Positions 1-64,000 of a DNA stretch of 64,000 bases are shown here, piece by piece. How positions within the stretch are numbered: position 1 is the stretch's first letter; each line of letters starts with the position of its first letter. Position numbers and translations under genes: made by a program. Origin of the DNA: Patescibacteria group bacterium (GTDB lineage: Bacteria > Patescibacteriota > Patescibacteriia > UBA9570 > JAHJKD01); contig JBAZVM010000008.1 in the NCBI GenBank assembly GCA_041660885.1, forward strand, positions 7,537 to 71,536, read 5' to 3'. The notes below the pieces were generated by a model. It had not been told where the DNA came from, ran no database searches, and saw only the letters and a list, made by a program, of their open reading frames with translations.

Positions 1-454
1 CGTTAAAGCGCGTTTCCAATGTTTTTCTATAATGCACGAAGTTGGCGTCGATATCTTCGGTAAGCGAGTAAGCGATGTTCACTCTTTGGGTGGGAAAAAC
101 ACTTTTCAAAACAGAAGCCAAATCCGGCTGCCAGGGATTATCCGTAGCTACCACCACTTCCGGCCCGCTTTCCGAATAGAGCACTACGCGGTATTGCCTG
201 GCCACATCTTCATTGATGCGCTGTACTTGCTCCGGAGTAGGAATATTAGAGTTTAAATCGGCATAAAGTATGCCATAATATTCCGCCACGGCCTGGCCAA
301 ATAAATCTTTGTTTATCAAGCCTTCATTGAAAAAATATTCTTCCAACAAGCCATTAGTTTTATCAGACCATTCTTCCGCTTTTTGCATGTCCTCCGGAGT
401 GGCATAGCTTCCTTTTATCAGAATATCTTTTATTATGAGGTTGCGCTCGTTCAT
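1..454 (-). CDS. PilB/GspE-like secretion ATPase, N-terminal part only (CDS runs off the left edge)
   Basis: Absent from the ORF track because no stop lies in the window. The reverse complement from ATG at 452-454 reads without stops: MNERNLIIKDILIKGSYATPEDMQKAEEWSDKTNGLLEEYFFNEGLINKDLFGQAVAEYYGILYADLNS...VVATDNPW. This is the pattern of the GspE/PilB N-terminal (T2SSE_N) domain and resembles the N-terminus of the full PilB at 49231-50976. It replaces the plus-strand ORF 32-256. Confidence 0.6.
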   Translation of the reverse strand, partial: MNERNLIIKDILIKGSYATPEDMQKAEEWSDKTNGLLEEYFFNEGLINKDLFGQAVAEYYGILYADLNSNIPTPEQVQRINEDVARQYRVVLYSESGPEVVVATDNPWQPDLASVLKSVFPTQRVNIAYSLTEDIDANFVHYRKTLETRFN

Positions 455-466
455 ATAATATTTATT

Positions 467-856
467 TTAATCTTTAGGGTGTTCTAAATATTCTTTTATA
501 TCTGAAATAATATCTTCCAGCCGAAAATCAGCTTTGGTGTAATATTTATTGACGCCCAAACGCAAATAGCTTTTTACTTTTTCCGCGCTAGCCGTATTGG
601 AAACCACGAAAACGGGAATTTTTTTCCACTGCTCATTATTTTTTATTTTCGCCACGAAATCCAGGCCGTTTTCTTCGCCAATCAAATAATGGTCCAGCCA
701 AATGGCGCTGATTTTCATTTTATCTTCCAAATAATTTAAAGCTTGTTTTACTTGTCTGGCCGTTACCACTTCAAATCCGCTTTTTGTTAATTTCGCTTTA
801 ATGGCCTCAGCCAATGGCCGTTCGTCTTCCACTACTAGGATGGTATAATTTTTCAT
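467..856 (-). CDS. Stand-alone response-regulator receiver (CheY-like), no output domain
   Basis: 129 aa with an ATG start. Receiver signature: ILVVEDE...(acidic pocket), WLDHYL (phospho-Asp region), VFVVSNT, and K in the KYYTK region. Confidence 0.85.
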   Translation of the reverse strand: MKNYTILVVEDERPLAEAIKAKLTKSGFEVVTARQVKQALNYLEDKMKISAIWLDHYLIGEENGLDFVAKIKNNEQWKKIPVFVVSNTASAEKVKSYLRLGVNKYYTKADFRLEDIISDIKEYLEHPKD

Positions 857-875
857 AAATATAAATAAATATTAA

Positions 876-3140
876 TTAACTTCCCAAAGCTTTCGTGCCC
901 GCTTTCTTTACCATGCCTTTAATAGGCAGGGATACATAAAAAGCCGTGCCTTTGTTTTCCTCGGAATCAAACCAAATCTTGCCCTGAGCTTGATCTACTA
1001 TGGCCTTTACAATGTACAACCCCAAGCCCGTGCCTTCCGTATCTTTGGCGCGCACGTTATCGGCTCGGAATAGTTTGTTATAGATTTGGCCTTGTTGAGA
1101 TTTCGGTATGCCATAACCGGTGTCTTTCACCATTATCAAAATATCTTTCCCTTTCTTGGAAATGGCTACGGAAATATTTCCTTTTTCCGGAGTGTATTTG
1201 ACCGCGTTGGAAAGTAAATTTTGAAAAACAATTCTGGTTAATTTTGGATCGGCTTTTATTTGCGGTACATCTTTTTCGTATTTTTTTATAATTTTTTGTT
1301 TTTTCGCGTTAATCGTGGCGCTTAGCTCTTTAAGAATTTCCTCGGCAAAAATGCTGATATCCAAAAGCTCCGGTTCCACCATGAAAGTGCCAAGCTCTAT
1401 GCGGGATACATCCAATAAAGCATTCACCAGATCCACCATGCGCTGGTTGCCGTGGTATATTTCTTCCAAGTACTGCTTTTGCTCCTCATTTATTTTTCCT
1501 GCGTCTCCGGCCAGCAACATTTCCGTATACCAATTAATGGAAGAAAGCGGGGTGCGCAATTGATGGCTGGCTAAAGACACAAATTCTGTTTTCGCTTGGT
1601 CTACCGCTTTTATTTTCGTAATATCGCGTTCAATGCCCACGAAAAAGGTTACATTCCCATTTTCACCGACCACCGGGGATATATTAGCTTCAGCAATATA
1701 TTTTTCTCCGCCTTTGCGCTGGTTATTTATTTCTCCCTTGAATACTTTCTTTTCCTGTTTTATTGCGCGCCACATCTTTTCGTAAAATTCTTTTGGCATC
1801 AATCCTCCCCATAACTTCAAGCAGCCGGCCTTTTCCCAAAGCACTTCTTTATTACTAAAACCGGTAATGGTTTCCACGGCTTTATTGGCGTATAAAATAC
1901 GGCCATCGGGATCCGTGATTACTATATGGTCCGAAGCATTGGCCACGGCTAATTGAAATTTTTCCAAATCATGCGCCAATTTTTCCGTTTTTTCTTTTTC
2001 TTCTTCCACGTCTTCTAAAACATTGATCATGGCTTTTTGCGCTTGTTCCGCTTCAAAATTATTTTTTACCAATTCTTCCTCCGCTTGTAGGCGCTCAATA
2101 ACTTTTCCCAAACGATCAACAATAGAATCCAACATTTGCTGCTCTCCTTTCAAAAAAATTTCTTCCCCATCATCTTTTATTTCTTCGTTATAGCCAACTT
2201 CAATTTGCCCGTAATTAGTATTATGAACATTAATCTGCCCTTTTATGCTTTTCTTTATTTCATCAGCGCGCCCGGAGGTATATTTTTTATAAGGGGCGGT
2301 TAAAGCAACAATTATTTTTTCCTCATAGCGAAAACCAGATGGCAGAGTATTTACGACTTTGGTAAAAATATCCTCAAAAGAAATATTTTTTTCCGAAATA
2401 AAATGAAAAATTTCATAAAGACACTTGGCTTGCTTGGCTGTTGCGGCTAAATTTTCAGCTTGAACTGCTAGTCTTCTTTTTATTCTTCTTTGGCTTAAAT
2501 AATAATAGAAAGAGATTAAATATATTAACAAAAATGCGGCTATTAAACTTCCCGGAAAATACATCTTCGCTTGTATCCGCTTTTCCCATAGGCTGCTCTC
2601 TACATCTACCCCCAATACTCCCACAGTTTTATTGGTTTCTAAATCATTTATGGGAATAAAAACCGAAATATAATTTCCGTATTCATCGGAATACGGACCG
2701 GCTATTACCGCTTGGTTATTTGTAAAAACATTGAATAGCTCCGCGGGGGGCTTTTCGTAAACCAAACCCGGCGTGGTATGGAAAGGATGCTCAAGCGGAA
2801 TGGAATCAACGTAGAAAAAAATTTCATTATCTTTTATACTCATCAAATATGCCCAGCGATACCCCATGTTCACTAACGGCTCTTGCATCAGATCCAGTTG
2901 CTCCCGCAATCTTACATAATCCGGGTTTTGAAGGTCTTCATCAGTTCCTGATAAATTTTCTATTCTTCGTGGATTTACCGCGGATTTAATAAACTCTCCT
3001 GTTTCCAGCAAATTAATTTTTTCTTGATTTTCCAGATTTTTCATATAAATTTCCGCGGCCATAAAGCCGACACCAACAATAACCAGAGCCCCGAAAAGGA
3101 ATATAAAAATATTAATTCTGGAAAACTTTCTATTGGCCAT
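876..3140 (-). CDS. Membrane sensor histidine kinase (extracytoplasmic sensor, PAS, HisKA, HATPase_c)
   Basis: 754 aa. An N-terminal TM helix, a sensor domain of about 180 aa and a second TM. A PAS-like region (HIVITDPDGRILYANKAVETITGF). H-box FVSLASHQLRTPL. N/G boxes LLSNAVKYTP, DTGYGIP and GTGLGLYIVK. Confidence 0.9.
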   Translation of the reverse strand: MANRKFSRINIFIFLFGALVIVGVGFMAAEIYMKNLENQEKINLLETGEFIKSAVNPRRIENLSGTDEDLQNPDYVRLREQLDLMQEPLVNMGYRWAYLMSIKDNEIFFYVDSIPLEHPFHTTPGLVYEKPPAELFNVFTNNQAVIAGPYSDEYGNYISVFIPINDLETNKTVGVLGVDVESSLWEKRIQAKMYFPGSLIAAFLLIYLISFYYYLSQRRIKRRLAVQAENLAATAKQAKCLYEIFHFISEKNISFEDIFTKVVNTLPSGFRYEEKIIVALTAPYKKYTSGRADEIKKSIKGQINVHNTNYGQIEVGYNEEIKDDGEEIFLKGEQQMLDSIVDRLGKVIERLQAEEELVKNNFEAEQAQKAMINVLEDVEEEKEKTEKLAHDLEKFQLAVANASDHIVITDPDGRILYANKAVETITGFSNKEVLWEKAGCLKLWGGLMPKEFYEKMWRAIKQEKKVFKGEINNQRKGGEKYIAEANISPVVGENGNVTFFVGIERDITKIKAVDQAKTEFVSLASHQLRTPLSSINWYTEMLLAGDAGKINEEQKQYLEEIYHGNQRMVDLVNALLDVSRIELGTFMVEPELLDISIFAEEILKELSATINAKKQKIIKKYEKDVPQIKADPKLTRIVFQNLLSNAVKYTPEKGNISVAISKKGKDILIMVKDTGYGIPKSQQGQIYNKLFRADNVRAKDTEGTGLGLYIVKAIVDQAQGKIWFDSEENKGTAFYVSLPIKGMVKKAGTKALGS

Positions 3141-4608
3141 CGTTTTTCTTTTTTTTGTTTATAACTTTTTTCAGTTCCGCCATTTTTAATTCTCGGCCGA
3201 CCATCAATTTGTTCATGCGCTCCATGATATCCGATCTTTTTCTATATTCTTCCTGTTCTTGCTTTCTTTGTGTAATATCGCGCAAGATACCCACGGCGTG
3301 ACATTTGTTTCTTATTTCCGTGGCCGTCAAAGATAACTCCACTAATATTTCACTATTATCTTTTTTTCTCATAGCTAATTCCATCGTCGTATTCAAACTG
3401 CATATGTTGCTTCCGCCCTCAAATTGCTTTATCTCTTTTTGATATTTCTCATTATCCTTTTTGGCCACTATCAAACTAAGCAGCTTTTTTCCCATAACTT
3501 CTTTTTTCGAATAACCGAATATTTTTTCAGCAGCTTCATTCCAATAAGTAATTTCAGCGTCTTCGTCTATCATGAATATGCCGTCTTTGGCCACTGTGGC
3601 GATAGAACGAAATTTTTCTTCGCTGTCTTTATATTGCGCCGCTGCTTTATCCGCGGCGTTTTGCGCCCGATTGCGGGAAGAAGAAAAAGAATAAATTAAT
3701 AAAGAAGTGCCAAAACTCATGAGAAGGCCGAAGATCAGCACTATCGATGGTAAATACTGTTCCGGACCAGTCAAACCGAAATTTTTGTTTGCGTAATATA
3801 TAAATAACCACGGATGCCCGTAGAGGTTTCGTTCTATTCGATACTCCATGTATTGGTTTTGCGCTGCGCTGTCTGCTAAATTTTTCTCGCTTTCGAATAA
3901 TAAATTGCTATTATCTATCGTGGAACTTAAGCTGGCATCCTTGATGGAAAAAAACAAATTTTCTTCATTCCCATGCGCGTTTTTTATAATATTAGATAAA
4001 AAAATATCCGCATCTATGGGTGTATTAACAAACCCGATCAAAGCTCTATTGCGTTCTTGCGCGTTGGAAATGAGTTCCCCTTCTTTATAAATGGGGATGG
4101 TAATAAAAAAACCCGGTTTATTATTGCTATACAGGGTAACCATACCAGATGCTTGCACATTATCATTATCCGCAGCCTTTTTCATGAGCGCTGCCCTTGT
4201 CGGATCTGCTTTTAAATCGGTATCAAGAACGCCAATATTCTTTTCTTCTGGATAGGCGTATTTTATCCGCCATTGTTCGGTTTGCTCTGTTTGGCTTTTC
4301 TCTATGAAATACACAGAATCTACGCCCGGATAAGCGTCAACAATATTCAACGCCTCTTCAAATTGCTGGAATTCATCTGCGTCTACAATTTCGCTGGCAT
4401 CGAATAATCCGCGCACTCCGTATAAAGCTCCGGCATATATCTCTATATTGTGTTCAATGTCTACTATTTGCTTTTCCGCCTGATTCTCAAAATTCTGGCG
4501 GGCTTTAAGATGTATATTATTTTCAAAAAAGAAATAGAAAAAAACAGAAGCGCTAATGCCAATAATAAAAAGGGCGGCCGGGAGAGCTATTGTTTTAAAA
4601 AATTTCAT
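3130..4608 (-). CDS. CHASE-like extracytoplasmic sensor plus PAS protein lacking any kinase or output domain
   Basis: 492 aa. Strong SD (AAGGAGGA) before the ATG. TM, a periplasmic domain of about 270 aa, a second TM, then PAS (DGIFMIDEDAEITYWNEAAEKIFGYSKKEV) and a C-terminal coiled coil. No H-box or ATPase motifs. The stop overlaps the start of the kinase gene by 11 nt. Confidence 0.65.
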   Translation of the reverse strand: MKFFKTIALPAALFIIGISASVFFYFFFENNIHLKARQNFENQAEKQIVDIEHNIEIYAGALYGVRGLFDASEIVDADEFQQFEEALNIVDAYPGVDSVYFIEKSQTEQTEQWRIKYAYPEEKNIGVLDTDLKADPTRAALMKKAADNDNVQASGMVTLYSNNKPGFFITIPIYKEGELISNAQERNRALIGFVNTPIDADIFLSNIIKNAHGNEENLFFSIKDASLSSTIDNSNLLFESEKNLADSAAQNQYMEYRIERNLYGHPWLFIYYANKNFGLTGPEQYLPSIVLIFGLLMSFGTSLLIYSFSSSRNRAQNAADKAAAQYKDSEEKFRSIATVAKDGIFMIDEDAEITYWNEAAEKIFGYSKKEVMGKKLLSLIVAKKDNEKYQKEIKQFEGGSNICSLNTTMELAMRKKDNSEILVELSLTATEIRNKCHAVGILRDITQRKQEQEEYRKRSDIMERMNKLMVGRELKMAELKKVINKKKKNDGQ

Positions 4609-4624
4609 GTTCCTCCTTTAAAAT

Positions 4625-4996
4625 TTATTTTAACATTTGCTCCACGTATTCCACGATTTTTGCCAAAGGAGTGTTTGATTTCACGAAATAATCCTTGGCG
4701 CCCAATTCCATCACGGTTTTTTTATCTTCCTCTTGAGATAAATTAGATGTAACAATAACATTAACCATTTTTCCTTTTTCTTTCAGTTCTCTTAGAACAT
4801 CAAAGCCGTTTTTCTTAGGCATTATTAAATCTAATAAAACCAAATCGAAATTTTCTTTAAATAGCAAATCTATGGCTTGTTCGCCATCAAAAGCCTGGAC
4901 CACTTCGTATCCGGAATGCTGTAATTTTAACGTTAAAACCTTGGAAATCGGCCTGTCGTCTTCCGCTACTAATATTCTTTTTGTTTTATCAGCCAT
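4625..4996 (-). CDS. Stand-alone response-regulator receiver
   Basis: 123 aa: ILVAEDD, LVLLDLIMPKKNGF, VIVTSNL, AKDYFVK. Confidence 0.85.
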   Translation of the reverse strand: MADKTKRILVAEDDRPISKVLTLKLQHSGYEVVQAFDGEQAIDLLFKENFDLVLLDLIMPKKNGFDVLRELKEKGKMVNVIVTSNLSQEEDKKTVMELGAKDYFVKSNTPLAKIVEYVEQMLK

Positions 4997-5082
4997 TTTT
5001 TTATATGAAAAAATAAAAAAAACTATATTTCTTAAATAATATTATAACAGATTTTTTAATGGGAAGCAAAGTGAACAAAATT

Positions 5083-5157
5083 TGGAGCGGGATACGGGAA
5101 TCGAACCCGTCTCTCATCCTTGGGAAGGATGCATAATAGCCACTATACTAATCCCGC
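5083..5157 (-). tRNA. tRNA-Gly (anticodon CCC), CCA encoded
   Basis: The reverse complement GCGGGAT..CATCC-TTCCCAA-GGATG..ACGGG-TTCGATT-CCCGT-ATCCCGC-T-CCA folds as a cloverleaf. It has a 7-bp acceptor stem, a 5-bp anticodon stem, a 7-nt loop with CCC at positions 34-36, and a T-loop TTCGATT. Confidence 0.85.
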
Positions 5158-5162
5158 AAACA

Positions 5163-6368
5163 TTACTTATTCCCCCAAATCGCGTCTAATATCTTCACTC
5201 TGGTTACTAATAAAGAAGGAATAATGCCGGCTAACATGGAAACCCAGACGAATATTTCCAATCTCATTATATAATCGGCGTATTCCAGCACCAAAGTAAC
5301 ATCGCCAATGGGCAAAGAAAAGGGGTAAGCTTTAAAATAAGTTACTATCAAACCAAAGAAAATGGCCGTGCCGATAGCTATGCCGGAAAGAGAATAAACA
5401 ACGGTTTGCAAAATATAAGTGGCGTTAATTAAATACGGGCGCACGCCAATGGCGCGCAATATGCCCACTTGCTGGCGTTTGCTGGTTACGTCAATGTAAA
5501 TCACGATAAAAATGGTTACGGCCGCGATTAATATGCCCACAATAGACATGATAACGTTAATGCTCACAAAGCTTTTCGTGATGGCCTTCATGATGCCGGC
5601 CGCTTCTTCCCAGCCGTAAAACTTACCTTTTATGTTCTTTGCTTTGATTTCTTCAATGACTTTTGCTTCTTCTCCGGTTTTGCTGATTTTCATGATAAAG
5701 CTGGTGGCTGTATTTTCGCTACCGGGGAACATTTCATTGAATGCTTTATTGGTGATGAAGGCTCTTTTATCCGTTTCTAAAAATTTGGTATAAAAAATTC
5801 CTTTAATGGTAAATTCCTTGCTTTGGCTGTCGAAGCTTAGAGTGACTTTGTCTCCCACTTTCGCGTCTTGAAAAGAGAAGGCGTTCATTTCCACTTCTTC
5901 TCCGCCCGCTATTTGCCGGCCGATTATTATCTGATCAGTGTCATCCGGGCTTAAATATTCCCCTTCAGTCATGTTATCGTAGATGTTTGTCACCCCTTTT
6001 TCTAATTCCGGATCAACTGCTAAAATAGTCCAGTTGCCCTTCACGTTCTTATACTTCATGCTGGCGGGAACGATTATTTGCGGACTGACCGCTTCAATTT
6101 TATCGATGCTTTCCAAATCGGTTTTTATCTGGCTCGTTTCCTTGAAAAAATCTTCCCCGTCCGGCGGAAGCATCATGATATTGCCGGTAAAAGTATTAAC
6201 TACTTGCTTATTGGTATTACTGATAACGCCGGCGAATAAAGAATTCACGAAAATCAAATTGATAAACGCAATGGACATTAAAAAAATAATCAAGGACAAA
6301 GTCCACTTATTGCCTCTTTTCAAATGGCACCAAAGCAGAAAAAAAGGAATTTTAAATTCTTGCTTCAT
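5163..6368 (-). CDS. ABC transporter permease, FtsX/MacB-LolE type
   Basis: 401 aa. An N-terminal TM, a large extracytoplasmic domain, then 3 C-terminal TMs with the FtsX-type motif (RQQVGILRAIGV). Overlaps the upstream ATPase gene by 4 nt. Confidence 0.8.
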   Translation of the reverse strand: MKQEFKIPFFLLWCHLKRGNKWTLSLIIFLMSIAFINLIFVNSLFAGVISNTNKQVVNTFTGNIMMLPPDGEDFFKETSQIKTDLESIDKIEAVSPQIIVPASMKYKNVKGNWTILAVDPELEKGVTNIYDNMTEGEYLSPDDTDQIIIGRQIAGGEEVEMNAFSFQDAKVGDKVTLSFDSQSKEFTIKGIFYTKFLETDKRAFITNKAFNEMFPGSENTATSFIMKISKTGEEAKVIEEIKAKNIKGKFYGWEEAAGIMKAITKSFVSINVIMSIVGILIAAVTIFIVIYIDVTSKRQQVGILRAIGVRPYLINATYILQTVVYSLSGIAIGTAIFFGLIVTYFKAYPFSLPIGDVTLVLEYADYIMRLEIFVWVSMLAGIIPSLLVTRVKILDAIWGNK

Positions 6369-7036
6369 ATTATTTTTCCATCGGCTAAATGAATGATACG
6401 ATTGGCGAATACCTCTTCTTCCGGTTCGTGGGTGACCATGACAATCGTATGATTATCGTGTTTATTTAATTCTTTTAGAATTTTCATAACAGAATTGGCG
6501 GCCTGGGTATCCAAATTGGCCGTGGGCTCGTCCGCGAAAATCACTTTAGGATCGTTGATCAAAGCGCGGGCAATGGCCACTTTCTGTTTTTCTCCGCCGG
6601 AAAGCTGGTTCGGTAAACTTTTTATTCTTCTCTCCATTCCGACTTTAGATAATAAACGATGCGCTCTTTTTTCGCATTCTATTTTTTTATTAAGAAGCAT
6701 GGCGGGAAGCATGACATTTTCCAAAGCGGTTAGTTCGGAAAGCAAAGCGTATTCCTGAAAAATATAGCCAATTTTTGTTAAACGCATTTTCGCTCTTAAT
6801 TTTTCTTTCATCTGAATAACTTCCTCGTCTAATAAATGTATGGTTCCGGAATCGGGTTTATCCAATAAACCTAATTGCCTGAGCAAGGTGGATTTGCCGG
6901 AGCCGTTGCGTCCTTTAATAATTAAAAAATCTCCTTCGTGCAAATCGAAAGAAACCCCCTTTAAAGCGTGTACTTTTACATGCCCGCTTTCGTAAAATTT
7001 ATGAATATTGTGAACGGATACTATTTTATTCGGCAT
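6365..7036 (-). CDS. ABC transporter ATP-binding protein (MacB/LolD-like)
   Basis: Walker [11 protein letters not shown]-loop, signature [15 protein letters not shown], Walker [10 protein letters not shown]-loop VTHE. The start is moved to ATG 7034-7036 ([11 protein letters not shown]...) because the longer ORF (to 7099) runs through tRNA-Pro. Confidence 0.9.
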
Positions 7037-7050
7037 ATTACTTATGAATT

Positions 7051-7127
7051 TGGTCGGGGTAGAGAGACTCGAACTCTCGACCTCATGCACCCCATGCATG
7101 CGCGCTAGCCAACTGCGCTATACCCCG
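7051..7127 (-). tRNA. tRNA-Pro (anticodon GGG), CCA encoded
   Basis: Reverse complement CGGGGTA-TA-GCGC-AGTTGGCTA-GCGC-G-CATGC-ATGGGGT-GCATG-AGGTC-GAGAG-TTCGAGT-CTCTC-TACCCCG-A-CCA. This is a perfect cloverleaf of 77 nt with anticodon GGG. Confidence 0.88.
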
Positions 7128-7169
7128 GCAAAGCCTATTTTAGATAATTTATATGAGAAAAGCAAACTG

Positions 7170-7560
7170 TTAAGTGAAATGTGACCGCCGACCGCACGAA
7201 CGCGATTTGAAATCGAGTCCGCGCAGCCGACGGTGTCCCTTCAGATACGGTGCCAGCGGCTGATGCCGTCGGCACTTCGACGAAGGGTGAAGGTCCAGAC
7301 CAAGCCAGTAGCAAGGTCCTTTCCCTCGTAGAAACTGCGACCGCCCACGCACCAAAACCGAAGGACCAGAATCCCTACCATGATCCACCCCCTGACAAAA
7401 ACAAAAAGGCTTCTTACCCCAATAATAGTTCGGATAAAAAGCCTTCTTGCTTTTGCCCACTTGCGCGAGCCGTATCGTTCCCTTAGGGTAGGTTTTGCCA
7501 CCTTATCCAAAAGACAGGTTGGCGAGCAGTCATCGGGCCTAATCCCTCGTGCTTCTCTTG
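7170..7560 (-). ncRNA. Unclassified structured RNA candidate (strand uncertain)
   Basis: About 390 nt, visibly GC-richer than the surroundings and covered only by four mutually overlapping low-complexity ORFs on both strands. Complementary segments: 7182-7193 (TGAC-CGCCGACC) with 7517-7532 (GGTTGGCG-agca-GTCA); 7227-7233 CCGACGG with 7266-7272 CCGTCGG; 7315-7321 GGTCCTT with 7361-7367 AAGGACC; 7406-7412 AAGGCTT with 7439-7445 AAGCCTT. A GCTATAAT -10 motif on the minus strand at 7605-7612 and co-orientation with tRNA-Pro favour the minus strand. Confidence 0.45.
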
Positions 7561-7604
7561 ATAGTTTTAATTCTTAAAGAGCTATAAAAAGATACTAACA
7601 ATAA

Positions 7605-7612
7605 ATTATAGC
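7605..7612 (-). promoter_or_regulatory. Candidate -10 element (GCTATAAT) upstream of the GC-rich RNA region
   Basis: The minus strand reads cGCTATAATttat, overlapping the stop codon of the 7606-8148 gene. The same 8-mer precedes four other transcription units in this window. Confidence 0.35.
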
Positions 7613-8148
7613 GCCGTCAAATTTTTACGATCAATATTATAAAATCCCCACTCGCTCCAGCGCCAAATGGCTTGATATTTTGGTTTGCACTTATATTTTT
7701 TGGTGTATTCTCCTTCTAATACCACCAACTCGTTCTTACCATCATTATCTATGTCCTTTATTTCCGCGGAACAATTCGGTTTATTTAAATTAGAAGACTG
7801 CCAAACGGAATTTACCGTTTCCCCATCTAATTGATAAAGAAATAAATGATTCTTTATGGAATCATCATTCTTCCGCACCCAAAAAGGCTTGGACGAACCG
7901 TAATCGCCCGGTTTCCAAACCAATAAATTTATCTCGGTTTGGCCGTCGTTATTGCTGTCCGCCAAAATAAATTGGTCCACATGCCATTCTTTGGGCGTCT
8001 GCCATAAATGTTTATCGTTTTTCGTTATGGTGAAAATATTGTTTTGCAATGAATAACAAACGCCTGCCATACATTCAACGGTACGGACATGCCATGGCAT
8101 GTCCGTACGCGATAATAAAAAATACAACGCGATTAAAATTAATTCCAT
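7606..8148 (-). CDS. Small FG-GAP/VCBS-like repeat protein with an N-terminal hydrophobic anchor
   Basis: 180 aa. ADSNNDGQTEINLLVW and IKDIDNDGKNELVVLEG are FG-GAP/VCBS-type Ca-binding loop motifs. The ATG directly abuts the upstream TAA (TAAATG). Confidence 0.55.
   Translation of the reverse strand: MELILIALYFLLSRTDMPWHVRTVECMAGVCYSLQNNIFTITKNDKHLWQTPKEWHVDQFILADSNNDGQTEINLLVWKPGDYGSSKPFWVRKNDDSIKNHLFLYQLDGETVNSVWQSSNLNKPNCSAEIKDIDNDGKNELVVLEGEYTKKYKCKPKYQAIWRWSEWGFYNIDRKNLTAL
8081..8108. repeat. Perfect 28-nt GC-rich palindrome inside the CDS
   Basis: GTACGGACATGCCA|TGGCATGTCCGTAC. The two 14-nt arms are exact reverse complements. It encodes ..RTDMPWHVRT.. just after the hydrophobic N-terminus. 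Confidence 0.9.
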
Positions 8149-10404
8149 TTATTCATAAGCCATGAACGAATCGGTCCAGGTTGGCCTGTCTGGCGCTTCT
8201 TCCGAATCCATCAGTTCCCACCATTTGCTGTCGGTTAATCTGTCATCCATAGGCCAGCTGAATTCGTAATAAGAATAAACGCCTCCTTTTAATATTTTCA
8301 TCACGCCGTCTACGGGCATTACCACGTAAATATCGGAAATATATCCGGTAGCTTCTTCCTGCACGGAACCGTTCGGGTCCGTGGCGATATCGGAAACCAA
8401 AGCCGAAGGATTGGCGGAAAGGTAGCTATCTTCGCTCAGACCCTGCGCTTCCATCTCGTCTTGATTTATATCGAGCCAGAAATGTTCGATTTGCCCGCCA
8501 TAAGAACGAATCAACTCATATTCATCGTCCGTCAGAGTTTCATTGTTCAGTTCTTTCTCCGAGATGGTTTTTAATTGTAGAACCAGTTCCTGCAGGGTGG
8601 ATAAATTCTCCGAATAATCCGCGCTTAATAAATTTCTGGCTTCCAAGCCTTCTTTGGTCATGGCAAGCAAGCCGGCTAAACGGCTGTATACATAAACGTT
8701 AGGCTCCACATAACCGCGGTCGTCATCCGTGTAAGTGGGCTCTGGCCCGCCGCCCAATTCGGCGTAAACCTGTTTGGCGTATAAAATCGTATCGTGTTTT
8801 AATTCCGTGTAACTGCCCAGATAACTATTCAGGTCTTTCCTGACCCAAGCTTGATTTTGCATAAATTGCGGATAGCCTTCCCCTTTCTCCTGCGTGAGCG
8901 GTTGTAAGGAATACAGCCAGCCCCAGTATAAATTCTGCGTCCAAGTATCTGTATCTAAACCTTTTATATAAGTAGACATGTTATTCATATTTTCCGTATA
9001 ACATGCATAATCAGTTTCGCCCTGATCATCTAGAATACTTAAAGCTTCATCAGACCCCATGGCCGCGGTAACATCCAAAGCCTTGGGTAAATAGCGCGCT
9101 TGCGACGCGTTCCATTTTTCCACGCCGTCTTCACAAGTGGATTCTTTGTCTCCCACTTCGCGATAAATCAAACGCTGCATTACGGAAGCATCAATGGTAA
9201 AACGCTGGCCCATAAAGCGGAAGCCTTTTATCTCTTCTTCCCTGTTTGGCTGGATAGAGGCGTTATAAATCGGCATGGAATTAATTTGCGGAGGCTCTAA
9301 AGCCTGCATTTCCGTAATCACCTCATCCATTTTGGTTGTATCGCTAATTACTGTGTCTAAATTCGGAGATCCGCCATATACTTTCTTTAATATTTCTTCG
9401 GTCTGGTAATAAGTTATGTCATCGCTTTTCCCCACAAAAAAATTCGTGGGCTCGTATATTTTATCCCAGCTATCTTGATTATTGGCTTTATCCAAAGCCA
9501 TGGTTATTAAAACAGCGGATTTTGTTTCCTCATTTTCTTTCAAGCGAAAAGTCAGGCGGCCATACCACATCATGGTTTTAAAATATGCTTTAAGTTCTTC
9601 ACTTTTATCGTAATGGCCGCGCGGAATATATTGCGTGTAATCTTCCAACAGCTCGCTTCCCCCTCCTTCTATCCATAAAGGTGAAGCTTCAATGCCGGCA
9701 TGAGCATCTATCAGCATTAATTCCGAGTTCATTACATCGGCCACGTAAGACGGCACATCCGCGTTGCTATCCAATAATTTGCTGCCCACGCTGAAGAAAC
9801 CGACATTTCTTTTAGCGGCATTCTCCCATTCTGTATCGCGCAATTCTTCGTATTGAGCCATGGATTCCGCCAGCATTAAAGAGTTCAAATTCTCTAATTC
9901 GGGTATTAATTTATTTTCTTCCAGCTTTTTAAGAAGATCATCAAACATTAAATGATAATTGTGCACGATGGAATCTGTCGTTACGAAATTGGGAATTTTA
10001 TCGTACCGGTTTTCTTCGTAAATGGGAAAAAATTCCGAGCGATAACCAGGCAGCACTATAAAATTATTTTCGGACAACTTTTTTTCCGCGGCCGGAGTAA
10101 GCGTGAAGCGTTCTTTATTCACCACGTTGCTTAAGTTCGCCTCTACTTCATAGGCAGGCACTTGCGGATCAATATCCACTTCCACTTCTTTATACGCGGC
10201 GAATTGCGAAGCCTCGGCTTCTTGCGGCAGAATGCTTTCCGTAACTGTTTCCGTAACTGTTTCCGTTACGGTTTCCACGGTTTTTTCACCTTGGCTAAAA
10301 TAAAAAGCCACGGCCACGGCAGCTAAAATTATAAAGACGATAACTAAAGCCAAAACCACCAAGCCTATGATCAGGCCGATTTTTGCGCTCCCTTTATTTT
10401 TCAT
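8149..10404 (-). CDS. Large membrane-anchored protein, DUF3160-like
   Basis: 751 aa. An N-terminal TM, a (TVTE)n linker, then motifs I associate with DUF3160 (IPNFVTTDSIVHNYHLMFDDLLKKLEE, YIPRGHY, WYGRLTF). The family call is from memory only. Confidence 0.5.
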   Translation of the reverse strand: MKNKGSAKIGLIIGLVVLALVIVFIILAAVAVAFYFSQGEKTVETVTETVTETVTESILPQEAEASQFAAYKEVEVDIDPQVPAYEVEANLSNVVNKERFTLTPAAEKKLSENNFIVLPGYRSEFFPIYEENRYDKIPNFVTTDSIVHNYHLMFDDLLKKLEENKLIPELENLNSLMLAESMAQYEELRDTEWENAAKRNVGFFSVGSKLLDSNADVPSYVADVMNSELMLIDAHAGIEASPLWIEGGGSELLEDYTQYIPRGHYDKSEELKAYFKTMMWYGRLTFRLKENEETKSAVLITMALDKANNQDSWDKIYEPTNFFVGKSDDITYYQTEEILKKVYGGSPNLDTVISDTTKMDEVITEMQALEPPQINSMPIYNASIQPNREEEIKGFRFMGQRFTIDASVMQRLIYREVGDKESTCEDGVEKWNASQARYLPKALDVTAAMGSDEALSILDDQGETDYACYTENMNNMSTYIKGLDTDTWTQNLYWGWLYSLQPLTQEKGEGYPQFMQNQAWVRKDLNSYLGSYTELKHDTILYAKQVYAELGGGPEPTYTDDDRGYVEPNVYVYSRLAGLLAMTKEGLEARNLLSADYSENLSTLQELVLQLKTISEKELNNETLTDDEYELIRSYGGQIEHFWLDINQDEMEAQGLSEDSYLSANPSALVSDIATDPNGSVQEEATGYISDIYVVMPVDGVMKILKGGVYSYYEFSWPMDDRLTDSKWWELMDSEEAPDRPTWTDSFMAYE

Positions 10405-10458
10405 ATTATTTTATTTAAGATTAATAATAGCTATATATTACCAAATATTCTATAAAAA

Positions 10459-10467
10459 TGCTATAAT
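10459..10467 (+). promoter_or_regulatory. Extended -10 promoter TGCTATAAT, 6 nt from the ATG (leaderless-type)
   Basis: The sequence reads aaaaTGCTATAATtttgccATG, with no SD possible in the 6-nt spacer. Confidence 0.45.
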
Positions 10468-10473
10468 TTTGCC

Positions 10474-12399
10474 ATGGAAAATTTATCTTTACGCGCCAAA
10501 ATAGCGTTAATCAGCCTTGGTTTTATTATGGTTATTTGCCCTTGGCTCGGAGGCGGATTACTACCGGACTTCTCTTACCAAATCATTCTTATTCTTACAG
10601 CTTTATCGCTTTTTTTATTCGGCATGGTTTTTATCGTGGAAAAAAAGCCATTTATATCAGAAAAAAAGCCTTTTATATTTATTTTTCTTTTTTTATTTAT
10701 CGCGGCCGGAATAATAAGTTCTATTTTTTCTATTCGTTCATACAACAGTTGGTCGGAGTCTATTATGTGGCTTGCCGGAATCGCTCTTTTTATAATTCTC
10801 TCCCAATTGAATACCGAAGGCATTTTAAAAAAATTTGCTTGGTTTTTTATCAGTATGGGATCCATAGTTTCCGTGGCCGGTTTTATTATTTTTTTTCTTA
10901 ATGATGAATCCAGATTAGAATCGGTTTTGGCCAATCCGAATTTATTATCCGGCTATCTTATTGGTATCTGGCCTATTGTTTTAACTTTATTATTTTTACC
11001 TTCTGCAAAAAAAGTAAAAATTCTGCTCTATATTCTAAACATAATCATAGCAAGCGCTTTTGTTTTAACGGTTTCTTACAGTGCGTGGGCGGCTATTGTG
11101 CCGATTATATTATTCTTGATCATATATTTTAGAAAAAAAATATTCAATATAAAATTCATGGCTTGGGTTTTATTAGCCTGTTTATTGATATTTACTAATG
11201 TTTCCTTATTGCGTTATTACAATACTAATTCTGCCACAGAGGGCGTGGCGGTTTATAAAAGCATTACCAAAACTCACGCCAGTTACAGCGGCAGCCAGCG
11301 CTTAGATTTTTTAAAAAACGGTTTAAATATTTTCACTGAACATCCGCTAACCGGCATCGGGCTTAATAATTTAAAGCTGGCTTACCAAAAAAAACAAACC
11401 AATATCGTGGAAACTCCCCGCTCCACGCACAATAATTATTTGGATATTTCTATTGAAATGGGAATATTAGGCATTATCGGCTTTGGCGGATTTATTTTAT
11501 TTTTATTTATTAAATTTTTAAAATTAAAAAATAATTTATATTGCTTGGGATTATTTTTAGGATGGATGGGTTTATTGATTTACGGGGCCGTGGATTTTGC
11601 CTGGCAAATAAAAATTATTATTGTGCATTTTTTTATTATGTCCGGGTTGTTGTATGGGTGTTATTTGCGGCAAAATAAAAACTCCGTAGTGGCGACTCTA
11701 GAGTCGCCACTACTACGAAATGCATCCCGTAAAATAATAATTTTTATTTTTATAATTTTATCCCTTACATTTTTCGCGCGCGGGGTGCAAATATTTTTAA
11801 ACAATAATAATAAAATTCAAGGCGAACGCTACCAAGAATTAAGTGAATACAGAACCGCGATTAGCTATTATAATCAAGCTTACCGATACGACAAAGATCC
11901 GGATTTATTAGCTAAAATTGGCATTCTGCAATACACGGAAGAAAACTACGCGGAGGCGGAAAAAACCACACTCCTATGGATAGAAAAAAGCCCCCACGAT
12001 CCCTCGGCTTACCAATTGCTCGGGCGAATATTCAAAGCGCAAAATAAATTAGTTGAAGCCAATGAACAATTTAATAAAGCGTTAATCCTGGCCCCTTATA
12101 CGAATTCGGAAATAAAATTGGATTCTATCGAAACAAATTTTATGTTAGGCAATTATAAAATCGTTGTTGATGAAGTAGATCCCTATATTATTATTTATAG
12201 CGTTAACAGGCCGGAGCCGACATGGGAAATAAAAAACAGCATTTCCATAAACTTAACGAAAATGCTGGATTACCAAGGAGACGCTTATTTAGCTTTAGGT
12301 GATAAAGAAAAAGCCAGGGATTCCTGGCAACGAGCTCTGTTGGAGCGGCCTTCTTATTATATCGCCCAGCAAAAAATTGATAAATTAGATAACTTATAA
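10474..12399 (+). CDS. O-antigen ligase/polymerase-like (Wzy_C) polytopic membrane protein with a C-terminal TPR domain
   Basis: 641 aa with about 10-12 TM segments. A loop with HPLTGIGLNNLKLAY...PRSTHNNYLDISIEMG, typical of the O-antigen ligase family. C-terminal TPR-like repeats (YNQAYRYDKDP, YQLLGRIFKAQNKLVEANEQFNKAL). Confidence 0.7.
   Translation: MENLSLRAKIALISLGFIMVICPWLGGGLLPDFSYQIILILTALSLFLFGMVFIVEKKPFISEKKPFIFIFLFLFIAAGIISSIFSIRSYNSWSESIMWLAGIALFIILSQLNTEGILKKFAWFFISMGSIVSVAGFIIFFLNDESRLESVLANPNLLSGYLIGIWPIVLTLLFLPSAKKVKILLYILNIIIASAFVLTVSYSAWAAIVPIILFLIIYFRKKIFNIKFMAWVLLACLLIFTNVSLLRYYNTNSATEGVAVYKSITKTHASYSGSQRLDFLKNGLNIFTEHPLTGIGLNNLKLAYQKKQTNIVETPRSTHNNYLDISIEMGILGIIGFGGFILFLFIKFLKLKNNLYCLGLFLGWMGLLIYGAVDFAWQIKIIIVHFFIMSGLLYGCYLRQNKNSVVATLESPLLRNASRKIIIFIFIILSLTFFARGVQIFLNNNNKIQGERYQELSEYRTAISYYNQAYRYDKDPDLLAKIGILQYTEENYAEAEKTTLLWIEKSPHDPSAYQLLGRIFKAQNKLVEANEQFNKALILAPYTNSEIKLDSIETNFMLGNYKIVVDEVDPYIIIYSVNRPEPTWEIKNSISINLTKMLDYQGDAYLALGDKEKARDSWQRALLERPSYYIAQQKIDKLDNL
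11686..11713. repeat. Perfect 28-nt GC-rich palindrome inside the CDS
   Basis: GTAGTGGCGACTCT|AGAGTCGCCACTAC. It encodes ..VVATLESPLL.. in the linker between the membrane domain and the TPR domain. Confidence 0.9.
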
Positions 12400-12402
12400 T
12401 AA

Positions 12403-12672
12403 TTATTGTTTTATTTTTTGTATCTCACGACAATAAGCAATAATTTTTCGAAATAGTTCTTCGGCAAAATCTTCCTCTATGTTGTTTGCTACGGCTAACT
12501 CCCTAACTTGTTTAATAACAACTTCTTCACGTTTAGCATCAGGCGTGGGAATGTTCATTCTTCCTTTCACGCGGGAAATAGTATAAACCACATCGGTTCT
12601 TTCGGCTACCAATTCTATAATTTTTTTATCAATTATATCTACTTCTTTTCTTAATTTTTCCACTTCGTTCAT
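12403..12672 (-). CDS. Chorismate mutase, AroQ (type II) class, stand-alone
   Basis: 89 aa. LRKEVDIIDKKIIELVAERTDVV...R...P..D..RE..V fits the AroQ helical-bundle pattern. Confidence 0.75.
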   Translation of the reverse strand: MNEVEKLRKEVDIIDKKIIELVAERTDVVYTISRVKGRMNIPTPDAKREEVVIKQVRELAVANNIEEDFAEELFRKIIAYCREIQKIKQ

Positions 12673-12678
12673 ATATTT

Positions 12679-13209
12679 TTATTTAGGTCTGACTTCGTTT
12701 AGCCCTCCTGGACGGCTATCTCGATAGGCCAAATAGGCGGAATTGCGACCCACAGTATCCGCGTATTCTGATATTTCATCAACTAGTTTTTTCAAATACC
12801 TTCTAATAAATACTCTTAACATTTCAGTGGTCATTTTATTGGTATTTTGTATTTTTTTCATGGATTCTATTACCAATTTCATTGTTTCCCATAATTCAAG
12901 CAATGCGGTCATATGCTCGTCGTCTTGATCCAATTCCGAAATTTTTTCTCGTAACATTGGCAAACCATCACGCAATTTATCAAGGGGTTCTTCTAAATCA
13001 ACTATAGCCTCTTTAAAATTTTCAAAGTCATCTTCGGTCAAATCGGGGCCTTTCTCTAAAAAATCATCAGTCATTACTATTAATGGTTGCAAAAAATGAT
13101 TCATACGCAAATCACAAGCACCAATGGCTTCATAAAAATCACTAAAATCCAAAATTTCACCCTCTCTATCTTCAGCGTGCGGTGATGGTACTCTTCCTTC
13201 GTTAACCAT
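12679..13209 (-). CDS. Hypothetical acidic protein
   Basis: 176 aa, ATG start, tightly packed in the operon (6-nt and 12-nt gaps). No motif recognised. Confidence 0.5.
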   Translation of the reverse strand: MVNEGRVPSPHAEDREGEILDFSDFYEAIGACDLRMNHFLQPLIVMTDDFLEKGPDLTEDDFENFKEAIVDLEEPLDKLRDGLPMLREKISELDQDDEHMTALLELWETMKLVIESMKKIQNTNKMTTEMLRVFIRRYLKKLVDEISEYADTVGRNSAYLAYRDSRPGGLNEVRPK

Positions 13210-13221
13210 AATAAATGATGA

Positions 13222-13683
13222 TTATCTTTCGTCCGCTCCGTAGACCCAATCAAAATCCATTTTTTTATATTCGAAAATTTCGTCTTTCTTGAAAAAGCGT
13301 TTAATTTCTTTTTTGGCGGTTTCAGCGGAATCGGAAGCGTGCACGATATTGCATTGCGTGCTCATGGCAAAATCTCCGCGAATGGAACCGGCATCGGCTT
13401 CCCTACCCTTGGTGGGGCCCACGATCAAGCGAATGGCGCTGACCGCTTCCACGCCTTCCAAAGCCATAACCACAACCGGAGAAGCTTGCATGAATTTTTT
13501 TAGGTTCTTGAAAAACGGTTTATCTTTATGATGAGAATAGTGCTCGTCTATTTTTAAATCGTCGATGGCCATCATTTTTAAACCAACCAATTTCAAACCC
13601 TTGCGCTCAAAACGATGGATAATTTCCCCCAATAAATTACGCTGTAAAGCATCAGGCTTTACGATAATCAATGTTCTTTCCAT
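13222..13683 (-). CDS. ndk: Nucleoside diphosphate kinase
   Basis: MERTLIIVKPDA...LVGLK...GPTKG...IRGDFA...NIVHASDS is the canonical Ndk sequence with the active-site His in NIVHAS. Confidence 0.95.
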   Translation of the reverse strand: MERTLIIVKPDALQRNLLGEIIHRFERKGLKLVGLKMMAIDDLKIDEHYSHHKDKPFFKNLKKFMQASPVVVMALEGVEAVSAIRLIVGPTKGREADAGSIRGDFAMSTQCNIVHASDSAETAKKEIKRFFKKDEIFEYKKMDFDWVYGADER

Positions 13684-13684
13684 A

Positions 13685-14059
13685 TTATTTTTTCTTTTTT
13701 AACAATGATTTTACTTTGGAAACGACTTCCGCAGGCGTATGATTGGCTTTAATAAAATAGTCGTCCGCGCCAAGTTCTTTGCCCTTTTTTATGTCTTCGT
13801 CTTGGCCCAAATTGGTTAACATGATCACCGGAGTATTCTGTAAATCTTTATCCGCTTTTATTCTTTTTAAAGTTACGAACCCGTCCATTTTCGGCATGAT
13901 AATATCCAATAAAACCAAATCCGGCTTTTCTTCTTTGGCTTTTTTCAGGCCATCCGAGCCATTATAAGCGGAGATTACTTTATAGCCGTCTTGGCTGAAT
14001 TTTTGCGTATACATGCTATGGAGCATTTCGTCGTCTTCCACTAAGAGAATTTTTGGCAT
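13685..14059 (-). CDS. Stand-alone response-regulator receiver
   Basis: 124 aa: ILLVEDD, LVLLDIIMPKMDGF, VIMLTNL, ADDYFIK. The stop lies 1 nt from the ndk start. Confidence 0.85.
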   Translation of the reverse strand: MPKILLVEDDEMLHSMYTQKFSQDGYKVISAYNGSDGLKKAKEEKPDLVLLDIIMPKMDGFVTLKRIKADKDLQNTPVIMLTNLGQDEDIKKGKELGADDYFIKANHTPAEVVSKVKSLLKKKK

Positions 14060-14094
14060 AATTTATGTAATTATTAATTTTTAAAACCTGCTAT

Positions 14095-14103
14095 ATTATA
14101 GCA
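14095..14103 (-). promoter_or_regulatory. Extended -10 promoter (TGCTATAAT) for the receiver-ndk operon
   Basis: The minus strand reads TGCTATAATATAGCAGG, about 36 nt upstream of ATG 14059. It is part of the near-palindrome TGCTATATTATAGCA, which is also found at 55028-55042. Confidence 0.45.
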
Positions 14104-14124
14104 CATTTAAAAAACACCAGCAAT

Positions 14125-15531
14125 TTAGGCATTTTCAAAGGCATAACCTAAGCGCAGAATATCGCTTTCCCTGAATTGATCCCCGATAATCTGCATACCC
14201 ACTGGCAAACCTTTCACTTCACCAGCCGGTATAGAAAGCGCCGGAACTCCGGCTAAATTTATAGGTGCGGTTAAAATATCCGCCAAATACATGGAAATAG
14301 GATCTTGGCATTTTTCGCCTAATTTAAAAGCGGTGGTTGGCGCGGTTGGGGTAACCAGACAATCAACTTGCTTAAAAACATTCTCAAAATCTTTTCGGAT
14401 AAGCGTGCGCACTTTAGAAGCTTGCCTGTAATAGGCATCGATATATCCGGCGGATAAACTGTAGGCGCCGATCATGATTCTTCTTTTTACTTCATCGCCA
14501 AAGCCTTGGGCGCGTGATTTTTCGTAAACATCGAGCAGTTCTTCCGCGCCGGCGGCTTTAAAGCCGTATTTTATGCCGTCGTACCTGGCCAGATTAGAAC
14601 TGACTTCCGATGGCACAATAATATAATAAACCGGTATGGCGTATTTTGTATGCGGCAGGCTGACTTCCGTAATTTTTGCTCCCAGCTTTTTTATTTTTTC
14701 AATAGCTTGCTCTATCGTTTGTTTCACATCGTTATCTAAACCTTCCACGTAAAAAAATTCTTTTGGTATGCCCACTTTCATGCCTTTGATGCTTTTTTTC
14801 ATATCTTTAATATAATCAGGAACGATAACGTCGGGCGTGGTGCTATCGAATTTATCTTTTCCGGCAATGGCCTGTAATACCAAAGCGGCGTCTTCCACGT
14901 CTTGGGTAATGGGGCCGATAGTGTCTAAAGAAGAAGCCATGGCAATAACTCCGTAGCGCGACACTCTACCATAAGTAACTTTCAAACCAACCAAGCCGCA
15001 AAAGCTGGCGGGCTGGCGGATGGAGCCGCCGGTATCGGTACCCAAAGCAAACACCGCTTGGTTTGAAGCCACGGCGCAAGCCGCGCCTGAAGAAGAACCG
15101 CCGGGTACGCGGGTTTCATCAATAGGATTTTTAGTAGGACCAAAAGCCGAAGACTCGCCGGAAACCCCCATGGCAAATTCATCCATATTGGCTTTGCCCA
15201 GCAACACCGCATCGTTTAATTTATTTACCGCAGTAGCGTTGAAAGGCGGAACATACGGCTCTAATATTTTTGAGCCGGCCGTAGTTCTGATATTTTTCGT
15301 ACAAAAATTATCTTTCAGCGCGTAAGGTATGCCGGTTAAAATATTGCAATCCTCTTCCGCTAATAATTTGTCCGCTTCCTTAGCCGCCTCTAAAGCTTCT
15401 TTTTCTAAAATAGTAATAAAAGCATTAAGATTATTTTTCTTCTTGATATTCTTTAAATATTCTTTGGTCAATTCCAAAGAAGAAATTTCTTTATTGATTA
15501 GCTGATTATGCAATTTTAAAATCTGGCCCAT
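14125..15531 (-). CDS. gatA: Glu-tRNA(Gln)/Asp-tRNA(Asn) amidotransferase subunit A
   Basis: 468 aa with the amidase signature GGSSSGAACAVA...GTDTGGSIRQPASFCG. Overlaps the gatC stop as TAATG. Confidence 0.95.
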   Translation of the reverse strand: MGQILKLHNQLINKEISSLELTKEYLKNIKKKNNLNAFITILEKEALEAAKEADKLLAEEDCNILTGIPYALKDNFCTKNIRTTAGSKILEPYVPPFNATAVNKLNDAVLLGKANMDEFAMGVSGESSAFGPTKNPIDETRVPGGSSSGAACAVASNQAVFALGTDTGGSIRQPASFCGLVGLKVTYGRVSRYGVIAMASSLDTIGPITQDVEDAALVLQAIAGKDKFDSTTPDVIVPDYIKDMKKSIKGMKVGIPKEFFYVEGLDNDVKQTIEQAIEKIKKLGAKITEVSLPHTKYAIPVYYIIVPSEVSSNLARYDGIKYGFKAAGAEELLDVYEKSRAQGFGDEVKRRIMIGAYSLSAGYIDAYYRQASKVRTLIRKDFENVFKQVDCLVTPTAPTTAFKLGEKCQDPISMYLADILTAPINLAGVPALSIPAGEVKGLPVGMQIIGDQFRESDILRLGYAFENA

Positions 15532-15815
15532 TAGAAAATGTTCTTTACTTTTAAATGATTCTCTTCCGTTTCCGGCGCGGAAGATAAAATTTCCTCGCGG
15601 GAAAAATGGTAATCTACTTCATCTGCGCGTTTAATATTTGTAAGCCCGGTTACTTGGCTGGTTTCTTCGATATTTTTCGTGTTTACTTCTTTAAGTTGAG
15701 CAACATAATCTAAAATGGCAGAAAGCTCTTTCTGGTATTTTTTTACCTCGTTTTTAGAAAGCGAAAGACGCACTAATTTAGCGATCTTTTGTACTTCGTT
15801 CTCGGTTAATTTCAT
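15531..15815 (-). CDS. gatC: Glu-tRNA(Gln)/Asp-tRNA(Asn) amidotransferase subunit C
   Basis: 94 aa: VQKIAKLVRLSLSKNEV...ILDYVAQLKEVNT. Size and position directly before gatA also fit. Confidence 0.9.
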   Translation of the reverse strand: MKLTENEVQKIAKLVRLSLSKNEVKKYQKELSAILDYVAQLKEVNTKNIEETSQVTGLTNIKRADEVDYHFSREEILSSAPETEENHLKVKNIF

Positions 15816-15821
15816 GCTATG

Positions 15822-15831
15822 ATTATAAGCA
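15822..15831 (-). promoter_or_regulatory. Candidate -10 (TGCTTATAAT), 6 nt from the gatC ATG (leaderless-type)
   Basis: The minus strand reads tttTGCTTATAATcatagcATG. Confidence 0.4.
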
Positions 15832-15870
15832 AAATACGCGCTTTTGGCAATATTTTCGCCTCTCCCCTAA

Positions 15871-15894
15871 CCCCTCTCCATGTCTGGAGAGGGG
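15871..15894 (-). terminator. GC-rich hairpin between the giant-gene array and gatC (possible terminator, no U-tract)
   Basis: CCCCTCTCCA-tgtc-TGGAGAGGGG, a 10-bp perfect stem 20 nt downstream of the 1690-aa gene stop. Confidence 0.4.
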
Positions 15895-15914
15895 AAATTG
15901 CTGTGGGGATGAAT

Positions 15915-18900
15915 TTATTTAAACGGCTCCCAGCGATAAACTTCTTTTCCCTTGCCATTAATAATGGCGATAATTTTTTTATTTCTTATCTTCAAGCGAT
16001 AATCTCGGCGAATGTATTTATACATGCTTCGTTTCAACAAATGGAATTTATTATCCTCAATATTAAAGCTGTAAGCTTTTAGGTATATGGAAGAACCGCG
16101 CTTGGAAGAGACTACCACTTCTTCGGTGTTCTTTGTGGTATTCAAGTTTCCCACGGCCATTCTTCTCCAATGCAACTTGGGAGATAATCTTTTTGATGTG
16201 ATTAAAGTGCCAAGAGTGTCATAAACGCGCACAGACGAACCAGAGCGCTTTTTTACGGCAAAAACATAAATGTCGTTTTTGATTTCGGCTAATCTGGGAA
16301 GTACCCCGCCCACATGGAAAGCTTCCCAGCTGGCCATTAGCAGATGATCTTGGTTGAATAAACGGATTATACCCCTTCCCTTGTTAGTGCCCGTGCTGTA
16401 ATGCACTATTTCGCTGTCGGAATCATCGTCTGGCTCGGTTACGGAAACCAACACGGCATTGCTTTGGGCGGTTAAACTTCCGGAGTCTGTGGCAACAAAG
16501 TACACTTCCTCCGTACCAATATAATCTTCACTGCTGGTCATGGTAACTTCTCCATTGCTAACGGTAATTGTAATATCCGTATTACCGGTGACGGAATAAG
16601 ATAAGATAGGATCTTCCGCGTCTGAAAAATAACTATCTAAGTCAAAAACATTAGCTACGGTATCGCCGGCAAAAAATGAAACGCTTGAAAGTGACCCGGA
16701 AAAGGTCGGAGCGGTATTGGTTTCATCAATAGGGGCGGCGGTGTTATCCAGCGCGAAAGCCGCGCTCTCCACGGCCGTTCCAATGTCGGTGCCGTCGTAT
16801 GGCGTAATGCGTATTAGCGCGTCGGGCACATCTGCCGCAGGTTCATCAGTCATGGAATTCCATATAGACGAAACCGTGTTCGCGCCACTTGATGTTAAAA
16901 TATATCCCGCAGCCTCACCAATGGGATAGGCATTTGTATTATCTATTTCCGGATCGCCAAAGGTGGCCGTGGTATTATCGTCGGTTGTAGAAATAGTAGC
17001 TTTTTCCCAGCCCGCGCCGATATTATACTCTACAAGAGCTTCTACGGTGTCGTCATCGTCTGCGTCGTCCGCTTGAAAAGAAAAGGATACATCTCCGCTA
17101 TCATCCGCTACTTGAGAAGCGGTAACAGAAGCGGCTGTGGGCGCGGTATTTGCCGGACCGCCGCCGCCATCAAACGTAAACGCTACTTTCCCAACAGTTG
17201 GAGTATCAAAAGGATCGTCGGTATATAAAGTTGCAGCTAAATCCAAAGTGGCAGTGACGCCTGCATCAAAGCCTCCGCTGGCTGCCCAATCAGTGTTGAC
17301 CAAAGCGCTCATTTCCGTACTATCCATTTGGTTATTGGCGCCCGCTGCCACGGCCGCGGAAATGGCCGCGCTTTTATTGTTCGGAGATGCCGCTGTCCAA
17401 ACGCTGGCGTTATCGCGATAATACCAATTTCCTTCCGTGCCGCCATGATCTGAATTTTTATTGGAAGCGATGGCTCTCCATGAACCCCAAACTTTATAGC
17501 TGTCTCCGCCATCAAAGGAAACCGAGTAATACGCGTGCTGCCCGTTTAAAGTTTCCGTAACAGTAGCGGCATCTATACTTGTTTTTGCCGAAACATCCAA
17601 TTGGCTGGTGGCATTGGAACTGAAAGTAAAGTAAGTATCAGCCGGAACACCGTCTGGAATTACTTTATCCAGAGTTTGATTCCAAGTATCCCCCACCCAA
17701 GCTGCGCCATCCGCGTCAAAAATTAATGAGTCGGCGTATTCCACGGTGTTTGATTTTTCTTTTTTCAGCCTGCCGTTTGTCGGATCCACAATAGAAAAAG
17801 AACCTTCTTCGTCTTGCACTGTCCAAATTTCATTTCGAGCGGTATTCACTTGAACATCCAATGGATGCTGCCCCACTTCATAAAGCCCCATGGGTTCGCC
17901 GTCGGAAGTTCTGACGGCCGTAAGAAAACCGATTTCTACCGCGCTTAATAACGCACCGTCGACAGTCCAAAGCATGTCTCTGGTCGAATCATAAATGGTT
18001 TCATCCGCCCATTCATAGATTATTGGCAATGGATACTTACTATCAGTTACAGTACCATTGGCAAAAGCAGTATCGTGAACTTTCACCATATAACCGTAAT
18101 AATTCCATGTTGCCCAAATATCTTCGTGCGTTGAATCGTAAGTAATAGCGTTGATTGCTGCATCGGGGTCAAGCGTGGTATCTAACGACCCGTCGCTCGG
18201 GTCATACTGCAATAAAGTATCATCAAAATAAGATCCCACCCAAATGGCATCGTGTGCCACATCATATCCAACAGTAATTGGCATATTACTCGCGGCAAAA
18301 GTGCTGGCTCCAATGGTGCCAAAATGATAACTGCCGGTATCGGCATCAACAACTGTTATCGTATCATCATCGTAATTGGCTATCCATAAATTGTTTCTAC
18401 TGGAATCTAAAGCAATACCACGCGGGTCATTGCCCACGGCAGTGGTAATTAAAGTGGAAGTCGCAACATCCAAAATATTTACCGTATTATCAGCGGCGTT
18501 AGGAAAAAATATGTGTTCCCTGGTGGCATCAGCGGTCTTCGCGTATATTTCCGTATCAACAAATTGTTCCACATTAATAAAATCGTCGTTTAGCTTAACA
18601 GTGCCGTCTTGATTTTCCATACAAGTTATAGAATCAACAGTTATTTCTCCATCCAATAGAGCCAATTCATCGTAAATATCCAACGGCAAAATATTGTCTC
18701 TTGTTAGTTCCGCGCTATAACCAAGTGTGGCTTCATCAACTACTTGAACAAAAGTATAGACTGTTCCGCCGATATCTATTTTGCATCCCGGTTTTATTTT
18801 AGAAGCAGTAAGATCTATATAGATACTATTGTTATAATCATCCATGTCATGGTAAAAACTTACCAGCCCGTTTCCCCAAGGATAAAACGCACCAATGGTA

Positions 18901-20987
18901 GTGCTGGTAGTATCTTTAATATCTTCCTCGTCAAAATCCGAGATTTGTTCAAATTCAAATGCCGTAGTCGCGGTATCGTCATCCTGGTTTTTCACAGCTA
19001 CATCATCTGGATTGATACCGTTAAAACGCGTATCAGTAGAAGAAGTTGAACCAAGTTGAATGGTATAAGAAACTAGACCGTCGTTATCAGCATCATTTTG
19101 CCCGGTCACTGTTACGGTTTGCTCGGTTTCCCAATTGGCCGAGGTGAAAGTTAATAGCGCGGTGGAAACCGTTCCTTCGCTGGTGTCCGAACTGACCACG
19201 GGGATAGTAACATCATTTTGCGGACGGCTGGTTAAATAAACAGTGAATGTAGCCGTATCACCGTCTTCCGATGTTTCGCTGCTGATTTCAGAAACATAGA
19301 TTTCAATACTTTCCGAAAAATCGATATTCGTGTTTCCACTAATATCCACACAGCGCAAGCGGCAATCAAATTCCGCGCTGGTATTATTAATGTCGGTAAG
19401 GGCGGCATCAAAAAATAACACATCACCATCAAAATGTAATTCCGCCGGGGTGCCTGATGAAGTGCTGTAAACCGGCAGCCTGGTGCTGCGCGTAATGCCA
19501 TCCGTGGAAGAAACGCCAAGCCCGATTACTGCCTCGCGCGTAAATGTTTGCGTGTCGCCGGCGCCGAATTGGATATATCCGGTATAATCAGAATAATCTC
19601 TGGTAAAATTATAGAATGTATTATCTCCGGTAATAACATGGTTATTATGAGTTTGAGTGGAAAACTGCGCGAGGACAACCGTTCCTTCATTGGCATCGAA
19701 AGTTCCGCCGTTGTTATCCCAGTTTTCTCCCAATAACGTGGTCTCCGCTGCAGTATAAGTTCCTCCAACATTTAAGGTTAAATCCTTATAGAATCTCATA
19801 CTTGAATAAGTATCGCTGTCTATTTCTCCGGCATTAAGAGTCACGTCACCTTGAAATCCCATTGTGCCTTGAATTGTGGCGTTTGGATTATCCAAAATCA
19901 ACCCGGGAAGAAAATCTCCGCTCTCGGCTAGTGTAATGGTTTGAGTGGATGTTCCTGTCCAATGAATTATTCCGTCTCCTCCGTCGAAATCGTCTGCCCC
20001 GGTATTATTAATAGTGGTTTGTGCTTCGATGGTTCCGGTATAAACAGCGCCATCGGTTAAAGTTAAAACTCCTTCCGCCACTAAAGTGTCCCCTGTGGCA
20101 ATAGTGACTCGACGGAGGCTGGTTGTTTTATGAACTATAATATTATTCAATGTCAGGCTGGTGTTGACATCAGCGCCCGTATTGGAAGTTCCGCTGAATT
20201 CCAAAGTGCCGCCGTTATCATCGAAAGTTACCCCGCTCTGAACCGTAAGGTCGCCAGACAAAGTAAGCGTGCCTGATGTGGAAGTAAATGTACTGCCAGT
20301 ATTCAAAGTTAACGGACCTGTATCGGATATGGATTGCGTGGCGCCGGTAAAAGTTCCTCCATTTTGCACAAAACCGCTGGTACCAACGGCTAAAGTAGCC
20401 GCTTGGGTTATAACGCCACCATAATCTGAATCAATGGTAATCCCTGCAATCGTAACCGCTGTATTAATGGTGACACTTTTACTTGAAGTAGTGCCATCAA
20501 AAACTACGGTATCGGTTGTAAGCGGTGCCGTATTCAAATCCCAATTCTCCGGAGTGTTCCAGTTATTGTCTATTCCTCCGCCATCCCAAGTTTTAACGGC
20601 CGCGCTAGCGGACTTGGTAAACCAAGGAGTTCTATAAAAAGTCACGGCGGAAAAATCAGCGATGTATATTAAAGCGATAATGGCTAAGCCAAAACATAAA
20701 GCGTACGCTTGCACGCTTTCTTTTAGTTGAAGATGTTTATGATAAGAATGTTTATATGTGCCATTTCTGTGCCGTTTGGCTTCAAAATGAAAACTGCGAT
20801 AAGAGCTTAAAAAAAGCAGGCTGAAAGCCTGCGCAAAAGTATAAAAACAAACTAAAGGAAACAAAAGGAGCTTATGAAAAAAACCAAGAGCCGGTATTCT
20901 TTTTTTTTCAGTGCTTTTTTTAATAAAGTACGGAATCCTTTTCATAAATTTTTTAAAATACAAAAAATTATGCTCATATTTTAACAT
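15915..20987 (-). CDS. Giant surface protein paralog 1 (1690 aa; likely true start ATG 20945)
   Basis: An uninterrupted ORF. It carries the shared N-terminal module (from MKRIPYFIKKS...) and a W-DGGG..NW..NW start. Next come beta-helix-like T/G-rich repeats and a Ca/cadherin-like segment. YVTN/NHL-like propeller repeats follow (NLWIANYDDDTITVVD, DAIWVGSYFDDTLLQYDP, NEIWTVQDEEGSFSIVDP). It ends with the shared C-terminal domain. Confidence 0.8.
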   Translation of the reverse strand: MLKYEHNFLYFKKFMKRIPYFIKKSTEKKRIPALGFFHKLLLFPLVCFYTFAQAFSLLFLSSYRSFHFEAKRHRNGTYKHSYHKHLQLKESVQAYALCFGLAIIALIYIADFSAVTFYRTPWFTKSASAAVKTWDGGGIDNNWNTPENWDLNTAPLTTDTVVFDGTTSSKSVTINTAVTIAGITIDSDYGGVITQAATLAVGTSGFVQNGGTFTGATQSISDTGPLTLNTGSTFTSTSGTLTLSGDLTVQSGVTFDDNGGTLEFSGTSNTGADVNTSLTLNNIIVHKTTSLRRVTIATGDTLVAEGVLTLTDGAVYTGTIEAQTTINNTGADDFDGGDGIIHWTGTSTQTITLAESGDFLPGLILDNPNATIQGTMGFQGDVTLNAGEIDSDTYSSMRFYKDLTLNVGGTYTAAETTLLGENWDNNGGTFDANEGTVVLAQFSTQTHNNHVITGDNTFYNFTRDYSDYTGYIQFGAGDTQTFTREAVIGLGVSSTDGITRSTRLPVYSTSSGTPAELHFDGDVLFFDAALTDINNTSAEFDCRLRCVDISGNTNIDFSESIEIYVSEISSETSEDGDTATFTVYLTSRPQNDVTIPVVSSDTSEGTVSTALLTFTSANWETEQTVTVTGQNDADNDGLVSYTIQLGSTSSTDTRFNGINPDDVAVKNQDDDTATTAFEFEQISDFDEEDIKDTTSTTIGAFYPWGNGLVSFYHDMDDYNNSIYIDLTASKIKPGCKIDIGGTVYTFVQVVDEATLGYSAELTRDNILPLDIYDELALLDGEITVDSITCMENQDGTVKLNDDFINVEQFVDTEIYAKTADATREHIFFPNAADNTVNILDVATSTLITTAVGNDPRGIALDSSRNNLWIANYDDDTITVVDADTGSYHFGTIGASTFAASNMPITVGYDVAHDAIWVGSYFDDTLLQYDPSDGSLDTTLDPDAAINAITYDSTHEDIWATWNYYGYMVKVHDTAFANGTVTDSKYPLPIIYEWADETIYDSTRDMLWTVDGALLSAVEIGFLTAVRTSDGEPMGLYEVGQHPLDVQVNTARNEIWTVQDEEGSFSIVDPTNGRLKKEKSNTVEYADSLIFDADGAAWVGDTWNQTLDKVIPDGVPADTYFTFSSNATSQLDVSAKTSIDAATVTETLNGQHAYYSVSFDGGDSYKVWGSWRAIASNKNSDHGGTEGNWYYRDNASVWTAASPNNKSAAISAAVAAGANNQMDSTEMSALVNTDWAASGGFDAGVTATLDLAATLYTDDPFDTPTVGKVAFTFDGGGGPANTAPTAASVTASQVADDSGDVSFSFQADDADDDDTVEALVEYNIGAGWEKATISTTDDNTTATFGDPEIDNTNAYPIGEAAGYILTSSGANTVSSIWNSMTDEPAADVPDALIRITPYDGTDIGTAVESAAFALDNTAAPIDETNTAPTFSGSLSSVSFFAGDTVANVFDLDSYFSDAEDPILSYSVTGNTDITITVSNGEVTMTSSEDYIGTEEVYFVATDSGSLTAQSNAVLVSVTEPDDDSDSEIVHYSTGTNKGRGIIRLFNQDHLLMASWEAFHVGGVLPRLAEIKNDIYVFAVKKRSGSSVRVYDTLGTLITSKRLSPKLHWRRMAVGNLNTTKNTEEVVVSSKRGSSIYLKAYSFNIEDNKFHLLKRSMYKYIRRDYRLKIRNKKIIAIINGKGKEVYRWEPFK

Positions 20988-21013
20988 ATAATGCTAATTT
21001 TGTGTAGAGGAAA

Positions 21014-24000
21014 TTAAAATGGTTTCCAGCGGTAGACTTCTTTGCCCTTACCGTTGAGGACTACGATGACATTCTGATCCTCTATCTGCAAACGATAATC
21101 TTTGCGCACATATTTGAATTTAGATCTCTTTTCTAAAGTGAAATGATGCGAATCCGGATTAAAACTATAAATTTTAAAGTATATTGAAGAAGCGCGCTTG
21201 GTGGCGATGGCGGTTTCTTCGGTGTTAATTCTTCCGTCTAAATCTCCGATAGCTATTTTTCTCCAATGTAATTTTGGGGATAATCTTTTTTTGGCTAATA
21301 ATCTTCCTCTTATAGTATAAGCGTGCAAAGTGGTGCCTGATCTTTTCTTAATGGCAAAGATGTAAGAATTATTTTTAATGGCGGCCAAACGAGGTATAAC
21401 TCCACCCACTCCGAAAGCCTGCCATGATGTTATCAGTTCGTTATTTTTAGTCCAAACTTTTATTATTCCTCTTCCCCTGTTGGTTCCGGTGATATGATCA
21501 ATATCGCTTTCCGTAAACTTTGAAACTGTTACTATTATGGCATTGCTGGTGGCGGTTTCTCCGGAAGGATCTTCAGCTATAAAATTCATGGCTTCTTGGC
21601 CGGAATAATTATTATCCGTTTCCATGGTAACTATTCCTTCTTCAATATTAACGGTTATTTCCTCGTTGCCCGTTGCCGAATAAGTTAGAACATCTCCTTC
21701 GGCATCGGCAAAGTAATCGTTCAGGTCAAACAGCGCGGCCGTGGTTATGCCGGAATAGAAAGAAACATTAGGCAGAGAGCCGACAAAGTAAGGAGGCGTA
21801 TTGGTTTGTTCAGAAACATTATTTACGGTGATATCCAAAGTATGAGAAACCGTGTTTTCCGCGTCAGTCGCGTCGAAACGCACTTGATAAGTGCCCGCGT
21901 CATCGGCGCCGGTGTGCCAAGTAAAGGTGCCGGATTTATTTCCATGATCAGTGAAGAGTTCATTAATATTACTTAAATTTCCCAGCATATCTACTGCGTC
22001 TAAAGTAATAGCGGAACTGTCCACATCAGCGGCTGTGATAGGCAATACGATAGTATCTCCTTCGTCTACTGTTACGCTGTCGTTGATGTCGGTGACGAAA
22101 GTGGGAGCATCGTTGCTGGCGGTGACATGAATGGTAATTTGGTCTACGCCGGAATCCACGGTTCCGTCGTTTACCGTTAAGCTATAAACGCAATCGTAGC
22201 TAGATTCTTTATTCAAGAGAGTAACGGTTGGCGTGGCGCTGGTGTTGTTATCTAAGCTGCAACCATCTCCGCTGTCAGATACTTCCGTCCACGCGTAGGT
22301 AATAACATCTCCGGTATCTACATCAGAACCAGTTCCACTTAAAGCAACAGATCCGGCAGACTCGTTTGTATTAATATCAACGCCGGCATCAGCTATTGGC
22401 GTATCATTAACCGGATCTACGGTTAAAGTAATGTCATTACTGTCTACCGTAGCTAAACCGGTATCCGTGCATCTGAATTTTACAGTCTGGTTGCCGTTGT
22501 AATTTGCGTCCGGTGTGAAAGATACTTTATTATCACCGTCTATGCTTACGGTAATGTTGGCGGGGTCTGTTGGTACGGTATAGGTGCAGCTGTCTCCGGG
22601 GTCGATATCAGTGAAGTAAGTGTCTAAATCAAAAGCATTGGTTTTGGTGGTGTCTTCGTCCCAAGCCATAACAGAAATAATACCGGCAAAAGTCGGGGCA
22701 TCATTAACATTGGAAACATTCACGGTGATGGAATTGGAAGCAGTGGAAGCGCTGCCTAAGTCTTCACAAGAGAATTGGATAGTGTCTGTGCCAGTGGCAT
22801 TGGCTAATAAGGTAAAGTCTATGGTTTGATCTCCGTTAATAGTCATGGTGCCTAATGCTGCGGCTAAATCATTGGTAGCAGTGCAAGTGTATAGGTCGTT
22901 ATCATTCCAATCAGCATCAGAGAAGTAAGTGTCTAAATCAAAAGCATTTGGCGTATTTACATCTTCTGTTAAATTTTGAGTGGGTATACTGCTATCTAAA
23001 GCAGGTGATGTGTTTAGAGTAGTAAAATTGGTGCAAGAAGAATAACTGGAATCGCCACTGGTTTGATCATCGCTATAGCGTACTTTGAAAGAATATTGCG
23101 TGTGTCCTTTAAGATCTGTTTTACCCGCATGGCTGTTTTGGAAAGAACCATCGGTAGAATCAATATCTATGCTGGTTAAGTTTGTTCCGCTGTCTTCTTT
23201 TTGCCAAATAGCTGAACCGGAACAATCAGAAGATTCATAAACATACCAATCACTGGATGTGTGCGGATCTGAATCAGAGTCGCTAAAGGCTGATGCGGTT
23301 AAAGTGGCATTCTTGCTTTGGTCTGTGGCGCCATTGATTGGTAAAGAGTTGGTTGGCGTAGGGGGAACATTATTAGCTGCCGAGGTAAAGTTTACCGGGG
23401 TGGACCAATCTGAATCTCCACCCGGAGAGGCGTATCTAACGCAAGCGTAATAACTGGTGTTGGCTGTTAATCTTGTTTTTCCTGCTAATGCTCCTGAGAA
23501 GGTACCATTGGTGCTGTTAGCTGTTATGCTGGTTTTGTTTACGGCATCATTATCTTTAGACCAAACAATATTGCTAACGCAAGAATTGCTGGTGGAGATA
23601 GTCCAATCAGAGCTTTGGTGTTCGCCATAACCGCTGTAAGCGCTGCCGCTCATAGCCGGAGTCCTAGTTGAATCGCTCATGGTTAGGGTAGGAGCATTGG
23701 CTGTGGCATCGTATTCCAGAGTAATACTGTCTAGTTCCACTTCTTCCGTGGTATCGGAGATTAAGAAAGCTTTAAAGTAGAAGTCTCCGGTGCCAATTTC
23801 AGAAGGAAAATTAATTAAATAGGCGTTTACTTGCTCAATCGTATTGTATTGAGAAGGCTCACTCGTTACCGCTGTCCAAGCCGCGCCATTATGGTAGTAC
23901 CAGTCTGTGCCATTATCGGAAATATTATAGCCGATGGATCCTTCTACCGTTCCGGTTGTCGCGCTTATGCCTAATAAATTGGTATAAGTGGGGTGCGTGC

Positions 24001-27000
24001 CGGCTAAAGACGGAGAAACCGTGATATCAGAGAAAGTAGAATTGTTTTCAATGCCACCGGGAACGAGAGTGGGTTCAATGGTGGCGTATTTGCGGATTCT
24101 AAAATTATCTATCTTGGCACCGGTTGAAGTTTCATAATTATATAAACCAACATATCCCGAAGTCCAAGTGGCTTCAGTATAAGAATTAGATGCTACTAAG
24201 GCGGTTTTTTCCTGATCAGTATAATATTTCGTATTAAGAGTTGTTCCGGAAAAAATTTCACTCATATACATCCAGACATTGTCGGAAAATGTATAATCTT
24301 TAGAATTAAGGATGCCACCCCACCCAGCGGATACACGATGATGAAAATAATTAGTATTAACCGGATGTCTTTTAATACTAACATCAACATTATCCGCATT
24401 GTTTTTTGCCTGAGAACGATGCATCATGCCATTGTCCATCGTGGTGTGGGCATAAAGATCATAATCCATGGCGTAATTAGTAAATGAAGAAGCAGAATCA
24501 GCCATAATAAAATTATAACCAGCGCCGCTAACATAATTTAATGTACCGCCTGTCGTATCAAAAGTTCCGGCAATAGCCACCCACTTGCTTAAGTCACCGC
24601 TAAAATCGTCGAAAAACTCAAACGTGTCCGTGCCACTACTAGCACTGCTCACGCCGGCATTGCCATAATACATATATATATTCGCGGAAGAGGAGGCGCC
24701 AACGCTTGGTACTTCCACCCAGAAATAAGCTCTGGTGGAATCAGTTTTACTTTCCAACCAATAGTCTATTAATGATGTGCCATTTGAAGAGGTAAATCTG
24801 ATGTCATCAAAATCCGCTTGCATATCAGCATCGTAACTAACTGGAATACGCACCTGATAGTTGGTAAGCTCAGAAGCCGTATTATTAAACACGGTAAATA
24901 TTTGCCTTTTAGACCAATCGGCCAAAGCAATACTGGATTCTTCGGTCCAAGCAATTATTGGTTCACTAGAAACATTCTGACGGACACGGAAATCATCAAA
25001 ATAAGCAGCGGCTGTACCCGTATTATATGTCGCCATTCCAACATAACCGCTATTATTGGTTGTAGCTGTGTCCGCGACACTCCAACCTCCGGAATCGGGT
25101 GTATTAAGAATCCAGCTCTTGCCGCGTATATTATTTCCTTCTATTTGAAACCGCCAATTCCACCATTCGCCAGTTGCTTGCGCGGTTGTCGTAGAAGCCT
25201 TCCACACAATATTTTCATCTAACAATTGGAGTGTTGTTGATGCAACATGCGCAGTAAGTGCATATTCCCTGGAGCTACTTGTTGTAAGAGCATTCCCCCT
25301 TCCTAGAAGATAGATATGCGAATCACCTCCGCCAACCGTTGAAAGATTAACTTTTGCATCTATAATCGTATCTGTAACGCTTAATAATGAGCCATCTACA
25401 TTTGCGAGCACTTTGTCGATCGTTCCGGAGCTAACATCCGGTCTATATAAGGTATTACTAGAAATTTGCCAATTGCCGTCTCCATATTCACTCCAATCCG
25501 CACCTAGACTAGTTGAATCATCGCGATTAAAGTCATCAAAGAAAATAAATGTATTATCGCCGCTAGAGCCGCTTGAAACAGTCGCATTCCCATAATACAT
25601 ATATATGGTAGCCGATGAAGAAGCGGAAATAGTCGGCACTTCCACCCAAACAACGGCTCTGCTGGAATCGGTTTTACTTTCCAGCCAATAGTCTATTTCT
25701 GTTGTACCGTTAGAGGTAGTAAATCTTAAATCATCAAAATCCGCTTGCATGTCGGCATCATATAAAACATCTAGTTTCACTTGATAATTTGTAAGTTCAG
25801 ATGCAGTGGCATTAGTGACGGTAATTTCTTTGCGTTTTGTATAGTTGAGCAAAGGCGCTCCTTTATATACTCCGGCGCCTTGATCTTTTAATCTGGCTAA
25901 ACTATTGCTGGAAGCGTCTAACTCCACATAAGTATTGTTATAATCATAATTATCTCCGACAACAGCTTCATTAAAATGCCAAGTGGCATCAGTAGATGGA
26001 TAATCATATTCCGTGGTAAAGGTCACTGAACCCCAATCGCTGTCTCCTGCGTCGTTGGTATAGCGCACGCAAGATTTGTATGTTGTGTTATTTGATAAGC
26101 CAGCACCAACCGTGATAGAAGTAAGATTAACCGCGTCGTGTTCCGATTCCCAAACAGCCGCATCACTGCACGTGTCGGTGGAGGCGACGATTTTCCAATC
26201 AGTAGTATTATGCGTTATATCCGACACATAAGCGGAACCCGTCATTGTCGGCGTTAGGCTGTTGTTATAAGAATTATTCAAGGGGCTTGAAAATGAAGGT
26301 GTGTCCGCGACAGATACTTCAATTAATGAAGAAGTTCCAGCTTCCCCAGCATATCCAGTGGTTCCGGCAATCACGCTTAAGGAGCCACCATAGGAATCAT
26401 CGCTAGTGGATATATAAATGCGTCCACCGCCACCGGCGCCGGCATTGGCGGTTTGCGCGCTAGAACCATTCGTCGTAATGTTGGCGCTTCCGGTGAGTGA
26501 TCCGGTTATAGCCGCCCAAACAGAGCCTCCGGAACCGCCTCCATAGTTACTGCTAGATCCGCTGTAATCTGATCCACCGTTGGCGCTGATCGTGCCGCCT
26601 ACGCTCATATTTCCACCGACGGTAAGTTTTACCGCGCCGCCGCCGGAAGATCCATAATTGGAAGCCGTGCTTCCCATGCCTCCTGAACCGATATTGGAAG
26701 GAGCAGTTTCCGAGCCGTATGTGGCGCCACCAGTGTCTCCACCGTCTGAAGTGTTTCCTCCGCGGCCGCCGTATCCGCCGCCGGATCCATAAGTGCCGGC
26801 ATCATGGCCATGGCCATCGCCATAGCCGCCGTTATAACCTTTTCCATCCACATTAATCGTTCCGGTTGCTCCAATAGTAGCGTCTCCTGTTGTGGTGTAA
26901 ACAATTTTATATGTTTCCGCGGTAGTATTCTTCGATGTGGTCATTGTGCCATCAACATCCAAAGAATTTATTGATCGAGTTGTGTCGGCATATAGTATTG

Positions 27001-30000
27001 CGCTTGTTGGAATGTTAAGATCAGCGCTCGCGCCAAACATAGAAGCCCATGTTCCTCCGCTGTCAGTAATGTTTCCTCCTGTCCAAGTATTCGTCGTAGA
27101 TGTAATAGTAGTATCGGAATTCAATAAAAGATGCCCATCGTTGGAAATTGTTACCGCATCAAATGTAAATGAAGCCGGCGTACCGCTATTAGTAAGCGGT
27201 GTTTTACCATAATATTTCACTCCGTTTGTCACATCATCATGGCTGCCGTTGTCAATCACTAAGAGATCACTATTTAAAGTGTTATCTTTCCAATAGACCG
27301 TGCCGGCGCCGCCAAAATAAGTGCCTCCGGTTATCCAACCGCCATAAGCTGTCGGTGTGATTGTTGAAGAGTTGGTGTCATAGTAAATGGCTATGCGTCC
27401 GCCGCCGCCGCCTTCACCACTAGTATTGCATGGGTTGCCCCCTCTGACAGTGATAGTACCCGCTCCTTGAAGCGTTGCCGCATCAAGATATACCGAACCG
27501 CCGGAACCACCGCCGCTGGAGTCGCATTGCCCGCCAGAGGGATCATTCGCGTTGGCAGAAATACTTCCGGAAAGAATTAAGTTACCGCCAACAGTTAGCT
27601 TAACAGCTCCGCCGCCCCAGATAGTTCTTTCATCGCAGTACCAGCAACTGCCCGAACTACCTATATCCGTCGGCGCGGTAAGAGATCCGTAAATTAAACC
27701 CGAAGTTGCGCTTGGGTTATACCCTTGCCCGCCATAACTAGCTCCCTTGTTATTATTATCAGGCTTTCCATCTCCGTAGCCAGAATAGAATCCTTTTCCC
27801 ACCGCATTTATAGAAGCATCGGATTGAATGGTAAAATTATTTGTAGTTGTTAAATCCATCTTATAACTGGCTACCGAATAATTTTGTGAATGTGTTAAGA
27901 CTCCATGGACATCCATACTATTGAATGTACGCGTCGTATCCGCGAACAAATAAGATCCGTCAGGCACAACCACATCCGCATCGCTGGCAAAATAATCGTC
28001 TAATATGCCGCCCCGATCCGTTATGTTCCCTCCGGTCCAATCAAAGTGCGTATAATCAATAGTTGTATCGGAATTTAATAGAAGATTTCCGTCATTTGAT
28101 ATGGTAAGCGTATCAATAGTCAGCGAAAGAGGCGTGCCGCTGGGAGTTAGCGGGGTTCTGCCAATCCAATAATCGCTAATGGTATAATTATGGGAATTAT
28201 TATCAATAATTAAATTCTCATAAGCGTCTAAATTTCCATTTATATAAACCGTACCGGCTCCGCCCAATCCTTCGGGATAACTCGCATTATAGCCGCCATA
28301 GGCGGTTGGCGTGCTAGAATAAGTATCATGATCGTAATATAGAGCTACGCGTCCGCCGCCGCCGGATTTATTAGAACCGGTGCTGCCGTCCGCTGTTATC
28401 GCTCCCGCTCCGTCTATAGTATCAACATCCAAATAAATTGAACCGCCTCCAGCGCCATATTCGGATCCGCTGGTGCCGACAGCGACAATTGTGCCAGTCA
28501 TGGTTAGTGTACCGCCAACTGTAAGCTGCACGGCGCCGCCGCCATTAGTGGAACTAGAAACGGAACCGCCACCACCGCTACCTAATGTTATCGGATTAGT
28601 TATGGAACCGTAAGTCAATGATTTATCGTACCAGACCGAACCGGCTCCTTGCCCTCCATGACCACCACCGCTGCCTCGGCCATATGAGTCTCCTCCGCCG
28701 TGTCCGTCTCCTTGTTCATAAAAAAATCCGCGGGAGGTGACATTAACAGAACCGCCCGAGGCAATATTAAAATTTCCCGTTGTTTCCACATTTAAGCGAT
28801 ATACGGCCGTAGAATAATTTTGCGAATGAGTTAGCGTGCCATTCACTTCCATGGAAGTATAGGCTGAGCCGCCTGTTCTTGCTGAATTGGCGTATAGATA
28901 GGATCCGATCGGAACAACTACGGCACCGGAAGTGACAGTACTTAAAGAACCTCCATTATCCGTAATATTTCCACCTGTCCAATTTAGCGTTGTGCTGCAA
29001 GTTAGAGTTTGCCCGCTCTCTAACGCTAAATGTCCGTCATTACTAATGGTGCAAGTATTATAAGACGCGGTGCTAAGAGGGGTTTTTCCAATATAGAAAT
29101 CACCAACTTGGCCGGTGCTGTCTTTGCTGTTGTTATCTATAATTACGGTATCCGTAACTGCGGTGTTATCTTTTATATAAATCGTGCCGGCGCCGCCGAA
29201 ATGCGTACTAGTACCCCCGTAATTTCCGCCATAAGCTTGCTTCGTAATGCTGGAACTGTTGTCCGTGTCGTAGTAAATGGCAATGCGTCCCCCGCCACCA
29301 TCGCCGTAGGCATTAGAATTCCCCGTCGCACCATTTACAGTTACTGTTCCCGCTCCGGATAGAGTGCCGACACTAAGATAAATAGATCCACCCGACCCTC
29401 CGGCGCCAAGGCTGGTATGGTTTCCGCCATCCGCGTGAATGTGTCCGGAAATAGTTGCCTCGCCTTCCACGGTTAAACGCGCGGCACCGCCGCCTCTGGA
29501 ATCGCCGCAACAATAAGTGCCGCCCCCGCATCCCAGATCCACTGGCGCGGTCACGGAACCGTATGAGCTTCCACCGGCTCCGGAATATCCATCTCCGCCT
29601 GTTCCGCCGTATCCGCCGCCGCCGGAAGTATTGCCGTTTGTGCCCTTTCCGGTTCCATACCCGGAAATATATCCTTTACTGCTGACATCAATCGCTCCGG
29701 CCATAGTGGCATCTCCGGTTTGCACATCTATATAAACCGAACCAACAACAGAACCGGAAGAAGCCGCGGTATGCGTAATCGTGCCATTTGATTCAACTGT
29801 TAAATCATCTTCATCTATATTAAGCGCTCCGGATGTGATCGCGTCATAATCAAAATTTAAAATAGTCGGGTTTGTGCCGCCTAAAGTTAATGAATTAACA
29901 GTTGTAGTGCCATTGATATTAATGGTTTCATTATAATCAATCAAAACATCGTCCGCGGCATCTGGCACGGTATCATCGGACCAATTTTCTTTAGTCTCCC

Positions 30001-30397
30001 AATCGTTATCCACGCCACCGCTATCCCAAGAAACACTCGCTGCTCGCGCTTCTTTCGTTAACAAAGGCTGTCGAGAAAAGGCAACAGTTGATAAATCAAC
30101 GAAATAGATTAAAGAAATAATGCCAAGACCTAAGGCAATGGTATAAGCACGCACTCCTCTTTTTAGTTTAAGATGCTCGTGGTAAGAATGTTTATATGTA
30201 CTATTCTTACGCTGTTTGGCTTCAAAGTTAAAGCTATGGTAAGGACTTAAGAATAATAAGTAAAAAGCATGAACAACGGAGTAAATACAGATTAAAGGTA
30301 ATAATAATAGTTTATGAAAAAACTTAGAAACAGGAGTTCTTTTCTTTTTATTGCTCTTTTTTATAATGTCTGAAATTCGCTTCACAAATAAAGACAT
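21014..30397 (-). CDS. Giant surface protein paralog 2 (3127 aa)
   Basis: An uninterrupted ORF. It has the shared N-module and about 5 Gly-rich beta-helix units of ~315 aa (GGGGRIAIYYDT, GGAGTIYIKD). Two DUF2341-like modules are present (..ELTNYQV...DADMQADFDDxRFTxSxGT..DYWLE...WVEVP...IYMYYGN), each followed by a ConA/LamG-like domain. FN3-like units and cadherin-like modules with NDAPTF/VNDTPIA boundaries come next, then the shared C-domain. Confidence 0.85.
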   Translation of the reverse strand: MSLFVKRISDIIKKSNKKKRTPVSKFFHKLLLLPLICIYSVVHAFYLLFLSPYHSFNFEAKQRKNSTYKHSYHEHLKLKRGVRAYTIALGLGIISLIYFVDLSTVAFSRQPLLTKEARAASVSWDSGGVDNDWETKENWSDDTVPDAADDVLIDYNETININGTTTVNSLTLGGTNPTILNFDYDAITSGALNIDEDDLTVESNGTITHTAASSGSVVGSVYIDVQTGDATMAGAIDVSSKGYISGYGTGKGTNGNTSGGGGYGGTGGDGYSGAGGSSYGSVTAPVDLGCGGGTYCCGDSRGGGAARLTVEGEATISGHIHADGGNHTSLGAGGSGGSIYLSVGTLSGAGTVTVNGATGNSNAYGDGGGGRIAIYYDTDNSSSITKQAYGGNYGGTSTHFGGAGTIYIKDNTAVTDTVIIDNNSKDSTGQVGDFYIGKTPLSTASYNTCTISNDGHLALESGQTLTCSTTLNWTGGNITDNGGSLSTVTSGAVVVPIGSYLYANSARTGGSAYTSMEVNGTLTHSQNYSTAVYRLNVETTGNFNIASGGSVNVTSRGFFYEQGDGHGGGDSYGRGSGGGHGGQGAGSVWYDKSLTYGSITNPITLGSGGGGSVSSSTNGGGAVQLTVGGTLTMTGTIVAVGTSGSEYGAGGGSIYLDVDTIDGAGAITADGSTGSNKSGGGGRVALYYDHDTYSSTPTAYGGYNASYPEGLGGAGTVYINGNLDAYENLIIDNNSHNYTISDYWIGRTPLTPSGTPLSLTIDTLTISNDGNLLLNSDTTIDYTHFDWTGGNITDRGGILDDYFASDADVVVPDGSYLFADTTRTFNSMDVHGVLTHSQNYSVASYKMDLTTTNNFTIQSDASINAVGKGFYSGYGDGKPDNNNKGASYGGQGYNPSATSGLIYGSLTAPTDIGSSGSCWYCDERTIWGGGAVKLTVGGNLILSGSISANANDPSGGQCDSSGGGSGGSVYLDAATLQGAGTITVRGGNPCNTSGEGGGGGRIAIYYDTNSSTITPTAYGGWITGGTYFGGAGTVYWKDNTLNSDLLVIDNGSHDDVTNGVKYYGKTPLTNSGTPASFTFDAVTISNDGHLLLNSDTTITSTTNTWTGGNITDSGGTWASMFGASADLNIPTSAILYADTTRSINSLDVDGTMTTSKNTTAETYKIVYTTTGDATIGATGTINVDGKGYNGGYGDGHGHDAGTYGSGGGYGGRGGNTSDGGDTGGATYGSETAPSNIGSGGMGSTASNYGSSGGGAVKLTVGGNMSVGGTISANGGSDYSGSSSNYGGGSGGSVWAAITGSLTGSANITTNGSSAQTANAGAGGGGRIYISTSDDSYGGSLSVIAGTTGYAGEAGTSSLIEVSVADTPSFSSPLNNSYNNSLTPTMTGSAYVSDITHNTTDWKIVASTDTCSDAAVWESEHDAVNLTSITVGAGLSNNTTYKSCVRYTNDAGDSDWGSVTFTTEYDYPSTDATWHFNEAVVGDNYDYNNTYVELDASSNSLARLKDQGAGVYKGAPLLNYTKRKEITVTNATASELTNYQVKLDVLYDADMQADFDDLRFTTSNGTTEIDYWLESKTDSSRAVVWVEVPTISASSSATIYMYYGNATVSSGSSGDNTFIFFDDFNRDDSTSLGADWSEYGDGNWQISSNTLYRPDVSSGTIDKVLANVDGSLLSVTDTIIDAKVNLSTVGGGDSHIYLLGRGNALTTSSSREYALTAHVASTTLQLLDENIVWKASTTTAQATGEWWNWRFQIEGNNIRGKSWILNTPDSGGWSVADTATTNNSGYVGMATYNTGTAAAYFDDFRVRQNVSSEPIIAWTEESSIALADWSKRQIFTVFNNTASELTNYQVRIPVSYDADMQADFDDIRFTSSNGTSLIDYWLESKTDSTRAYFWVEVPSVGASSSANIYMYYGNAGVSSASSGTDTFEFFDDFSGDLSKWVAIAGTFDTTGGTLNYVSGAGYNFIMADSASSFTNYAMDYDLYAHTTMDNGMMHRSQAKNNADNVDVSIKRHPVNTNYFHHRVSAGWGGILNSKDYTFSDNVWMYMSEIFSGTTLNTKYYTDQEKTALVASNSYTEATWTSGYVGLYNYETSTGAKIDNFRIRKYATIEPTLVPGGIENNSTFSDITVSPSLAGTHPTYTNLLGISATTGTVEGSIGYNISDNGTDWYYHNGAAWTAVTSEPSQYNTIEQVNAYLINFPSEIGTGDFYFKAFLISDTTEEVELDSITLEYDATANAPTLTMSDSTRTPAMSGSAYSGYGEHQSSDWTISTSNSCVSNIVWSKDNDAVNKTSITANSTNGTFSGALAGKTRLTANTSYYACVRYASPGGDSDWSTPVNFTSAANNVPPTPTNSLPINGATDQSKNATLTASAFSDSDSDPHTSSDWYVYESSDCSGSAIWQKEDSGTNLTSIDIDSTDGSFQNSHAGKTDLKGHTQYSFKVRYSDDQTSGDSSYSSCTNFTTLNTSPALDSSIPTQNLTEDVNTPNAFDLDTYFSDADWNDNDLYTCTATNDLAAALGTMTINGDQTIDFTLLANATGTDTIQFSCEDLGSASTASNSITVNVSNVNDAPTFAGIISVMAWDEDTTKTNAFDLDTYFTDIDPGDSCTYTVPTDPANITVSIDGDNKVSFTPDANYNGNQTVKFRCTDTGLATVDSNDITLTVDPVNDTPIADAGVDINTNESAGSVALSGTGSDVDTGDVITYAWTEVSDSGDGCSLDNNTSATPTVTLLNKESSYDCVYSLTVNDGTVDSGVDQITIHVTASNDAPTFVTDINDSVTVDEGDTIVLPITAADVDSSAITLDAVDMLGNLSNINELFTDHGNKSGTFTWHTGADDAGTYQVRFDATDAENTVSHTLDITVNNVSEQTNTPPYFVGSLPNVSFYSGITTAALFDLNDYFADAEGDVLTYSATGNEEITVNIEEGIVTMETDNNYSGQEAMNFIAEDPSGETATSNAIIVTVSKFTESDIDHITGTNRGRGIIKVWTKNNELITSWQAFGVGGVIPRLAAIKNNSYIFAIKKRSGTTLHAYTIRGRLLAKKRLSPKLHWRKIAIGDLDGRINTEETAIATKRASSIYFKIYSFNPDSHHFTLEKRSKFKYVRKDYRLQIEDQNVIVVLNGKGKEVYRWKPF
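22380..23800. repeat. Long inter-paralog repeat, copy A (partner 31870-33290)
   Basis: The DNA aligns by eye with 31870-33290 at a constant offset of about 9490. The core, about 22690-23800, is nearly identical. It encodes the identical peptide FYFKAFLISDTTEEVELDSITLEYDATANAPTLTMSDSTRTPAMSGSAYSGYGEHQSSDWTISTSNSCVSNIVWSKDNDAVNK... Confidence 0.8.
26340..29900. repeat. Internal tandem array of ~0.95-kb Gly-rich beta-helix units in paralog 2
   Basis: Recurring protein blocks: ...NV.GKGY.GGYG.G.......GG.YGG.GG.......YGS...P...GSGG......GGGA.KLTVGG.L...G.I.A.G......GGGSGGS.Y......G.G.ITA.G......GGGGRIAIYYD......P.AYGG.......GGAGT.Y... Boundaries are approximate. Confidence 0.6.
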
Positions 30398-30421
30398 TGA
30401 AGTGAAAAAATTATTAATAAT

Positions 30422-30430
30422 ATTATAACA
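30422..30430 (-). promoter_or_regulatory. Extended -10 promoter TGTTATAAT for giant paralog 2
   Basis: The minus strand reads ttttTGTTATAATattatt, about 24 nt before ATG 30397. The same 9-mer precedes paralog 3. Confidence 0.45.
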
Positions 30431-30432
30431 AA

Positions 30433-30465
30433 AAATACGAAATAAAACAATCAGTTTTCGTATTT
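30433..30465 (-). terminator. Candidate intrinsic terminator after giant paralog 3
   Basis: The minus strand reads AAATACGAAA-actgattgtttta-TTTCGTATTT followed by TTTT. The stem is 10 bp and AT-rich, extendable by flanking A/T runs. Confidence 0.45.
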
Positions 30466-30484
30466 TTTTATGTGATAAAAAATT

Positions 30485-33400
30485 CTATTCAAACGGAGTC
30501 CAACGAAAGACTTCTTTGCCCTTGTCGTTAAGAACTATGATGACGTTTTTATTTTCTATTTGCAGGCGATAATCCTGGCGCACATATCTGAACATGCTTC
30601 TCTTTTGTAAATGAAATTTATTATCATCGGTATTGAAACTATAAACTTTTAAGTAAATGGAAGCTCCACGTTTAGAAGCAACCACAATTTCTTCCGTGTT
30701 CTTAGTGGTGTTTAGATTGCCCACGGACATCTTTCTCCAATGCAATTTGGGAGATAATCTTTTTGCTGTGATGAAATTGCCATCTATATCGTAAGCGCGA
30801 ATAGAAGAGCCAGCTCTCTTTTTTACGGCAAAGACATACATATGATTTTTAATCTCGGCTAATCTGGGAATCACTCCGCCTACGGGGAAAGCTTGGAAAG
30901 TGGTTATCAAAACATTATCTTCCGTATAAAGGTTTACTATACCTCTTCCCCTGTTGGTACCGGTACAGTAATTCACTTCTTGGTCTTCGGTATTTCCATC
31001 TTCCGCCGCGGTAACGCTGACAATCATTTCATTGCTTTCCGCCGTGGCGCCATCCGGATCAGCCGCGATAAAACGCATATCTTCGGAGCCTTCGTAACTT
31101 GCATCAGCGGTAAATGTCACTTCGCCATTATCATTTATATTTGCAGTAACATCTTGATTTCCGGCAACGCTATAGGTTAATAGATCGCCATTAGGATCAG
31201 AGAAATAATCATCAAGGTCAAATACAACCGGGGTAGTTGTGCCAGCAATAAAGGAAACGTTATCTAAACTGCCGGCAAACATCGGGGCGATATTAGTTTC
31301 AATTACGGTTATGTTTAATACTTGAGTAACATTATTATCGCTGTCGCTGGCTTGGAAAGTAGTAGTATAGGTACCGGCTTGATCCAGGGTTGGGGTCCAA
31401 GCAAAAGTGCCGGTGTTATTGCCATTGTCGGTAAACAAAGTAGCAATGTCTACTCCGATATTTGAATAATCATTAGTCGTATCCAAAGCGCTTAATGTTA
31501 GGCTGGAGGTATCAACATCGTTGGCCCCTACCGAGAAAGTAAGATGAGAGCCGGTGCCAATGGTTTTTTCATCAATAGACACAAAAGATGGAGCATCGTT
31601 ATCAGCGGCTACTTCTATGAGCATATCATCAGCCGCGGAAGTTACGGTGCCATCATTTACTTCCAAAGAATATCGGCAAGCGTAATTAGAACTTTTATTA
31701 ATAATTGCCACTGAGGGATTAATGGTGGTGGATCCGGTTAAGCTGCAAGCATCAGAGGCATCCAGCGTTTCTACCCATTGGTAAGTTATAACATCGCCGG
31801 TATCAACATCGCTTGATCCGGAACCATCCAGCGTAACCGTGGCTGCATCTTCATTCACATTTTGGTTGCTTCCGGCATTAGCTATTGGCGTATCATTAAC
31901 CGGATTAACCGTCAAAGAAATGTCTCCGCTGTCCACTGTGGCCAAGCCAACATCCGTGCATCTGAATTTAACAGTTTGGCTGCCGTTGTAATTTGCGTCA
32001 GGAGAGAATGATACTTCATTGTCTCCGTCTATGTTTACGGTAATGTTGGCGGGGTCTGTTGGTACGGTATAGGTACAGCTGTCTCCGGGGTCGATATCAG
32101 TAAAATAAGTATCTAAATCAAAAGCTAGATTTTTGTCAGTATCTTCATTCCAAGCAGCTACTGTCGGTGATCCGGCAAAGGTTGGGGCATCATTAACATT
32201 AGCAACATTCACGGTGATGGAATTGGAAGCAGTGGAAGCGCTGCCTAAGTCTTCACAAGAGAATTGGATGGTATCCGTGCCAGTGGCATTGGCTAATAAG
32301 GTAAAGTCTATGGTTTGGTCTCCGTTAATAGTCATGGTGCCTAATGCTGCGGATAAATCATTGGTAGCAGTGCAAGTATATAGGTCGTTATCATTCCAAT
32401 CAGCATCAGAGAAGTAAGTGTCTAAATCAAAAGCATTGGGTGTATTTACATCTTCTGTTAAGTTTTGAGTGGGTATACTGCTATCTAAAGCAGGTGAAGT
32501 ATTTAACGTGGTGAAATTGGTGCAAGAAGAATAGCTGGAGTCTCCACTGGTTTGATCATCAGAGTATCTTACTTTGAAAGAATATTGAGTGTGTCCTTTT
32601 AAGTTTGTTTTACCAAGATGGCTGTCTAAGAAAGAGCCGTCTGTGCCATCTATATCTATACTGGCTAAATTAGTAGCGGTGTCGACAGCGCTCCAAATAG
32701 CAGAACCGGAACAATCAGAAGATTCGTACACATACCAATCACTATATGTGTGCGGATCTGAATCAGAGTCGCTAAAGGCGGAAGCGGTTAAAGTGGCATT
32801 CTTGCTTTGGTCTGTGGCACCATTGGTTGGCAAAGAATTGGTGGGGGTAGAGGGAACATTATTAGCAGCCGAGGTAAAGTTTACCGGAGTGGACCAATCT
32901 GAATCTCCTCCCGGAGAAGCGTATCTAACGCAAGCGTAATAACTGGTATTGGCTGTTAATCTTGTTTTTCCTGCTAATGCTCCTGAGAAGGTACCATTGG
33001 TGCTGTTGGCTGTTATGCTGGTTTTATTTACGGCGTCGTTGTCTTTAGACCAAACAATATTGCTAACGCAAGAATTGCTGGTGGAAATAGTCCAATCAGA
33101 GCTTTGATGTTCGCCATAACCGCTGTAAGCGCTGCCGCTCATAGCCGGAGTCCTAGTTGAATCGCTCATGGTTAGAGTGGGGGCGTTGGCTGTGGCATCG
33201 TATTCCAGAGTAATACTGTCTAATTCCACTTCTTCCGTGGTATCGGAGATTAAGAAAGCTTTGAAGTAGAAATCTCCTGTGCCTACATCAGTGGCAAAGG
33301 TTGGTAAATAGGCGTTTACTTCGGCTATAGTATTGTATTGGGATGCTATACTTGTAACTGCTTCCCAAGAAGTACCATCATGGTAATACCAATTCGTGCC

Positions 33401-36400
33401 ATCATTAGAAATATTATAAACAACCAATCCCTCCATATTACCATCTGTAGCGCTAAGCCCTAACAAAGTTCCAAAGGTTGGATGCGTTCCAGCTAAAGAA
33501 GGAGATACGGTTATTTCTGAAAAGAAGCGACTCGTTTCTGTCTCATCCGGTATTAAAGTAGGTTCAGGAAAAGCATATTCTCGAATAAGAGTTTTCCCAG
33601 GATAGCTTGATGTTGAATAACTAGTATTTTGGTACAAATCCGCTCTTTCATCCGCCGTCAGCATTCCAGTATAAACATTAATTTCATCCATTCTTCCCGT
33701 CCACCATCTCCCGCCACCACCCCATCTGCCAAATCTTAAATATTGCCCGCTGAAAGATATCGTGGAAGCTCCGCCAGAACCAACCAGCGATCCATTCACG
33801 TAAACCCACGATCCAGTCGTATCTTTGATCGCGACAATGTGCTGCCAATTACTGGCGGTTAAATCAAACGTTCCTGTAATGCCATTAAAACCATACCGAT
33901 TTGTTGTTCCGCCGTCTTGTTGCATAACGAAGTTATGAGAAGCGTCATGATTATTATCAAAAATGTCCGCGTATGTATTTTGAGTCGCGCCCGGCCTTAC
34001 CCAAAGGCTGATAGAAAAAGTCTGGTAGTCAAGCCACGACCCCATATCAATATTATCGTCCGAACCATCAAATGCAATGCAAGTGCCGCTATGACAATTA
34101 GCCGCTGTTTGCCACGCCGGTATTCCAGCTAATGTTCCACTGTGCGAAGAACCCGACTGATCAACTAAGGATGTTCCCGATCCTTCTTCCATAAGAAGAG
34201 AGGAGGTGTTTCCACTTATTTCTCTAATGAAAGTATCTGCCACACTAGATAAAGAAGTCGCTGTATTATTTCCATAATACAGATAAAAAGTTGCCGTTGA
34301 TGAGGCAGGAATCGTTGGCACTTCTACCCAGAAGTATGCCAAACTGGAATCCGTTTTGTTATCTAACCAATAGTCCAACAATGTTGTTCCGTCGGATGAG
34401 GTAAACCGAATGTCATCGAAATCCGCTTGCATGTCTGAATCATATGGGAGTGTAATTTTAACTTGATAATTCGTGAGTTCGGAAGCTGTATTATTTACGA
34501 TGCTGTAAGATTGCCGATAATTCCAATCCGCTAAAGCCGCGTTTGCGCTTGCTTCACCAACCCAAGCCGTGGTTGGTTCAGTCGCTGCGTACTTGCGAAC
34601 AAAAATCCAATCCCAATTTGCCGTGTAACTTTGTGAAGCGTAACCATCTGGTCTCTCGCCTAACATGATATATTCCGCACTTAATCCGCCATTATTATTT
34701 GTTATTGTTTGGGCTGATGTTGTACCTTCATTGTACATATAAATTGTAGACCCTGTGCCAATAGCAGTCATCTTTACCCTTATCCAATTAGTCATATATG
34801 TCCAATCAGCCCTAGTATATGCGCCATCGTTCCATGAATGAGGTAAATTGGTTGGATGGAACAAAAGATTATAACCATTGCTTGCTGAACCCCACCATCC
34901 GCCTATCATATGTCCATTGCTTGCTTCCGTGGTCACGTAGTGTCTTGTCTCTAAAATGTAATTGCCAGTGAATGTGCCTACGCTTTTCAATTGATAGTCG
35001 GTATTTCCGCCGTTCAAATATCCGCTGGATTCAGTAAAACCAGTGCCACTCTGCCACAATGCTAAATCAATAGAGCCGTCATCAAAATCATCACCAAACA
35101 CAAATGTATTGGAAATATCAGAATAGGCGGCAGCACTCGCATAACCGTAATACATATAGATAGTTGCAAAAGAAGAGGCGGGAATCGTTGGCACCTCTAA
35201 CCAAATTGTAGCTGATGTTGAATCTGTTTTTGTTTCTATCCAATAATCAAGAAGGGTTGTACCATCAGAGGAGGTAAACCTGATATCGTCAAAATCCGCT
35301 TGCATATCGGCATCATATAAAACATCAAACTTTACTTGATAATTTGTAAGTTCTGACGCGGTAGTATTGGAAACCATCATTGTTTTACGTTTAGGATAAT
35401 CAAGCAAAGGCGCGCCTTTATATACTCCGGCCCCTTGATCTTTTAATCTAGCCAAGCTGTTGCCGGAAGCGTCTAGCTCTGCATAAGTATCATTATAATC
35501 ATAATTATCTCCGACAACAGCTTCATTAAAATGCCACGTGGCATCGCTAGAGGGATAATTATATTCCGTGGTAATGGTAATATAATCCCAATCGCTGTCT
35601 CCAGCGGAATTGGTATAGCGCACGCAAGCTTTGTATGTTGTGTTATAAGATAAAGAAGTTCCTACGGTTATAGAAGTTAAATTTACCGCGTCATGTTCCG
35701 ATTCCCAAATAGCCGCATCATCGCAAGTGTCGGTTGAAGCGACAATTTTCCAATCGGAAGAGTCTTGCCCTAAGCCGTTATCGGAATAGGTAGAAGATGT
35801 GATTACCGGAGTAAGACTATTATTGTAAGAATTATCTAGCGGGTTGGAAATAGCAGGCGCATCAGGAACAGTGCGCTGAACTAATGAAGCAGTTCCGGAT
35901 TCTCCCGCGTATCCGGTTGTAGCTGTAGTTACACTCATGGATCCTAAATAGGTTGAAGTGCCAGCTATGGCATATATACGGCCGCCGCCGCCGGCTCCGG
36001 CATTGCCCATTCTCGCGTTTGAACCATTAGCACTAAGATTAGAGCTGCCAGATAAAGCACCGGTTGCATCCAACCATATTGAGCCTCCGGAACCTCCGCC
36101 CCAAGCCCAATCCCATCCGCTATAATCCGTGCCTCCGTTCGCACTCATCGCGCCTCCGACGCTCATATTTCCGCCCGCGAATAATTTTATCGCGCCGCCT
36201 CCGGAAGAACCATAATTTGAAGCCGCTTCCCCCTTTCCTCCCGAACCAATGTTTGAAGGAGCTGTCGCTGATCCGTAAGTAGCGCCGCCGGTGTCTCCGC
36301 CATCCGAAGTGTTTCCTCCGCGGCCGCCGTATCCTCCGCCAGATCCGTAACTGCCGGCATCATGGCCGTGGCCATCTCCGTATCCGCCGTTGAATCCTCT

Positions 36401-39400
36401 TCCGTCTACATTTACAGATCCTGTCGCGCCGATAGTAATATCGGAAGTCGTGGCTATATCTATTTTATACGTTTCTAAAGTACTATTTTTTGAATGAGAA
36501 AGAACACCGTTTACTTCTAAACTGGTAAGAATTGCCCCGCCTGTTTTCGCCGTGTTGGCGTATAAATATGAACCGGCCGGGATCACAACTGCTCCATTGG
36601 TAACACCGCTTAATACACCGCTATTATCTGTGATGTTTCCGCCGGTCCAATTCAATGTTCCGCAAGTAAGGGTAACACCGGCTGATAATACAATATGCCC
36701 GTCATTAGAAATGGTGCAGGTATTATAACTATCACTAGTTACCGGTGTTTTACCCAGCCAATAATCACTGACGGTATAGTCATGGCTGTTATTATCGATT
36801 AGCAAAGTATCCGTAACCGTGGTTTCATCTTTAATATAAATCGTTCCGGCGCCGCCAAAACGCGCGCTTCCGGTATTATATCCGCCGTATGCCGTAATAG
36901 TAGAAGAAAAATTATCCGTGTCATAATAGATGGCAACACGCCCGCCGCCGCCATCAGCATAGGACGAATTAAGAGATGTCCCTCCATTGGCAGTAATGCC
37001 GCCCGCGCCTTCAATGGTATCTGCAACAAGGTATATGGAACCTCCAGACCCCGCGCCATCATGATCAACGGTCATAGCTAAACCATTGGCATAAACAGGG
37101 CCGGTGAGCGTGAGAGTTGTACCAGCAGTTAATTTTACCGCACCGCCGCCTCGGCCGTTTCGCGTAGACCAAACGCCACCACCACTGCCAATCTTTGTCG
37201 GAGTTTTAATCAATCCATTAGTTGCCCCTCCGGTGTAATAAACACCATCCCCTCCTTCACCGCCGTAAGATCCGCCGCCGCACCAGCCAGATCCTCCTCC
37301 ATTGCCGGCACCATCGCCATATCCACCGCTAAAGCCTCTACCATTAACATTTACCTCCGCGCCCGTTGCTACATTTATGGCGCCGCTGGTGGTGTAATCA
37401 ATTTTATATGATTCAACGTTTGTATTGTTCCAATGAGACAATACCTCGTTAATGGTTAAACTAGTAACACTGCGCGCGGTATTGGCGTATAAATAAGAAT
37501 CATCTGGCACTACTACGGCGCCGGAGGTTACGGTAGAAAGGCTGCCTCCGTTATCAGAAATATTTCCTCCAGTCCAAGTTAAAGTTGTGTAATTAATGGT
37601 CAACCCTGAAACAAGATCAAGATGGCCGTCGTTTGCAATGGTTACTGTTTCAAAAGTATATGGAGAAATATCTGTCGGCAATGGCGTTTTTCCGTAATAA
37701 CGCGTATCTGAAGTATAATCATGGCTATTATTTTTAATAGTTAAAATTCCATCATCATCAGGATTGTCGTGTTCTTCAACATAAATAGTTCCGGCGCCGC
37801 CAAAACGCGCGCTTCCGGTATTATACCCGCCGTATACCGTGGGCGTACCGGAATAAGTAGTGCTATCATAATAAATGGCAATGCGGCCGCCTCCGCCACC
37901 GGCATAGTTAGAATTAAGAGCTGTACCACCATTAGCTGTAATGCCACCCGCGCCGGCCATTGATGCTGTGTCAATATAAACTGAGCCTCCCGAACCACCG
38001 CCATTGTGGTCGACTGTGACAGTATATCCATCCGCATAAATTGAACCTGTCACCGTGAGTGCTGTACCGACGGTTAATCTGATTGAACCGCCGCCGGCAT
38101 TATCAAAACGATCAACCGCCCAGTACCCGCCGCCGCTGCCGAGATCATCCGGTTCATAGATTGATCCATAAGTAGTGCCTCCAGCATAGTAAACACCGTC
38201 TCCTCCTTCACCGCCGTAAGAACCGCCGCCACAGTATCCGGATCCTCCGCCGCTGCCTGCATGCTGGTTGCTATCAGCGCTATATCCTCCGGCATATCCT
38301 TTGCCATTTACATTTATTTCCGCTCCGCTTTCCACGGTGACGGCACCGGTTGTAGTATAATTAATTTTATATGCTTCCGTGTTGCTATTGTTCCAATTAG
38401 ACATAATCCCATTAACCGTTAAGCTGGTAACGCTCCGTGTAGTATTCGCGTAATAATAAGAACCAGACGGTACTACAACAGCGCCGGTAGACAAGGTATT
38501 AATAACACCTCCTCCGTTATCAGCAATATTTCCGCCTGTCCAAGTTAAGCCTCCATCTGTTAAAGTTATATCTGTATCCGAGTTTAAATCTAGATGGCCG
38601 TCATTAGAAACAGTAAGATAATCCAAAGTTAAATCTAAATGCGTACCGCTTGGGGTAAGGGGTGTTTTTCCATACGATCCAGAATATCTAGTGTAATCGT
38701 GACTGTTATTATTAATAGTTAAAGTTCCATCATCACTAGCGTCGTCATGATCTTTCGTGTAAACAGTACCAGATCCGCCAAAACGTATACTTGAAGAATT
38801 ATACCCTCCATATGCCGTGGGAGTAATGGAATTTGTGTCGTTGTAATAAATGGCAATGCGTCCGCCGCCGCCATCAGCATAGTTCGTATGTTTTGATGTT
38901 CCTCCATTGGCTGTAATGCTTCCCGCGCCGGCAAGAGTAGCAACATCAAGATAAACGGAACCGCCGGATCCTGCGGCATTATGGTCTGCGGAAACGGCGT
39001 TACCATTCGCGGAAATTGAACCGGACACTGTCAGTGTTCCGGCAACATTTAATTTTACAGCGCCGCCGCCGCTATTGGTGCGATCAATCGCCCAGTACCC
39101 GCCGCCACTGCCGAGATCATCAGGTGATGTGATTGATCCATAAACATTTCCTCCGGCATAATAAATTCCTTCTCCGCCCTCACCGCCGTAAGATCCGCCG
39201 CCGCAATATCCAGACCCGCCTCCACTGCCAGCACCTGTACCGTATCCTCCGGCGTATCCTTTATTATTTACATTAATAGATCCAATAATATCAGAGTCTC
39301 CGGTTTGTACATCTATATTTACCGTTGCAACAACTCCCTGTGCTCCTGCTGTATGAGTAATTGTTCCGTTTGACTCTACTGTTAAATCACCCGAGTCTAT

Positions 39401-40654
39401 AATTAATGCACCATCTGTAAGCGCGTCGTAATCGAAATTGAGCGTTGAGGCGTTCGTTCCGCCCACAACCAAAGAATTAATAGTGGTATCGCGAGAAACT
39501 AGGGTTGAAGTTTCCGTGCCGCTAGCGGAATTATAAATATTTGCAATTTCCGTTTTTGCCAAAGATTTATTATAAATACGAATATCATCCATGGTTCCGT
39601 CAGTATAATTTCCTAAAGAACCGGAACAACTGTTATCGCTGTTTACGCCAATTAACATAGAGCAGGTGCCAAAATTTAATGTGGCGTAGCTTGTTCCGGT
39701 GGTAGCATCAACAGTGCCATTTTTATAAACTTTTACCGTCCCTCCTTGGCGCGTTACCGCTAGATGAGTCCATTCTCCAGCGGAGACAGCAGTGGTAGAA
39801 GTCATGATTGAAGTATTATCTAACATTACAACCACTTTTCCGCTGCCATTTATGTATACATAAAATTCATCTACCCACCATTCACCGCTGTTCCCGGCTC
39901 TAAAAAGCATTTCATCGGTAGCCGCGTCTAAATATACCCAAGTGGCATAAGTAAAATCACCGGTTGGTATGGCATAAGTAGAATCAACGGTAATATAATC
40001 ACTGCTTCCATTAAAAGTTAAACCGTCGTTTATTTTGGCGGCTGTGCTAAGAGAGCTAGTGTTTTGCTGTGCAGTTCCATTTTTTGCGGCAATGGCTTCT
40101 ACCACCGTAGTATTAGCCGCGTCATCATTCATTAAAAAGTGAGCCGTGGGGGTTGTTTCAGCCAAACCGATGTTGACGCTAGCAGAGGCCGCGTCTATTT
40201 CCACATCGTCCGCGTCTGTGGGCACGGCATCGCCGGACCAATTCAGAGGATCGCTCCAAGAAGAGCCGTCTCCTCCGCCATCCCATGTTACGCCTGCAGC
40301 CTGCGCTTCTTTAGTAAGCCAAGGAGTTCTATAAAAAGCTACGGCAGAAAGATCTACGATGTAGATTAAAGAGATGATGCCAAGACCTAAAGCTATGGTA
40401 TAAGCGCGGAAACCTCTCTTTTTCTTTAAATGCTCATGATAAGAATGTTTATATGTGCCATTCTTATGTTGTTTGGCTTCAAAGTTAAAACTATGGTAAG
40501 GGCTTAAAAATAATAAGTAAAAAGCATGAACTACGGAGTACACGCAAATTAAAGGTAATAACAACAGTTTATAAAAGAACTTAGAAGCAGGAGTTCTTTT
40601 CTTTTTATTACTCTTTTTTATAATGTCTGAAATTCTTTTCACGAATAGAGACAT
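30485..40654 (-). CDS. Giant surface protein paralog 3 (3389 aa)
   Basis: An uninterrupted ORF. After the shared N-module comes a LamG_3-like domain (..FNGSSDYITV...GEWTHLAVT..G.VKVYKNG...DDIRIYNKSL). Five Gly/Cys-rich beta-helix units follow (GSGGGSGYCGGGSYGGEGG). The rest is an FN3-like unit, two DUF2341-like modules with LamG-like partners, cadherin-like NDAPTF modules and the shared C-domain. Confidence 0.85.
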   Translation of the reverse strand: MSLFVKRISDIIKKSNKKKRTPASKFFYKLLLLPLICVYSVVHAFYLLFLSPYHSFNFEAKQHKNGTYKHSYHEHLKKKRGFRAYTIALGLGIISLIYIVDLSAVAFYRTPWLTKEAQAAGVTWDGGGDGSSWSDPLNWSGDAVPTDADDVEIDAASASVNIGLAETTPTAHFLMNDDAANTTVVEAIAAKNGTAQQNTSSLSTAAKINDGLTFNGSSDYITVDSTYAIPTGDFTYATWVYLDAATDEMLFRAGNSGEWWVDEFYVYINGSGKVVVMLDNTSIMTSTTAVSAGEWTHLAVTRQGGTVKVYKNGTVDATTGTSYATLNFGTCSMLIGVNSDNSCSGSLGNYTDGTMDDIRIYNKSLAKTEIANIYNSASGTETSTLVSRDTTINSLVVGGTNASTLNFDYDALTDGALIIDSGDLTVESNGTITHTAGAQGVVATVNIDVQTGDSDIIGSINVNNKGYAGGYGTGAGSGGGSGYCGGGSYGGEGGEGIYYAGGNVYGSITSPDDLGSGGGYWAIDRTNSGGGAVKLNVAGTLTVSGSISANGNAVSADHNAAGSGGSVYLDVATLAGAGSITANGGTSKHTNYADGGGGRIAIYYNDTNSITPTAYGGYNSSSIRFGGSGTVYTKDHDDASDDGTLTINNNSHDYTRYSGSYGKTPLTPSGTHLDLTLDYLTVSNDGHLDLNSDTDITLTDGGLTWTGGNIADNGGGVINTLSTGAVVVPSGSYYYANTTRSVTSLTVNGIMSNWNNSNTEAYKINYTTTGAVTVESGAEINVNGKGYAGGYSADSNQHAGSGGGSGYCGGGSYGGEGGDGVYYAGGTTYGSIYEPDDLGSGGGYWAVDRFDNAGGGSIRLTVGTALTVTGSIYADGYTVTVDHNGGGSGGSVYIDTASMAGAGGITANGGTALNSNYAGGGGGRIAIYYDSTTYSGTPTVYGGYNTGSARFGGAGTIYVEEHDNPDDDGILTIKNNSHDYTSDTRYYGKTPLPTDISPYTFETVTIANDGHLDLVSGLTINYTTLTWTGGNISDNGGSLSTVTSGAVVVPDDSYLYANTARSVTSLTINEVLSHWNNTNVESYKIDYTTSGAINVATGAEVNVNGRGFSGGYGDGAGNGGGSGWCGGGSYGGEGGDGVYYTGGATNGLIKTPTKIGSGGGVWSTRNGRGGGAVKLTAGTTLTLTGPVYANGLAMTVDHDGAGSGGSIYLVADTIEGAGGITANGGTSLNSSYADGGGGRVAIYYDTDNFSSTITAYGGYNTGSARFGGAGTIYIKDETTVTDTLLIDNNSHDYTVSDYWLGKTPVTSDSYNTCTISNDGHIVLSAGVTLTCGTLNWTGGNITDNSGVLSGVTNGAVVIPAGSYLYANTAKTGGAILTSLEVNGVLSHSKNSTLETYKIDIATTSDITIGATGSVNVDGRGFNGGYGDGHGHDAGSYGSGGGYGGRGGNTSDGGDTGGATYGSATAPSNIGSGGKGEAASNYGSSGGGAIKLFAGGNMSVGGAMSANGGTDYSGWDWAWGGGSGGSIWLDATGALSGSSNLSANGSNARMGNAGAGGGGRIYAIAGTSTYLGSMSVTTATTGYAGESGTASLVQRTVPDAPAISNPLDNSYNNSLTPVITSSTYSDNGLGQDSSDWKIVASTDTCDDAAIWESEHDAVNLTSITVGTSLSYNTTYKACVRYTNSAGDSDWDYITITTEYNYPSSDATWHFNEAVVGDNYDYNDTYAELDASGNSLARLKDQGAGVYKGAPLLDYPKRKTMMVSNTTASELTNYQVKFDVLYDADMQADFDDIRFTSSDGTTLLDYWIETKTDSTSATIWLEVPTIPASSFATIYMYYGYASAAAYSDISNTFVFGDDFDDGSIDLALWQSGTGFTESSGYLNGGNTDYQLKSVGTFTGNYILETRHYVTTEASNGHMIGGWWGSASNGYNLLFHPTNLPHSWNDGAYTRADWTYMTNWIRVKMTAIGTGSTIYMYNEGTTSAQTITNNNGGLSAEYIMLGERPDGYASQSYTANWDWIFVRKYAATEPTTAWVGEASANAALADWNYRQSYSIVNNTASELTNYQVKITLPYDSDMQADFDDIRFTSSDGTTLLDYWLDNKTDSSLAYFWVEVPTIPASSTATFYLYYGNNTATSLSSVADTFIREISGNTSSLLMEEGSGTSLVDQSGSSHSGTLAGIPAWQTAANCHSGTCIAFDGSDDNIDMGSWLDYQTFSISLWVRPGATQNTYADIFDNNHDASHNFVMQQDGGTTNRYGFNGITGTFDLTASNWQHIVAIKDTTGSWVYVNGSLVGSGGASTISFSGQYLRFGRWGGGGRWWTGRMDEINVYTGMLTADERADLYQNTSYSTSSYPGKTLIREYAFPEPTLIPDETETSRFFSEITVSPSLAGTHPTFGTLLGLSATDGNMEGLVVYNISNDGTNWYYHDGTSWEAVTSIASQYNTIAEVNAYLPTFATDVGTGDFYFKAFLISDTTEEVELDSITLEYDATANAPTLTMSDSTRTPAMSGSAYSGYGEHQSSDWTISTSNSCVSNIVWSKDNDAVNKTSITANSTNGTFSGALAGKTRLTANTSYYACVRYASPGGDSDWSTPVNFTSAANNVPSTPTNSLPTNGATDQSKNATLTASAFSDSDSDPHTYSDWYVYESSDCSGSAIWSAVDTATNLASIDIDGTDGSFLDSHLGKTNLKGHTQYSFKVRYSDDQTSGDSSYSSCTNFTTLNTSPALDSSIPTQNLTEDVNTPNAFDLDTYFSDADWNDNDLYTCTATNDLSAALGTMTINGDQTIDFTLLANATGTDTIQFSCEDLGSASTASNSITVNVANVNDAPTFAGSPTVAAWNEDTDKNLAFDLDTYFTDIDPGDSCTYTVPTDPANITVNIDGDNEVSFSPDANYNGSQTVKFRCTDVGLATVDSGDISLTVNPVNDTPIANAGSNQNVNEDAATVTLDGSGSSDVDTGDVITYQWVETLDASDACSLTGSTTINPSVAIINKSSNYACRYSLEVNDGTVTSAADDMLIEVAADNDAPSFVSIDEKTIGTGSHLTFSVGANDVDTSSLTLSALDTTNDYSNIGVDIATLFTDNGNNTGTFAWTPTLDQAGTYTTTFQASDSDNNVTQVLNITVIETNIAPMFAGSLDNVSFIAGTTTPVVFDLDDYFSDPNGDLLTYSVAGNQDVTANINDNGEVTFTADASYEGSEDMRFIAADPDGATAESNEMIVSVTAAEDGNTEDQEVNYCTGTNRGRGIVNLYTEDNVLITTFQAFPVGGVIPRLAEIKNHMYVFAVKKRAGSSIRAYDIDGNFITAKRLSPKLHWRKMSVGNLNTTKNTEEIVVASKRGASIYLKVYSFNTDDNKFHLQKRSMFRYVRQDYRLQIENKNVIIVLNDKGKEVFRWTPFE
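31870..33290. repeat. Long inter-paralog repeat, copy B (partner 22380-23800)
   Basis: See copy A. For example, 33191-33290 matches 23701-23800 with only scattered substitutions. Confidence 0.8.
35880..39500. repeat. Internal tandem array of ~0.95-kb Gly-rich beta-helix units in paralog 3
   Basis: Antisense pseudo-ORFs with similar sequences recur at 36799, 37741 and 38719, a spacing of 942-978 nt. The protein blocks repeat five times. Boundaries are approximate. Confidence 0.6.
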
Positions 40655-40696
40655 GAAATTATTAAAATATATGAAATAACAAAAAACTTATTAATT

Positions 40697-40705
40697 ATTA
40701 TAACA
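40697..40705 (-). promoter_or_regulatory. Extended -10 promoter TGTTATAAT for giant paralog 3
   Basis: The minus strand reads tatgTTATAATaatta, about 42 nt upstream of ATG 40654 and just downstream of the ligA stop. Confidence 0.45.
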
Positions 40706-40719
40706 TAATATATAATTTC

Positions 40720-42702
40720 TTACAAAATACTAATAAATTCTTTTTCTGAAAGGATTTTTATGTTAATTTTCTTTGCTTTCGTATATTTAGAGCCAGGTTC
40801 CTCCCCCGCAATTACATAATCGGTCTGTTTAGAAACTGAGGAGGAAATATTTCCGCCGGCTTGCCTGATTTTTTCTTTGGCTTCATCGCGCGTCATGGTT
40901 TTTAAAGTGCCGGTTAAGACGAATGTGTTGCCGGTTATCGATTTATTGGCGGAGACGCGATAAATCGCGTCTCTACGGATACACACCCCATTTTGCAATA
41001 ATTTTTTTATTAAATCCTTATTTTTCTTATCTTGAAAAAAATCATACACGCTTTTGGCCATCACTTCTCCCACTTCGTGAATTTTATTAAGTTCTTCTTG
41101 GGAAGCGTTTATTAATTTGGAAAGCGAACCAAACTGGCCAGCCAAGTCATAAGCGGTTTCTTCACCCACATGGCGTATGCCCAAAGCGTAAATGAATTTA
41201 GCAAAAGAAACCTCTTTAGCTTTGGCAATACTCTTAATTAGATTGTCCGCGGATTTTTCCGCGAATCGTTCCAACAGCTGCAGATCTTCTTTTCTTAGAG
41301 AAAAAATATCAGCCGCGTCCGCGATCAATCCTTCTTCCAGCAGCTGATCTATAATTTTCGGGCCAAGGCCGTCGATATCAAAGGCTTTTTTAGAAACAAA
41401 ATGATAAAGCTTTTCTTTTTCTTGCGCAAAGCATTGCTTGTTGGAACAATAATGCGCCACTTCGCCTTCGCGGCGCAGAACTTTGGAACCGCATGCCGGG
41501 CAAGTCTTGGGAAAAATAAAAGCCTTGGCATTATTCGGCCGCAAATTTTTTAGCACTTTAACAATATCGGGGATAATATCTCCGGCCTTCTGGATGATTA
41601 CCGTGTCCCCTACGCGCACATCCAGCCTTTTTATTTCATCTTCATTATGCAAAGTAGCACGGGCGACTGTTGTTCCGGCCACAGATACCGGTTTTAAATG
41701 CGCTACGGGTGTCAGCGCGCCCGTGCGGCCTACTTGTACTTGAATATCCTCCACAATAGTCGTTGCTTGCTCGGCCGGATATTTATAGGCGATTCCTCCT
41801 CTAGGCGCTTTACCGGCCACTCCCAACTTTTTAAACAACGCAATATCATTTACGTTAATCACCGTGCCATCGGACCAGTAATTAAATTTTTTGCGTATCT
41901 TACCGATTTTTTCGTAATATTTTTCTACTTCGTTTAAATCACGGCAATGAGCGTTATGCTCGTTGCTTCTAAACCCCAAGCGCGTTAATTCTTGATGCAC
42001 TTGTTCGTGCGTGGCAAGCCCGATATCGGAAGCAATATCATAAGCCATAAAATCCAGCTTGCGCGAGGCGGGAATTTTTGGGTCCAACTGGCGGATAGAG
42101 CCGGCCGCGATATTGCGCGGGTTCGCGTATTTGCCTTCTTCTCGCTTATTCAAAGCCTCAAAATTTTTCTTGCTCATATACACTTCCCCACGCACCTCTA
42201 TTTTTTTTGGGAAAGGTTCGTTTAATTTTAATGGAATGGAATTAATTGTCTTTAAATTAGAAGTGACGTCTTCTCCGATTTTTCCGTCCCCTCTTGTGGA
42301 ACCTTGCGTTAATAAACCGTTTTCGTAAATTAAATTAACAGCCAAGCCGTCCATTTTTATTTCCGCGTAATAATCAAATTTATCCTGCGGCGCCAACTTT
42401 TTTATTCTTTTTTCCCAATCCTGAAGTTCATCAAAGCTAAAGCAATCCACCAGCGAAAGCATGGGTTTGCTATGAGCGACTTTATGAAAAGCGGCCAGCG
42501 CTTTTCCCGCCACCCTTTGCGTGGGTGAATCCGGCGTAATTAAAACGGGCCACTCCTGCTCCAATATAAAAAGCTCGCGCTTTAGCGAATCTAAAGCCGC
42601 GTCGGATATTTCTTGCTTATCCAAAACATGATACTGATAACGGTAATGGTTTATCTCTTTTTTTAATTTTTCTATTCTGGCCTTAGCTTCAGATTTATTC
42701 AT
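40720..42702 (-). CDS. ligA: NAD-dependent DNA ligase
   Basis: 660 aa. Adenylation motif KMDGLA, an OB fold, a Zn finger CPACGSKVLRREGEVAHYCSNKQC, HhH repeats and a C-terminal BRCT (FVLTGTL...R.EAKEKI...GG.ISSSVSKQTDYVIAGE.PGSK..KA). Confidence 0.95.
   Translation of the reverse strand: MNKSEAKARIEKLKKEINHYRYQYHVLDKQEISDAALDSLKRELFILEQEWPVLITPDSPTQRVAGKALAAFHKVAHSKPMLSLVDCFSFDELQDWEKRIKKLAPQDKFDYYAEIKMDGLAVNLIYENGLLTQGSTRGDGKIGEDVTSNLKTINSIPLKLNEPFPKKIEVRGEVYMSKKNFEALNKREEGKYANPRNIAAGSIRQLDPKIPASRKLDFMAYDIASDIGLATHEQVHQELTRLGFRSNEHNAHCRDLNEVEKYYEKIGKIRKKFNYWSDGTVINVNDIALFKKLGVAGKAPRGGIAYKYPAEQATTIVEDIQVQVGRTGALTPVAHLKPVSVAGTTVARATLHNEDEIKRLDVRVGDTVIIQKAGDIIPDIVKVLKNLRPNNAKAFIFPKTCPACGSKVLRREGEVAHYCSNKQCFAQEKEKLYHFVSKKAFDIDGLGPKIIDQLLEEGLIADAADIFSLRKEDLQLLERFAEKSADNLIKSIAKAKEVSFAKFIYALGIRHVGEETAYDLAGQFGSLSKLINASQEELNKIHEVGEVMAKSVYDFFQDKKNKDLIKKLLQNGVCIRRDAIYRVSANKSITGNTFVLTGTLKTMTRDEAKEKIRQAGGNISSSVSKQTDYVIAGEEPGSKYTKAKKINIKILSEKEFISIL
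40952..40973. repeat. GC-rich inverted repeat (10-bp arms, 2-nt centre) inside ligA
   Basis: GAGACGCGAT-aa-ATCGCGTCTC. It encodes ..RRDAIYRVS.. in the linker between the HhH and BRCT domains. Confidence 0.85.
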
Positions 42703-42705
42703 ATA

Positions 42706-43518
42706 TTACTTGTTAAGGCTCTGCTCAGAGAATAAAACATAATCGCCAATTCCGGATAATGGAGGTTTCCAAATGGTATCCGCTCGCAGTTTAATGGAGG
42801 TTTTACCGCTTACGCCTTCCGATTCTATCGTAATATAATTTGGTAAAGGGTAATTAATATATCCCTCAGCCGATAAATGCATCTCCACATCATTTAAATC
42901 GCAACCCAAAGATTTTAATCTGACAATATGGCTCATATCTTCAAGCAGAGCATAATCATAAGGCGAGCCAGAAGGCAGAGTAACTATAAAATCTTCTGGA
43001 GAAATAATAGATGGTGCGGCCGTGCCTTTGGTAAATGATTTTACCCCGAATTCGGCGGCTTGTACCGAACACCCTGAGGTAGTCCACGACATGAAAATGG
43101 TACCGGGGCCTGTTGGCATTATGGAACTGCCATCTTCCTCGTTAAATAAATCTATTTGCTTGCTTTGGCCTTTTTTTAAATCAAAAGTAAGAGTATCCAC
43201 TTTATCGTTGTCGGCATCAACGCTGTAGGAAGATTCCGCGTTGGTAAGCGTGCCGCTGAATACATCCACTTCTGTGAGAGTGTCCTCCATACCCGCGCTT
43301 TTATCTTGTTTATTTGCTTTTATTTCATATAAGCTTTTTTCCAAACCGGTTTCCGCGGCCGAATAAGCGTTGATCATGTTGCTGAAATTATCGCTCATGC
43401 GCACGCTAATCAAAACTACGAAAGACAATGTCAAAGCTATGGCGCTCGCGCCCATCATTAATACGGTAGCGTATAGTATTATCGATCCTTTTTGATTTTT
43501 TTTACGTTTATCTTTCAT
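42706..43518 (-). CDS. PilX-like pilus-associated protein (N-terminal anchor, no prepilin cleavage motif)
   Basis: 270 aa. MKDKRKKNQKGSIILYATVLMMGASAIALTLSFVVL resembles the PilX N-terminal domain. It is the last gene of the minor-pilin block and overlaps the upstream gene by 11 nt. Confidence 0.5.
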   Translation of the reverse strand: MKDKRKKNQKGSIILYATVLMMGASAIALTLSFVVLISVRMSDNFSNMINAYSAAETGLEKSLYEIKANKQDKSAGMEDTLTEVDVFSGTLTNAESSYSVDADNDKVDTLTFDLKKGQSKQIDLFNEEDGSSIMPTGPGTIFMSWTTSGCSVQAAEFGVKSFTKGTAAPSIISPEDFIVTLPSGSPYDYALLEDMSHIVRLKSLGCDLNDVEMHLSAEGYINYPLPNYITIESEGVSGKTSIKLRADTIWKPPLSGIGDYVLFSEQSLNK

Positions 43519-44074
43519 AAATTCTGCTTACTACAGCAGTTTGTAAAACTTGTTTGATACTTTTATCTAATGCGTGATGCGCTACCATATTAATAATGAC
43601 CCTGGGCTGCTCATTGAAAGAGCATGCCACGTAAGAACCGGTAGAAAAATTATCACAATAAGGATTAGACAATGGATAAATGCGGAAACTGATGCTATCT
43701 ATTACTATATCCGTAGAATTTATCGCTTGACTGCCTCCTGATGAGGGATAGTAATAAATATTTGTTTGGGTAGAACTTTTGCTTAATCTGGTTTGATTTC
43801 CGTCTGAATCAATTAAATACAAAGTTATATTACTCAAACCGACCGGACTGGAATAAAGCGCGTAATTTATTTTATTCGTGCGAATTTTTTGCGCCATAAA
43901 TTCCATGGTATAGCTCATTTCTCCTTCCAATTTTTTTCTACGAATGATTTTTTCCGGATGCTGAGTAAACAAAACAGTTAAATCCATGACAATAATAAAT
44001 ATCACTAAAAATATCATCATGGAAACCAAGACTTCTATCAAAGAAAATCCTTTATTATTTAATTTTCCAGTCAT
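43508..44074 (-). CDS. Minor (pseudo)pilin with a prepilin-type N-terminal cleavage/methylation domain
   Basis: MTGKLNNKG|FSLIEVLVSMMIFLVIF is a class III signal. The start was chosen at ATG 44074. The ORF track's longer form (to 44143) lies inside the upstream gene, and ATG 44092 is an alternative. Confidence 0.7.
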   Translation of the reverse strand: MTGKLNNKGFSLIEVLVSMMIFLVIFIIVMDLTVLFTQHPEKIIRRKKLEGEMSYTMEFMAQKIRTNKINYALYSSPVGLSNITLYLIDSDGNQTRLSKSSTQTNIYYYPSSGGSQAINSTDIVIDSISFRIYPLSNPYCDNFSTGSYVACSFNEQPRVIINMVAHHALDKSIKQVLQTAVVSRIYER

Positions 44075-44657
44075 ATAATTTTTCTTCAACATATTTATTA
44101 TGTATTTTTCCGCGTTCAGTCCACTGCACTTGCACTGTAACATGAATACCTATTTTTGGTGTTAACAACGGACAAGTACCGGTAGTTTTTTCACTACCAT
44201 CGGAACAAACAGGGTATAAATAAACCAAGCGAGTAAACGGTGTAACAATACCACCCGTGGAGGTATGGGTATAAAAATTGGTTGTGCTATTTTTATATAT
44301 TTTGCAATTGGCATTGGTAATAACATTCGGCGTCCAATTATACGCCCAATTGTTTGTGGTAGTAGAAAAATTAATCGTGGCGGTATAATCGTACGACGGC
44401 GATGCACCACCATATAAACCAGTATCCCAAACCACTCCGGATGTGCCCGCTTCCATAGCCAACCAATTACTGTCCCGCTTGGCGCGAACGGCTTCTATAC
44501 TTTCTCGCGCCAAGTTCGCGGCAATCACTTCCTGAGTGCGTTCGCTGGATATTTTATTCATCATCACCACCAAAGAAACAACGCTAAGAATGCCAAAGAC
44601 CAAAATGAACATGGCGGCCATAACTTCCAATAATGTTTGTCCGCGATTGTCTTTCAT
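44055..44657 (-). CDS. Minor pilin, PilV-like
   Basis: MKDNRG|QTLLEVMAAMFILVFGILSVVSLV is a prepilin-like N-terminus with Glu at +5. 200 aa. Confidence 0.7.
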   Translation of the reverse strand: MKDNRGQTLLEVMAAMFILVFGILSVVSLVVMMNKISSERTQEVIAANLARESIEAVRAKRDSNWLAMEAGTSGVVWDTGLYGGASPSYDYTATINFSTTTNNWAYNWTPNVITNANCKIYKNSTTNFYTHTSTGGIVTPFTRLVYLYPVCSDGSEKTTGTCPLLTPKIGIHVTVQVQWTERGKIHNKYVEEKLYDWKIK

Positions 44658-45166
44658 CTTATTTGTGAAGTTACTCCGTTAATAGTTATGTTTTTAGTTA
44701 AAGCCGAATTCACGGTACTGACTAAAGTAAAATTATAATCCGATGTGAACTGCGCACCATCGGCATAAGCTTTGCCTTCATAAAGGGAAAAAACAATATC
44801 GCGATGAAGGCCGGACACCCTTTGTATGTTTGTTTTGTTATCTAAATAATAAATTTCTATATCGCTATCATTCATAGGGCCGTCATATTTATAATTTCCA
44901 TTAATATCCAAATATAAAATATATTTATTTTCCTCATACCACGGCCCAACTACGCCATACCCATAACCGACAATGCCCGATGGAATGTTATATCCGCTTA
45001 TGGCGTAATTGCGCGCTTGCTCTATAACGCTGATCATTTGTTTTCTGTTGTTTTCCAAATCTTTTTCGGGGCTTCTTTGCCTGGTGATGAATAACAAAGC
45101 GGATAAAGCTATAATAGCGGTTACCACCATCACTTCCACTAAAGTAAAGCCGGTATTTTTTTTCAT
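44654..45166 (-). CDS. Minor pilin, GspH/FimT-like
   Basis: MKKNTG|FTLVEVMVVTAIIALSALLF. The ATG at 45164-45166 overlaps the pilD stop (ATGA). Confidence 0.7.
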   Translation of the reverse strand: MKKNTGFTLVEVMVVTAIIALSALLFITRQRSPEKDLENNRKQMISVIEQARNYAISGYNIPSGIVGYGYGVVGPWYEENKYILYLDINGNYKYDGPMNDSDIEIYYLDNKTNIQRVSGLHRDIVFSLYEGKAYADGAQFTSDYNFTLVSTVNSALTKNITINGVTSQIR

Positions 45167-45918
45167 AATAATAATCCTAAGTACCAATCAAGAATAAATT
45201 GGCCGAAAAGCATGGTGGTAAAAGTGGCCGCGGTTAAAAAAGTGCCAAATGGCATGGGATCGTTTAATTTTTTTCGCTTTTTAATGATTAAAGCCACCCC
45301 CCAAATCGCGCCCACGGCATAAGCCATAAACAAAGCCAGCAGCACGGCTTGCCAGCCCAGTATCAAACCCATTAATATTCCCAAACGAATATCCCCTCCG
45401 CCGATCCATCTTCCTTTGGAAATAATATATTGAAAAAAGAAAAACCCTCCGCCGATAAGCGCTCCTAAGCCCAAATCCCACCATTCCTTGCCAAGAAGCA
45501 AATTGCCAAGAAGAGCCACGACCATGGCCGGCAGGGTGAATTTATCCAATATCAAATAATATTTTAAATCGTATAAAAAAATTATTATTAAAAAACAAGA
45601 TATGACGATATTAAAAACAATTGCGAAATAATTTGGGGAAAATAAATAAATAAATAAAAAAACCGTTCCCGTGGCTAATTCCATTAAAAAATATTGCGGG
45701 GATATTTTTTTATGGCAATAACCACAGCGGCCTTTTAAAAAAATATAAGAAAAAAGAGGAACCAAATCCAAAAATCCCAACACATGTTTACAATGCACGC
45801 AATGAGACCTTTTTATAAAAAAACTTTCTTTCTTTTTCGTACGCAATACCACCACATTTAAAAAACTTCCGATTATCAATCCGAGTACAAAAAACATTAT
45901 TCCTAACAATAAATTCAT
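45163..45918 (-). CDS. pilD: Prepilin peptidase / N-methyltransferase (A24 family)
   Basis: MNLLLGIMFFVLGLIIGSFLNVV, Cys pairs CVHCKH..CGYCHKKI, and a polytopic C-terminus with GGGDIRL. The track's longer ORF starts at a TTG inside the pilA terminator, so it was trimmed. Confidence 0.9.
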   Translation of the reverse strand: MNLLLGIMFFVLGLIIGSFLNVVVLRTKKKESFFIKRSHCVHCKHVLGFLDLVPLFSYIFLKGRCGYCHKKISPQYFLMELATGTVFLFIYLFSPNYFAIVFNIVISCFLIIIFLYDLKYYLILDKFTLPAMVVALLGNLLLGKEWWDLGLGALIGGGFFFFQYIISKGRWIGGGDIRLGILMGLILGWQAVLLALFMAYAVGAIWGVALIIKKRKKLNDPMPFGTFLTAATFTTMLFGQFILDWYLGLLL

Positions 45919-45933
45919 AGCTTTATTATAACA

Positions 45934-45965
45934 AAAAAAGCCCCTCAATAAAAGGGGCTTTTTTC
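45934..45965 (-). terminator. Intrinsic terminator after the major pilin gene
   Basis: The minus strand reads AAAAAAGCCCC-ttttattga-GGGGCTTTTTTT, starting 12 nt after the pilA stop. A GC-core stem plus a U-tract. Confidence 0.8.
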
Positions 45966-45976
45966 TGAGCTAAAAA

Positions 45977-46456
45977 CTAGCTACCAATGCAAAGATAAAA
46001 TGGACTAGCATCCGTGCATAGTGTCTGTGCCGTTCCGGAAGATCTGTTAGTAACTGTTTTACCGCAACTCACACCATCGCTATCTTGATCTAGAATTTGG
46101 TTATCCTTTTCCAGCGTTGTGGCCAAACAATATCCTACGCCTAACGCTTCATAACCATACGTATATTGATCTCCAGCAACACCACCGCCCGGAGGCGCTG
46201 GCAGAGCACCGTTTAATTGGTCTACTAACGCTGTTTCTAATGCGGCCCAAGAAGTTGGTTGCGGATAAGCGTTGTTATCGTTGTAATACATTTCCACGGC
46301 GCTTTGGAGAGATTTAATATCGGAAATTCTTTTGGTATCTCTAGCTTTTGATTGAGCGGAGGTTAATGAAATAATAGCTAAAGTGGCCAATAAGCCAATA
46401 ATAGCTACTACGATCAATAATTCGATCAATGTGAAGCCTTTTTTATTTAATTTCAT
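45977..46456 (-). CDS. pilA: Major type IV pilin
   Basis: MKLNKKG|FTLIELLIVVAIIGLLATLAIISL is a canonical class III signal. 159 aa with a C-terminal Cys pair. It has its own SD, -10 and terminator. Confidence 0.9.
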   Translation of the reverse strand: MKLNKKGFTLIELLIVVAIIGLLATLAIISLTSAQSKARDTKRISDIKSLQSAVEMYYNDNNAYPQPTSWAALETALVDQLNGALPAPPGGGVAGDQYTYGYEALGVGYCLATTLEKDNQILDQDSDGVSCGKTVTNRSSGTAQTLCTDASPFYLCIGS

Positions 46457-46461
46457 TCTTT

Positions 46462-46480
46462 CACCTCCCTTCTTATTATA
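46462..46480 (-). promoter_or_regulatory. pilA Shine-Dalgarno (AGGGAGGTGA) and -10 (TATAAT)
   Basis: The minus strand reads aaaccTATAATaagaAGGGAGGTGAaagaATG. A second TGCTATTAT lies at 46498-46506. Confidence 0.6.
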
Positions 46481-46519
46481 GGTTTAGTTATCTTTAATAT
46501 AATAGCATATTTTGCTTAC

Positions 46520-47731
46520 TCAAGCAAAGTTTTCCGTTAATTGGTACATGGGCATAAGCACGCTCATTACCAGCACCATAGCGGCCGCGCCAATCAAGAT
46601 TAAAACCATCGGTTCTATCAGGCTTACCAGGGCTTTTACTTCGGAATCCGTTTCTCCTTCGTAAAAATCCGCCACTTTGGTTAAAACCGTATCTATTTTG
46701 CCGCTTTCCTCCCCCACATTAATCATATTGGTTACCAGCGGCGGTACTATCTTTTCCTGTGCCAAAATAGATGAAACTGTTTTGCCCATTTCCACTTCTT
46801 GAGCGGTTTTTAAAAATATTTTCTTATAAACCTCATTATTTACGATGTCAGCGACAATTTCAAAGGATTTTGTAACCGGTACTCCGCTGGAAAGCAAACT
46901 GGATAAACTGCGGGAAAAACGCACCATTACGGTTTTCCACATAATTCTTCCAATAATAGGGGCTTTTATTTTTAATAAATCCATATAATACTTGCCGGAT
47001 ACGCTTTTACCGTATAAATATATTCCCACGCCAAAAACGATAGCAACTAAAAATAGCATCCACCAATAGCTCACCATAAAATCGCTGGTGCCTATCAGCA
47101 TTCTAGTGGTTATAGGTAGATCCATGCCCATAGTGGAGAAAACATCTTTAAATTTTGGCACCACGAAAATCATCATGCCTATGCCCATGAATATCAGAAC
47201 GCCAAAAATGAAAGCCGGATAAATCATGGCGCCGGTAACGCGGCTTCTTAAAGCGTAATCTTTTTCTATTTGGTCCGCCAGGTAAACCAGCACTTTATCC
47301 AAACGGCCGGTAGTTTCTCCGGCGCGCACCAAATGCACGAAAAAATTATCAAAGACTTTAGGATAACGGCTTAAAGACTGGGAAAATTTAGCGCCTCCAT
47401 CCACATCCGCCGCGATATCGGCGATAATCACTTTGAAATAGGCATTATTAGTTTGTTTAACCATAACGCGCAAGGATTTTACCAAAGGCACGCTGGCGTT
47501 AAGCATAACAGAAAGCTGACGCGCGAAAAAAATAACGTCTTTACGCTTCACGCCGTTAAAAATATTCATCACTTTATCTATGGTTTTCTGAAAAGTATTA
47601 ACCTTTAAAGAAACTACTATCAGCTGCTGTTCCTTTAATATTTCCGCGGCCGCTTGCTCCGAAGGGGCTTCCACCGTACCGCTAATACTGGCTCCTCCTT
47701 GTTTGCGCGCTTGATATTTATAATTTGGCAT
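46520..47731 (-). CDS. pilC: Type IV pilus platform protein (GspF/PilC family)
   Basis: 403 aa with two T2SSF repeats and 3 TM segments. The C-terminus reads LIEPMVLILIGAAAMVLVMSVLMPMYQL. Confidence 0.9.
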   Translation of the reverse strand: MPNYKYQARKQGGASISGTVEAPSEQAAAEILKEQQLIVVSLKVNTFQKTIDKVMNIFNGVKRKDVIFFARQLSVMLNASVPLVKSLRVMVKQTNNAYFKVIIADIAADVDGGAKFSQSLSRYPKVFDNFFVHLVRAGETTGRLDKVLVYLADQIEKDYALRSRVTGAMIYPAFIFGVLIFMGIGMMIFVVPKFKDVFSTMGMDLPITTRMLIGTSDFMVSYWWMLFLVAIVFGVGIYLYGKSVSGKYYMDLLKIKAPIIGRIMWKTVMVRFSRSLSSLLSSGVPVTKSFEIVADIVNNEVYKKIFLKTAQEVEMGKTVSSILAQEKIVPPLVTNMINVGEESGKIDTVLTKVADFYEGETDSEVKALVSLIEPMVLILIGAAAMVLVMSVLMPMYQLTENFA

Positions 47732-47734
47732 ATT

Positions 47735-48820
47735 TTATTGGTAGCGGTTTATTATTGTTTGCAAAAATTCTCGATCATGGGCGTTTTCCAAGGCCACGGC
47801 CATGCTGATTTCTCCTTTATGCATAAGCTCGGCTAAAGACCTGTCAAAAGCCACCATATTTTGTTTGGTGGAATTATAAAGCACGTTAGGCATCTTATTC
47901 ACTTCTCCGGAAGCAATAATGGCTCTGGCGGATTGGTCGTTCTCCGGAAAAAAAAGTTCGCAGGCCACGGCCGCGGTGCCGGATAAACTCGGCAACATTC
48001 TTTGCACCATTACCCCGCATAAAGTATCAGCTAGCTTATTCTGCACGAAATTATGCTCGGCCACGGGAAATTCATTAATTATGTTTTCCAGAACTTTAAT
48101 AGTAGATTCCGCGTTTACGGCCGCGATAACCAGCCGGCCGGAATCAACCACTTTAAAGGCTTGTTCGATCATTTCTTTGCCTGCCAATTCGGATAACACA
48201 ACCACGTCGACATCTTCTTCTCCAATAAATTTTAATGCCTCTAAAATCGTGGGGGTGTCTCGGCCCAATTCCCGCTGTTCAATAATGCTGCGATTATCCA
48301 CAAATAAATATTCAATGGGATTCTCAATGGTGATGATATGCTTAGTTTCATTTTGATTGATAGTTTCCACAATGCCGGCCAAGGTGGAAGATTTCCCCGC
48401 GCCGAATGTGCCGGCAATTAAAATTAAACCCTTCTTTAGAGCGGCTATTTGCTGGGCGTAAGGGGGCAACCCCAGCTCAGATAAATTTTTAATATGGCTG
48501 GGTATTAACTTCAGGGATACAGATAAAACGCCTTTTTGAAAATAAACGCTGACTTTAAAACGCATTTTATTCGATGTGGTGTAGGTGAAAACAATTTCCT
48601 TTTTTACATCTAATGCTTTTTGCTGTTCCGGAGTTAACCAACTGTCCACGATGTTCTTTAAAAAATTAACGTTTAACAAAACTTCATTGTTCAATGGAAA
48701 CAACTTTCCGTCTACGCGCAAAATCGGATAATTCCCCGCGACCAAATGAAGGTCGGAAGCTTTATATTCCGCCACAGCCGCCAGCAACTTGTTCAATAAT
48801 AATTGATCAGTCGTATCCAT
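47735..48820 (-). CDS. pilT: Twitching-motility-type retraction ATPase (PilT family)
   Basis: ASDLHLVAGNYPILRVDG, Walker A GTFGAGKSST, Asp box and His box. The start was set to ATG 48820 because the track start 48832 is TTG. Confidence 0.85.
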   Translation of the reverse strand: MDTTDQLLLNKLLAAVAEYKASDLHLVAGNYPILRVDGKLFPLNNEVLLNVNFLKNIVDSWLTPEQQKALDVKKEIVFTYTTSNKMRFKVSVYFQKGVLSVSLKLIPSHIKNLSELGLPPYAQQIAALKKGLILIAGTFGAGKSSTLAGIVETINQNETKHIITIENPIEYLFVDNRSIIEQRELGRDTPTILEALKFIGEEDVDVVVLSELAGKEMIEQAFKVVDSGRLVIAAVNAESTIKVLENIINEFPVAEHNFVQNKLADTLCGVMVQRMLPSLSGTAAVACELFFPENDQSARAIIASGEVNKMPNVLYNSTKQNMVAFDRSLAELMHKGEISMAVALENAHDREFLQTIINRYQ

Positions 48821-48835
48821 AGAACAAAGCAAAAT

Positions 48836-49213
48836 TTATTTTATAACTTTCTTGATTTTTTCCACCACTTCCGAAGGCGTGAAATAAGCTTTGATTAAAT
48901 AATCAACCGCGCCCATGGCTAATCCTTTATCCACATCCTCTTTTTGCCCTAAATTCGTTAGCAATATTACCGGAATATTTTTTGTCTTTTCTTCTTTTTT
49001 CAAAGCCTTCAGCACTCCCCAGCCATCCACTTTAGGCAGCAAAATATCCAATAAAACCACATCGGGCGCCTTTTCCTGGGCCAGCTTTATGCCTTCCGCG
49101 CCGTCTCCGGCTGCGTACACCGTAAAATTCTGATTCTCCAACTTGCTTTGGTACATGCGCGCTAAAAATGCGTCGTCTTCTACCAGCAAAATTTTAAGCT
49201 TTTCTTTTTCCAT
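48836..49213 (-). CDS. Stand-alone response-regulator receiver embedded between pilB and pilT
   Basis: 125 aa: ILLVEDD, VVLLDILLPKVDGW, VILLTNL, AVDYLIK. Confidence 0.85.
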   Translation of the reverse strand: MEKEKLKILLVEDDAFLARMYQSKLENQNFTVYAAGDGAEGIKLAQEKAPDVVLLDILLPKVDGWGVLKALKKEEKTKNIPVILLTNLGQKEDVDKGLAMGAVDYLIKAYFTPSEVVEKIKKVIK

Positions 49214-49230
49214 AGTATTGAAAATTAATG

Positions 49231-50976
49231 TTAATCTTTGGTGGCGTTTAATACTTCTTCCAGCGTGGTTAAACCGCGCAGCGCTTTAATAATGCCATCT
49301 TGTTTCATGGTCAGTAACCCTTGGCGCTTGCACTCTTCTTTGACTACGTTAATATCGCTGATTTTTCCGGCCGCGATTATTTCTTTCAGATGGTCCGTTA
49401 CTTCCAGCACTTCCACCATGGCGATACGGCCGCGATAACCGGATTGCTCGCAAATGGGGCAGCCCTTGGCTTTTTTAAATTTTAACGGCCTGGTTAAATC
49501 AAGGTCTTTCGGCAAAACAGAAGCCTGGATATCTTTCAATTCGGCAAAAATGGTGTCTTCTTCGGCTTTGGGCAAATTAACGACTTCTTGGCATTTATCG
49601 CAAATTTTTCTGATTAATCTTTGCGCCACTACTACGTTCATGGAAGAAGAAATTAAAAAAGGTTCTATGCCCATGTCGATCATTCTGGGAATAGCGCCGA
49701 AAGCGTCGTTAGTGTGCAATGTGGAAAGTACCATATGCCCGGTAAGCGCCGCATGCACGGCCAGCTCAGCGGTTTCTTTATCGCGGATTTCTCCGACCAT
49801 CACCACATCGGGGTCTTGGCGCAGGATGGAACGAAGGCCGGCGGCAAAAGTCAGCCCCACTTCGGGCCGCACTTGCGCTTGGCCCACGCCGGGAATATTA
49901 TATTCCACCGGATCTTCCAGCGTTACGATATTTACATCTTCTTTATTTAAGATGGTTAATAAAGAATAAAGCGTAGTGCTTTTTCCGGAACCCGTGGGCC
50001 CGGTTACCAGAACCAAACCATGAGGGGTTTTTATATTGCTTTTCACCACTTCTAAATTTCTATCGCTAAAGCCCAAGGCTTCCAATGTCAATGCTTCTTT
50101 GGAAGTGTCCAAGATACGCATCACGACTTTTTCCCTGTTATATAAAGGCAAAGTGGAAACACGGAATTCCACGTCCCTTCCTTCGAATTTTATTTTAAAG
50201 CGTCCGTCTTGGGGCAATCTGGTTTCATCTATTTTTAAATTGGAAAGAACTTTAATTCTGGCTACCAAAGAGGGGTGGATGTTAATAGGCAGGAGCAAAG
50301 AAGTATGCAGAACGCCGTCTACTCTGTAGCGCACGCGCGTTTCCATTTCTAAGGGTTCAACATGAATATCCGAAGCGCCGCCTTCAATGGCGTGGCGTAA
50401 AATTACGGCCACGGTTTTGGAAACCGGCGCGCTTTTTACCACTTTTTCCGACTCTTCTTCTTTTAACAAATCTTGATTGCCTTCTTCCAATACATCGGAT
50501 TTTTGCAAAGCCTCGGATATTTCCTGGGAAAGGCTGGCATATTGCTTTAAAACAGAATTCAAGCTGGAAGCGCTGGTAAGATAATAAATAAAACGCATTC
50601 CTTTATTTCGGCTGATAAAATCCAAAGCCTCTACCGCTTTATAATCCTGCGGATCAAGCAAGGCTATGTTAATATCGTTTTCCTTCTTGGCGAAAGGAAC
50701 AAGATGATAAGTGCGCGCCACTTCCTCGGGTATGATGTTCAAGATTTCCTTGGCCACTTGCTGGCCGGTTAAATCAATCACCGGAATATTCAGCACTTGG
50801 CCTTTCAAATTTAGCATGGCGTCTTCCGTGAGAATGCGTTTTTGCACCAATAAATCGAAAATATTCACTCTCTGCAAGCTGCTCTCGTTAATCAACGCTT
50901 GAAATTGTTCGTTGGAAAGAAGTTTGCGCGAAGTTAAAGCTTCGGCGATTAATTGTGTAACATTATCTAGCGCCAT
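49231..50976 (-). CDS. pilB: Type IV pilus extension ATPase (GspE/PilB family)
   Basis: 581 aa. An N-terminal T2SSE_N domain, Walker A GPTGSGKSTT, Walker B/Asp box, His box and a tetracysteine motif CDKC...CPIC. Confidence 0.92.
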   Translation of the reverse strand: MALDNVTQLIAEALTSRKLLSNEQFQALINESSLQRVNIFDLLVQKRILTEDAMLNLKGQVLNIPVIDLTGQQVAKEILNIIPEEVARTYHLVPFAKKENDINIALLDPQDYKAVEALDFISRNKGMRFIYYLTSASSLNSVLKQYASLSQEISEALQKSDVLEEGNQDLLKEEESEKVVKSAPVSKTVAVILRHAIEGGASDIHVEPLEMETRVRYRVDGVLHTSLLLPINIHPSLVARIKVLSNLKIDETRLPQDGRFKIKFEGRDVEFRVSTLPLYNREKVVMRILDTSKEALTLEALGFSDRNLEVVKSNIKTPHGLVLVTGPTGSGKSTTLYSLLTILNKEDVNIVTLEDPVEYNIPGVGQAQVRPEVGLTFAAGLRSILRQDPDVVMVGEIRDKETAELAVHAALTGHMVLSTLHTNDAFGAIPRMIDMGIEPFLISSSMNVVVAQRLIRKICDKCQEVVNLPKAEEDTIFAELKDIQASVLPKDLDLTRPLKFKKAKGCPICEQSGYRGRIAMVEVLEVTDHLKEIIAAGKISDINVVKEECKRQGLLTMKQDGIIKALRGLTTLEEVLNATKD

Positions 50977-51904
50977 TGATATTGCTGTTGTTATTGCTAG
51001 GCAAGCTAAAAGGATGGCTGTTGCCTTGTTCCGTGATCAATAATGACCGCGGAGATTCATTGTCGGTTTCGTCTAAAGCGGTTATAGTATAATAATAAAT
51101 AATATTGTCGGAAACCGTTTGATCAAGATAAATTTCACTGCCATCGGTAATGCGAGCGATCTCCGTATTATTGTTCACTTCCCCGAATTTTTCCGTGCGA
51201 TAAATAATTATTTCGGCTAAATCATCATCCGGCGGGTTAATCCAAGAAATTGCCAATTCATTGCCCTGGGCCGTGTTTGTTACCGTTACATTTTCCGGAG
51301 AAACCGGCGGAGTTTTATCAGTCGCAAAACCGGGATAAACAATATTATCTCCGGATTCTGTTTGCGATTCGCCCACCGTAGCCACGGAACGAACTTCATA
51401 ATAATATATAACATCGTTTTGCAAATCGCTGTCTCTAAATTGTCCGGAAACCGGCAATTCATCGGCTACCAATTTCTTCTCGCCGTTGGCTGATTCTCCG
51501 CGGTAGATGCGTACAAATTGGTAATCCAAATATTCCGGCTGAAGCCAATAGATGATCAAAGTTCTGCCAATTTTCGGATCATATACTGAAATATTAACGG
51601 GCGGCACGGGCGCGTCTTTCCCCGTGGAAACGCCCATGGTTTGGCGATTATATTCCAGTCTTTCTGATTTTTTTAAAAAATAAAAACTTTTATCGTCTAA
51701 TTTATCCACTCCAAATTCCGAAATAATTTTTAAAGAAGAGGCTTGGCCGATCGTCAAATCGCTCTGAGTGGTATCGGATAATTTTTGCTGAAAATAAAGG
51801 CTATAAACCAAATAAGCGGCGATTATCAACACGGCCAACAAACAAGCAATAACCAATAAATTCTTCCAATTGAATGATAAATTAAAACGATTTTTCTTGC
51901 TCAT
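50963..51904 (-). CDS. Membrane-anchored protein with two FN3-like domains (pilus-operon member)
   Basis: 313 aa with an N-terminal TM. Two units start with PP-V-P-N-(I/V)- and contain ...W..P......(I/V)(I/R)IYR.E..., which is FN3-like. Overlaps the pilB start by 14 nt. Confidence 0.55.
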   Translation of the reverse strand: MSKKNRFNLSFNWKNLLVIACLLAVLIIAAYLVYSLYFQQKLSDTTQSDLTIGQASSLKIISEFGVDKLDDKSFYFLKKSERLEYNRQTMGVSTGKDAPVPPVNISVYDPKIGRTLIIYWLQPEYLDYQFVRIYRGESANGEKKLVADELPVSGQFRDSDLQNDVIYYYEVRSVATVGESQTESGDNIVYPGFATDKTPPVSPENVTVTNTAQGNELAISWINPPDDDLAEIIIYRTEKFGEVNNNTEIARITDGSEIYLDQTVSDNIIYYYTITALDETDNESPRSLLITEQGNSHPFSLPSNNNSNINGAR

Positions 51905-51907
51905 ATT

Positions 51908-52600
51908 TTATTGTGGTAGAGCTAATTCTTCTTCTGTTACTTCGCTATTTACAGCGGTATTTGTTTCCAAGGAAACAGCGTCATCGGAATAATAATAAGT
52001 AGTGAAAGTAAACGAATACATGGTTTTTTCCGGGGTATAGCTGACGGAAGTAATATCTATCAACCTGATATTATTTTCCAAACTATCTAAAAAAGACTTG
52101 AATCTTTCATAAGTAAAATCTTGCCCCGCTTCCCCGCCAGTTAAATTAACATTTAAAGAAACTGTTTTTATTTCCGCGGGCAAGGTCGTGGTAGGTTCAA
52201 CAATCGCGGCGGTAATATCCGGAGTGGCCGTCTCCGCAGCTTCGCTTATATTCACGCTGGTTAATACCAGCCCATTATCTTTCGCTAATACTTCCATTTG
52301 TGCGAAAAGCAGATACACTTCTTCATTTTGCGGTAAAATATAATCTAGATTCTGCCACGCGCGGAAAGTTAATTCTTCCTCCGCTTGTTTCATGGCTTCC
52401 AATTCTTGCAAATAAGTTTCCCGTTCGCTTTTTTGGCTTAAAGTATCATTATATTGCAGAACGCCATTTTGTTTTAATTGCTGATATTGCGGCCAGAGCA
52501 TGAAATATCCGCCAACGATTATAATAACCAAGCTTAATCCTATGGCGAAATATTTGCTGTAAGAATCAAACGCGTTTTTTAAATCTTCTTTTATTGCCAT
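51908..52600 (-). CDS. pilO: PilO-like pilus assembly protein
   Basis: 230 aa. A short N-terminus, a TM (FAIGLSLVIIIVGGYFMLW), a coiled coil and a C-terminal alpha/beta region. Its position after pilN also fits. Confidence 0.55.
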   Translation of the reverse strand: MAIKEDLKNAFDSYSKYFAIGLSLVIIIVGGYFMLWPQYQQLKQNGVLQYNDTLSQKSERETYLQELEAMKQAEEELTFRAWQNLDYILPQNEEVYLLFAQMEVLAKDNGLVLTSVNISEAAETATPDITAAIVEPTTTLPAEIKTVSLNVNLTGGEAGQDFTYERFKSFLDSLENNIRLIDITSVSYTPEKTMYSFTFTTYYYSDDAVSLETNTAVNSEVTEEELALPQ

Positions 52601-53874
52601 AAATCGTTTCCATAATAAAATATTTCCGGTTTTACGGTTAAACTAACATTGAAACTGATAGGTTGCTGATTTTGCCCGATTTGTTCGGCGTTCACGTTAG
52701 TATTGGCGACATTGCCTTCTACCGTTTCCGTACTCATATTGGCGCTAACCACTGATACTTTAGAAATAAAATCCGCTTGCTTGAATAAAGCTATCTGTTG
52801 GGAAACCGTTTCAAAATCCGGTGCCGTGGCGGCCAGAGTAAAAGTGCCGCTAACATCTCCGGTTAAACTGGTGTAATAAACATCAGGCAAAGTGTATTGC
52901 TCCAGCAAAGAAAAAAAGTTTGTCCAATAAATGTGTTTATCAAGCAAGGTTATTATATTTTCCACTTTCTGGTTAAAGGCTAGTGCTTCTTTTTGCCAAG
53001 GTTCATACTCGGCTATGTTTCCGTCCAATTGATTAATCTGCAGCTTGGTTTCGTTGACCTTGCTTAATAGATTGGCTTGATAAATTATCATGCCTCCAGA
53101 CGCTAAAAGAATCACAGCCATGGAAGCAATGGCCGCCCAAAGAAGAGAGCGCATTTTGGAAGTAGCTTGCGTATCAGCGTGTTTTTGGCCGGGCAATAAA
53201 TTTACGCCTAAAAAACCTTTGGCATAATCGCCTTTTTTAATTTTTTCTAATTCCTTTTTATTGATGGCAACAAGATTGTCTTTATCCGTTAACGCGGGCT
53301 GGGCTACGATACCCTGTTTATCGGCTTGGATTAGAGGTTTTTTCGGCACTGGGGCGGGAGCCGGCGTTGGCGCAGGTTGATTTATTACAGGCATGGGTTT
53401 CGGCTGCGGTATGGGCTTTGGCGGTATAATTGGAGGAGGAACCGGTTTTGGAAAAACAATAGGCTTGGGCGCCGGCTTTGGAATAATTTTCGGTTCTGCT
53501 TTGGGCAGAGGGGCCGGTTTTTGCTTTAAAAATAATGGTTTATAAGATTTAACCGGAGGAACTGTTTTCACAAGTTTGGGTTTTGGCGGAGGGAAAGTTA
53601 TTTTCGTGCGCGGCTTTAGCGGAGGCGTAAAAACTGGCGCTTTTGGCGGCGTGGAATAGGGATAAGATTTTTGCGGCTCTTCTTTTTTTTCTTTACGCTT
53701 GAAAATATTTTTAATTCTTTGCCAAAGCGAAACTTTCGGCTCTGTATTTTTCTTTACTACCGGTTTTTTTGGTTCCTCCTTAACTGGTTTGGTGTAGTCT
53801 ACGCCTGTTTTTGCTTTGCCAGACTCTTTTTTATTTTTTTGAGGATTCTGATTTTTGATGAAGTCAATTTCCAT
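52591..53874 (-). CDS. pilN: PilN-like assembly protein with a long N-terminal Lys/Pro-rich extension
   Basis: The VNLLP motif is followed by a TM (LLWAAIASMAVILLASGG) and a coiled coil at about aa 220-300. This is preceded by about 215 aa of K/P-rich low complexity. The ATG at 53874 was used because the track start is TTG. Confidence 0.6.
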   Translation of the reverse strand: MEIDFIKNQNPQKNKKESGKAKTGVDYTKPVKEEPKKPVVKKNTEPKVSLWQRIKNIFKRKEKKEEPQKSYPYSTPPKAPVFTPPLKPRTKITFPPPKPKLVKTVPPVKSYKPLFLKQKPAPLPKAEPKIIPKPAPKPIVFPKPVPPPIIPPKPIPQPKPMPVINQPAPTPAPAPVPKKPLIQADKQGIVAQPALTDKDNLVAINKKELEKIKKGDYAKGFLGVNLLPGQKHADTQATSKMRSLLWAAIASMAVILLASGGMIIYQANLLSKVNETKLQINQLDGNIAEYEPWQKEALAFNQKVENIITLLDKHIYWTNFFSLLEQYTLPDVYYTSLTGDVSGTFTLAATAPDFETVSQQIALFKQADFISKVSVVSANMSTETVEGNVANTNVNAEQIGQNQQPISFNVSLTVKPEIFYYGNDLWQ

Positions 53875-53883
53875 CAAATAAAT

Positions 53884-54981
53884 TTAACTAATAATTTCTC
53901 TCATGGCCAAACCAACGGCCACGGAAAGCCTTGGCCCTATTTCCGCCAATATGGGGCGCAATTCCGTTGGGTACATTACCCTAGCCCATGGATCTCCGAT
54001 AAACACTTCGGTATTTAAAGTCTGAGCTAGATAAGTGGATAAATTCGGTAAAAAAGACGATCCGCCCGTGAGAATTATTTTCTCTATATTCGATTGGTTT
54101 TGATTCTGGTAAAGGTTAATCACATAGCGAATTTCATTAACCACGGAAGAGACTATAAATTCGATTCTTTTCGGTATTTGGCTGCTGTTTTGACCGGCTG
54201 AAGCCAAGCCGAAATCGCGTTTAAATTGCTCCGCGCGCTCGATATCCACATTCAAGCTGTTGGCAATGGTGCGGGTGATGGTTTGGCCGCCTAAATCGAT
54301 ACTGCGATTGATCAAGGGAACGCTGGAAAGAACAACGCTGATATTCGTTGTGGCTGCGCCAATATCCACTATCATAATAGGCAATTTATCGTGTCCTACC
54401 AGTACTCTTTCCAAAGCAAAAGCTTCGGTTTCCAAGCTGACTAAATCCAATCCCGCGGCTTTGAATATTTCAATATAACGGCTCACCAAATTCTGGGGAG
54501 CGGCGGTGATTAATATTTTTACGTATTTTTTTGGCGCTGTTTTAATTGGGGAATTATTATTACCATTGGAAGCGGCAGTACTTGGCACGGCTCCGCTATC
54601 TTCCAAGACCTTCCAATCCAGCACCATTTCTTCCAAAGGCATGGGCACTATTTTCTTGGCTTCCCATTGCACGGCCGATTCCAGCTCCTTTTTCGGCATT
54701 TCCGGCAAGGAAATAACCGAGCTGAACACGGTATAACTGGGCAAAGCGGCCACGGCTTGATTGGTGGTAACCCGCGCTTTCTGGCAAAGAGATTTTAAAG
54801 CGTTGATAAGTTTGTCCCGGCTGTCATTTCCCGTGTTTTTTAATATTTCATGGTTTTGCTCGACATAAGCATAGGTCACAAGCTTGGGCTGACCTTTTAA
54901 ATTGGTTAATTCCACGATTTTTAAAGCGGAATTGCCTACATCTACGCCCAAATAATTTTCCTTGGAAGAAAATAATCCCAT
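53884..54981 (-). CDS. pilM: Type IV pilus assembly ATPase-fold protein PilM
   Basis: 365 aa with an actin-like fold pattern: LGVDVGNSALKIVEL ... MIVDIGAATTNISVV ... IILTGGSSFLPNL. Confidence 0.85.
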   Translation of the reverse strand: MGLFSSKENYLGVDVGNSALKIVELTNLKGQPKLVTYAYVEQNHEILKNTGNDSRDKLINALKSLCQKARVTTNQAVAALPSYTVFSSVISLPEMPKKELESAVQWEAKKIVPMPLEEMVLDWKVLEDSGAVPSTAASNGNNNSPIKTAPKKYVKILITAAPQNLVSRYIEIFKAAGLDLVSLETEAFALERVLVGHDKLPIMIVDIGAATTNISVVLSSVPLINRSIDLGGQTITRTIANSLNVDIERAEQFKRDFGLASAGQNSSQIPKRIEFIVSSVVNEIRYVINLYQNQNQSNIEKIILTGGSSFLPNLSTYLAQTLNTEVFIGDPWARVMYPTELRPILAEIGPRLSVAVGLAMREIIS

Positions 54982-55033
54982 ATTATTAATTATATTAAGA
55001 AATTTAAAAATATAATAATAAAAACTTTGCTAT

Positions 55034-55042
55034 ATTATAGCA
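55034..55042 (-). promoter_or_regulatory. Extended -10 promoter TGCTATAAT upstream of pilM
   Basis: The minus strand reads TGCTATAATATAGCAAAG, about 50 nt upstream of ATG 54981. Confidence 0.45.
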
Positions 55043-55082
55043 TAAACGTTTTTGCGGTGCAATTATTTCCTCTTAAAAGCTT

Positions 55083-57563
55083 TTATATCTCTACCAAATT
55101 AAACTTTTTGGTGAGTTTGTATTCTTTCAGCACTTTATTATTCTTGTTTAGCAGTTGAATGATATTGTTTCCGTCTTTTTGCGTGGCGGAGACTATGATA
55201 CCGCTCTCATTGAAGGTTACTTTCTTCATTACGCCTAATTGTTCTTTGCCTATGTTGAATTTGATGGCGGCCAGTCTGATGGTTATTTTATTTAGTTTCT
55301 TGGAAGTGATAACCACGTACTTTTTCTCGTTTAACGTGAGGATTTGAAAAGCATTATATTTATAGCTTATTTTACTGCTTAATGTTTTCCTGCTTAATAT
55401 GTTGCCGTCGTAAACATCAACCAAGGCCAATAATCTTCCCAATGGATTTAAAATAAGGTAATAACCCGTGTCTTGATATTGTTTGATCTGTGTTTTGTGG
55501 ATAAAAGTGGGTATATCGGAGACGCTGTAAACATAAATGGAATTATCAGCGTAGGTTACTTTGATATTGCCTCTTTTGTATCCTTCCACGGAAACAACGG
55601 CGGAAGCGTACAAATCTTCATCCAATGCATCATAAGTGCTGTATTGAGGGTGTAAATTGCTTTTATTGTTTACTTCATCGATTAAGCCGTCGTTGTCATT
55701 ATCCACGTTATCCCCGTCTATTTCCACGCCATTATTAATAATGGTGTCGTTGGTATCATTGTCGTTGGTAACGTATCCCGTTGGAGGGGTTAGGGAGCAA
55801 ACGGAAGTGGTAACCAAAGGATTGCCTAGACCGTCGGTATCATAATCTTGGTAATAGGTTTGGTTGGCATTTATAGTGGCGTCGTCATCATTACAATCAG
55901 TGCCTGTTTCACTACTGTCGTTATCATGATCGTTGTCGTTAAGATCAGTAGCGTTGGCTACGTATCCCGCTGGAACGGTTACAGAGCAAATACTTGTTGT
56001 TTGGCTGGTATTGCCTAGACCATCTCCGTCTGAATCTTGGTAATAGGTTTGATTGGCGGAGACTGTGGCGTCATCATCATTGCAATCAGTGCCATCAAAC
56101 AATCCATCCCCTCCGGCCACACCATCGCCATCGTTATCTATATAGAGGTAGCCCAAGTAGGCGGCACCGGCGTTTGCTCCGCCGTCACCATTATTTCGAG
56201 CATTTGCTAAAATATCATCGAAGCCATCGTTATTTACGTCCCCGGCGGAAGAAACGAAATTACCAGCCCAATCGCCCGCGGCCTCGCCAATAAATTTTAC
56301 TGCGGTAGATAATGAAGCATCGTCTAAGAGATCTGCTTGGCCGTAGATAAGATAAGCGGCGCCGGCATCTGCTCCGCCGTCATCATTCTTATACGCGCCT
56401 ATTAATATATCATCATAACCGTCATTATTAACATCACCGGCGGAATAAACATCAACAGTTCCATCGCCCGCGGCCTCGCCAATAAATTTTACTGCGGTAG
56501 ATAATGAAGCATCGTCTAAGAGATCTGCTTGGCCGTAGATAAGATAAGCAGCGCCGGCACCAGAGCCTCCGGCATCATTAGAAGGAGCACCTACTAAAAT
56601 ATCATCATAATCGTCGTTATTTACGTCCCCGGCGGAAGAAACGGAACTACCAGCCCAATCGCCCGCGGCCTCACCAGTAAATTTTACTGCGGTAGATAAT
56701 GAAGCATCGTCTAAGAGATCTGCTTGGCCGTAGATAAGATAAGCCGCGCCGATAGCATTATTAGAATCTGCGCCTATTAATATGTCATCATAGCCATCAT
56801 TATTTACGTCTCCGGCGGAAGAAACGGAAACGCCGGCTTCATCTCCCTCCGCTTCACCGGTGAATTTTGCATCTGTGTCTGCTAAACTGATAGTGCCGGA
56901 ATAAGGCGTGGCTTGGCCGTAAATGAGGTAAACCGCGCCGGTATATGCATCAACACCATATGCGCTTATTAAAATATCATCATAGCCATCATTATTTACG
57001 TCTCCGGCGGAAGAAACGGAAATGCTGGCTTCATCATCTCCCGCTCCACCGGTGAATTTTGCATCTGCATCTGCTAAACTGATAGTGCCGGAATAAGGCG
57101 TGGCTTGGCCGTAAATGAGGTAAACCGCGCCGATCCATGCACCAACACCATTTGCGCCTATTAAAATATCATCATAGCCATCATTATTTACGTCTCCGGC
57201 GGAAGAAATTGATTGGCCGGCAGCATCCCCAGCCGCTTCGCCGGTAAATTTTACTGCTTCAGACAAAGTAGCTCCGGTTAAACCTTCAGCTCGGCCATAG
57301 ATAAGATAAGCCGCGCCAGCACCAGAGCCTCCAGCATCATTGGCAGGCGCGCCTATTAATATGTCATCATAACCATCATTATTTACGTCTCCGGCGGAAG
57401 AAACGGAATTGACATAATCGCCAGCCGCTTCGCCGGTAAATTCTTCAAACAAAGACAAGTTGTATTCTTCTTGGGAAAAAGTGGCTAAGGGGAAAACCAA
57501 TAGCGCGACGGGCAAACACAAAAAACTCATTGATAATATGAGTTTAGATAATTTAAGCGACAT
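55083..57563 (-). CDS. Secreted FG-GAP (integrin-alpha-like) repeat protein with a Cys/Asp-rich stalk and a C-terminal basic domain
   Basis: 826 aa with a signal peptide (MSLKLSKLILSMSFLCLPVALLVFPLATFSQE). About 8 repeats of S(S/V)SSAGDVNNDGYDDILIGA....GAAYLIYG. Two CNDDDAT(V/I)(S/I)ANQTYYQD.D.DGLGN units. A C-terminal region of about 180 aa resembles the giant-protein C-domain. Confidence 0.8.
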   Translation of the reverse strand: MSLKLSKLILSMSFLCLPVALLVFPLATFSQEEYNLSLFEEFTGEAAGDYVNSVSSAGDVNNDGYDDILIGAPANDAGGSGAGAAYLIYGRAEGLTGATLSEAVKFTGEAAGDAAGQSISSAGDVNNDGYDDILIGANGVGAWIGAVYLIYGQATPYSGTISLADADAKFTGGAGDDEASISVSSAGDVNNDGYDDILISAYGVDAYTGAVYLIYGQATPYSGTISLADTDAKFTGEAEGDEAGVSVSSAGDVNNDGYDDILIGADSNNAIGAAYLIYGQADLLDDASLSTAVKFTGEAAGDWAGSSVSSAGDVNNDDYDDILVGAPSNDAGGSGAGAAYLIYGQADLLDDASLSTAVKFIGEAAGDGTVDVYSAGDVNNDGYDDILIGAYKNDDGGADAGAAYLIYGQADLLDDASLSTAVKFIGEAAGDWAGNFVSSAGDVNNDGFDDILANARNNGDGGANAGAAYLGYLYIDNDGDGVAGGDGLFDGTDCNDDDATVSANQTYYQDSDGDGLGNTSQTTSICSVTVPAGYVANATDLNDNDHDNDSSETGTDCNDDDATINANQTYYQDYDTDGLGNPLVTTSVCSLTPPTGYVTNDNDTNDTIINNGVEIDGDNVDNDNDGLIDEVNNKSNLHPQYSTYDALDEDLYASAVVSVEGYKRGNIKVTYADNSIYVYSVSDIPTFIHKTQIKQYQDTGYYLILNPLGRLLALVDVYDGNILSRKTLSSKISYKYNAFQILTLNEKKYVVITSKKLNKITIRLAAIKFNIGKEQLGVMKKVTFNESGIIVSATQKDGNNIIQLLNKNNKVLKEYKLTKKFNLVEI
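56270..57310. repeat. Near-identical tandem DNA repeats (~190-200 nt period) encoding FG-GAP blades
   Basis: The ~66-nt core aaattttactgcggtagataatgaagcatcgtctaagagatctgcttggccgtagataagataagc occurs three times (about 56293, 56481 and 56679). A second core (gtgaattttgcatctg..tctgctaaactgatagtgccggaataaggcgtggcttggccgtaaatgaggtaaaccgcgccg) occurs twice (about 56861 and 57051). Confidence 0.8.
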
Positions 57564-57590
57564 TTATTTTTTTTAGTTGTTTATTGCTTA

Positions 57591-57598
57591 ATTATAGC
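57591..57598 (-). promoter_or_regulatory. Candidate -10 (GCTATAAT) upstream of the FG-GAP gene
   Basis: The minus strand reads tttttTGCTATAATtaagca, 27 nt upstream of ATG 57563. Confidence 0.4.
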
Positions 57599-57625
57599 AA
57601 AAAAATGACTTTTTTCAAAGAATAA

Positions 57626-59029
57626 CTACGGAGTGGATATATTAAGCTCTGGCAAAGTGGCTATTAAATCCTCCAAGCCAGGAGGCGTATTTAATAACGC
57701 GTGTCCATCATAAATAAATTTCTCGGAGGGTACGTCTTTAGTCTCTTCTTTAACGCGATCACGCTGAAAATTAAACGCTTTAGCCATCATTAACCCGTAG
57801 ACATTAAGCGGCTGATTGCCCTCTCCTGTGGAAACGCCGGTTTCACCCAAAACTATATAAGCACCAGCCATTTCCGTGACATTAGAACCGATGGTAAGGT
57901 TACCGGTAATTATCCAAGCCGCGCTGGCTAAATTATATAAATTTTCTACGGAAGAATCTCCATAAGAAATATTGCGGTTTACTGTTAAGTCTCCATCTAT
58001 AATAATGGTTCCGTTACCTAAAGTATTGGCAACGCCAATAGAGCCGGAACCGTTGGGGATGGTAATGGGATCATCAATAATCAGATTTCCATTATATATA
58101 TAAGAATCCCCGTCTAAAACGCGATTATCTAACTCCGTATCAGTAAAAAATTCCGTAGCCGAACTTTCAAGCGAAGTAATGTTTATTTTGCCGATATTAC
58201 TGCGGTAAGAGCCGCTATTTAACTCCGGAAACGGGATATCGTAGCCGGTCATGGTGCCGCCGGATAAATTAGTATCAAAATTAGAAACGGTTCCCGTGCT
58301 AAGGATTAAAAAGCTGGCGTTAACTTGGCCCGTGGGCGCGGGAATATCGATATCCGCGCCACTATATACATCGCCGTATTTGGTTTGTATCCAACCATCT
58401 ACTCCAATTACAGACGCATCAAATTGCACAAGACCGAACCCTTTACCGCCAGAGGGAGCGCTAAATCCCCAACCCACTAGTTTTCCATAACTCTCCCATG
58501 GCGGCGTATCTTTATAGAAGTCCCGATCCAAAGAAACGCCGTAATTACTGCCGCGCAATTTTATCCAACCCCATTCATTCGATTTTGGTGTTTTTTCATT
58601 CCAGCCGTATTTTCCCAAAGAATATATTCTCGCCCAACCGGAAATTTCCCCGGATTCGCTGTAAACCGCGCCCGAAGTAACATAAGCAGGCAAAGTTTCG
58701 CCGGCACTTAAATAATCATTGGCATTACCGCTAAATTGTATCCAACCTAAAACATCGCTTGTTGTGGCATCCTTAGTTCCAGCCCAAGCCCAGCCGTTTA
58801 CTGTTTTTGTATCTGTATCTACGGAAACATGATAATCGTTTGCGCATATAACATTCAGATTATGGCAATTAAAGCTAATAAACCCCGGGCTGGCGTAAGT
58901 AGAAGAAGCCGTGCCTATCCATCCCCAACCCATGATATCCACCACTTCGGCTTTAGCGGAATGGCAAAACAAAAAAAACAAGACGACTATAAAAATCTTA
59001 AGATGAAAAAAATAAAATTTATGTGCCAT
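57626..59029 (-). CDS. Secreted protein with a G-W repeat N-half and a beta-helix-like C-half (function unknown)
   Basis: The start was moved to ATG 59029 (MAHKFYFFHLKIFIVVLFFLFCHSAKA, a signal peptide). The longer track ORF overlaps the upstream gene. Recurrent motifs: GWGWIG, NGWAWAG, LGWIQFSG, SGWARI, WGWIKL, VGWGF, DGWIQ. Confidence 0.6.
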   Translation of the reverse strand: MAHKFYFFHLKIFIVVLFFLFCHSAKAEVVDIMGWGWIGTASSTYASPGFISFNCHNLNVICANDYHVSVDTDTKTVNGWAWAGTKDATTSDVLGWIQFSGNANDYLSAGETLPAYVTSGAVYSESGEISGWARIYSLGKYGWNEKTPKSNEWGWIKLRGSNYGVSLDRDFYKDTPPWESYGKLVGWGFSAPSGGKGFGLVQFDASVIGVDGWIQTKYGDVYSGADIDIPAPTGQVNASFLILSTGTVSNFDTNLSGGTMTGYDIPFPELNSGSYRSNIGKINITSLESSATEFFTDTELDNRVLDGDSYIYNGNLIIDDPITIPNGSGSIGVANTLGNGTIIIDGDLTVNRNISYGDSSVENLYNLASAAWIITGNLTIGSNVTEMAGAYIVLGETGVSTGEGNQPLNVYGLMMAKAFNFQRDRVKEETKDVPSEKFIYDGHALLNTPPGLEDLIATLPELNISTP

Positions 59030-60959
59030 TATTGCAATAAGTGTCAAAATTGACGGTACCAACCGGTGAAAAATTCCAAGAAGTAACGCCCGCGGTTGTG
59101 CTGGCAAACGCGCAGAAAGCTGTTCCTGCGGAATCGGTAACAATAATACCACTGAAATGATTGGGCCCAGACACGCCGTAATTGCCATTACTGGTAGACC
59201 AAACATTGATACCGGATTTTACCCCGGTAGATAAATTAATCCAACTCTCCCACATATTAGTGCCATCGAATGTTAAATAGCATCTCCCTGAACCTCCACT
59301 GCACGAAGCGTCTCTTTGATAGACCGTACTGCCATAAGCCGGAATAATGTAAATTTTCTTTACACTTTCATTAACTGCCCAAATATTAGTGCCATCAAAT
59401 TGCATATCAGAAATAGTGTTCGGCACTTCAAATTCTTGAGTGAAAGTACAAGTATTAGTTGGCGCTCCGACGCAATCATTAGGATTCAATTTCCCTAAAT
59501 TAATAGTGGCAGAAGGACCAATATTCCCCACCCATAAATATGTATTGTCATACAATAAATTATGATTTTTAACTCCTGTATAATACCATTCTGCGGTACA
59601 ACTTCCTACTCGGCAATTTTTATTTATTTTAATAATTCTTTTTGTGCTATTACTTTGACATGCCATCCAAATATAGGTGCCATCATAAGCTAAGCCATTT
59701 GGATCTTGGCATCCTCCACTTACTATAGTGGTAGTATCGATACTGCCGCTTACAGTCATTTTTTCGTTAAAATAATGCAAACGATTTTGTATATTGTCTG
59801 TCATCCAAAAAATATTATCAGTTCCAGAAATACTATCCGCATATATCATGTCATTACATTGCCCAACGGCCACTGCGGGAGAATAAGTATATTTTAATAA
59901 ACCCGTATCTTTATCTGTAAGATAAACTTTGCAGGTTGATTGGTTAACCATGGCGATGTATTGATTAGTGCTAACTATAGGGCCATATTCACTAGGAGCA
60001 GAAGAAGCTAGCGGATCGGCATATAATACTTGCAGGTCAGAGGGTCTAATTTTTAACAATGCGAGAGTGCTTGTGCTTTGATTAACCGCTTTCGCCCACA
60101 CATAAGTGCCATCAAACACGGCATTGTGAACATTATAATAAGGCCCGGGGCGTAAAAATTGTATTGTCGCGTCTCTTCTAATCGGTTCTATAATATACGG
60201 ATATAAAGATTGTTGAGCTTTTTTCGGCAAAAATTTATTACCAACGGAGTCATAATCTGTTAGAGTTGAGTTAGTAAAGTAACCAGACCAAGAAGTAGTG
60301 CCCAAATGAGCGCAATTTTTTCCAGAAGCGCAAGCGACAATGCTAGAAGTACCCCCATTACTATAAAGACCAACCGCGCCAGCTTGTATTTCCACTGCCG
60401 GAGACGCGGAACTGGTCACTTTCAAACCGGTTGTTGCGGCATTAATATCAAGCTTCCCAGTCATATTATCGCCTGTAGTATTCACCCATTGATCATCACT
60501 ATAAATTTCTTTCCAGGCCGAACCGGTATAAACAAACATTTTATCCGTAGAAGAGTTCCAATATATTTTTCCCTCTATACCAACCACAGGAGTTGAAGTT
60601 CCTTGGGGTAGAATTAAACTACCATTTTGTACATTAAGCTTGCCACGGACAGTATTTGTTGCGCTGGAGGTTCCTAAGTAGATTGTACCATCGGTTTGGA
60701 TAGACAAATCTGCGGATGAAGTTAAAGCTTGCAAAGTCTCCACATTTATTGCTGAACCAGTTCCTATAGTTAATGAACCTGTTTTGATTTGATCATCATC
60801 GGAAGTATTCAGAGGCGGGGCCATATCGCAAGTACTGGGGTCGGCTGTTGGATCGCAAGTGGGTTCTACCCATGTTTGCGCGTTGATTTTCTGAAAACTA
60901 AAGAAAAAACAAAATAAAATCGTTGCTGCCAGTATTAATTTTTCCTTTTTAACCTCCAT
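59019..60959 (-). CDS. Secreted protein with a fibre-like N-terminus and a beta-propeller-like repeat region (function unknown)
   Basis: The start was moved to ATG 60959 (MEVKKEKLILAATILFCFFFSFQKINAQ, a signal peptide). The track start 61079 is TTG and overlaps the divergent gene. The N-part has GKIYWNSSTDKMFVYTGSAWKEI and TGDNMTGKLDIN, reminiscent of tail-fibre motifs. After that come 5 repeats of (F/Y)DG T(Y/N)(V/I/M)W. Confidence 0.6.
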   Translation of the reverse strand: MEVKKEKLILAATILFCFFFSFQKINAQTWVEPTCDPTADPSTCDMAPPLNTSDDDQIKTGSLTIGTGSAINVETLQALTSSADLSIQTDGTIYLGTSSATNTVRGKLNVQNGSLILPQGTSTPVVGIEGKIYWNSSTDKMFVYTGSAWKEIYSDDQWVNTTGDNMTGKLDINAATTGLKVTSSASPAVEIQAGAVGLYSNGGTSSIVACASGKNCAHLGTTSWSGYFTNSTLTDYDSVGNKFLPKKAQQSLYPYIIEPIRRDATIQFLRPGPYYNVHNAVFDGTYVWAKAVNQSTSTLALLKIRPSDLQVLYADPLASSAPSEYGPIVSTNQYIAMVNQSTCKVYLTDKDTGLLKYTYSPAVAVGQCNDMIYADSISGTDNIFWMTDNIQNRLHYFNEKMTVSGSIDTTTIVSGGCQDPNGLAYDGTYIWMACQSNSTKRIIKINKNCRVGSCTAEWYYTGVKNHNLLYDNTYLWVGNIGPSATINLGKLNPNDCVGAPTNTCTFTQEFEVPNTISDMQFDGTNIWAVNESVKKIYIIPAYGSTVYQRDASCSGGSGRCYLTFDGTNMWESWINLSTGVKSGINVWSTSNGNYGVSGPNHFSGIIVTDSAGTAFCAFASTTAGVTSWNFSPVGTVNFDTYCNNGT

Positions 60960-61048
60960 TTTGTTTTTTGACAGAAGCCAATAAATAATTATATAATATA
61001 TGAGATATAATTTATATTCTTTTAAAATATTAACATTTCTTGTTGCTA

Positions 61049-61528
61049 ATGTCAAACAAAGAAATAAACTTTTATACAAAGAGATACCTGGCCTTTTTTA
61101 TAGTGAACGGAATAGTATTAGGTTTGATTATCGGCATTCCTTTGGGATACTGGTTTAAAGGAAGAAATGCTAATATTGAACCTGCCGTTACCAATACCAA
61201 CATGACAACAGATAATAGTACATCGCCTTTATATGTGGAAACGGAAACTAAAACAGTCCAAGCCGGCGTAATCACCGATATTAAAGGAAAAACCATATAT
61301 ATAGATGGGGAAATCATTCAAAACGGTCAAATAGGCAAACAAAATTTTGCCGTAGAAACAAACAACGATACGGTATTCAAAAGAATAGACAACAACAATA
61401 ATATTTTTGAAGACATGTCTCTGAATGATTTAAAAACAGGAGACCAAATTACCGCTATTTCGGCTGAAGATTTTAAAGGAAGAACGGAATTCACGGCTAC
61501 ACAAATAAATTATTATTTAAATAATTAA
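61049..61528 (+). CDS. Small membrane-anchored hypothetical protein
   Basis: ATG at 61049 (the track start 61040 is TTG). One TM ([23 protein letters not shown]), then a soluble domain of about 120 aa. Confidence 0.55.
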
Positions 61529-61539
61529 CTTTAAAAATT

Positions 61540-62115
61540 ATGTGGGGACTAGGAATTCTTGGCGTAGTTATCGCCATTTTAGTGGGCATTGTGCTTGTTT
61601 TAGGCGTATGGCTCATTGCCGTTTACAACAGCTTGGTTAAGCTTAAAAACCAAGTAGACGAAGGCTGGAGCGACATCGACGTGCAATTAAAGCGCCGGCA
61701 CGATTTAATCCCGAATTTGGTGGAAACCGTAAAAGGGTACGCCAGCCACGAAAAAACCCTTCTCGAAAACGTAACCAAAGCGAGAACCGCGGCCATGGGT
61801 GCGCAAACTCCTTCTGAAATGGCTAAAGCAGAAGAAGGTTTAATGGGAACACTAAAATCGTTATTCGCCGTGGCGGAAAACTATCCGCAATTAAAAGCCA
61901 ACGAAAACTTTGGTAAATTGCAAGATGAATTATCAGACACGGAAAATAAAATACAAGCTTCCCGCCGCTTTTACAACGGTGTTGTGCGCGATTTCAACAT
62001 TAAAATTGAAGTATTCCCGAATAATATGGTGGCCGGCATGCTGAAATTCACCAAACGCGCCTTCTTTGAAGTGGCAGATGCGGCAGAAAGAGAAAATGTA
62101 GCAGTAAAATTTTAA
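61540..62115 (+). CDS. lemA: LemA family protein
   Basis: 191 aa. An N-terminal TM, then [39 protein letters not shown]...[21 protein letters not shown]...RR.YN, which is canonical LemA. Confidence 0.9.
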
Positions 62116-62122
62116 ATAATTA

Positions 62123-63022
62123 ATGACCGCTTACAACCAAATAGCTTCCAATAAGAGAAGAACTATAATTCTAATAGCTTTGTTTGTTATTGTTATTATT
62201 GCTTTAGGATATGTTTTCTCCCAAGCCATGGATTACGGCTGGGGCGGAGTGATTCTCGCTACCATTCTCTCTGTCGTCATGTCTTTAGTTAGCTATTATT
62301 CCGGTGATAAACTGGCTTTATTAACCGCCGGAGCCAAGGGGCCAATTAAAAAAGAAGAAAATGCCTACGCTTACCGTTTAGTGGAAAATCTGGCCATAAC
62401 CGCGGGCTTGCCCATGCCGAAGGTATATATTATCCCCGATTCGGCCATAAACGCTTTTGCCACAGGCCGCGATCCTAAACACGCATCTATAGCCATTACC
62501 CAGGGAGCCATAGCCAATTTAGAGAACGAAGAGCTGGAAGGAGTAGTAGCGCATGAATTGGCGCATATCAAGAATTACGATATTCGCTTGATGATGATTG
62601 TGATTATTTGCGTAAGCATTACCACTTTATTGGCCAATTGGTTTTTTCGCTTTAGTTTTTTCGGCGGCCGGCGAAGCAGCAACCGCAATGGTGGAGGGGC
62701 GGGAATTATTTTATTGTTGATCGGAATTGTTTTAGCCATTCTTTCTCCCGTCGCGGCCAAATTGATCCAGCTGGCCATTTCCCGCAAACGCGAATTTATG
62801 GCCGATGCCTCGGGAGTGCTGCTTACCAGATACCCGGAAGGGCTGGCAAAAGCGCTAGAAAAAATAAACCAGCAAGATTTACCGCTAATGCGCGCTAATA
62901 AAGCCACGGCGCATCTATACATTAGCAACCCATTCGCGCATAAAAAAGGCTTTTTTTCTAAAATGTTTTCCACCCACCCCCCTATTGAAGAACGCGTCAA
63001 AGCATTAAGATCTATCGCATAA
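62123..63022 (+). CDS. htpX: M48-family zinc metalloprotease, HtpX-like
   Basis: 299 aa and polytopic. HEXXH as HELAHIKNYD. The downstream Glu is in REFMADASG, and the C-terminus reads THPPIEERV. Confidence 0.9.
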   Translation: MTAYNQIASNKRRTIILIALFVIVIIALGYVFSQAMDYGWGGVILATILSVVMSLVSYYSGDKLALLTAGAKGPIKKEENAYAYRLVENLAITAGLPMPKVYIIPDSAINAFATGRDPKHASIAITQGAIANLENEELEGVVAHELAHIKNYDIRLMMIVIICVSITTLLANWFFRFSFFGGRRSSNRNGGGAGIILLLIGIVLAILSPVAAKLIQLAISRKREFMADASGVLLTRYPEGLAKALEKINQQDLPLMRANKATAHLYISNPFAHKKGFFSKMFSTHPPIEERVKALRSIA

Positions 63023-63039
63023 AAAATTAATATAAAAAT

Positions 63040-63846
63040 ATGAGCCAACACCATCAAGTGATCAGCGTTACGGAAATTTGGTACAGTACCTGGAAAATTT
63101 TTTCCAGCCACTTTATAAAATTCCTTTTTGTGGCCGCCATACCGCTTATAATTTCTTCCTTATTCATGTGGAGCACCGTGGGCTCATTTGTCGTTTCATT
63201 AAAAACTTTGCCGGATCCGCGGGAAATATTCAGCGCTTCTTCGGGCTTTGTTTATTTCTCTATAATCGCTTTCATTATTATAATAATCAGCCAAATATGG
63301 GGCGCTATCGCCATTTTAGTGGCTGCCGTTTATCATAAAGATATCAAGCTGGGTACAATTTTCTATAAATCTTTGGAATATTTTTGGTCATTCATTTTAT
63401 TGGTTCTGCTTACAGCCGTAGTTATAACTTTAGGCATGGTTTTAAGCTATATTGTCATAACTTTAATCGGAGCGCTGATGGGCTTGGTTAATCTTTCTTA
63501 TTTAAAAGATTACTTCGCGTTATTAAATATCGTTCCGGCTTTGCTCAGTATCTTTATATTATTTTCCTTAATTTTTTCTCCGTATTTTCTTATCGAAGCC
63601 AAAGTCGGAGCTTGGCAATCCATGCGTAAAAGCTATAGATTGGTTAAGACTTACTTTTTCCCCATCGTCATTCGGCTAGTTATCGCTTATTTTATTGTTT
63701 ATACCTTGGCGTTTATCCTGAAATTCATCCCTTACGTCGGGGAAACTTTAAGCGTGCTGTTATCCGTACCATTAATTACGATTTATACTTTTGTCCTTTA
63801 CTCCGACCTTAAACCTAAAACCGAAATAACCAACAATGCCTCTTGA
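63040..63846 (+). CDS. Polytopic membrane protein, hypothetical
   Basis: 268 aa with about 6 hydrophobic segments. No motif recognised. Confidence 0.5.
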   Translation: MSQHHQVISVTEIWYSTWKIFSSHFIKFLFVAAIPLIISSLFMWSTVGSFVVSLKTLPDPREIFSASSGFVYFSIIAFIIIIISQIWGAIAILVAAVYHKDIKLGTIFYKSLEYFWSFILLVLLTAVVITLGMVLSYIVITLIGALMGLVNLSYLKDYFALLNIVPALLSIFILFSLIFSPYFLIEAKVGAWQSMRKSYRLVKTYFFPIVIRLVIAYFIVYTLAFILKFIPYVGETLSVLLSVPLITIYTFVLYSDLKPKTEITNNAS

Positions 63847-64000
63847 TATTCTAAATAAGTTCACCAGCAACCTAAAAAATGCCTTGGGCCAAGCGATAAA
63901 TCTCTCCTGGAAATTCAAAAATCCGGAAGTTTCTTCGTTGCATCTTTTTATCGGCTTATTGGAACAAAAAGGCAGTTTAGCCGCGGAAATTTTGCGTAAA
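63836..64000 (+). CDS. Clp/Hsp100-type ATPase, N-terminal Clp_N repeat only (runs off the right edge)
   Basis: ATG 63836 gives MPLDILNKFTSNLKNALGQAINLSWKFKNPEVSSLHLFIGLLEQKGSLAAEILRK, the Clp_N pattern (F....L..A...A......V...HLL.GLL.......A..IL). Confidence 0.6.
   Translation, partial: MPLDILNKFTSNLKNALGQAINLSWKFKNPEVSSLHLFIGLLEQKGSLAAEILRK

What the first reader, a model, noticed from the sequence alone, without database searches (positions are those of the whole stretch)
1..4996. Split sensory module (kinase-less CHASE-PAS protein plus histidine kinase) bracketed by two orphan receivers, directly upstream of a second PilB-like ATPase
Seen in the sequence: the minus-strand order is receiver (4625-4996), CHASE-like/PAS protein without a transmitter (3130-4608), PAS histidine kinase (876-3140, start overlapped by 11 nt), receiver (467-856), then a PilB/GspE-like ATPase (1-454, truncated by the window edge).

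None of the four receivers in the window has a DNA-binding or enzymatic output domain.

Inference: two separately encoded sensors may form one signalling complex. Its single-domain receivers may act directly on a pilus or secretion motor ATPase rather than on transcription.
Basis: partly seen in the sequence, partly recalled or inferred. Interest (0 to 1): 0.55.

Follow-up and report, generated by a model that had tools for sequence, protein, structure and literature searches.

The report
Pilus-linked two-component operon, split sensor
In a Patescibacteria (CPR) genome, one conserved operon joins a two-protein membrane sensor-kinase and three output-less receiver proteins to a second, minimal type IV pilus machine. 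The signalling logic is of a known kind, but the kinase-less sensor ends in a conserved helix that marks a large, apparently undescribed class of kinase partner proteins.

Summary
An identical longer contig shows what follows: GspE/PilB-type ATPase, PilC, four pilin-like proteins and a third receiver.

The same gene set recurs with one-to-one orthologs in a Magasanikbacteria genome, and the REC-sensor-kinase-REC cassette recurs next to all three full-length kinase orthologs.

The kinase-less sensor is not a pseudogene. Relatives at 26-32% identity keep the same architecture and a near-invariant basic C-terminal helix. In one relative, a single fused gene replaces the sensor+kinase pair in the same operon slot, joining the sensor to the kinase just before a conserved acidic "N.LED" helix.

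The tail defines a large family (16,883 cluster representatives). None of 79 tail-bearing genes has a transmitter, and 74% have a kinase gene just downstream.

Direct action of the receivers on the pilus ATPase is plausible (synteny, published precedents) but untested. Verdict: a new variant of a known kind, of moderate interest.

The parts
5041..5049 (-). Promoter-like extended -10 element (TGTTATAAT), about 45 nt upstream of the first receiver's ATG and just after tRNA-Gly (5083-5157)
   Evidence: Read from the sequence; tRNA. A consensus match only, not shown to be functional. The generic promoter scan is not enriched over shuffles.
4625..4996 (-). REC_A: stand-alone canonical receiver (123 aa), first gene of the operon
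   Evidence: Pfam Response_reg 7.9e-24. D13, D57 and K109 equivalents are kept. Orthologs are 54% identical in L116 and 61% in L008, and there they lie directly upstream of the ATPase.
3130..4608 (-). Transmitter-less membrane sensor (492 aa): TM1, extracellular CHASE, TM2, cytoplasmic PAS, C-terminal helix
   Evidence: Pfam CHASE 7e-22 and PAS 1.1e-17, with no HisKA or HATPase. AF2 model pLDDT 74.8. The CHASE part matches PcrK 6k62 (TM 0.74-0.75) and AHK4. Kinase-less relatives at 26-32% identity. A Shine-Dalgarno sequence AAGGAGG precedes the ATG.
3133..3273 (-). C-terminal 'tail' helix (aa 446-492; core motif NKLMVGRELKMAELKK = aa 466-481, window 3166-3213); basic, net charge +6 over a 27-residue segment
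   Evidence: A single predicted helix 446-490. Near-invariant in 13 aligned tails. 16,883 cluster representatives match the tail profile, almost always at the extreme C-terminus. No Pfam or NCBIfam model covers it.
876..3140 (-). Complete class-I histidine kinase (754 aa): TM, PDC-like extracellular domain, TM, unassigned cytoplasmic region, N.LED helix, PAS, HisKA (H526), HATPase_c
   Evidence: Pfam. The extracellular domain is confidently modelled (pLDDT 73-88), but its fold assignment rests only on secondary-structure order and a weak Pfam hint, E = 0.12. Full-length orthologs at 44-49% identity. The C-terminal core is 55-66% identical across many Patescibacteria kinases.
1989..2036 (-). 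'N.LED' input helix of the kinase core (aa 369-384, KAMINVLEDVEEEKEK); acidic, net charge -4 over a 27-residue segment
   Evidence: The only such regex match in the six-frame translation of the 64-kb window. Present in 103 of 120 kinase-core homologs and in 20 of 25 kinases directly downstream of tail-bearing sensors, against 1 of 60 control PAS kinases. It is the point of fusion in P0273.
467..856 (-). REC_B: stand-alone canonical receiver (129 aa, cREC_REC-like subtype) directly after the kinase; the likely cognate substrate
   Evidence: Pfam Response_reg 4.4e-15 and cREC_REC 5.7e-10. Catalytic residues kept. 68% identical ortholog in L116 and 49% in L118; a receiver of this type directly follows the kinase in all five related contexts examined.
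1..454 (-). 5' part (151 codons) of a GspE/PilB-superfamily assembly ATPase (533 aa in full), first gene of a minimal type IV filament module
   Evidence: MshEN 5.6e-10. The full gene is on L001, which matches the window over 5,112 bp with 0 mismatches: MshEN + T2SSE. NCBIfam GspE 467 bits (cut-off 630) and PilB 460 bits (cut-off 676). The gap from REC_B is 12 nt with no terminator.

Best explanation
This is a conserved Patescibacteria operon that places a second, minimal type IV filament machine under the control of a two-component pathway with a two-protein sensor.

Shown here:
- Gene order (window plus identical contig L001): REC_A, CHASE-PAS sensor, kinase, REC_B, GspE/PilB-type ATPase, PilC, four pilin-like proteins (one with an LVIVD beta-propeller, adhesin-like), REC_C.
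- The genes are tightly packed (gaps of 12-19 nt or overlaps), with one promoter-like element in front.
- The module has no PilD, PilM or PilT of its own. Those genes are in the primary pilus cluster at about 43.5-55 kb.
- The kinase is complete. All three receivers are canonical and have no output domain.

Inferred, step 1: the kinase-less CHASE-PAS protein is an accessory co-sensor of the kinase. Its 45-residue basic C-terminal helix docks in trans on the acidic N.LED helix that feeds the kinase's PAS-DHp core. In fused kinases that helix receives the signal in cis from HAMP or PAS. The kinase would then integrate two extracellular inputs (CHASE and its own PDC-like domain) and cytoplasmic PAS inputs.

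Inferred, step 2: the kinase phosphorylates REC_B (always its downstream neighbour) and probably REC_A and REC_C.

Inferred, step 3: the phosphorylated receivers act post-translationally on the pilus motor, as EmvR, DrdR and PilG/PilH do. REC_A is the best candidate for contacting the ATPase. Pilus assembly would then follow external cues such as host or surface contact.
For: Anatomy.

Conserved unit:
- L116/L117 (Magasanikbacteria) carries one-to-one orthologs of all parts in a permuted order: ATPase 59%, REC_B 68%, REC_C 60%, REC_A 54%, kinase 44%, sensor 31%.
- The REC-sensor-kinase-REC cassette lies next to all three full-length kinase orthologs.
- A kinase and a stand-alone REC also flank this ATPase type in L008, L012 and L013.

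Sensor-kinase partnership:
- The same 11-nt overlap is seen in L004 at 26% identity.
- In L118 one fused gene replaces the pair in the same slot, between p136 and REC_B orthologs. The fusion joins at window-kinase residue 352, keeps N.LED and lacks the tail.

Tail family:
- 16,883 representatives, with the match at the C-terminus.
- 0 of 79 tail-bearing ORFs have a transmitter.
- A kinase gene starts within 3 kb downstream in 34 of 46 cases, against 7 of 43 upstream (p = 5e-8).
- 20 of 25 directly downstream kinases carry N.LED, against 1 of 60 control kinases (p = 7e-14).
- The pairing spans loci of 28-68% GC.
- Charges are complementary: +6 for the window tail and -4 for the window N.LED segment.
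- The tail is one long helix in the AF2 model.

Receivers: catalytic residues are intact and there are no output domains.

Precedents for direct action on PilB: PMC11973254 and PMC13507683.
Against: - No physical interaction (sensor-kinase or receiver-ATPase) could be computed or measured here.
- N.LED is a general feature of this kinase core (103 of 120 homologs). L008's kinase has it with no tail-bearing sensor within 17 kb. The tail/N.LED co-occurrence could therefore partly reflect family co-inheritance rather than docking.
- Both motifs are nearly invariant, so no covariation test is possible.
- The receiver next to the ATPase here is REC_B, not the REC_A type found there in relatives.
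- Some close ATPase relatives (L009 at 52%, L010 and L011) have no kinase or receiver within 3.5-10 kb upstream.
- PilC is split by a frameshift on the only contig that covers it, so the module might be inactive in this strain.
- The remainder of the genome could not be inspected for DNA-binding response regulators or Hpt proteins.
Confidence: 0.55

Rival explanations
1. The stand-alone receivers do not touch the pilus motor. They act as phosphate sinks or as relay steps toward an output encoded elsewhere (an Hpt protein or a DNA-binding regulator). Control of the pilus genes would then be transcriptional or indirect, and the synteny would only reflect co-regulation.
For: Three receivers for one kinase is typical of branched or sink architectures (general knowledge of two-component systems). 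The receivers resemble OmpR/PhoB-type receiver domains most closely in NCBIfam. The window holds two more stand-alone receivers at unrelated sites, one of them next to NDK. So output-less receivers may simply be the norm in this genome.
Against: No Hpt or DNA-binding regulator lies in the operon or in any of the related loci. The three receiver orthogroups are individually conserved with the pilus genes. A REC_A type abuts the ATPase in several lineages, and another receiver lies between PilB and PilT in the primary cluster.
Confidence: 0.27
2. The CHASE-PAS protein signals independently of the adjacent kinase. Its conserved tail binds another target, for example a receiver, the ATPase or PilC, or merely dimerises the protein. 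Adjacency to kinases would then reflect shared regulation only.
For: A tail-bearing sensor is not always followed by a kinase: the immediately following gene is a kinase in 25 of 68 scorable cases. L006/L007 and L003 have periplasmic-binding-protein-like genes downstream. Stand-alone receivers are also enriched downstream, 19 of 46.
Against: The Rosetta-stone fusion in L118 occupies the same slot and lacks the tail. The kinase is specifically downstream (34 of 46 against 7 of 43 upstream). The downstream kinases carry N.LED. Many of them are about 300-aa kinases with no sensor of their own beyond N-terminal N.LED repeats.
Confidence: 0.12
3. The kinase-less CHASE-PAS gene is a decayed remnant of a once-fused CHASE kinase.
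For: Fused CHASE-PAS-HisKA-HATPase relatives exist: P0018 at 25% identity and P0273.
Against: Five kinase-less homologs at 26-33% mutual identity have the same length, full-length conservation and a near-invariant C-terminal motif. The ORF is intact with a strong Shine-Dalgarno sequence. The tail shows no profile similarity to a DHp/H-box (hhalign probability 0.04%). The architecture belongs to a family of thousands.
Confidence: 0.02
4. A rival on function: the second filament module is a competence (DNA-uptake) pseudopilus rather than an adhesion or motility pilus, and the two-component cassette times DNA uptake.
For: In L116/L117 the cassette is followed directly by a ComEC-type gene (DUF4131 + Competence). 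The pilin-like proteins give weak ComGD, ComGE and ComGF hits, and the ATPase a sub-threshold ComGA hit of 252 bits against a cut-off of 300. The module has no PilT.
Against: No ComEC lies in the window, L001 or L008-L035. All Com-family hits are below curated cut-offs. One pilin-like protein carries a beta-propeller with a variable C-terminal region, which is more typical of an adhesin.
Confidence: 0.2

Closest known systems
EmvR-ColS/ColR (Xanthomonas oryzae) and DrdR (X. campestris): output-less receivers that bind PilB (and PilT) and change ATPase activity (PMC11973254, PMC13507683)
   Same: Receiver-only response regulators, phosphorylated by a classical histidine kinase, that control type IV pili post-translationally. 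This is the mechanism proposed here for REC_A, REC_B or REC_C.
   Different: EmvR and DrdR are genetically unlinked 'orphans' in Proteobacteria. Here the receivers are co-operonic with the kinase and the ATPase, there are three distinct conserved orthogroups, and no interaction has been shown.
Pil-Chp chemosensory system with PilG/PilH (Pseudomonas; own knowledge)
   Same: CheY-like single-domain receivers tune pilus extension and retraction.
   Different: Chp uses a CheA-type kinase (ChpA), CheW-like couplers and an MCP (PilJ). The kinase here is a class-I HisKA kinase, and no CheA, CheW or MCP gene is in the operon.
FimS-AlgR next to the fimU-pilVWXY1E minor-pilin operon, and PilS-PilR (Pseudomonas; own knowledge)
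   Same: A two-component pair encoded beside pilin or minor-pilin genes and controlling them.
   Different: AlgR (LytTR) and PilR (NtrC-type AAA+ with HTH) are DNA-binding regulators. None of the receivers here has an output domain.
Accessory sensor proteins of histidine kinases (WalK-YycH/YycI, LuxP-LuxQ, TorT-TorS; own knowledge; WalK-YycH model 9a5d was the top fold-search hit by E-value)
   Same: A separately encoded, transmitter-less protein modulates a complete kinase.
   Different: Those partners act through periplasmic or transmembrane contacts. Here the inferred contact is a cytoplasmic, conserved basic C-terminal helix meeting an acidic N.LED helix, and the partner is itself a full TM-CHASE-TM-PAS sensor.
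'Split histidine kinases' such as Hik36-Hik43 (PMC7656254) or CheA3/CheA4 (PMC3591291)
   Same: Kinase function is distributed over two polypeptides. Hik36-Hik43 also controls cell aggregation.
   Different: There the catalytic functions (phospho-acceptor and ATP-binding parts) are split. Here the kinase is catalytically complete, and only the sensory input is on a second protein.
CHASE receptors PcrK (Xanthomonas) and AHK4 (Arabidopsis)
   Same: Same extracellular CHASE fold (Pfam 7e-22; TM 0.74-0.75 and about 0.65).
   Different: Those are fused to their own transmitter. This protein ends after PAS plus the tail helix.

Membership tests
Two-component histidine kinase (class I, HisKA type) | DHp domain with a phospho-acceptor His in an H-box, plus a GHKL ATP-binding domain | tested here: met
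   HisKA 5.2e-18 and HATPase_c 1.3e-26, both above cut-offs. H526 in 'SHQLRTPL' is invariant in orthologs.
Response-regulator receiver (CheY-like), phosphorylatable | Acidic pair, phospho-acceptor Asp, and conserved Thr/Ser, Tyr/Phe and Lys (CheY D12/D13, D57, T87, Y106, K109) | tested here: met
   Alignment with E. coli CheY (sequence recalled from memory): D13, D57 and K109 are invariant, with E/D12, S/T87 and Y/F106 kept in REC_A, REC_B, REC_C and their orthologs.
CHASE domain sensors | Extracellular CHASE domain flanked by two TM helices | tested here: met
   Pfam CHASE 78.6 bits (cut-off 25). The AF2 model has helices 2-71 and 281-325 flanking an alpha/beta domain. Fold matches to PcrK and AHK4 CHASE domains.
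Type IV pilus / T2SS assembly ATPase (PilB / GspE equivalogs) | Score above the curated equivalog cut-off for PilB (TIGR02538) or GspE (TIGR02533) | tested here: not met
   460 bits against a cut-off of 676 (PilB) and 467 against 630 (GspE). Superfamily membership (Pfam T2SSE + MshEN) is met. I therefore file it as a GspE/PilB-superfamily ATPase only.
Type IV filament system (minimal) | Assembly ATPase + PilC/GspF platform + prepilin-type subunits (N-terminal methylation motif) | tested here: met
   T2SSE ATPase, T2SSF platform, and N_methyl / GFxxxE-type N-termini in the 142-aa and 159-aa proteins. The 485-aa and 136-aa proteins look pilin-like by eye. Caveats: PilC is split by one extra T on L001, and PilD, PilM and PilT are present only in the primary cluster.
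PilS-PilR or FimS-AlgR type pilus regulation | Response regulator with a DNA-binding output (NtrC AAA+/HTH or LytTR) | tested here: not met
   All receivers of the operon are 123-129 aa and Response_reg only.
Pil-Chp chemosensory pathway | CheA-type kinase (Hpt + P5), CheW coupler and MCP receptor | tested here: not met
   The kinase is HisKA-type. No CheA, CheW or MCP domains appear in the called genes of L001, L116 or L118. The rest of the genome was not searched.
Split histidine kinase (catalytic functions on two polypeptides) | Phospho-acceptor and ATP-binding modules on separate proteins | tested here: not met
   Both modules are in the 754-aa kinase. The partner has neither, and its tail has no profile similarity to a DHp.
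Tail-bearing transmitter-less sensors (family defined here; no curated model found) | Sensor domains followed by a terminal '..E.NKLMVGRELKM.ELK..' helix; no transmitter; kinase gene downstream | tested here: met
   The window protein scores 75.4 bits (E = 2.4e-16) against the tail profile, which was built from 13 tails that include the window protein's own. The match lies at residues 442-491 of 492. There is no HisKA or HATPase, and the kinase gene overlaps its 3' end.
MshEN c-di-GMP-binding ATPases | Tandem RLGxx(L/V/I)(L/V/I)xxG(L/V/I)(L/V/I)xxxxLxxxLxxQ motifs in the N-domain (own knowledge of the published motif) | not tested
   Only the Pfam MshEN match was obtained. By eye the Arg and Gly of the RLG triplets seem to be missing, but no formal test was run.

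The most novel reading that the evidence does not exclude
The basic C-terminal tail ('NKLMVGRELKM.ELKK') and the acidic 'N.LED' helix form a general plug-and-socket pair. Through it, free-standing sensor proteins of many architectures (CHASE, MEDS, multi-PAS) would attach in trans to histidine kinases. These include about 300-aa kinases that consist only of N.LED repeats plus the catalytic core. This would be a widespread, modular and so far undescribed way of building and rewiring two-component sensors. In CPR bacteria it would gate a host- or surface-responsive pilus.
Probability: 0.4. Interest if true: 0.72.

Novelty: new variant of a known kind. Interest (0 to 1): 0.5.

Why it matters
CPR/Patescibacteria depend on type IV pili for motility and host attachment (PMC9894109). 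The two key CPR papers I checked mention no response regulator or histidine kinase at all, and how pilus activity is regulated in CPR bacteria appears to be largely unknown. A conserved operon that wires a kinase, an accessory CHASE sensor and three output-less receivers to a pilus ATPase gives a concrete, testable regulatory circuit for these organisms.

The tail/N.LED pairing reaches further. It would explain thousands of 'PAS domain S-box proteins' that lack any output domain. It would also offer a simple rule for predicting which kinase such a protein serves, which is useful for annotation and for engineering sensors.

Tried and rejected
1. The idea that the tail is a degenerate DHp helix-1/H-box (VGRELK resembling MSHELR with His to Arg) is rejected. 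hhalign of the tail profile against a DHp profile gives probability 0.04%.
2. The pseudogene-remnant idea is rejected.
3. Pfam and NCBIfam give nothing significant for the tail, the N.LED repeats, the kinase's extracellular domain (only MCP-like_PDC_1 at E = 0.12) or its region 225-340.
4. Literature searches for the motif strings found nothing relevant. 'Split histidine kinase' papers concern a different kind of split.
5. An independent copy of the PilC region could not be obtained. Only the Logan contig is readable, although an 83-kb NCBI contig exists, so the frameshift could not be adjudicated.
6. ComEC linkage is found only in L116/L117.
7. The first metagenome scan, using the alignment that included the fused P0018, failed for lack of conserved columns. 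It was rerun without that sequence.
8. The AF2 model of the full kinase is poor (pLDDT 53, 4 sequences). Only its extracellular domain is usable, so I did not fold-search it.
9. Contigs of P0268 and P0269 came without DNA, so the tails of their CHASE-PAS genes could not be read.


Full report
**1. Observation**

Pfam confirms every domain call:
- 4625-4996: Response_reg only.
- 3130-4608: CHASE (7e-22) plus PAS (1.1e-17), with no transmitter.
- 876-3140: PAS, HisKA and HATPase_c.
- 467-856: Response_reg only.
- 1-454: an MshEN N-domain.

The kinase ATG (3140) overlaps the end of the sensor gene (3130) by 11 nt. The other junctions are 16, 19 and 12 nt.

The window has four stand-alone receivers of 123-129 aa and no other receiver-containing gene. 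It has only one kinase.

The organism is labelled 'Patescibacteria group bacterium' by NCBI.

**2. What lies beyond the window edge**

A Logan contig, L001, matches the window over 5,112 bp without a mismatch and continues for about 6.7 kb. It shows, in order:
- the full 533-aa ATPase (MshEN + T2SSE);
- a PilC/T2SSF platform;
- a 142-aa prepilin (GFTLVE N-terminus);
- a 485-aa pilin-like protein with LVIVD beta-propeller repeats;
- two further small pilin-like proteins (159 and 136 aa);
- a third stand-alone receiver, REC_C;
- a 325-aa protein with no family match.

The ATPase scores below the curated equivalog cut-offs of both PilB and GspE, so I call it a superfamily member only.

The module has no prepilin peptidase, PilM or PilT. 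These are in the primary pilus cluster of the window: PilM 53884-54981, PilB 49231-50976, a receiver 48836-49213, PilT 47735-48832, PilC 46520-47731, a pilin 45977-46456, PilD 45163-45948, and three more pilins.

On L001, PilC is split by one extra T in a T5 run. PilC is intact in L008 and L116.

**3. One transcription unit?**

No terminator-like site falls in any junction, and the generic scans are not enriched over shuffles. The REC_B-to-ATPase gap is 12 AT-rich nucleotides. An extended -10 element (TGTTATAAT, 5041-5049) lies between tRNA-Gly and REC_A, and a strong Shine-Dalgarno sequence precedes the sensor gene. Transcription itself was not observed.

**4. Conservation of the whole unit**

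The kinase has three full-length orthologs at 44-49% identity. All three sit in a REC / CHASE-PAS / kinase / REC(cREC type) cassette.

In the Magasanikbacteria locus L116/L117 every part has a one-to-one ortholog, in a permuted order: REC1, ATPase, PilC, pilins, CHASE-PAS, kinase, REC2, REC3. Identities to the window's proteins:

| Window / L001 protein | L116 ortholog | Identity |
|---|---|---|
| ATPase | ATPase | 59% |
| REC_B | REC2 | 68% |
| REC_C | REC3 | 60% |
| REC_A | REC1 | 54% |
| kinase | kinase | 44% |
| CHASE-PAS sensor | CHASE-PAS | 31% |
| p136 | p126 | 43% |
| p159 | p165 | 37% |
| pilin142 | pil142 | 33% |

Further points on linkage:
- The closest relative of the sensor (L006/L007) has p159 and p136 orthologs directly upstream of it.
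- Among 28 genome loci found with the ATPase, a stand-alone receiver lies directly upstream of the ATPase in L008 (61% to REC_A) and L013, and near it in L012. Each of these loci also has a kinase nearby, with a different sensory input in each.
- About 20 more distant loci labelled as non-CPR genomes (Firmicutes, Proteobacteria and others) lack this arrangement, and so do some CPR loci (L009, L010, L011).

The linkage of kinase, receivers and this filament module is thus a recurrent trait of several CPR lineages, not a coincidence of this contig.

**5. The kinase-less sensor is a conserved design**

Four full-length homologs at 26-32% identity have the same length and CHASE+PAS architecture without a transmitter. 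All end in the same sequence, '..ELERMNKLMVGRELKMAELKK..'.

The AF2 model (pLDDT 74.8) gives TM1, a CHASE alpha/beta domain, TM2, PAS, and then a single 45-residue helix at 446-490, which is this tail. The CHASE part superposes on Xanthomonas PcrK and Arabidopsis AHK4.

A profile of 13 tails finds 16,883 cluster representatives at E <= 1e-3 (2,961 at <= 1e-10) among 1.84 billion. In the best 146:
- the motif sits at the extreme C-terminus (median 20 residues after it);
- none has an H-box;
- the architectures upstream of the tail vary (CHASE, MEDS, one to many PAS).

Neither Pfam nor NCBIfam covers the tail, and the motif string occurs in no searchable paper. The tail is not a degenerate H-box.

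**6. Evidence that the tail-bearing sensor works with the kinase**

(a) Gene order. In 80 metagenome loci fetched through the tail motif:
- none of the 79 tail-bearing ORFs has a transmitter;
- the next gene is a kinase in 25 of 68 scorable cases, often with a 4- or 11-nt overlap;
- with at least 1.5 kb of flank, a kinase gene starts within 3 kb downstream in 34 of 46 cases, against 7 of 43 upstream (p = 5e-8);
- a stand-alone receiver follows in 19 of 46.

(b) A kinase-side partner element.
- 20 of 25 directly downstream kinases carry '[AT][LM]LN[ILVM]LED', against 1 of 60 PAS kinases not chosen by position (p = 7e-14).
- In about 300-aa kinases this element forms N-terminal tandem 21-residue repeats and is the only thing in front of the DHp.
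- The pairs span loci of 28-68% GC.
- In the 64-kb window the two regexes match once each, in the two adjacent genes.
- The tail is basic and the N.LED segment acidic: +6 and -4 here, +2.3 and -1.7 on average.

(c) Rosetta stone. P0273 (891 aa) is a CHASE-PAS sensor fused to the kinase core.
- The sensor part is 28% identical to the window sensor over residues 7-467. The core is 64% identical to the window kinase from residue 352.
- The junction reads '...NKELENTKRGILNILEDIQEEK...': N.LED is kept and the tail is absent.
- In its contig (L118) the fusion occupies the very slot of the separate pair, between orthologs of PilC, pilin142, the adhesin-like pilin, p159 and p136 on one side and REC_B (49%) on the other.

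Caveats. N.LED is a general feature of this kinase core: 103 of 120 homologs have it, including kinases with their own dCache-HAMP input. L008's kinase has it without a tail-bearing neighbour. I read N.LED as the core's input helix, used in cis by fused sensors and, by inference, in trans by tail-bearing ones. Docking itself is not shown.

**7. The receivers**

All receivers keep the CheY catalytic set, so they are genuine phospho-acceptors rather than pseudo-receivers.
- REC_B (cREC_REC-like) follows the kinase in every context and is the most conserved protein of the set. It is the likeliest cognate substrate.
- REC_A is the type found next to the ATPase in relatives.
- REC_C is the third conserved orthogroup.

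None has an output domain, and no Hpt or DNA-binding regulator lies in any of the loci. Published work shows that such receivers can bind PilB and/or PilT and change ATPase activity: EmvR represses PilB, and DrdR stimulates PilB and PilT. A further receiver lies between PilB and PilT in the window's primary cluster.

Direct action on the motor is therefore the most economical reading. It remains an inference, and a sink or relay role is the main rival.

**8. What the filament does**

This is unknown. The variable beta-propeller pilin suggests an adhesive tip complex. The ComEC gene after the cassette in L116 and the weak Com-family hits suggest DNA uptake, but ComEC is not linked elsewhere.

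**9. Comparison and verdict**

The circuit works like known receiver-to-PilB control (EmvR, DrdR, PilG/PilH) combined with an accessory sensor for a kinase (WalK-YycH/I, LuxPQ). It is not a member of the PilS-PilR, FimS-AlgR, Pil-Chp or 'split kinase' families, because their defining features are absent.

The CPR pilus papers I checked do not mention two-component genes.

I rate it a new variant of a known kind. The operon is a useful, conserved regulatory module for CPR pili. The tail/N.LED pairing is the part that could be new and general.

Noticed in passing
L036-L115 (metagenome loci); proteins P0121-P0266: The sensor's C-terminal tail defines a very large family of transmitter-less sensors (16,883 representatives). 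A histidine-kinase gene typically follows, carrying an acidic 'N.LED' helix. In about 300-aa kinases this helix forms N-terminal tandem 21-residue repeats and is the only element in front of the catalytic core. No curated family model or paper was found for either element.
   Followed up: yes
window 7185-7465 (minus strand), next to the SAM riboswitch at 7469-7567: A GC-rich, ORF-less stretch of about 280 nt lies between a SAM-I riboswitch aptamer (51 bits) and tRNA-Pro (7051-7127). It folds into four long hairpins at -141.7 kcal/mol, z = -9.0 against shuffles, and matches no Rfam family. No methionine or SAM gene follows the riboswitch. The next CDS on that strand is an ABC ATPase followed by an FtsX-type permease.
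   Followed up: partly
L001 7073-7077 (outside the window, PilC gene of the second pilus module): PilC is split into 286-aa and 94-aa ORFs by one extra T in a T5 run. Removing one T restores a continuous reading frame. PilC is intact in L008, L116 and L118. This is either a homopolymer error or a real, possibly phase-variable, frameshift.
   Followed up: partly
window 48836-49213 (minus strand): A stand-alone receiver (125 aa, 42% identical to REC_C) is embedded between PilB (49231-50976) and PilT (47735-48832) of the primary type IV pilus cluster. This is a second receiver-motor adjacency in the same genome.
   Followed up: partly
window 13685-14059 and 13222-13683 (minus strand): Another stand-alone receiver (124 aa, 44% identical to REC_A) lies directly upstream of a nucleoside diphosphate kinase gene, with no histidine kinase nearby.
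   Followed up: no
L116 13079-14605 (and L117): In the Magasanikbacteria ortholog locus, a ComEC-type gene (DUF4131 + Competence) directly follows the cassette, then a methyltransferase and a metallo-beta-lactamase-fold gene. This hints that the second filament could serve DNA uptake. The arrangement is not seen in the window or in the other loci.
   Followed up: partly
window 2120-2470 approx. (kinase residues about 225-340): In the three full-length orthologs this stretch is a first PAS domain. In the window's kinase it is replaced by sequence with no Pfam match and a low-confidence model, so the window kinase has one PAS where its orthologs have two.
   Followed up: partly
P0188, P0222, P0241 (tail-profile hits): A minority of tail-bearing proteins continue for about 75-100 residues after the tail into a further conserved region ('...DS..H..L...') with no family match.
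   Followed up: no
window 15915-40654 (minus strand): Three consecutive giant ORFs (1,690, 3,127 and 3,389 aa) lie between the amidase gene (14125-15531) and the DNA ligase gene (40720-42702). FG-GAP-repeat proteins lie at 55083-57563 and 7606-8148. These may be surface proteins; the giant ORFs were not examined.
   Followed up: no
window 6365-7099 (minus strand): The mechanical ORF call for the ABC ATPase overlaps tRNA-Pro (7051-7127). The real start is probably the ATG near 7036 (MPNKIVS...).
   Followed up: no

Follow-up and report, generated by a model that had tools for sequence, protein, structure and literature searches.

The locus lies in a 64-kb stretch of DNA, hereafter the window, from a Patescibacteria (CPR) MAG. 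Between genes, GC content exceeds 56% (in 200-nt windows) only at positions 7150-7423 of the window, where it peaks at 0.605 compared with 0.418 window-wide. The remaining GC-rich patches sit within giant ORFs (three in succession, of 1690, 3127 and 3389 aa, at 15915-40654 on the minus strand). A preliminary description of this DNA had set the region apart as GC-rich and non-coding, covered only by mutually overlapping Arg/Pro/Gly-rich frames, and both points hold: the ORFs there overlap one another on both strands and are rich in Arg, Gly, Pro and Trp. It had also regarded the region as a structured RNA rather than a protein-coding gene, in agreement with its folding. The minus-strand fold of 7400-7128 reaches -106.3 kcal/mol (z -3.8), compared with -71.2 kcal/mol (z -1.5) for the plus strand. 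Because only the minus strand folds much better than expected by chance, we assign the feature to this strand; the evidence on strand, described earlier as contradictory, falls entirely on the minus strand by folding. Four exact 7-mer inverted repeats lie no more than 60 nt apart, compared with 1.1 +/- 1.5 in shuffled sequences, a mild enrichment that is not decisive alone. The flagged region is genuine RNA-type sequence, but it is not a single unclassified RNA of 390 nt. It also extends past its flagged end at 7560, with an aptamer that reaches to 7567 and a promoter that reaches to 7620. The features are as follows:

7592-7620, minus strand: promoter of the riboswitch unit, TTGACG-N17-TAGTAT with TG ahead of the -10 (consensus scan)
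7469-7567, minus strand: SAM-I (S-box) aptamer with helices P1-P4 (RF00162, full model 1-108, and RNAalifold on four loci)
7455-7470, minus strand: linker hairpin GCUCGC-GCAA-GUGGGC between P1 and the terminator (counterparts at the loci L084, L160 and L101)
7396-7454, minus strand: intrinsic terminator, a stem of ~26 bp followed by the U-run UUUUUGUUUUUG (fold and covariation)
7235-7395, minus strand: core of the read-through segment, or cargo, with a G-run and AUG (7394-7378), helix A, helix B and a 46-aa ORF (fold)
7184-7234, minus strand: hairpin C, with stems of 18 and 5 bp (23 bp in all) separated by a 1x1 internal loop and capped by a 3-nt loop (fold)
7137-7165, minus strand: promoter of tRNA-Pro, TTGCTT-N17-TAAAAT (read from the sequence)
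7051-7127, minus strand: tRNA-Pro(GGG) (ARAGORN, and RF00005 at 62.7 bits)

Two genes with the Pfam domains ABC_tran and FtsX follow downstream. The ABC ATPase gene starts with the ATG at 7039, only 12 nt past tRNA-Pro, so that tRNA and transporter probably share a transcript; a mechanically derived ORF of 244 aa (6365-7099) overlaps the tRNA and overshoots this start. The FtsX-type permease gene is immediately followed by tRNA-Gly(CCC) (5083-5157, minus strand), so that the ABC operon has a tRNA gene at either end, both on its own strand.

When all 64 kb were compared with Rfam, the aptamer matched RF00162 with 51.0 bits, which exceeds the family's gathering score of 44.4 (E 8.8e-09 at this search size). 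The preliminary description had foreseen that a confident Rfam match would lower the novelty of the locus, and this is what the match does. The core elements AUCAAGAG, GAGGGA, GGCCC, AUGA, CAACC, GGUG and GAxxGAUA align to the RF00162 consensus, including the GA/UGA motif of the P2 kink-turn, and the single deviation in the core is GCCAACC where the consensus has GGCAACC. Compared with RF00162, P1 has just 4-5 bp, and single bases are inserted ahead of GAGGGA and in the P2 loop. RNAalifold on the window and the three related loci L084, L160 and L101 recovers P1, P2a, P2b, P3 and P4. Across the alignment of aptamer, linker and terminator, compensatory changes are found at seven base pairs, in the aptamer at the P2 pairs 20/48 and 22/46 and the P3 pair 59/108. 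By structural criteria, 7567-7469 is a member of RF00162, with SAM binding as a prediction from this membership, and we are practically certain that the segment down to 7396 is a SAM-I riboswitch with its terminator. The genomic context of methionine, cysteine or SAM genes is a contextual and not a structural criterion for SAM-I membership. In this respect the window differs from a typical SAM-I riboswitch, as no recognisable methionine or SAM gene lies downstream; there are only the GC-rich segment, tRNA-Pro and an ABC system of the MacB/FtsX type.

The promoter upstream of the aptamer is of the sigma-70 type and accounts for the minus-strand -10 motif that had been noticed before: GCTATAAT is present at 7612-7605 on the minus strand and falls within the riboswitch promoter. 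An alternative, overlapping promoter can be read as TTGATC-18-TATAAT (7634-7605, minus strand). The -35 TTGACG and its spacing are kept in L084 and L160. Between P1 and the terminator, the window riboswitch carries a hairpin that is additional to RF00162. This linker hairpin is GNRA-capped and covarying, and hairpins of different sequence stand at the same location in L084, L160 and L101. The terminator folds with -40.3 kcal/mol (z -8.0); its 11-nt element GCUUUUUAUCC is invariant at all four loci while the stem covaries, and CAAAAGCAAGAAGGCTTTTTATCCGAA is an invariant stretch of 27 nt. One of the local pairings proposed earlier, 7406-7412/7439-7445, belongs to this stem. In a permissive Rfam scan, matches to miRNA families at 7390-7461 simply reflect the long terminator hairpin. 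As in RF00162 systems with a transcription-terminator platform, the window has a full-length match with a P1-P4 junction and an intrinsic terminator downstream, and both terminator and U-run are conserved. By contrast, duplex searches and truncated folds gave no conserved antiterminator pairing; the options that they offer are all non-conserved, for instance a window-specific pairing of GGAUAAGG with UUUUUAUCC.

L001-L003 and L097, present in JGI, ENA and Logan assemblies, match the window exactly and supply no variation. The sole syntenic relative is L084, in which the promoter, the riboswitch, a near-identical terminator, a GC-rich segment, a long hairpin and tRNA-Pro follow in the same order. 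The DUF3160 proteins of the two genomes are 83.5% identical, the FG-GAP proteins 74%, and the neighbouring proteins overall 74-84%. Riboswitch, linker and terminator are 86-89% identical in DNA, compared with 78.5% in the neighbouring genes and ~57% at their third codon positions, which argues that the riboswitch is under purifying selection. The preliminary description had asked for covariation and conservation in relatives; riboswitch, linker and terminator have both, at the three other loci, while in the cargo the terminal hairpin C is conserved in L084 and the core is not.

The homologous riboswitches score 39.6 bits (L084), 46 bits (L160) and 55.3 bits (L101) against RF00162. L084 falls below the gathering score of 44.4 because a GC-rich hairpin of 41 nt is inserted in P3 of its aptamer (L084:4229-4270), and a riboswitch with such a P3 expansion would escape standard annotation. 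A relaxed aptamer pattern, applied in a metagenome scan, gave 70 loci. The GCCAACC variant is found in three of these 70 matches, and only the window's own contig, L101 and L160 combine it with a homologous terminator. In L160, this close homologue of the window riboswitch precedes metF (MTHFR) and metH, and in L101 it precedes a lone ORF of 76 aa. The L101 unit (L101:7781-8290) consists of the riboswitch, this one ORF (8004-8234) and a canonical terminator; a 76-aa protein of the ORF's 90%-identity cluster occurs on 27 contigs, and the L101 protein has no match in Pfam or NCBIfam and only a chance match (E=0.97) in a PDB search. The full arrangement was seen in two genomes, the window and L084, so that statements about the arrangement rest on two sequences. 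It is absent from L085-L092, L163 and L164, the inspected contigs with FG-GAP and ABC ATPase homologues, and blastn, nhmmer and a motif regex found no homologue of the riboswitch or the cargo at 80 GTDB loci that are syntenic via DUF3160.

The preliminary description had proposed either a single, large and new structured RNA (~390 nt) or a divergent version of a housekeeping RNA such as RNase P, tmRNA, SRP or 6S RNA. The high GC content, the many helices and the lack of a credible protein would suit such an RNA. However, 7567-7396 is the SAM-I riboswitch with its linker and terminator, and the helix proposed to close the large RNA (7182-7193 with 7517-7532) uses aptamer nucleotides. This helix amounts to an interrupted match, TGACCGCCGACC against TGACTGCTCGCCAACC, and we reject it because its right arm coincides with the P2/P3 strand of the aptamer. 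The local pairs 7227-7233/7266-7272, 7315-7321/7361-7367 and 7406-7412/7439-7445 are exact, as had been described; in the case of 7227-7233/7266-7272 the complementarity stands and the hairpin does not, as the pair joins two different predicted hairpins and lies outside the best fold. The earlier judgement that known housekeeping RNAs fit poorly is borne out by a permissive cmscan of 6900-7800 (E<=10), in which RNase P, SRP and 6S RNA gave no match and the sole tmRNA match (7.9 bits, at 7623-7699) lies outside the region; ARAGORN found no tmRNA. Altogether, we consider a single large RNA of either kind highly improbable.

What stays unclassified is only the distal ~210 nt (7395-7184, minus strand), the cargo of the riboswitch, with about 60% GC in a genome of 42% GC. 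Its core contains helix A, which is long and irregular and includes the pair 7315-7321/7361-7367, and helix B (7287-7237), and has no match in Rfam even at E<=10. The cores of the window and L084 both have about 58-60% GC and fold with z -2.2 and -4.1, respectively; the fold of the L101 ORF is no better than shuffles (z -0.6). The two cores align no better than shuffled sequence (z -0.16), and tblastx and tblastn find nothing in common between them. Hairpin C behaves differently. It folds with -37.5 kcal/mol (z -6.8), without a U-run after it, and L084 has a hairpin of matching geometry (stems of 17 and 5 bp on either side of a 1x1 loop; -37.4 kcal/mol, z -7.1). The two hairpins align with z 5.1; the base is conserved, and the upper stem is altered yet still paired. 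Thus, between these two sequences, only the terminal hairpin of the read-through segment is conserved and the core is not. Three other origins or roles of the cargo were considered. A relic of metF or of another gene was rejected, as there is no tblastx similarity; so was a repeat or mobile GC element, since the window contains the sequence only once and neither plasmids nor phages gave a match; and for pairing with tRNA-Pro, duplex energies are indistinguishable from those of shuffled sequences.

The core contains a 46-aa ORF, MVGILVLRFWCVGGRSFYEGKDLATGLVWTFTLRRSADGISRWHRI, at 7381-7241 on the minus strand, and the riboswitch could accordingly govern a small protein that is translated at low SAM, with hairpin C as the terminator of its gene. 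Several observations point in this direction. An AUG follows a G-run straight after the terminator at the same place in the window and in L084, where the counterpart is an ORF of 52 aa at the equivalent position, and in both genomes the stop codon lies 5-8 nt ahead of hairpin C. Both peptides contain RSFY and, 10 residues on, a W, at equal distance from the stop. The L084 ORF has a significant codon-position periodicity (GC1/2/3 = 0.66/0.40/0.75, P=0.0005). Moreover, small ORFs stand behind SAM-I riboswitches elsewhere, such as the ORF that is the sole cargo of the homologous riboswitch in L101, those of the L093 group of loci and DVU1170 of Desulfovibrio, where a SAM-I riboswitch is co-transcribed with a hypothetical ORF of 189 nt (bioRxiv 10.1101/803072).

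Against a small protein, the peptides of the window and L084 are dissimilar (BLASTP E=3, not significant), while the proteins encoded nearby share 74-84% identity. The window ORF lacks codon periodicity (P=0.49), its length can be reached by chance (P=0.065; about 5-6% of shuffles of these G-rich sequences contain such lengths), and all three frames are nearly free of stops because the sequence is G-rich; a peptide rich in W, R, G and V is the composition expected from translating a G-rich RNA. In the predicted fold, the AUG is paired within helix A. A Shine-Dalgarno-like motif lies upstream of only about 2 of the 37 genes of the window, in which starts are preceded by A/U-rich sequence. Gene callers made no call at the cargo in three full-length assemblies, and on the shorter L003 contig only a 28-aa minus-strand call at its end. 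The small cargo peptides match nothing in Pfam or NCBIfam, the L084 peptide has no homologue, and the 46-aa sequence is absent among 15 billion called proteins. A phmmer search of 1.84 billion representatives returned five matches to the 46-aa peptide, all of them tandem-repeat surface proteins of unrelated families in which ~23 bits per repeat are summed, and we judged these to be chance. AlphaFold models the peptide as a single helix (pLDDT 78), which is uninformative because the input is one short sequence. We do not think that the cargo is a conserved small protein, and regard a small protein of any kind as unlikely.

In the window, the missing periodicity, the chance-level length, the rarity of Shine-Dalgarno motifs, the paired AUG and the lack of a family or credible homologue favour a non-coding cargo; the evidence from L084 points the opposite way. 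Functional non-coding RNAs are normally expected to be conserved, and the core of the cargo has neither sequence nor obvious structural conservation compared with L084 despite the closeness of the two genomes, which counts against a functional non-coding RNA. We put the probability that the cargo is non-coding and ends at hairpin C at just short of even.

Hairpin C also bears on whether the riboswitch acts beyond it. Because hairpin C has no U-run, some read-through into tRNA-Pro and the ABC genes is possible, and the GC-rich segment could be a long structured leader through which SAM controls additional transcription of tRNA-Pro(GGG) and the ABC ATPase/FtsX genes on top of that from their own promoter. 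ABC transporters are among the classic targets of the S-box regulon. All elements have the same orientation, hairpin C lacks a U-run unlike the riboswitch terminator and the L101 terminator, and the downstream elements conserved between the window and L084 are hairpin C, the promoter of the tRNA and the beginning of tRNA-Pro, at which the L084 contig ends. By contrast, tRNA-Pro has its own conserved promoter, with counterparts in L084 (TTGCCA-N17-TAGAAT) and in L092, which has no riboswitch (TTGATT-N17-TATAAT). The orthologous ABC operons of L090, L092, L163 and L164 likewise have no riboswitch, the transporter is of the MacB/FtsX and not of the MetNIQ type, and a hairpin of -37 kcal/mol would strongly impede read-through or be a processing site. 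We regard a leader for these genes as unlikely. In two of the relatives without the riboswitch, L090 (3675-3794) and L164 (1613-1757 and 1779-1813), small Cys-rich, zinc-ribbon-like ORFs lie just upstream of the orthologous ABC ATPase/FtsX operon.

Finally, the lack of similarity between the two cores could mean that an orphan riboswitch is followed by functionless or recently inserted foreign GC-rich filler, in which case the product, if any, would be the terminated riboswitch RNA acting in trans, as is reported for SreA/SreB and DseA. The cores look non-homologous, as though one had been replaced, the codon usage of the L084 cargo looks foreign (GC3 0.75 compared with 0.50 in host genes), the sequence after an identical riboswitch terminator also varies between loci of the unrelated L093 group, and the riboswitch itself is under purifying selection. 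However, both lineages have kept high GC, strong folding and the geometry of hairpin C on an AT-rich genomic background, and this speaks for selection downstream of the terminator. No donor was found among plasmids or phages, and no trans target can be proposed. We consider filler of this type improbable.

Based on these data, we suggest a model in which the locus is a minus-strand unit headed by a SAM-I riboswitch and produces, under SAM control, a read-through RNA that is probably non-coding and ends at hairpin C. In this model, transcription would start a few bases past the -10 (7597-7592), and the four helices of the SAM aptamer (7567-7469) would form in the nascent RNA. At high SAM, the aptamer with its ligand would allow the 26-bp terminator (7454-7396) to form, and an RNA of ~190 nt would be released. 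When SAM is scarce, the polymerase would continue into the ~210-nt GC-rich segment (7395-7184) with its long helices and very stable 23-bp end hairpin, and hairpin C at the 3' end would mark or protect the end of the read-through RNA. tRNA-Pro and the ABC genes would be transcribed from a separate promoter. In other words, the riboswitch would work as an OFF switch, with SAM causing termination at ~7396 and low SAM read-through; this logic is drawn by analogy from S-box leaders. The data themselves establish the identity of the riboswitch, its terminator, the strand, and the conservation of riboswitch and hairpin C; that the cargo is non-coding, and where its 3' end lies, we infer. Taken as a whole, the model is the best explanation that we can offer, and we give it an even chance. 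For the read-through RNA, we rank a structured non-coding RNA first, followed by a small protein, a leader for tRNA-Pro and the ABC genes, and filler with a riboswitch acting in trans.

More speculatively, the transcript may be free-standing and have three parts, a conserved riboswitch head, a conserved hairpin tail of ~23 bp and fixed geometry and an interchangeable GC-rich body that was swapped for non-homologous sequence between two close relatives. The locus would then be either a cassette site with a riboswitch at its head or a structured regulatory RNA, gated by SAM and placed immediately before tRNA-Pro(GGG), a tRNA that needs SAM-dependent m1G37 methylation by TrmD for reading-frame maintenance. 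We regard this as a doubtful proposal.

In some bacteria, riboswitches control non-coding RNAs. For instance, an AdoCbl riboswitch is joined to EutX/Rli55 in Enterococcus and Listeria, and SreA/SreB are SAM riboswitch sRNAs of Listeria. The model for the window resembles these systems in that the ligand would decide whether a short RNA ends at the terminator or read-through yields a longer, structured RNA without a credible gene. EutX/Rli55 have a defined protein-binding motif, the ANTAR dual hairpin, and a known partner; by contrast, no ANTAR-like motif, partner or conservation was seen at the cargo of the window.

The closest parallel with a small ORF is DseA-DVU1170 of Desulfovibrio vulgaris, where a SAM-I riboswitch stands before a monocistronic small hypothetical ORF and the terminated riboswitch also acts as a trans sRNA (bioRxiv 10.1101/803072). 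Similarly, in the window a SAM-I riboswitch and terminator are followed by a short unit with only a small unannotated ORF, and the short terminated RNA could be abundant. However, DVU1170 homologues remain linked to the riboswitch across Desulfovibrio species, whereas the window ORF is neither conserved nor endowed with a coding signal, periodicity being found in the L084 ORF alone; nor can a trans target be proposed for the window riboswitch.

Because the apparent new large RNA contains a known riboswitch, it should not be listed as a new class of RNA; the locus is a SAM-I riboswitch in an unusual context. These findings document a subfamily of SAM-I riboswitches in Patescibacteria that is characterised by its linker hairpin and terminator, and in which a P3 expansion takes one member below the Rfam threshold. 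The target of a strongly conserved SAM switch without a methionine gene would bear on SAM sensing in symbionts with reduced genomes, and on how commonly small ORFs or non-coding RNAs are under riboswitch control.

In the L093 group, which belongs to a non-CPR lineage with a GC content of about 0.52, L093 (4523-5100), L106, L134, L140, L149 and L151 were compared with L125, L135 and L099. These loci have a near-identical SAM-I riboswitch and terminator, and their cargos diverge right after ...TTTGG(T)GGGG. At some of the loci, a 54-aa ORF (MTDQSKEQKPEVKNWLDKLLE...) and roughly 300-400 nt of additional sequence follow; others lead directly into a 74-aa ORF (MERPDCPGRFPDSW...), and L099 has an ORF of 125 aa. 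The indel that separates the two forms is apparently flanked by GTGGG(G/A) repeats.

What the first reader, a model, noticed from the sequence alone, without database searches (positions are those of the whole stretch)
8081..8108. Perfect 28-nt GC-rich palindrome embedded in frame near the 5' end of the FG-GAP gene
Seen in the sequence: GTACGGACATGCCATGGCATGTCCGTAC is an exact palindrome with 14-nt arms and no spacer. It sits in an otherwise AT-rich gene and encodes RTDMPWHVRT between the hydrophobic N-terminus and the repeat domain.

A second, unrelated-sequence palindrome of exactly the same length and with the same GTA...TAC ends sits in the Wzy-like gene (11686-11713). A 22-nt one sits in ligA (40952-40973). 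All three lie in predicted inter-domain linkers.

This recalls the in-frame insertion of small palindromic elements into coding regions known from Rickettsia (RPEs). It could also be a protein-binding or recombination site, or an mRNA hairpin that regulates translation.
Basis: partly seen in the sequence, partly recalled or inferred. Interest (0 to 1): 0.6.

Follow-up and report, generated by a model that had tools for sequence, protein, structure and literature searches.

The report
Tiny mobile hairpin repeats inside genes
The 28-base palindromes are real and far from chance, but they belong to a known kind of tiny hairpin repeat ("double-foot" GTAG REP elements, linked to RAYT transposases), here sitting in frame inside tolerant linker regions of three genes of a Patescibacteria (CPR) bacterium.

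Summary
Window 8081-8108 and 11686-11713 are perfect 28-nt palindromes; no perfect 28-mer appeared in 20 shuffles. The ligA element is a decayed third copy: 10-nt arms plus a 2-nt spacer, or 11 of 14 pairs in the 28-nt register at 40949-40976.

They are related to one another. All fit one architecture: GTAG-N-G-R-C, a 12-nt palindromic interior, then G-Y-C-N-CTAC.

Two collection scans fixed only the 8-nt feet. In both, the unconstrained interior was perfectly palindromic in most hits: 83 of 129 genome sites and 75 of 120 metagenome sites (chance about 1 in 4096). Hits fall in Bacteroidota, Cyanobacteria, Chloroflexota and Patescibacteria.

This is the published "double-foot" REP, cognate to RAYT/TnpA_REP subclass 2.4, which is known to insert in frame into genes. 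A related Patescibacteria contig (L133) encodes such a RAYT with a perfect copy inside it. The window has no RAYT.

Orthologues show three things:
- Empty sites exist in both ligA and the Wzy-like gene.
- Different variants occupy the same linker in different lineages.
- The FG-GAP copy has been inherited with compensatory changes.

No strand bias supports an mRNA role. Verdict: a new member of a known kind, of moderate to low interest.

The parts
8081..8108 (.). Copy 1: a perfect 28-nt double-foot palindrome, GTACGGACATGCCATGGCATGTCCGTAC. The foot is GTAC rather than GTAG. It sits in frame in the FG-GAP-like gene, reading cGT ACG GAC ... GTC CGT ACc = R-T-D-M-P-W-H-V-R-T.
   Evidence: Orthologues L004 (GTAGAGACATGCCATGGTATGTCTCTAC) and L005 (GTAGGGACATGCCATGGCGTGTCCCTAC) carry the same interior at the same codon position. 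Their foot positions 4/25 and 5/24 differ by compensatory changes.
7606..8148 (-). Host gene of copy 1: a 180-aa protein with an N-terminal hydrophobic segment and an FG-GAP-like domain. The element occupies roughly codons 14-23.
11686..11713 (.). Copy 2: a perfect 28-nt double-foot palindrome, GTAGTGGCGACTCTAGAGTCGCCACTAC, of the GTAGTGGC foot subfamily. It reads in frame as GTA GTG GCG ACT CTA GAG TCG CCA CTA = V-V-A-T-L-E-S-P-L.
   Evidence: A metagenome scan with only the GTAGTGRC/GYCACTAC feet fixed gave perfectly palindromic interiors in 75 of 120 sites. One RAYT-like ORF (L203, identified by motif only) carries the near-identical insert VVATHASPL.
10474..12399 (+). Host gene of copy 2: an O-antigen-ligase-like (Wzy_C) membrane protein with C-terminal TPR repeats. 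The element lies in a loop between hydrophobic segments.
   Evidence: In the same loop, orthologue L131 carries a different variant (GTAGAGACGATGCATGCCGCGTCTCTAC, VETMHAASLQ). L132 carries a decayed copy. L133 and P0174 are empty.
40949..40976 (.). Copy 3: a decaying 28-nt copy. The sense (minus) strand reads GTAGAGACGCGATTTATCGCGTCTCCGC, forming 11 of 14 pairs. It sits in frame in ligA as cGT AGA GAC GCG ATT TAT CGC GTC TCC GCc = R-R-D-A-I-Y-R-V-S-A.
   Evidence: Orthologue L129 has GTAGAGACGCGATTAATCGCGTCTCTAA at the same position. Plectonema locus L086 holds the intact form GTAGAGACGCGATAAATCGCGTCTCTAC.
40720..42702 (-). Host gene of copy 3: NAD-dependent DNA ligase LigA. The element lies in the linker between the HhH and BRCT domains.

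Best explanation
The three palindromes are copies of a very small, hairpin-forming repeat element. It is the 28-nt 'double-foot' GTAG REP: 5' GT[AG]G on each strand, an 8-nt semi-conserved foot, and a variable but self-complementary interior.

**How it most likely works.**
- In other phyla these elements are the cognate substrates of a domesticated HUH/Y1 single-strand DNA transposase, the RAYT or TnpA_REP of subclass 2.4 (group 4).
- For the group 2 and group 3 enzymes studied in vitro, the enzyme binds the folded single-stranded hairpin plus the GTAG motif, then cleaves and rejoins next to it. Group 4 has not been assayed.
- Because this REP is symmetric, either DNA strand would present a substrate (inferred).

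**Why copies survive inside genes.** A copy persists only where roughly ten extra residues are tolerated, in linkers and loops. It must also sit in one of the two reading frames that avoid the element's own TAG stop. Those frames give V-E/V-T/A-x4-S/P-L or R/G/S/C-R/T-D-x4-V-S/P/R-T/A.

**The three copies.**
- Copy 1 is an old insertion shared by at least three lineages. It has stayed a perfect palindrome through complementary double changes in the foot.
- Copy 3 is decaying.
- Copy 2 belongs to a second foot subfamily.

**Shown:** family membership by architecture; association of the family with RAYT genes, including in a related Patescibacteria contig; presence, absence and variant polymorphism at orthologous sites; restriction to two frames; compensatory change.

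**Inferred:** that a RAYT moved these particular copies; that the palindromes are kept perfect by hairpin-templated correction or by re-copying rather than by selection for a host function; and the true inserted length.
For: Of 129 sites, the free 12-nt interior was perfectly palindromic in 83 and one mismatch off in 30. Interiors were many and different. Hits were in Bacteroidota, Cyanobacteria, Chloroflexota, Ignavibacteria and Patescibacteria.
2. **Second foot subfamily.** The same held for the foot of copy 2 in metagenomes: 75 of 120 interiors perfect.
3. **Length.** Among 205 perfect palindromes with arms of at least 10 nt in 1.65 Mb of fetched loci, 28 nt dominates (101). Every by-catch 28-mer is GTAG...CTAC except copy 1 itself.
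[quoted passage not shown] L133 lies on a contig that also carries the Wzy orthologue P0173. Its ORF scores Pfam Y1_Tnp 26.6 bits (cut-off 23) and NCBIfam REP_Tyr_transpos E 1.1e-15.
5. **Literature.** Quentin et al. 2018 (PMC6006769) define double-foot REPs (5' GT[AG]G plus 3' C[TC]AC) for subclass 2.4, in Cyanobacteria, Bacteroidetes and scattered phyla. They report in-frame insertion into tnpA_REP. Their supplementary file 2 lists, for example, the 28-nt GTAGGGGCGAAAAATTTTTCGCCCCTAC. Di Nocera et al. 2013 (PMC3733652) report intragenic GTAG REPs, many in replication and repair genes, including a DNA ligase.
6. **Orthologous sites.**
   - In the ligA linker, P0050-P0055 carry REP peptides of different variants. 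P0056 and the next-closest homologues (through P0078) do not.
   - At the DNA level L128 has the interior of copy 1, L129 has the interior of copy 3, and L130 is empty.
   - The Wzy loop shows the same pattern.
7. **Frames.** 66 of 262 sites lie in long ORFs. All use frames 0 or 1, never the frame with TAG.
8. **Compensatory change in copy 1.** The foot is CGG/CCG in the window, GAG/CTC in L004 and GGG/CCC in L005. The encoded residues change with it (T/R/R and R/S/P), so the constraint acts on the nucleic acid rather than the peptide.
Against: - **No RAYT here.** None is present in the 64-kb window, and the rest of this genome was not available.
- **Little similarity between copies.** The three copies share only the foot, not a common full-length consensus. 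The 'highly similar multicopy repeat' criterion for REPs is therefore not demonstrated for this genome.
- **Copy 1 departs from the motif.** Its foot is GTAC, not the GT[AG]G motif defined for RAYT substrates.
- **All three copies are intragenic,** whereas classical REPs are mostly extragenic.
- **No clean insertion footprint.** Linkers with the element are only 3-12 residues longer than empty ones. A 28-nt insert alone would shift the frame. A 30-nt unit (T...A flanks in about half of sites) or secondary indels must be assumed.
- **No biochemistry.** None exists for subclass 2.4 RAYTs or for any Patescibacteria enzyme.
Confidence: 0.8

Rival explanations
1. The palindromes are functional mRNA hairpins. 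A stable stem in the coding region would slow the ribosome or mark an RNase cleavage site. This could, for example, allow membrane targeting of the nascent chain after a transmembrane segment.
For: - The predicted RNA stems are strong: -23.8, -21.7 and -16.6 kcal/mol.
- Copies 1 and 2 lie just after or between hydrophobic segments.
- Copy 1 keeps its pairing through compensatory changes.
- The single mismatches in L004 and L005 are G.U on the sense strand.
Against: - The same architecture occurs in intergenic DNA, in RAYT genes, and in dozens of unrelated genes across phyla.
- Among intragenic copies in long ORFs (66 sites), mismatches are G.U on the sense strand 13 times and A.C 14 times, so there is no strand bias.
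- Close orthologues manage without the element (L130, L133) or carry decayed copies (L132, P0052).
- The centre of the palindrome is also self-complementary, which an RNA hairpin loop does not need.
Confidence: 0.07
2. The palindromes are binding or recombination sites for a dimeric host protein, for example a Xer/dif-like 28-bp site, an operator, or a restriction or homing target.
For: The elements have perfect dyad symmetry, a fixed 28-bp length and conserved outer positions.
Against: - The interior 12 nt differ freely between copies and covary only with their own partner arm. That points to pairing rather than to a fixed protein recognition sequence.
- Copies are numerous and dispersed, and often lie inside the RAYT gene itself.
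- The enzymes published for this kind of element act on folded single strands (PMC8266576).
Confidence: 0.04
3. The elements are now immobile relics. An ancient burst of insertion left them behind, and the copies in this genome persist only by inheritance. Replication template-switching within the hairpin (quasi-palindrome correction) would keep or restore perfect symmetry, with no transposase active today.
For: - There is no RAYT in the window.
- Copy 1 is inherited across lineages at 60-72% protein identity.
- Its GTAC foot departs from the motif required by the RAYTs studied so far.
- Copy 3 and the copies in L132 and P0052 are decaying.
Against: - Different variants occupy the same linker in orthologues at 74-76% identity.
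- The copy-1 variant reappears in ligA of L128. Together these argue for movement or re-copying within this clade.
- A RAYT-like gene with intact HuH and Y motifs and a perfect internal REP exists in a relative, L133.
Confidence: 0.3

Closest known systems
'Double-foot' REP sequences cognate to TnpA_REP/RAYT subclass 2.4 (Bertels group 4), described by Quentin et al. 2018 (BMC Genomics 19:475, PMC6006769)
   Same: [quoted passage not shown]
- The length matches: the paper's supplementary file 2 lists GTAGGGGCGAAAAATTTTTCGCCCCTAC (28 nt, subclass 2.4) and many entries beginning GTAGAGAC.
- The taxonomic spread is the same: Cyanobacteria, Bacteroidetes and scattered phyla.
[quoted passage not shown]
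   Different: - The host is Patescibacteria (CPR). No paper found in my searches or read here reports REPs in that phylum, but the search was limited.
- All three window copies are intragenic, in ordinary host genes.
- Copy 1 has a GTAC foot.
- No RAYT was seen in the available 64 kb.
- The copies share only the foot, not a genome-specific consensus.
GTAG-tagged REP super-family, including intragenic REPs, described by Di Nocera, De Gregorio & Rocco 2013 (BMC Genomics 14:522, PMC3733652)
   Same: - It comprises short GTAG-tagged stem-loops, found among others in Cyanobacteria and Chloroflexi.
- REPs lying wholly inside ORFs are reported, often in replication and repair genes, including a DNA ligase.
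- Those authors also conclude that insertions survive where the extra residues are tolerated.
   Different: - Those families are tagged at one end and usually occur as dimers in intergenic DNA downstream of genes.
- Here the tag is on both ends, the copies are single, and they sit inside genes.
   Same: They are palindromic repeats that insert in frame into protein-coding genes and add a peptide segment.
   Different: - RPEs are about 100-150 bp (from my own knowledge), against 28 nt here.
- RPEs are tagged by CGTC rather than GTAG (PMC3733652).
- RPEs occur in Rickettsia.
- No RAYT association is described for them (from my own knowledge).
Small dispersed repeats (SDR, 21-27 nt) of Nostocaceae, described by Elhai et al. 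2008 (Genome Res 18:1484). The paper is not held in the library. SDR5/HIP1 insertion and the Nostocaceae restriction come from a citing paper (PMC5861425). The other details are recalled from memory.
   Same: - They are very small hairpin-forming dispersed elements.
- Compensatory mutations are reported in them.
- They are proposed to be mobile.
- Many of my genome hits are in Nostoc, Calothrix and related genera.
   Different: Identity between any SDR family and the GTAGAGAC...GTCTCTAC 28-mer could not be checked. SDRs were reported as confined to Nostocaceae, whereas this architecture spans several phyla.

Membership tests
Double-foot GTAG REP (RAYT subclass 2.4 type) | A 5' GT[AG]G tetranucleotide at the foot of the hairpin | tested here: inconclusive
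   Copy 2 (GTAG) and copy 3 (GTAG on the sense strand) meet it. Copy 1 reads GTAC. Its orthologous copies in L004 and L005 read GTAG.
Double-foot GTAG REP (RAYT subclass 2.4 type) | The reverse complement C[TC]AC at the 3' end, so that both strands carry the foot | tested here: inconclusive
   Copy 2 ends in CTAC and meets it. Copy 1 ends in GTAC, which is symmetric but off the motif. The second foot of copy 3 has decayed to CCGC, whereas orthologue L129 has CTAA.
Double-foot GTAG REP (RAYT subclass 2.4 type) | A fully paired GC-rich stem with a total length of 20-40 nt | tested here: met
   Copies 1 and 2 form 14 of 14 pairs and copy 3 forms 11 of 14. GC is 55-57% against 36-49% across the 2-kb bins of the window. 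Predicted RNA stems (ViennaRNA RNA parameters) are -16.6 to -23.8 kcal/mol.
Double-foot GTAG REP (RAYT subclass 2.4 type) | Belongs to a recurrent sequence family with the same foot and a covarying interior | tested here: met
   The interior was perfectly palindromic in 83 of 129 and 75 of 120 sites when only the feet were specified. The same foot types as copies 2 and 3 were found. Matching entries appear in supplementary file 2 of PMC6006769.
Double-foot GTAG REP (RAYT subclass 2.4 type) | Many similar copies within the same genome | not testable with these tools
   Only 64 kb of this genome is available. It holds three copies, with no further full or half sites above chance. Related Patescibacteria loci hold additional copies, in L004, L039, L132 and L133.
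Double-foot GTAG REP (RAYT subclass 2.4 type) | A cognate RAYT (HuH ... Y, YIxNNP) encoded in the genome, typically flanked by or containing the REP | tested here: inconclusive
   None was found in the window, by motif search or by tblastn with three RAYTs. The only weak hit lies in a large surface-protein ORF. A RAYT is present in the related Patescibacteria contig L133:14345-14959 with a perfect internal REP. It scores Pfam Y1_Tnp 26.6 bits and NCBIfam NF047646 E 1.1e-15, which at 57.8 bits is below that model's 80-bit cut-off.
Double-foot GTAG REP (RAYT subclass 2.4 type) | Cleavage and strand transfer of the folded single strand by the RAYT | not testable with these tools
   Biochemistry exists only for group 2 and group 3 enzymes (PMC8266576).
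Classical REP (extragenic) | Located in intergenic regions, mostly downstream of genes | tested here: not met
   All three window copies lie inside ORFs. Family-wide, about 25% of sites lie in long ORFs. Intragenic REPs are documented exceptions.
Rickettsia palindromic element (RPE) | A 100-150 bp element with a CGTC tag | tested here: not met
   The elements here are 28 nt and GTAG-tagged. The CGTC tag of RPEs is from PMC3733652. The RPE size is from my own knowledge.
Intrinsic terminator or regulatory mRNA hairpin | A stem followed by a T-run, or pairing conserved specifically on the transcribed strand | tested here: not met
   No T-run follows any copy, and all three lie inside ORFs. Sense-strand G.U mismatches number 13 against 14 A.C.

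The most novel reading that the evidence does not exclude
Intragenic double-foot REPs in Patescibacteria may be more than passive relics. They may turn over at fixed 'landing pads'. The same linker of ligA, and the same loop of the Wzy-like gene, are occupied in sister lineages by REPs with entirely different interiors. One variant (interior ATGCCATGGCAT with a CGTAC foot) appears in the FG-GAP gene of this genome and in ligA of a relative.

This would imply RAYT-mediated replacement of one hairpin by another between the conserved feet, or repeated site-specific insertion. It would be coupled to a hairpin-templated correction that keeps the palindromes perfect. Together these would form a small, ongoing generator of linker-peptide diversity in streamlined genomes.
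Probability: 0.25. Interest if true: 0.55.

Novelty: new member of a known kind. Interest (0 to 1): 0.35.

Why it matters
**Practical value.** Recognising these 28-mers avoids misreading them as regulatory sites, engineered linkers or assembly errors. The NcoI, XbaI and BsmBI sites they contain look synthetic. Recognition also explains recurrent odd peptides in proteins and spurious ORFs from Cyanobacteria, Bacteroidota and CPR bacteria, such as RRDAINRVST, VETRHGASLQ and VVATxxSPL. One contig (L004) begins exactly at a copy.

**Biological value.** The result extends REP/RAYT systems to Patescibacteria, whose tiny, gene-dense genomes leave little intergenic room. Copies are therefore seen in protein linkers.

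**A natural experiment.** The orthologue series provides material for studying how the smallest known mobile elements are gained, replaced and lost. It includes empty sites, intact copies, decayed copies and sites with swapped variants.

Tried and rejected
- **Chance or assembly artefact: rejected.** Shuffles gave no perfect 28-mer, and three independent assemblies carry the identical sequence.
- **Synthetic linker or adaptor: rejected.** I considered this because of the central NcoI and XbaI sites and the outward BsmBI sites. The element is present in orthologues with compensatory changes and in hundreds of unrelated public genomes.
- **More copies in the window: none found.** I scanned for GTA...TAC palindromes of 22-40 nt and for single feet. 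Nothing beyond the three copies exceeded shuffle expectation.
- **RAYT in the window: none found.** The motif regex and tblastn with three RAYTs gave only one weak hit (E 0.004 at 59127-59294). It lies inside a large surface-protein ORF and was dismissed.
- **mRNA-strand bias of wobble pairs: none found**.
- **Target-site duplication: none found.** There is no TA-TA pattern, only T at -1 and A at +1 in about half of sites.
- **Exact insertion length: not resolved.** The linkers vary too much in length among orthologues.
- **Literature: limited.** Full-text searches for palindromes in candidate phyla radiation genomes and for the string GTAGAGACG returned nothing relevant. Elhai et al. 2008 could not be read.
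- **DGR hairpins, CRISPR repeats, attC and dif sites:** I considered these from memory and dropped them once the RAYT association emerged.
Full report
**1. The observation**

Window 8081-8108 reads GTACGGACATGCCATGGCATGTCCGTAC, and 11686-11713 reads GTAGTGGCGACTCTAGAGTCGCCACTAC. Both are exact 14+14 palindromes with no spacer.

The ligA element at 40952-40973 has 10-nt arms around an AA spacer. In the 28-nt register (40949-40976) it forms 11 of 14 pairs.

No perfect 28-mer appeared in 20 Markov shuffles of the window.

The host ORFs are as follows:

| Copy | Host ORF | Protein | Position of the element |
|---|---|---|---|
| 1 | 7606-8148 (-) | 180 aa, hydrophobic N-terminus plus FG-GAP-like domain | roughly codons 14-23 |
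| 2 | 10474-12399 (+) | Wzy_C plus TPR | loop between hydrophobic segments |
| 3 | 40720-42702 (-) | LigA | HhH-BRCT linker |

The organism is a Patescibacteria (CPR) bacterium. The LigA and Wzy proteins match NCBI records named 'MAG... Patescibacteria group bacterium' on an 83,407-bp contig. Copy 1 is identical in three independent assemblies, so it is not an assembly artefact.

**2. The palindromes are one family**

On the sense strands the outer arms read as follows:
- GTACGGAC for copy 1.
- GTAGTGGC for copy 2.
- GTAGAGAC for copy 3.
- GTAGAGAC and GTAGGGAC for the orthologues of copy 1.

I scanned one genome per species (185,579 species) with only the feet specified, GTAGRGAC-N12-GTCYCTAC. 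The scan stopped at its 120-locus limit. Of the 129 sites, the unspecified interior was a perfect palindrome in 83 and one mismatch off in 30. Chance for six pairs is about 1 in 4096. Interiors were many and different, and some recurred across phyla.

Hosts are mainly Bacteroidota, Cyanobacteria, Chloroflexota and Ignavibacteria, with one Patescibacteria MAG (L039).

A metagenome scan with the foot of copy 2 (GTAGTGRC...GYCACTAC) gave the same picture: 75 of 120 interiors were perfect.

In 1.65 Mb of fetched loci, perfect palindromes peak sharply at 28 nt (101 of 205). Those lying outside the two searched patterns are again GTAG...CTAC, with feet such as GTAGGGGC.

**3. What the family is**

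Motif searches in the fetched loci found ORFs with the motifs MPNH[ILFV]H, WQ and YIxNNP. [quoted passage not shown] The inserted peptides include RRDAMHRVST, VETRHALSLQ, VETHGRASLQ and VVATHASPL.

This matches a published description. Quentin et al. 2018 define 'double foot' REPs as carrying 5' GT[AG]G plus 3' C[TC]AC. [quoted passage not shown] REP insertions inside the tnpA_REP genes do not break the frame (PMC6006769). Their supplementary file 2 lists 28-nt entries such as GTAGGGGCGAAAAATTTTTCGCCCCTAC and 25 occurrences of the string GTAGAGAC.

Di Nocera et al. 2013 had already reported GTAG-tagged REPs lying wholly inside genes. Many are in replication and repair genes, including a DNA ligase (PMC3733652).

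For the group 2 and group 3 RAYTs studied in vitro, the enzyme recognises the folded single-stranded hairpin together with the GTAG motif. It cleaves at a nearby CT or CA (PMC8266576).

**4. Evidence from relatives of this organism**

*Copy 1 (FG-GAP-like gene).* Orthologues at 72% and 60% protein identity keep the element at the same codon position with the same interior. The foot differs by complementary double changes:

| Source | Foot, 5' arm / 3' arm |
|---|---|
| Window | GTACGGAC / GTCCGTAC |
| L004 | GTAGAGAC / GTCTCTAC |
| L005 | GTAGGGAC / GTCCCTAC |

L004 and L005 each carry one extra mismatch in the interior. The encoded residues change with the foot, so pairing is what is kept rather than the peptide.

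*Copy 3 (ligA).* The closest LigA homologues (71-76% identity) all carry REP-type peptides in the same linker, but of different variants:
- RRDAINRVS(T/N) in P0051, P0054 and P0055.
- RRDMPWHVRT in P0050, which is almost the copy 1 peptide.
- GRDMLWHVRT in P0053.
- A decayed SRDVIHHAS in P0052.

P0056 and the next-closest homologues (through P0078, 63-71% identity) have none. A more distant group of Patescibacteria LigA again shows assorted REP peptides at this linker and at a second site near residue 533.

DNA confirms this pattern:

| Source | Sequence at the ligA linker |
|---|---|
| Window | ATC C\|GTAGAGACGCGATTTATCGCGTCTCCGC |
| L129 | ATT C\|GTAGAGACGCGATTAATCGCGTCTCTAA |
| L128 | ATC C\|GTAGGGACATGCCATGGCACGTTCGTAC |
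| L130 | empty |

*Copy 2 (Wzy-like gene).* In the same loop L131 carries GTAGAGACGATGCATGCCGCGTCTCTAC (VETMHAASLQ). L132 carries a decayed copy. L133 and P0174 are empty.

*A RAYT in a relative.* Contig L133 carries the Wzy orthologue P0173. It also encodes a 204-aa RAYT at L133:14345-14959, with these features:
- The motifs MPNHIH, WQ and YIQNNP.
- Pfam Y1_Tnp at 26.6 bits, above the 23-bit cut-off.
- NCBIfam 'REP-associated tyrosine transposase' at E 1.1e-15, which is below that model's cut-off. The match is split into two stretches, which the internal insert may explain.
- A perfect GTAGAGACGCATTGCAATGCGTCTCTAC inside it, read as VETHCNASLQ.

The window itself has no RAYT.

**5. Rules for survival inside genes**

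Of 262 sites from both scans, 66 lie within long ORFs. All use one of two frames. The third frame would read the element's own TAG as a stop.

The flanks show T at -1 in 51% of sites and A at +1 in 53%. There is no TA-TA duplication.

A 28-nt insert would shift the frame. A 30-nt unit, or secondary indels, must be assumed. Linkers with the element are only 3-12 residues longer than empty ones, so the footprint could not be defined.

**6. Rivals**

*An mRNA hairpin with a host function.* The stems are stable (-16.6 to -23.8 kcal/mol), so this is attractive. Several results argue against it:
- Mismatches in intragenic copies in long ORFs show no bias toward G.U on the sense strand (13 against 14).
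- Close orthologues lack the element or let it decay.
- The same architecture fills intergenic DNA and RAYT genes elsewhere.

*A site for a double-strand-binding protein.* This does not fit the freely varying, self-covarying interior.

*Relic versus active element.* The live uncertainty is whether these particular copies are still mobilised or are inherited relics kept symmetric by hairpin-templated correction.
- For relics: the GTAC foot of copy 1 and the decay of copy 3.
- For movement within the clade: the exchange of variants at one site, and the reappearance of the copy 1 variant in ligA of L128.

**7. Verdict**

The elements are double-foot GTAG REPs, a known class. I did not find them reported for Patescibacteria in the papers I could search, though that search was limited. 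This is a new member of a known kind.

The recurrent occupation of the same linkers by different variants is the one aspect that might repay further work.

Noticed in passing
L004:1-28: A metagenome contig begins exactly with a perfect copy, GTAGAGACGCAAAATTTTGCGTCTCTAC. This suggests that assemblies may break at these repeats. The same interior (GCAAAATTTTGC) recurs in several Bacteroidales loci.
   Followed up: no
L039:6582-6609 and 6664-6691: Two different perfect 28-mers, with feet GTAGGGGC and GTAGGGAC, lie 55 nt apart in a Patescibacteria MAG. This resembles a REP dimer or BIME-like arrangement.
   Followed up: no
P0103 residue 536 and P0118 residue 533 (LigA homologues): There is a second REP-type peptide site (VGTRHGVSL, VETLQATSL) about 40 residues upstream of the HhH-BRCT linker in some Patescibacteria LigA. 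P0118 appears to carry two elements.
   Followed up: partly
L050:2971-3030: A 60-nt perfect palindrome (TTTTGTGGTTATTAGAGACGCACGGATCGTACGATCCGTGCGTCTCTAATAACCACAAAA) lies next to a RAYT-like gene. It is built around REP-like arms and may be an inverted REP dimer or its fusion product.
   Followed up: no
L132:7953-7980: An intergenic perfect copy, GTAGTGACAGGTCTAGACCTGTCACTAC, lies between two acetolactate-synthase subunit genes in a relative of the window organism. Like window copy 2, it has a central TCTAGA.
   Followed up: no
window 45934-45964 and 15871-15894: Two other hairpins unrelated to the REP family. AAAAAAGCCCCTCAATAAAAGGGGCTTTTTT looks like a bidirectional intrinsic terminator. CCCCTCTCCATGTCTGGAGAGGGG has 10-nt arms and a 4-nt loop.
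   Followed up: no
window 30485-40654 (-): A very large ORF (3389 aa) lies just downstream of ligA on the minus strand. Further large ORFs that look like surface proteins lie at 57626-61079. None was characterised.
   Followed up: no
L005:3834-3865: A 32-nt perfect palindrome, AAGAAGGTGAGACATCGATGTCTCACCTTCTT, lies in the intergenic gap between two called genes in a relative's contig. It is not of the GTAG type.
   Followed up: no
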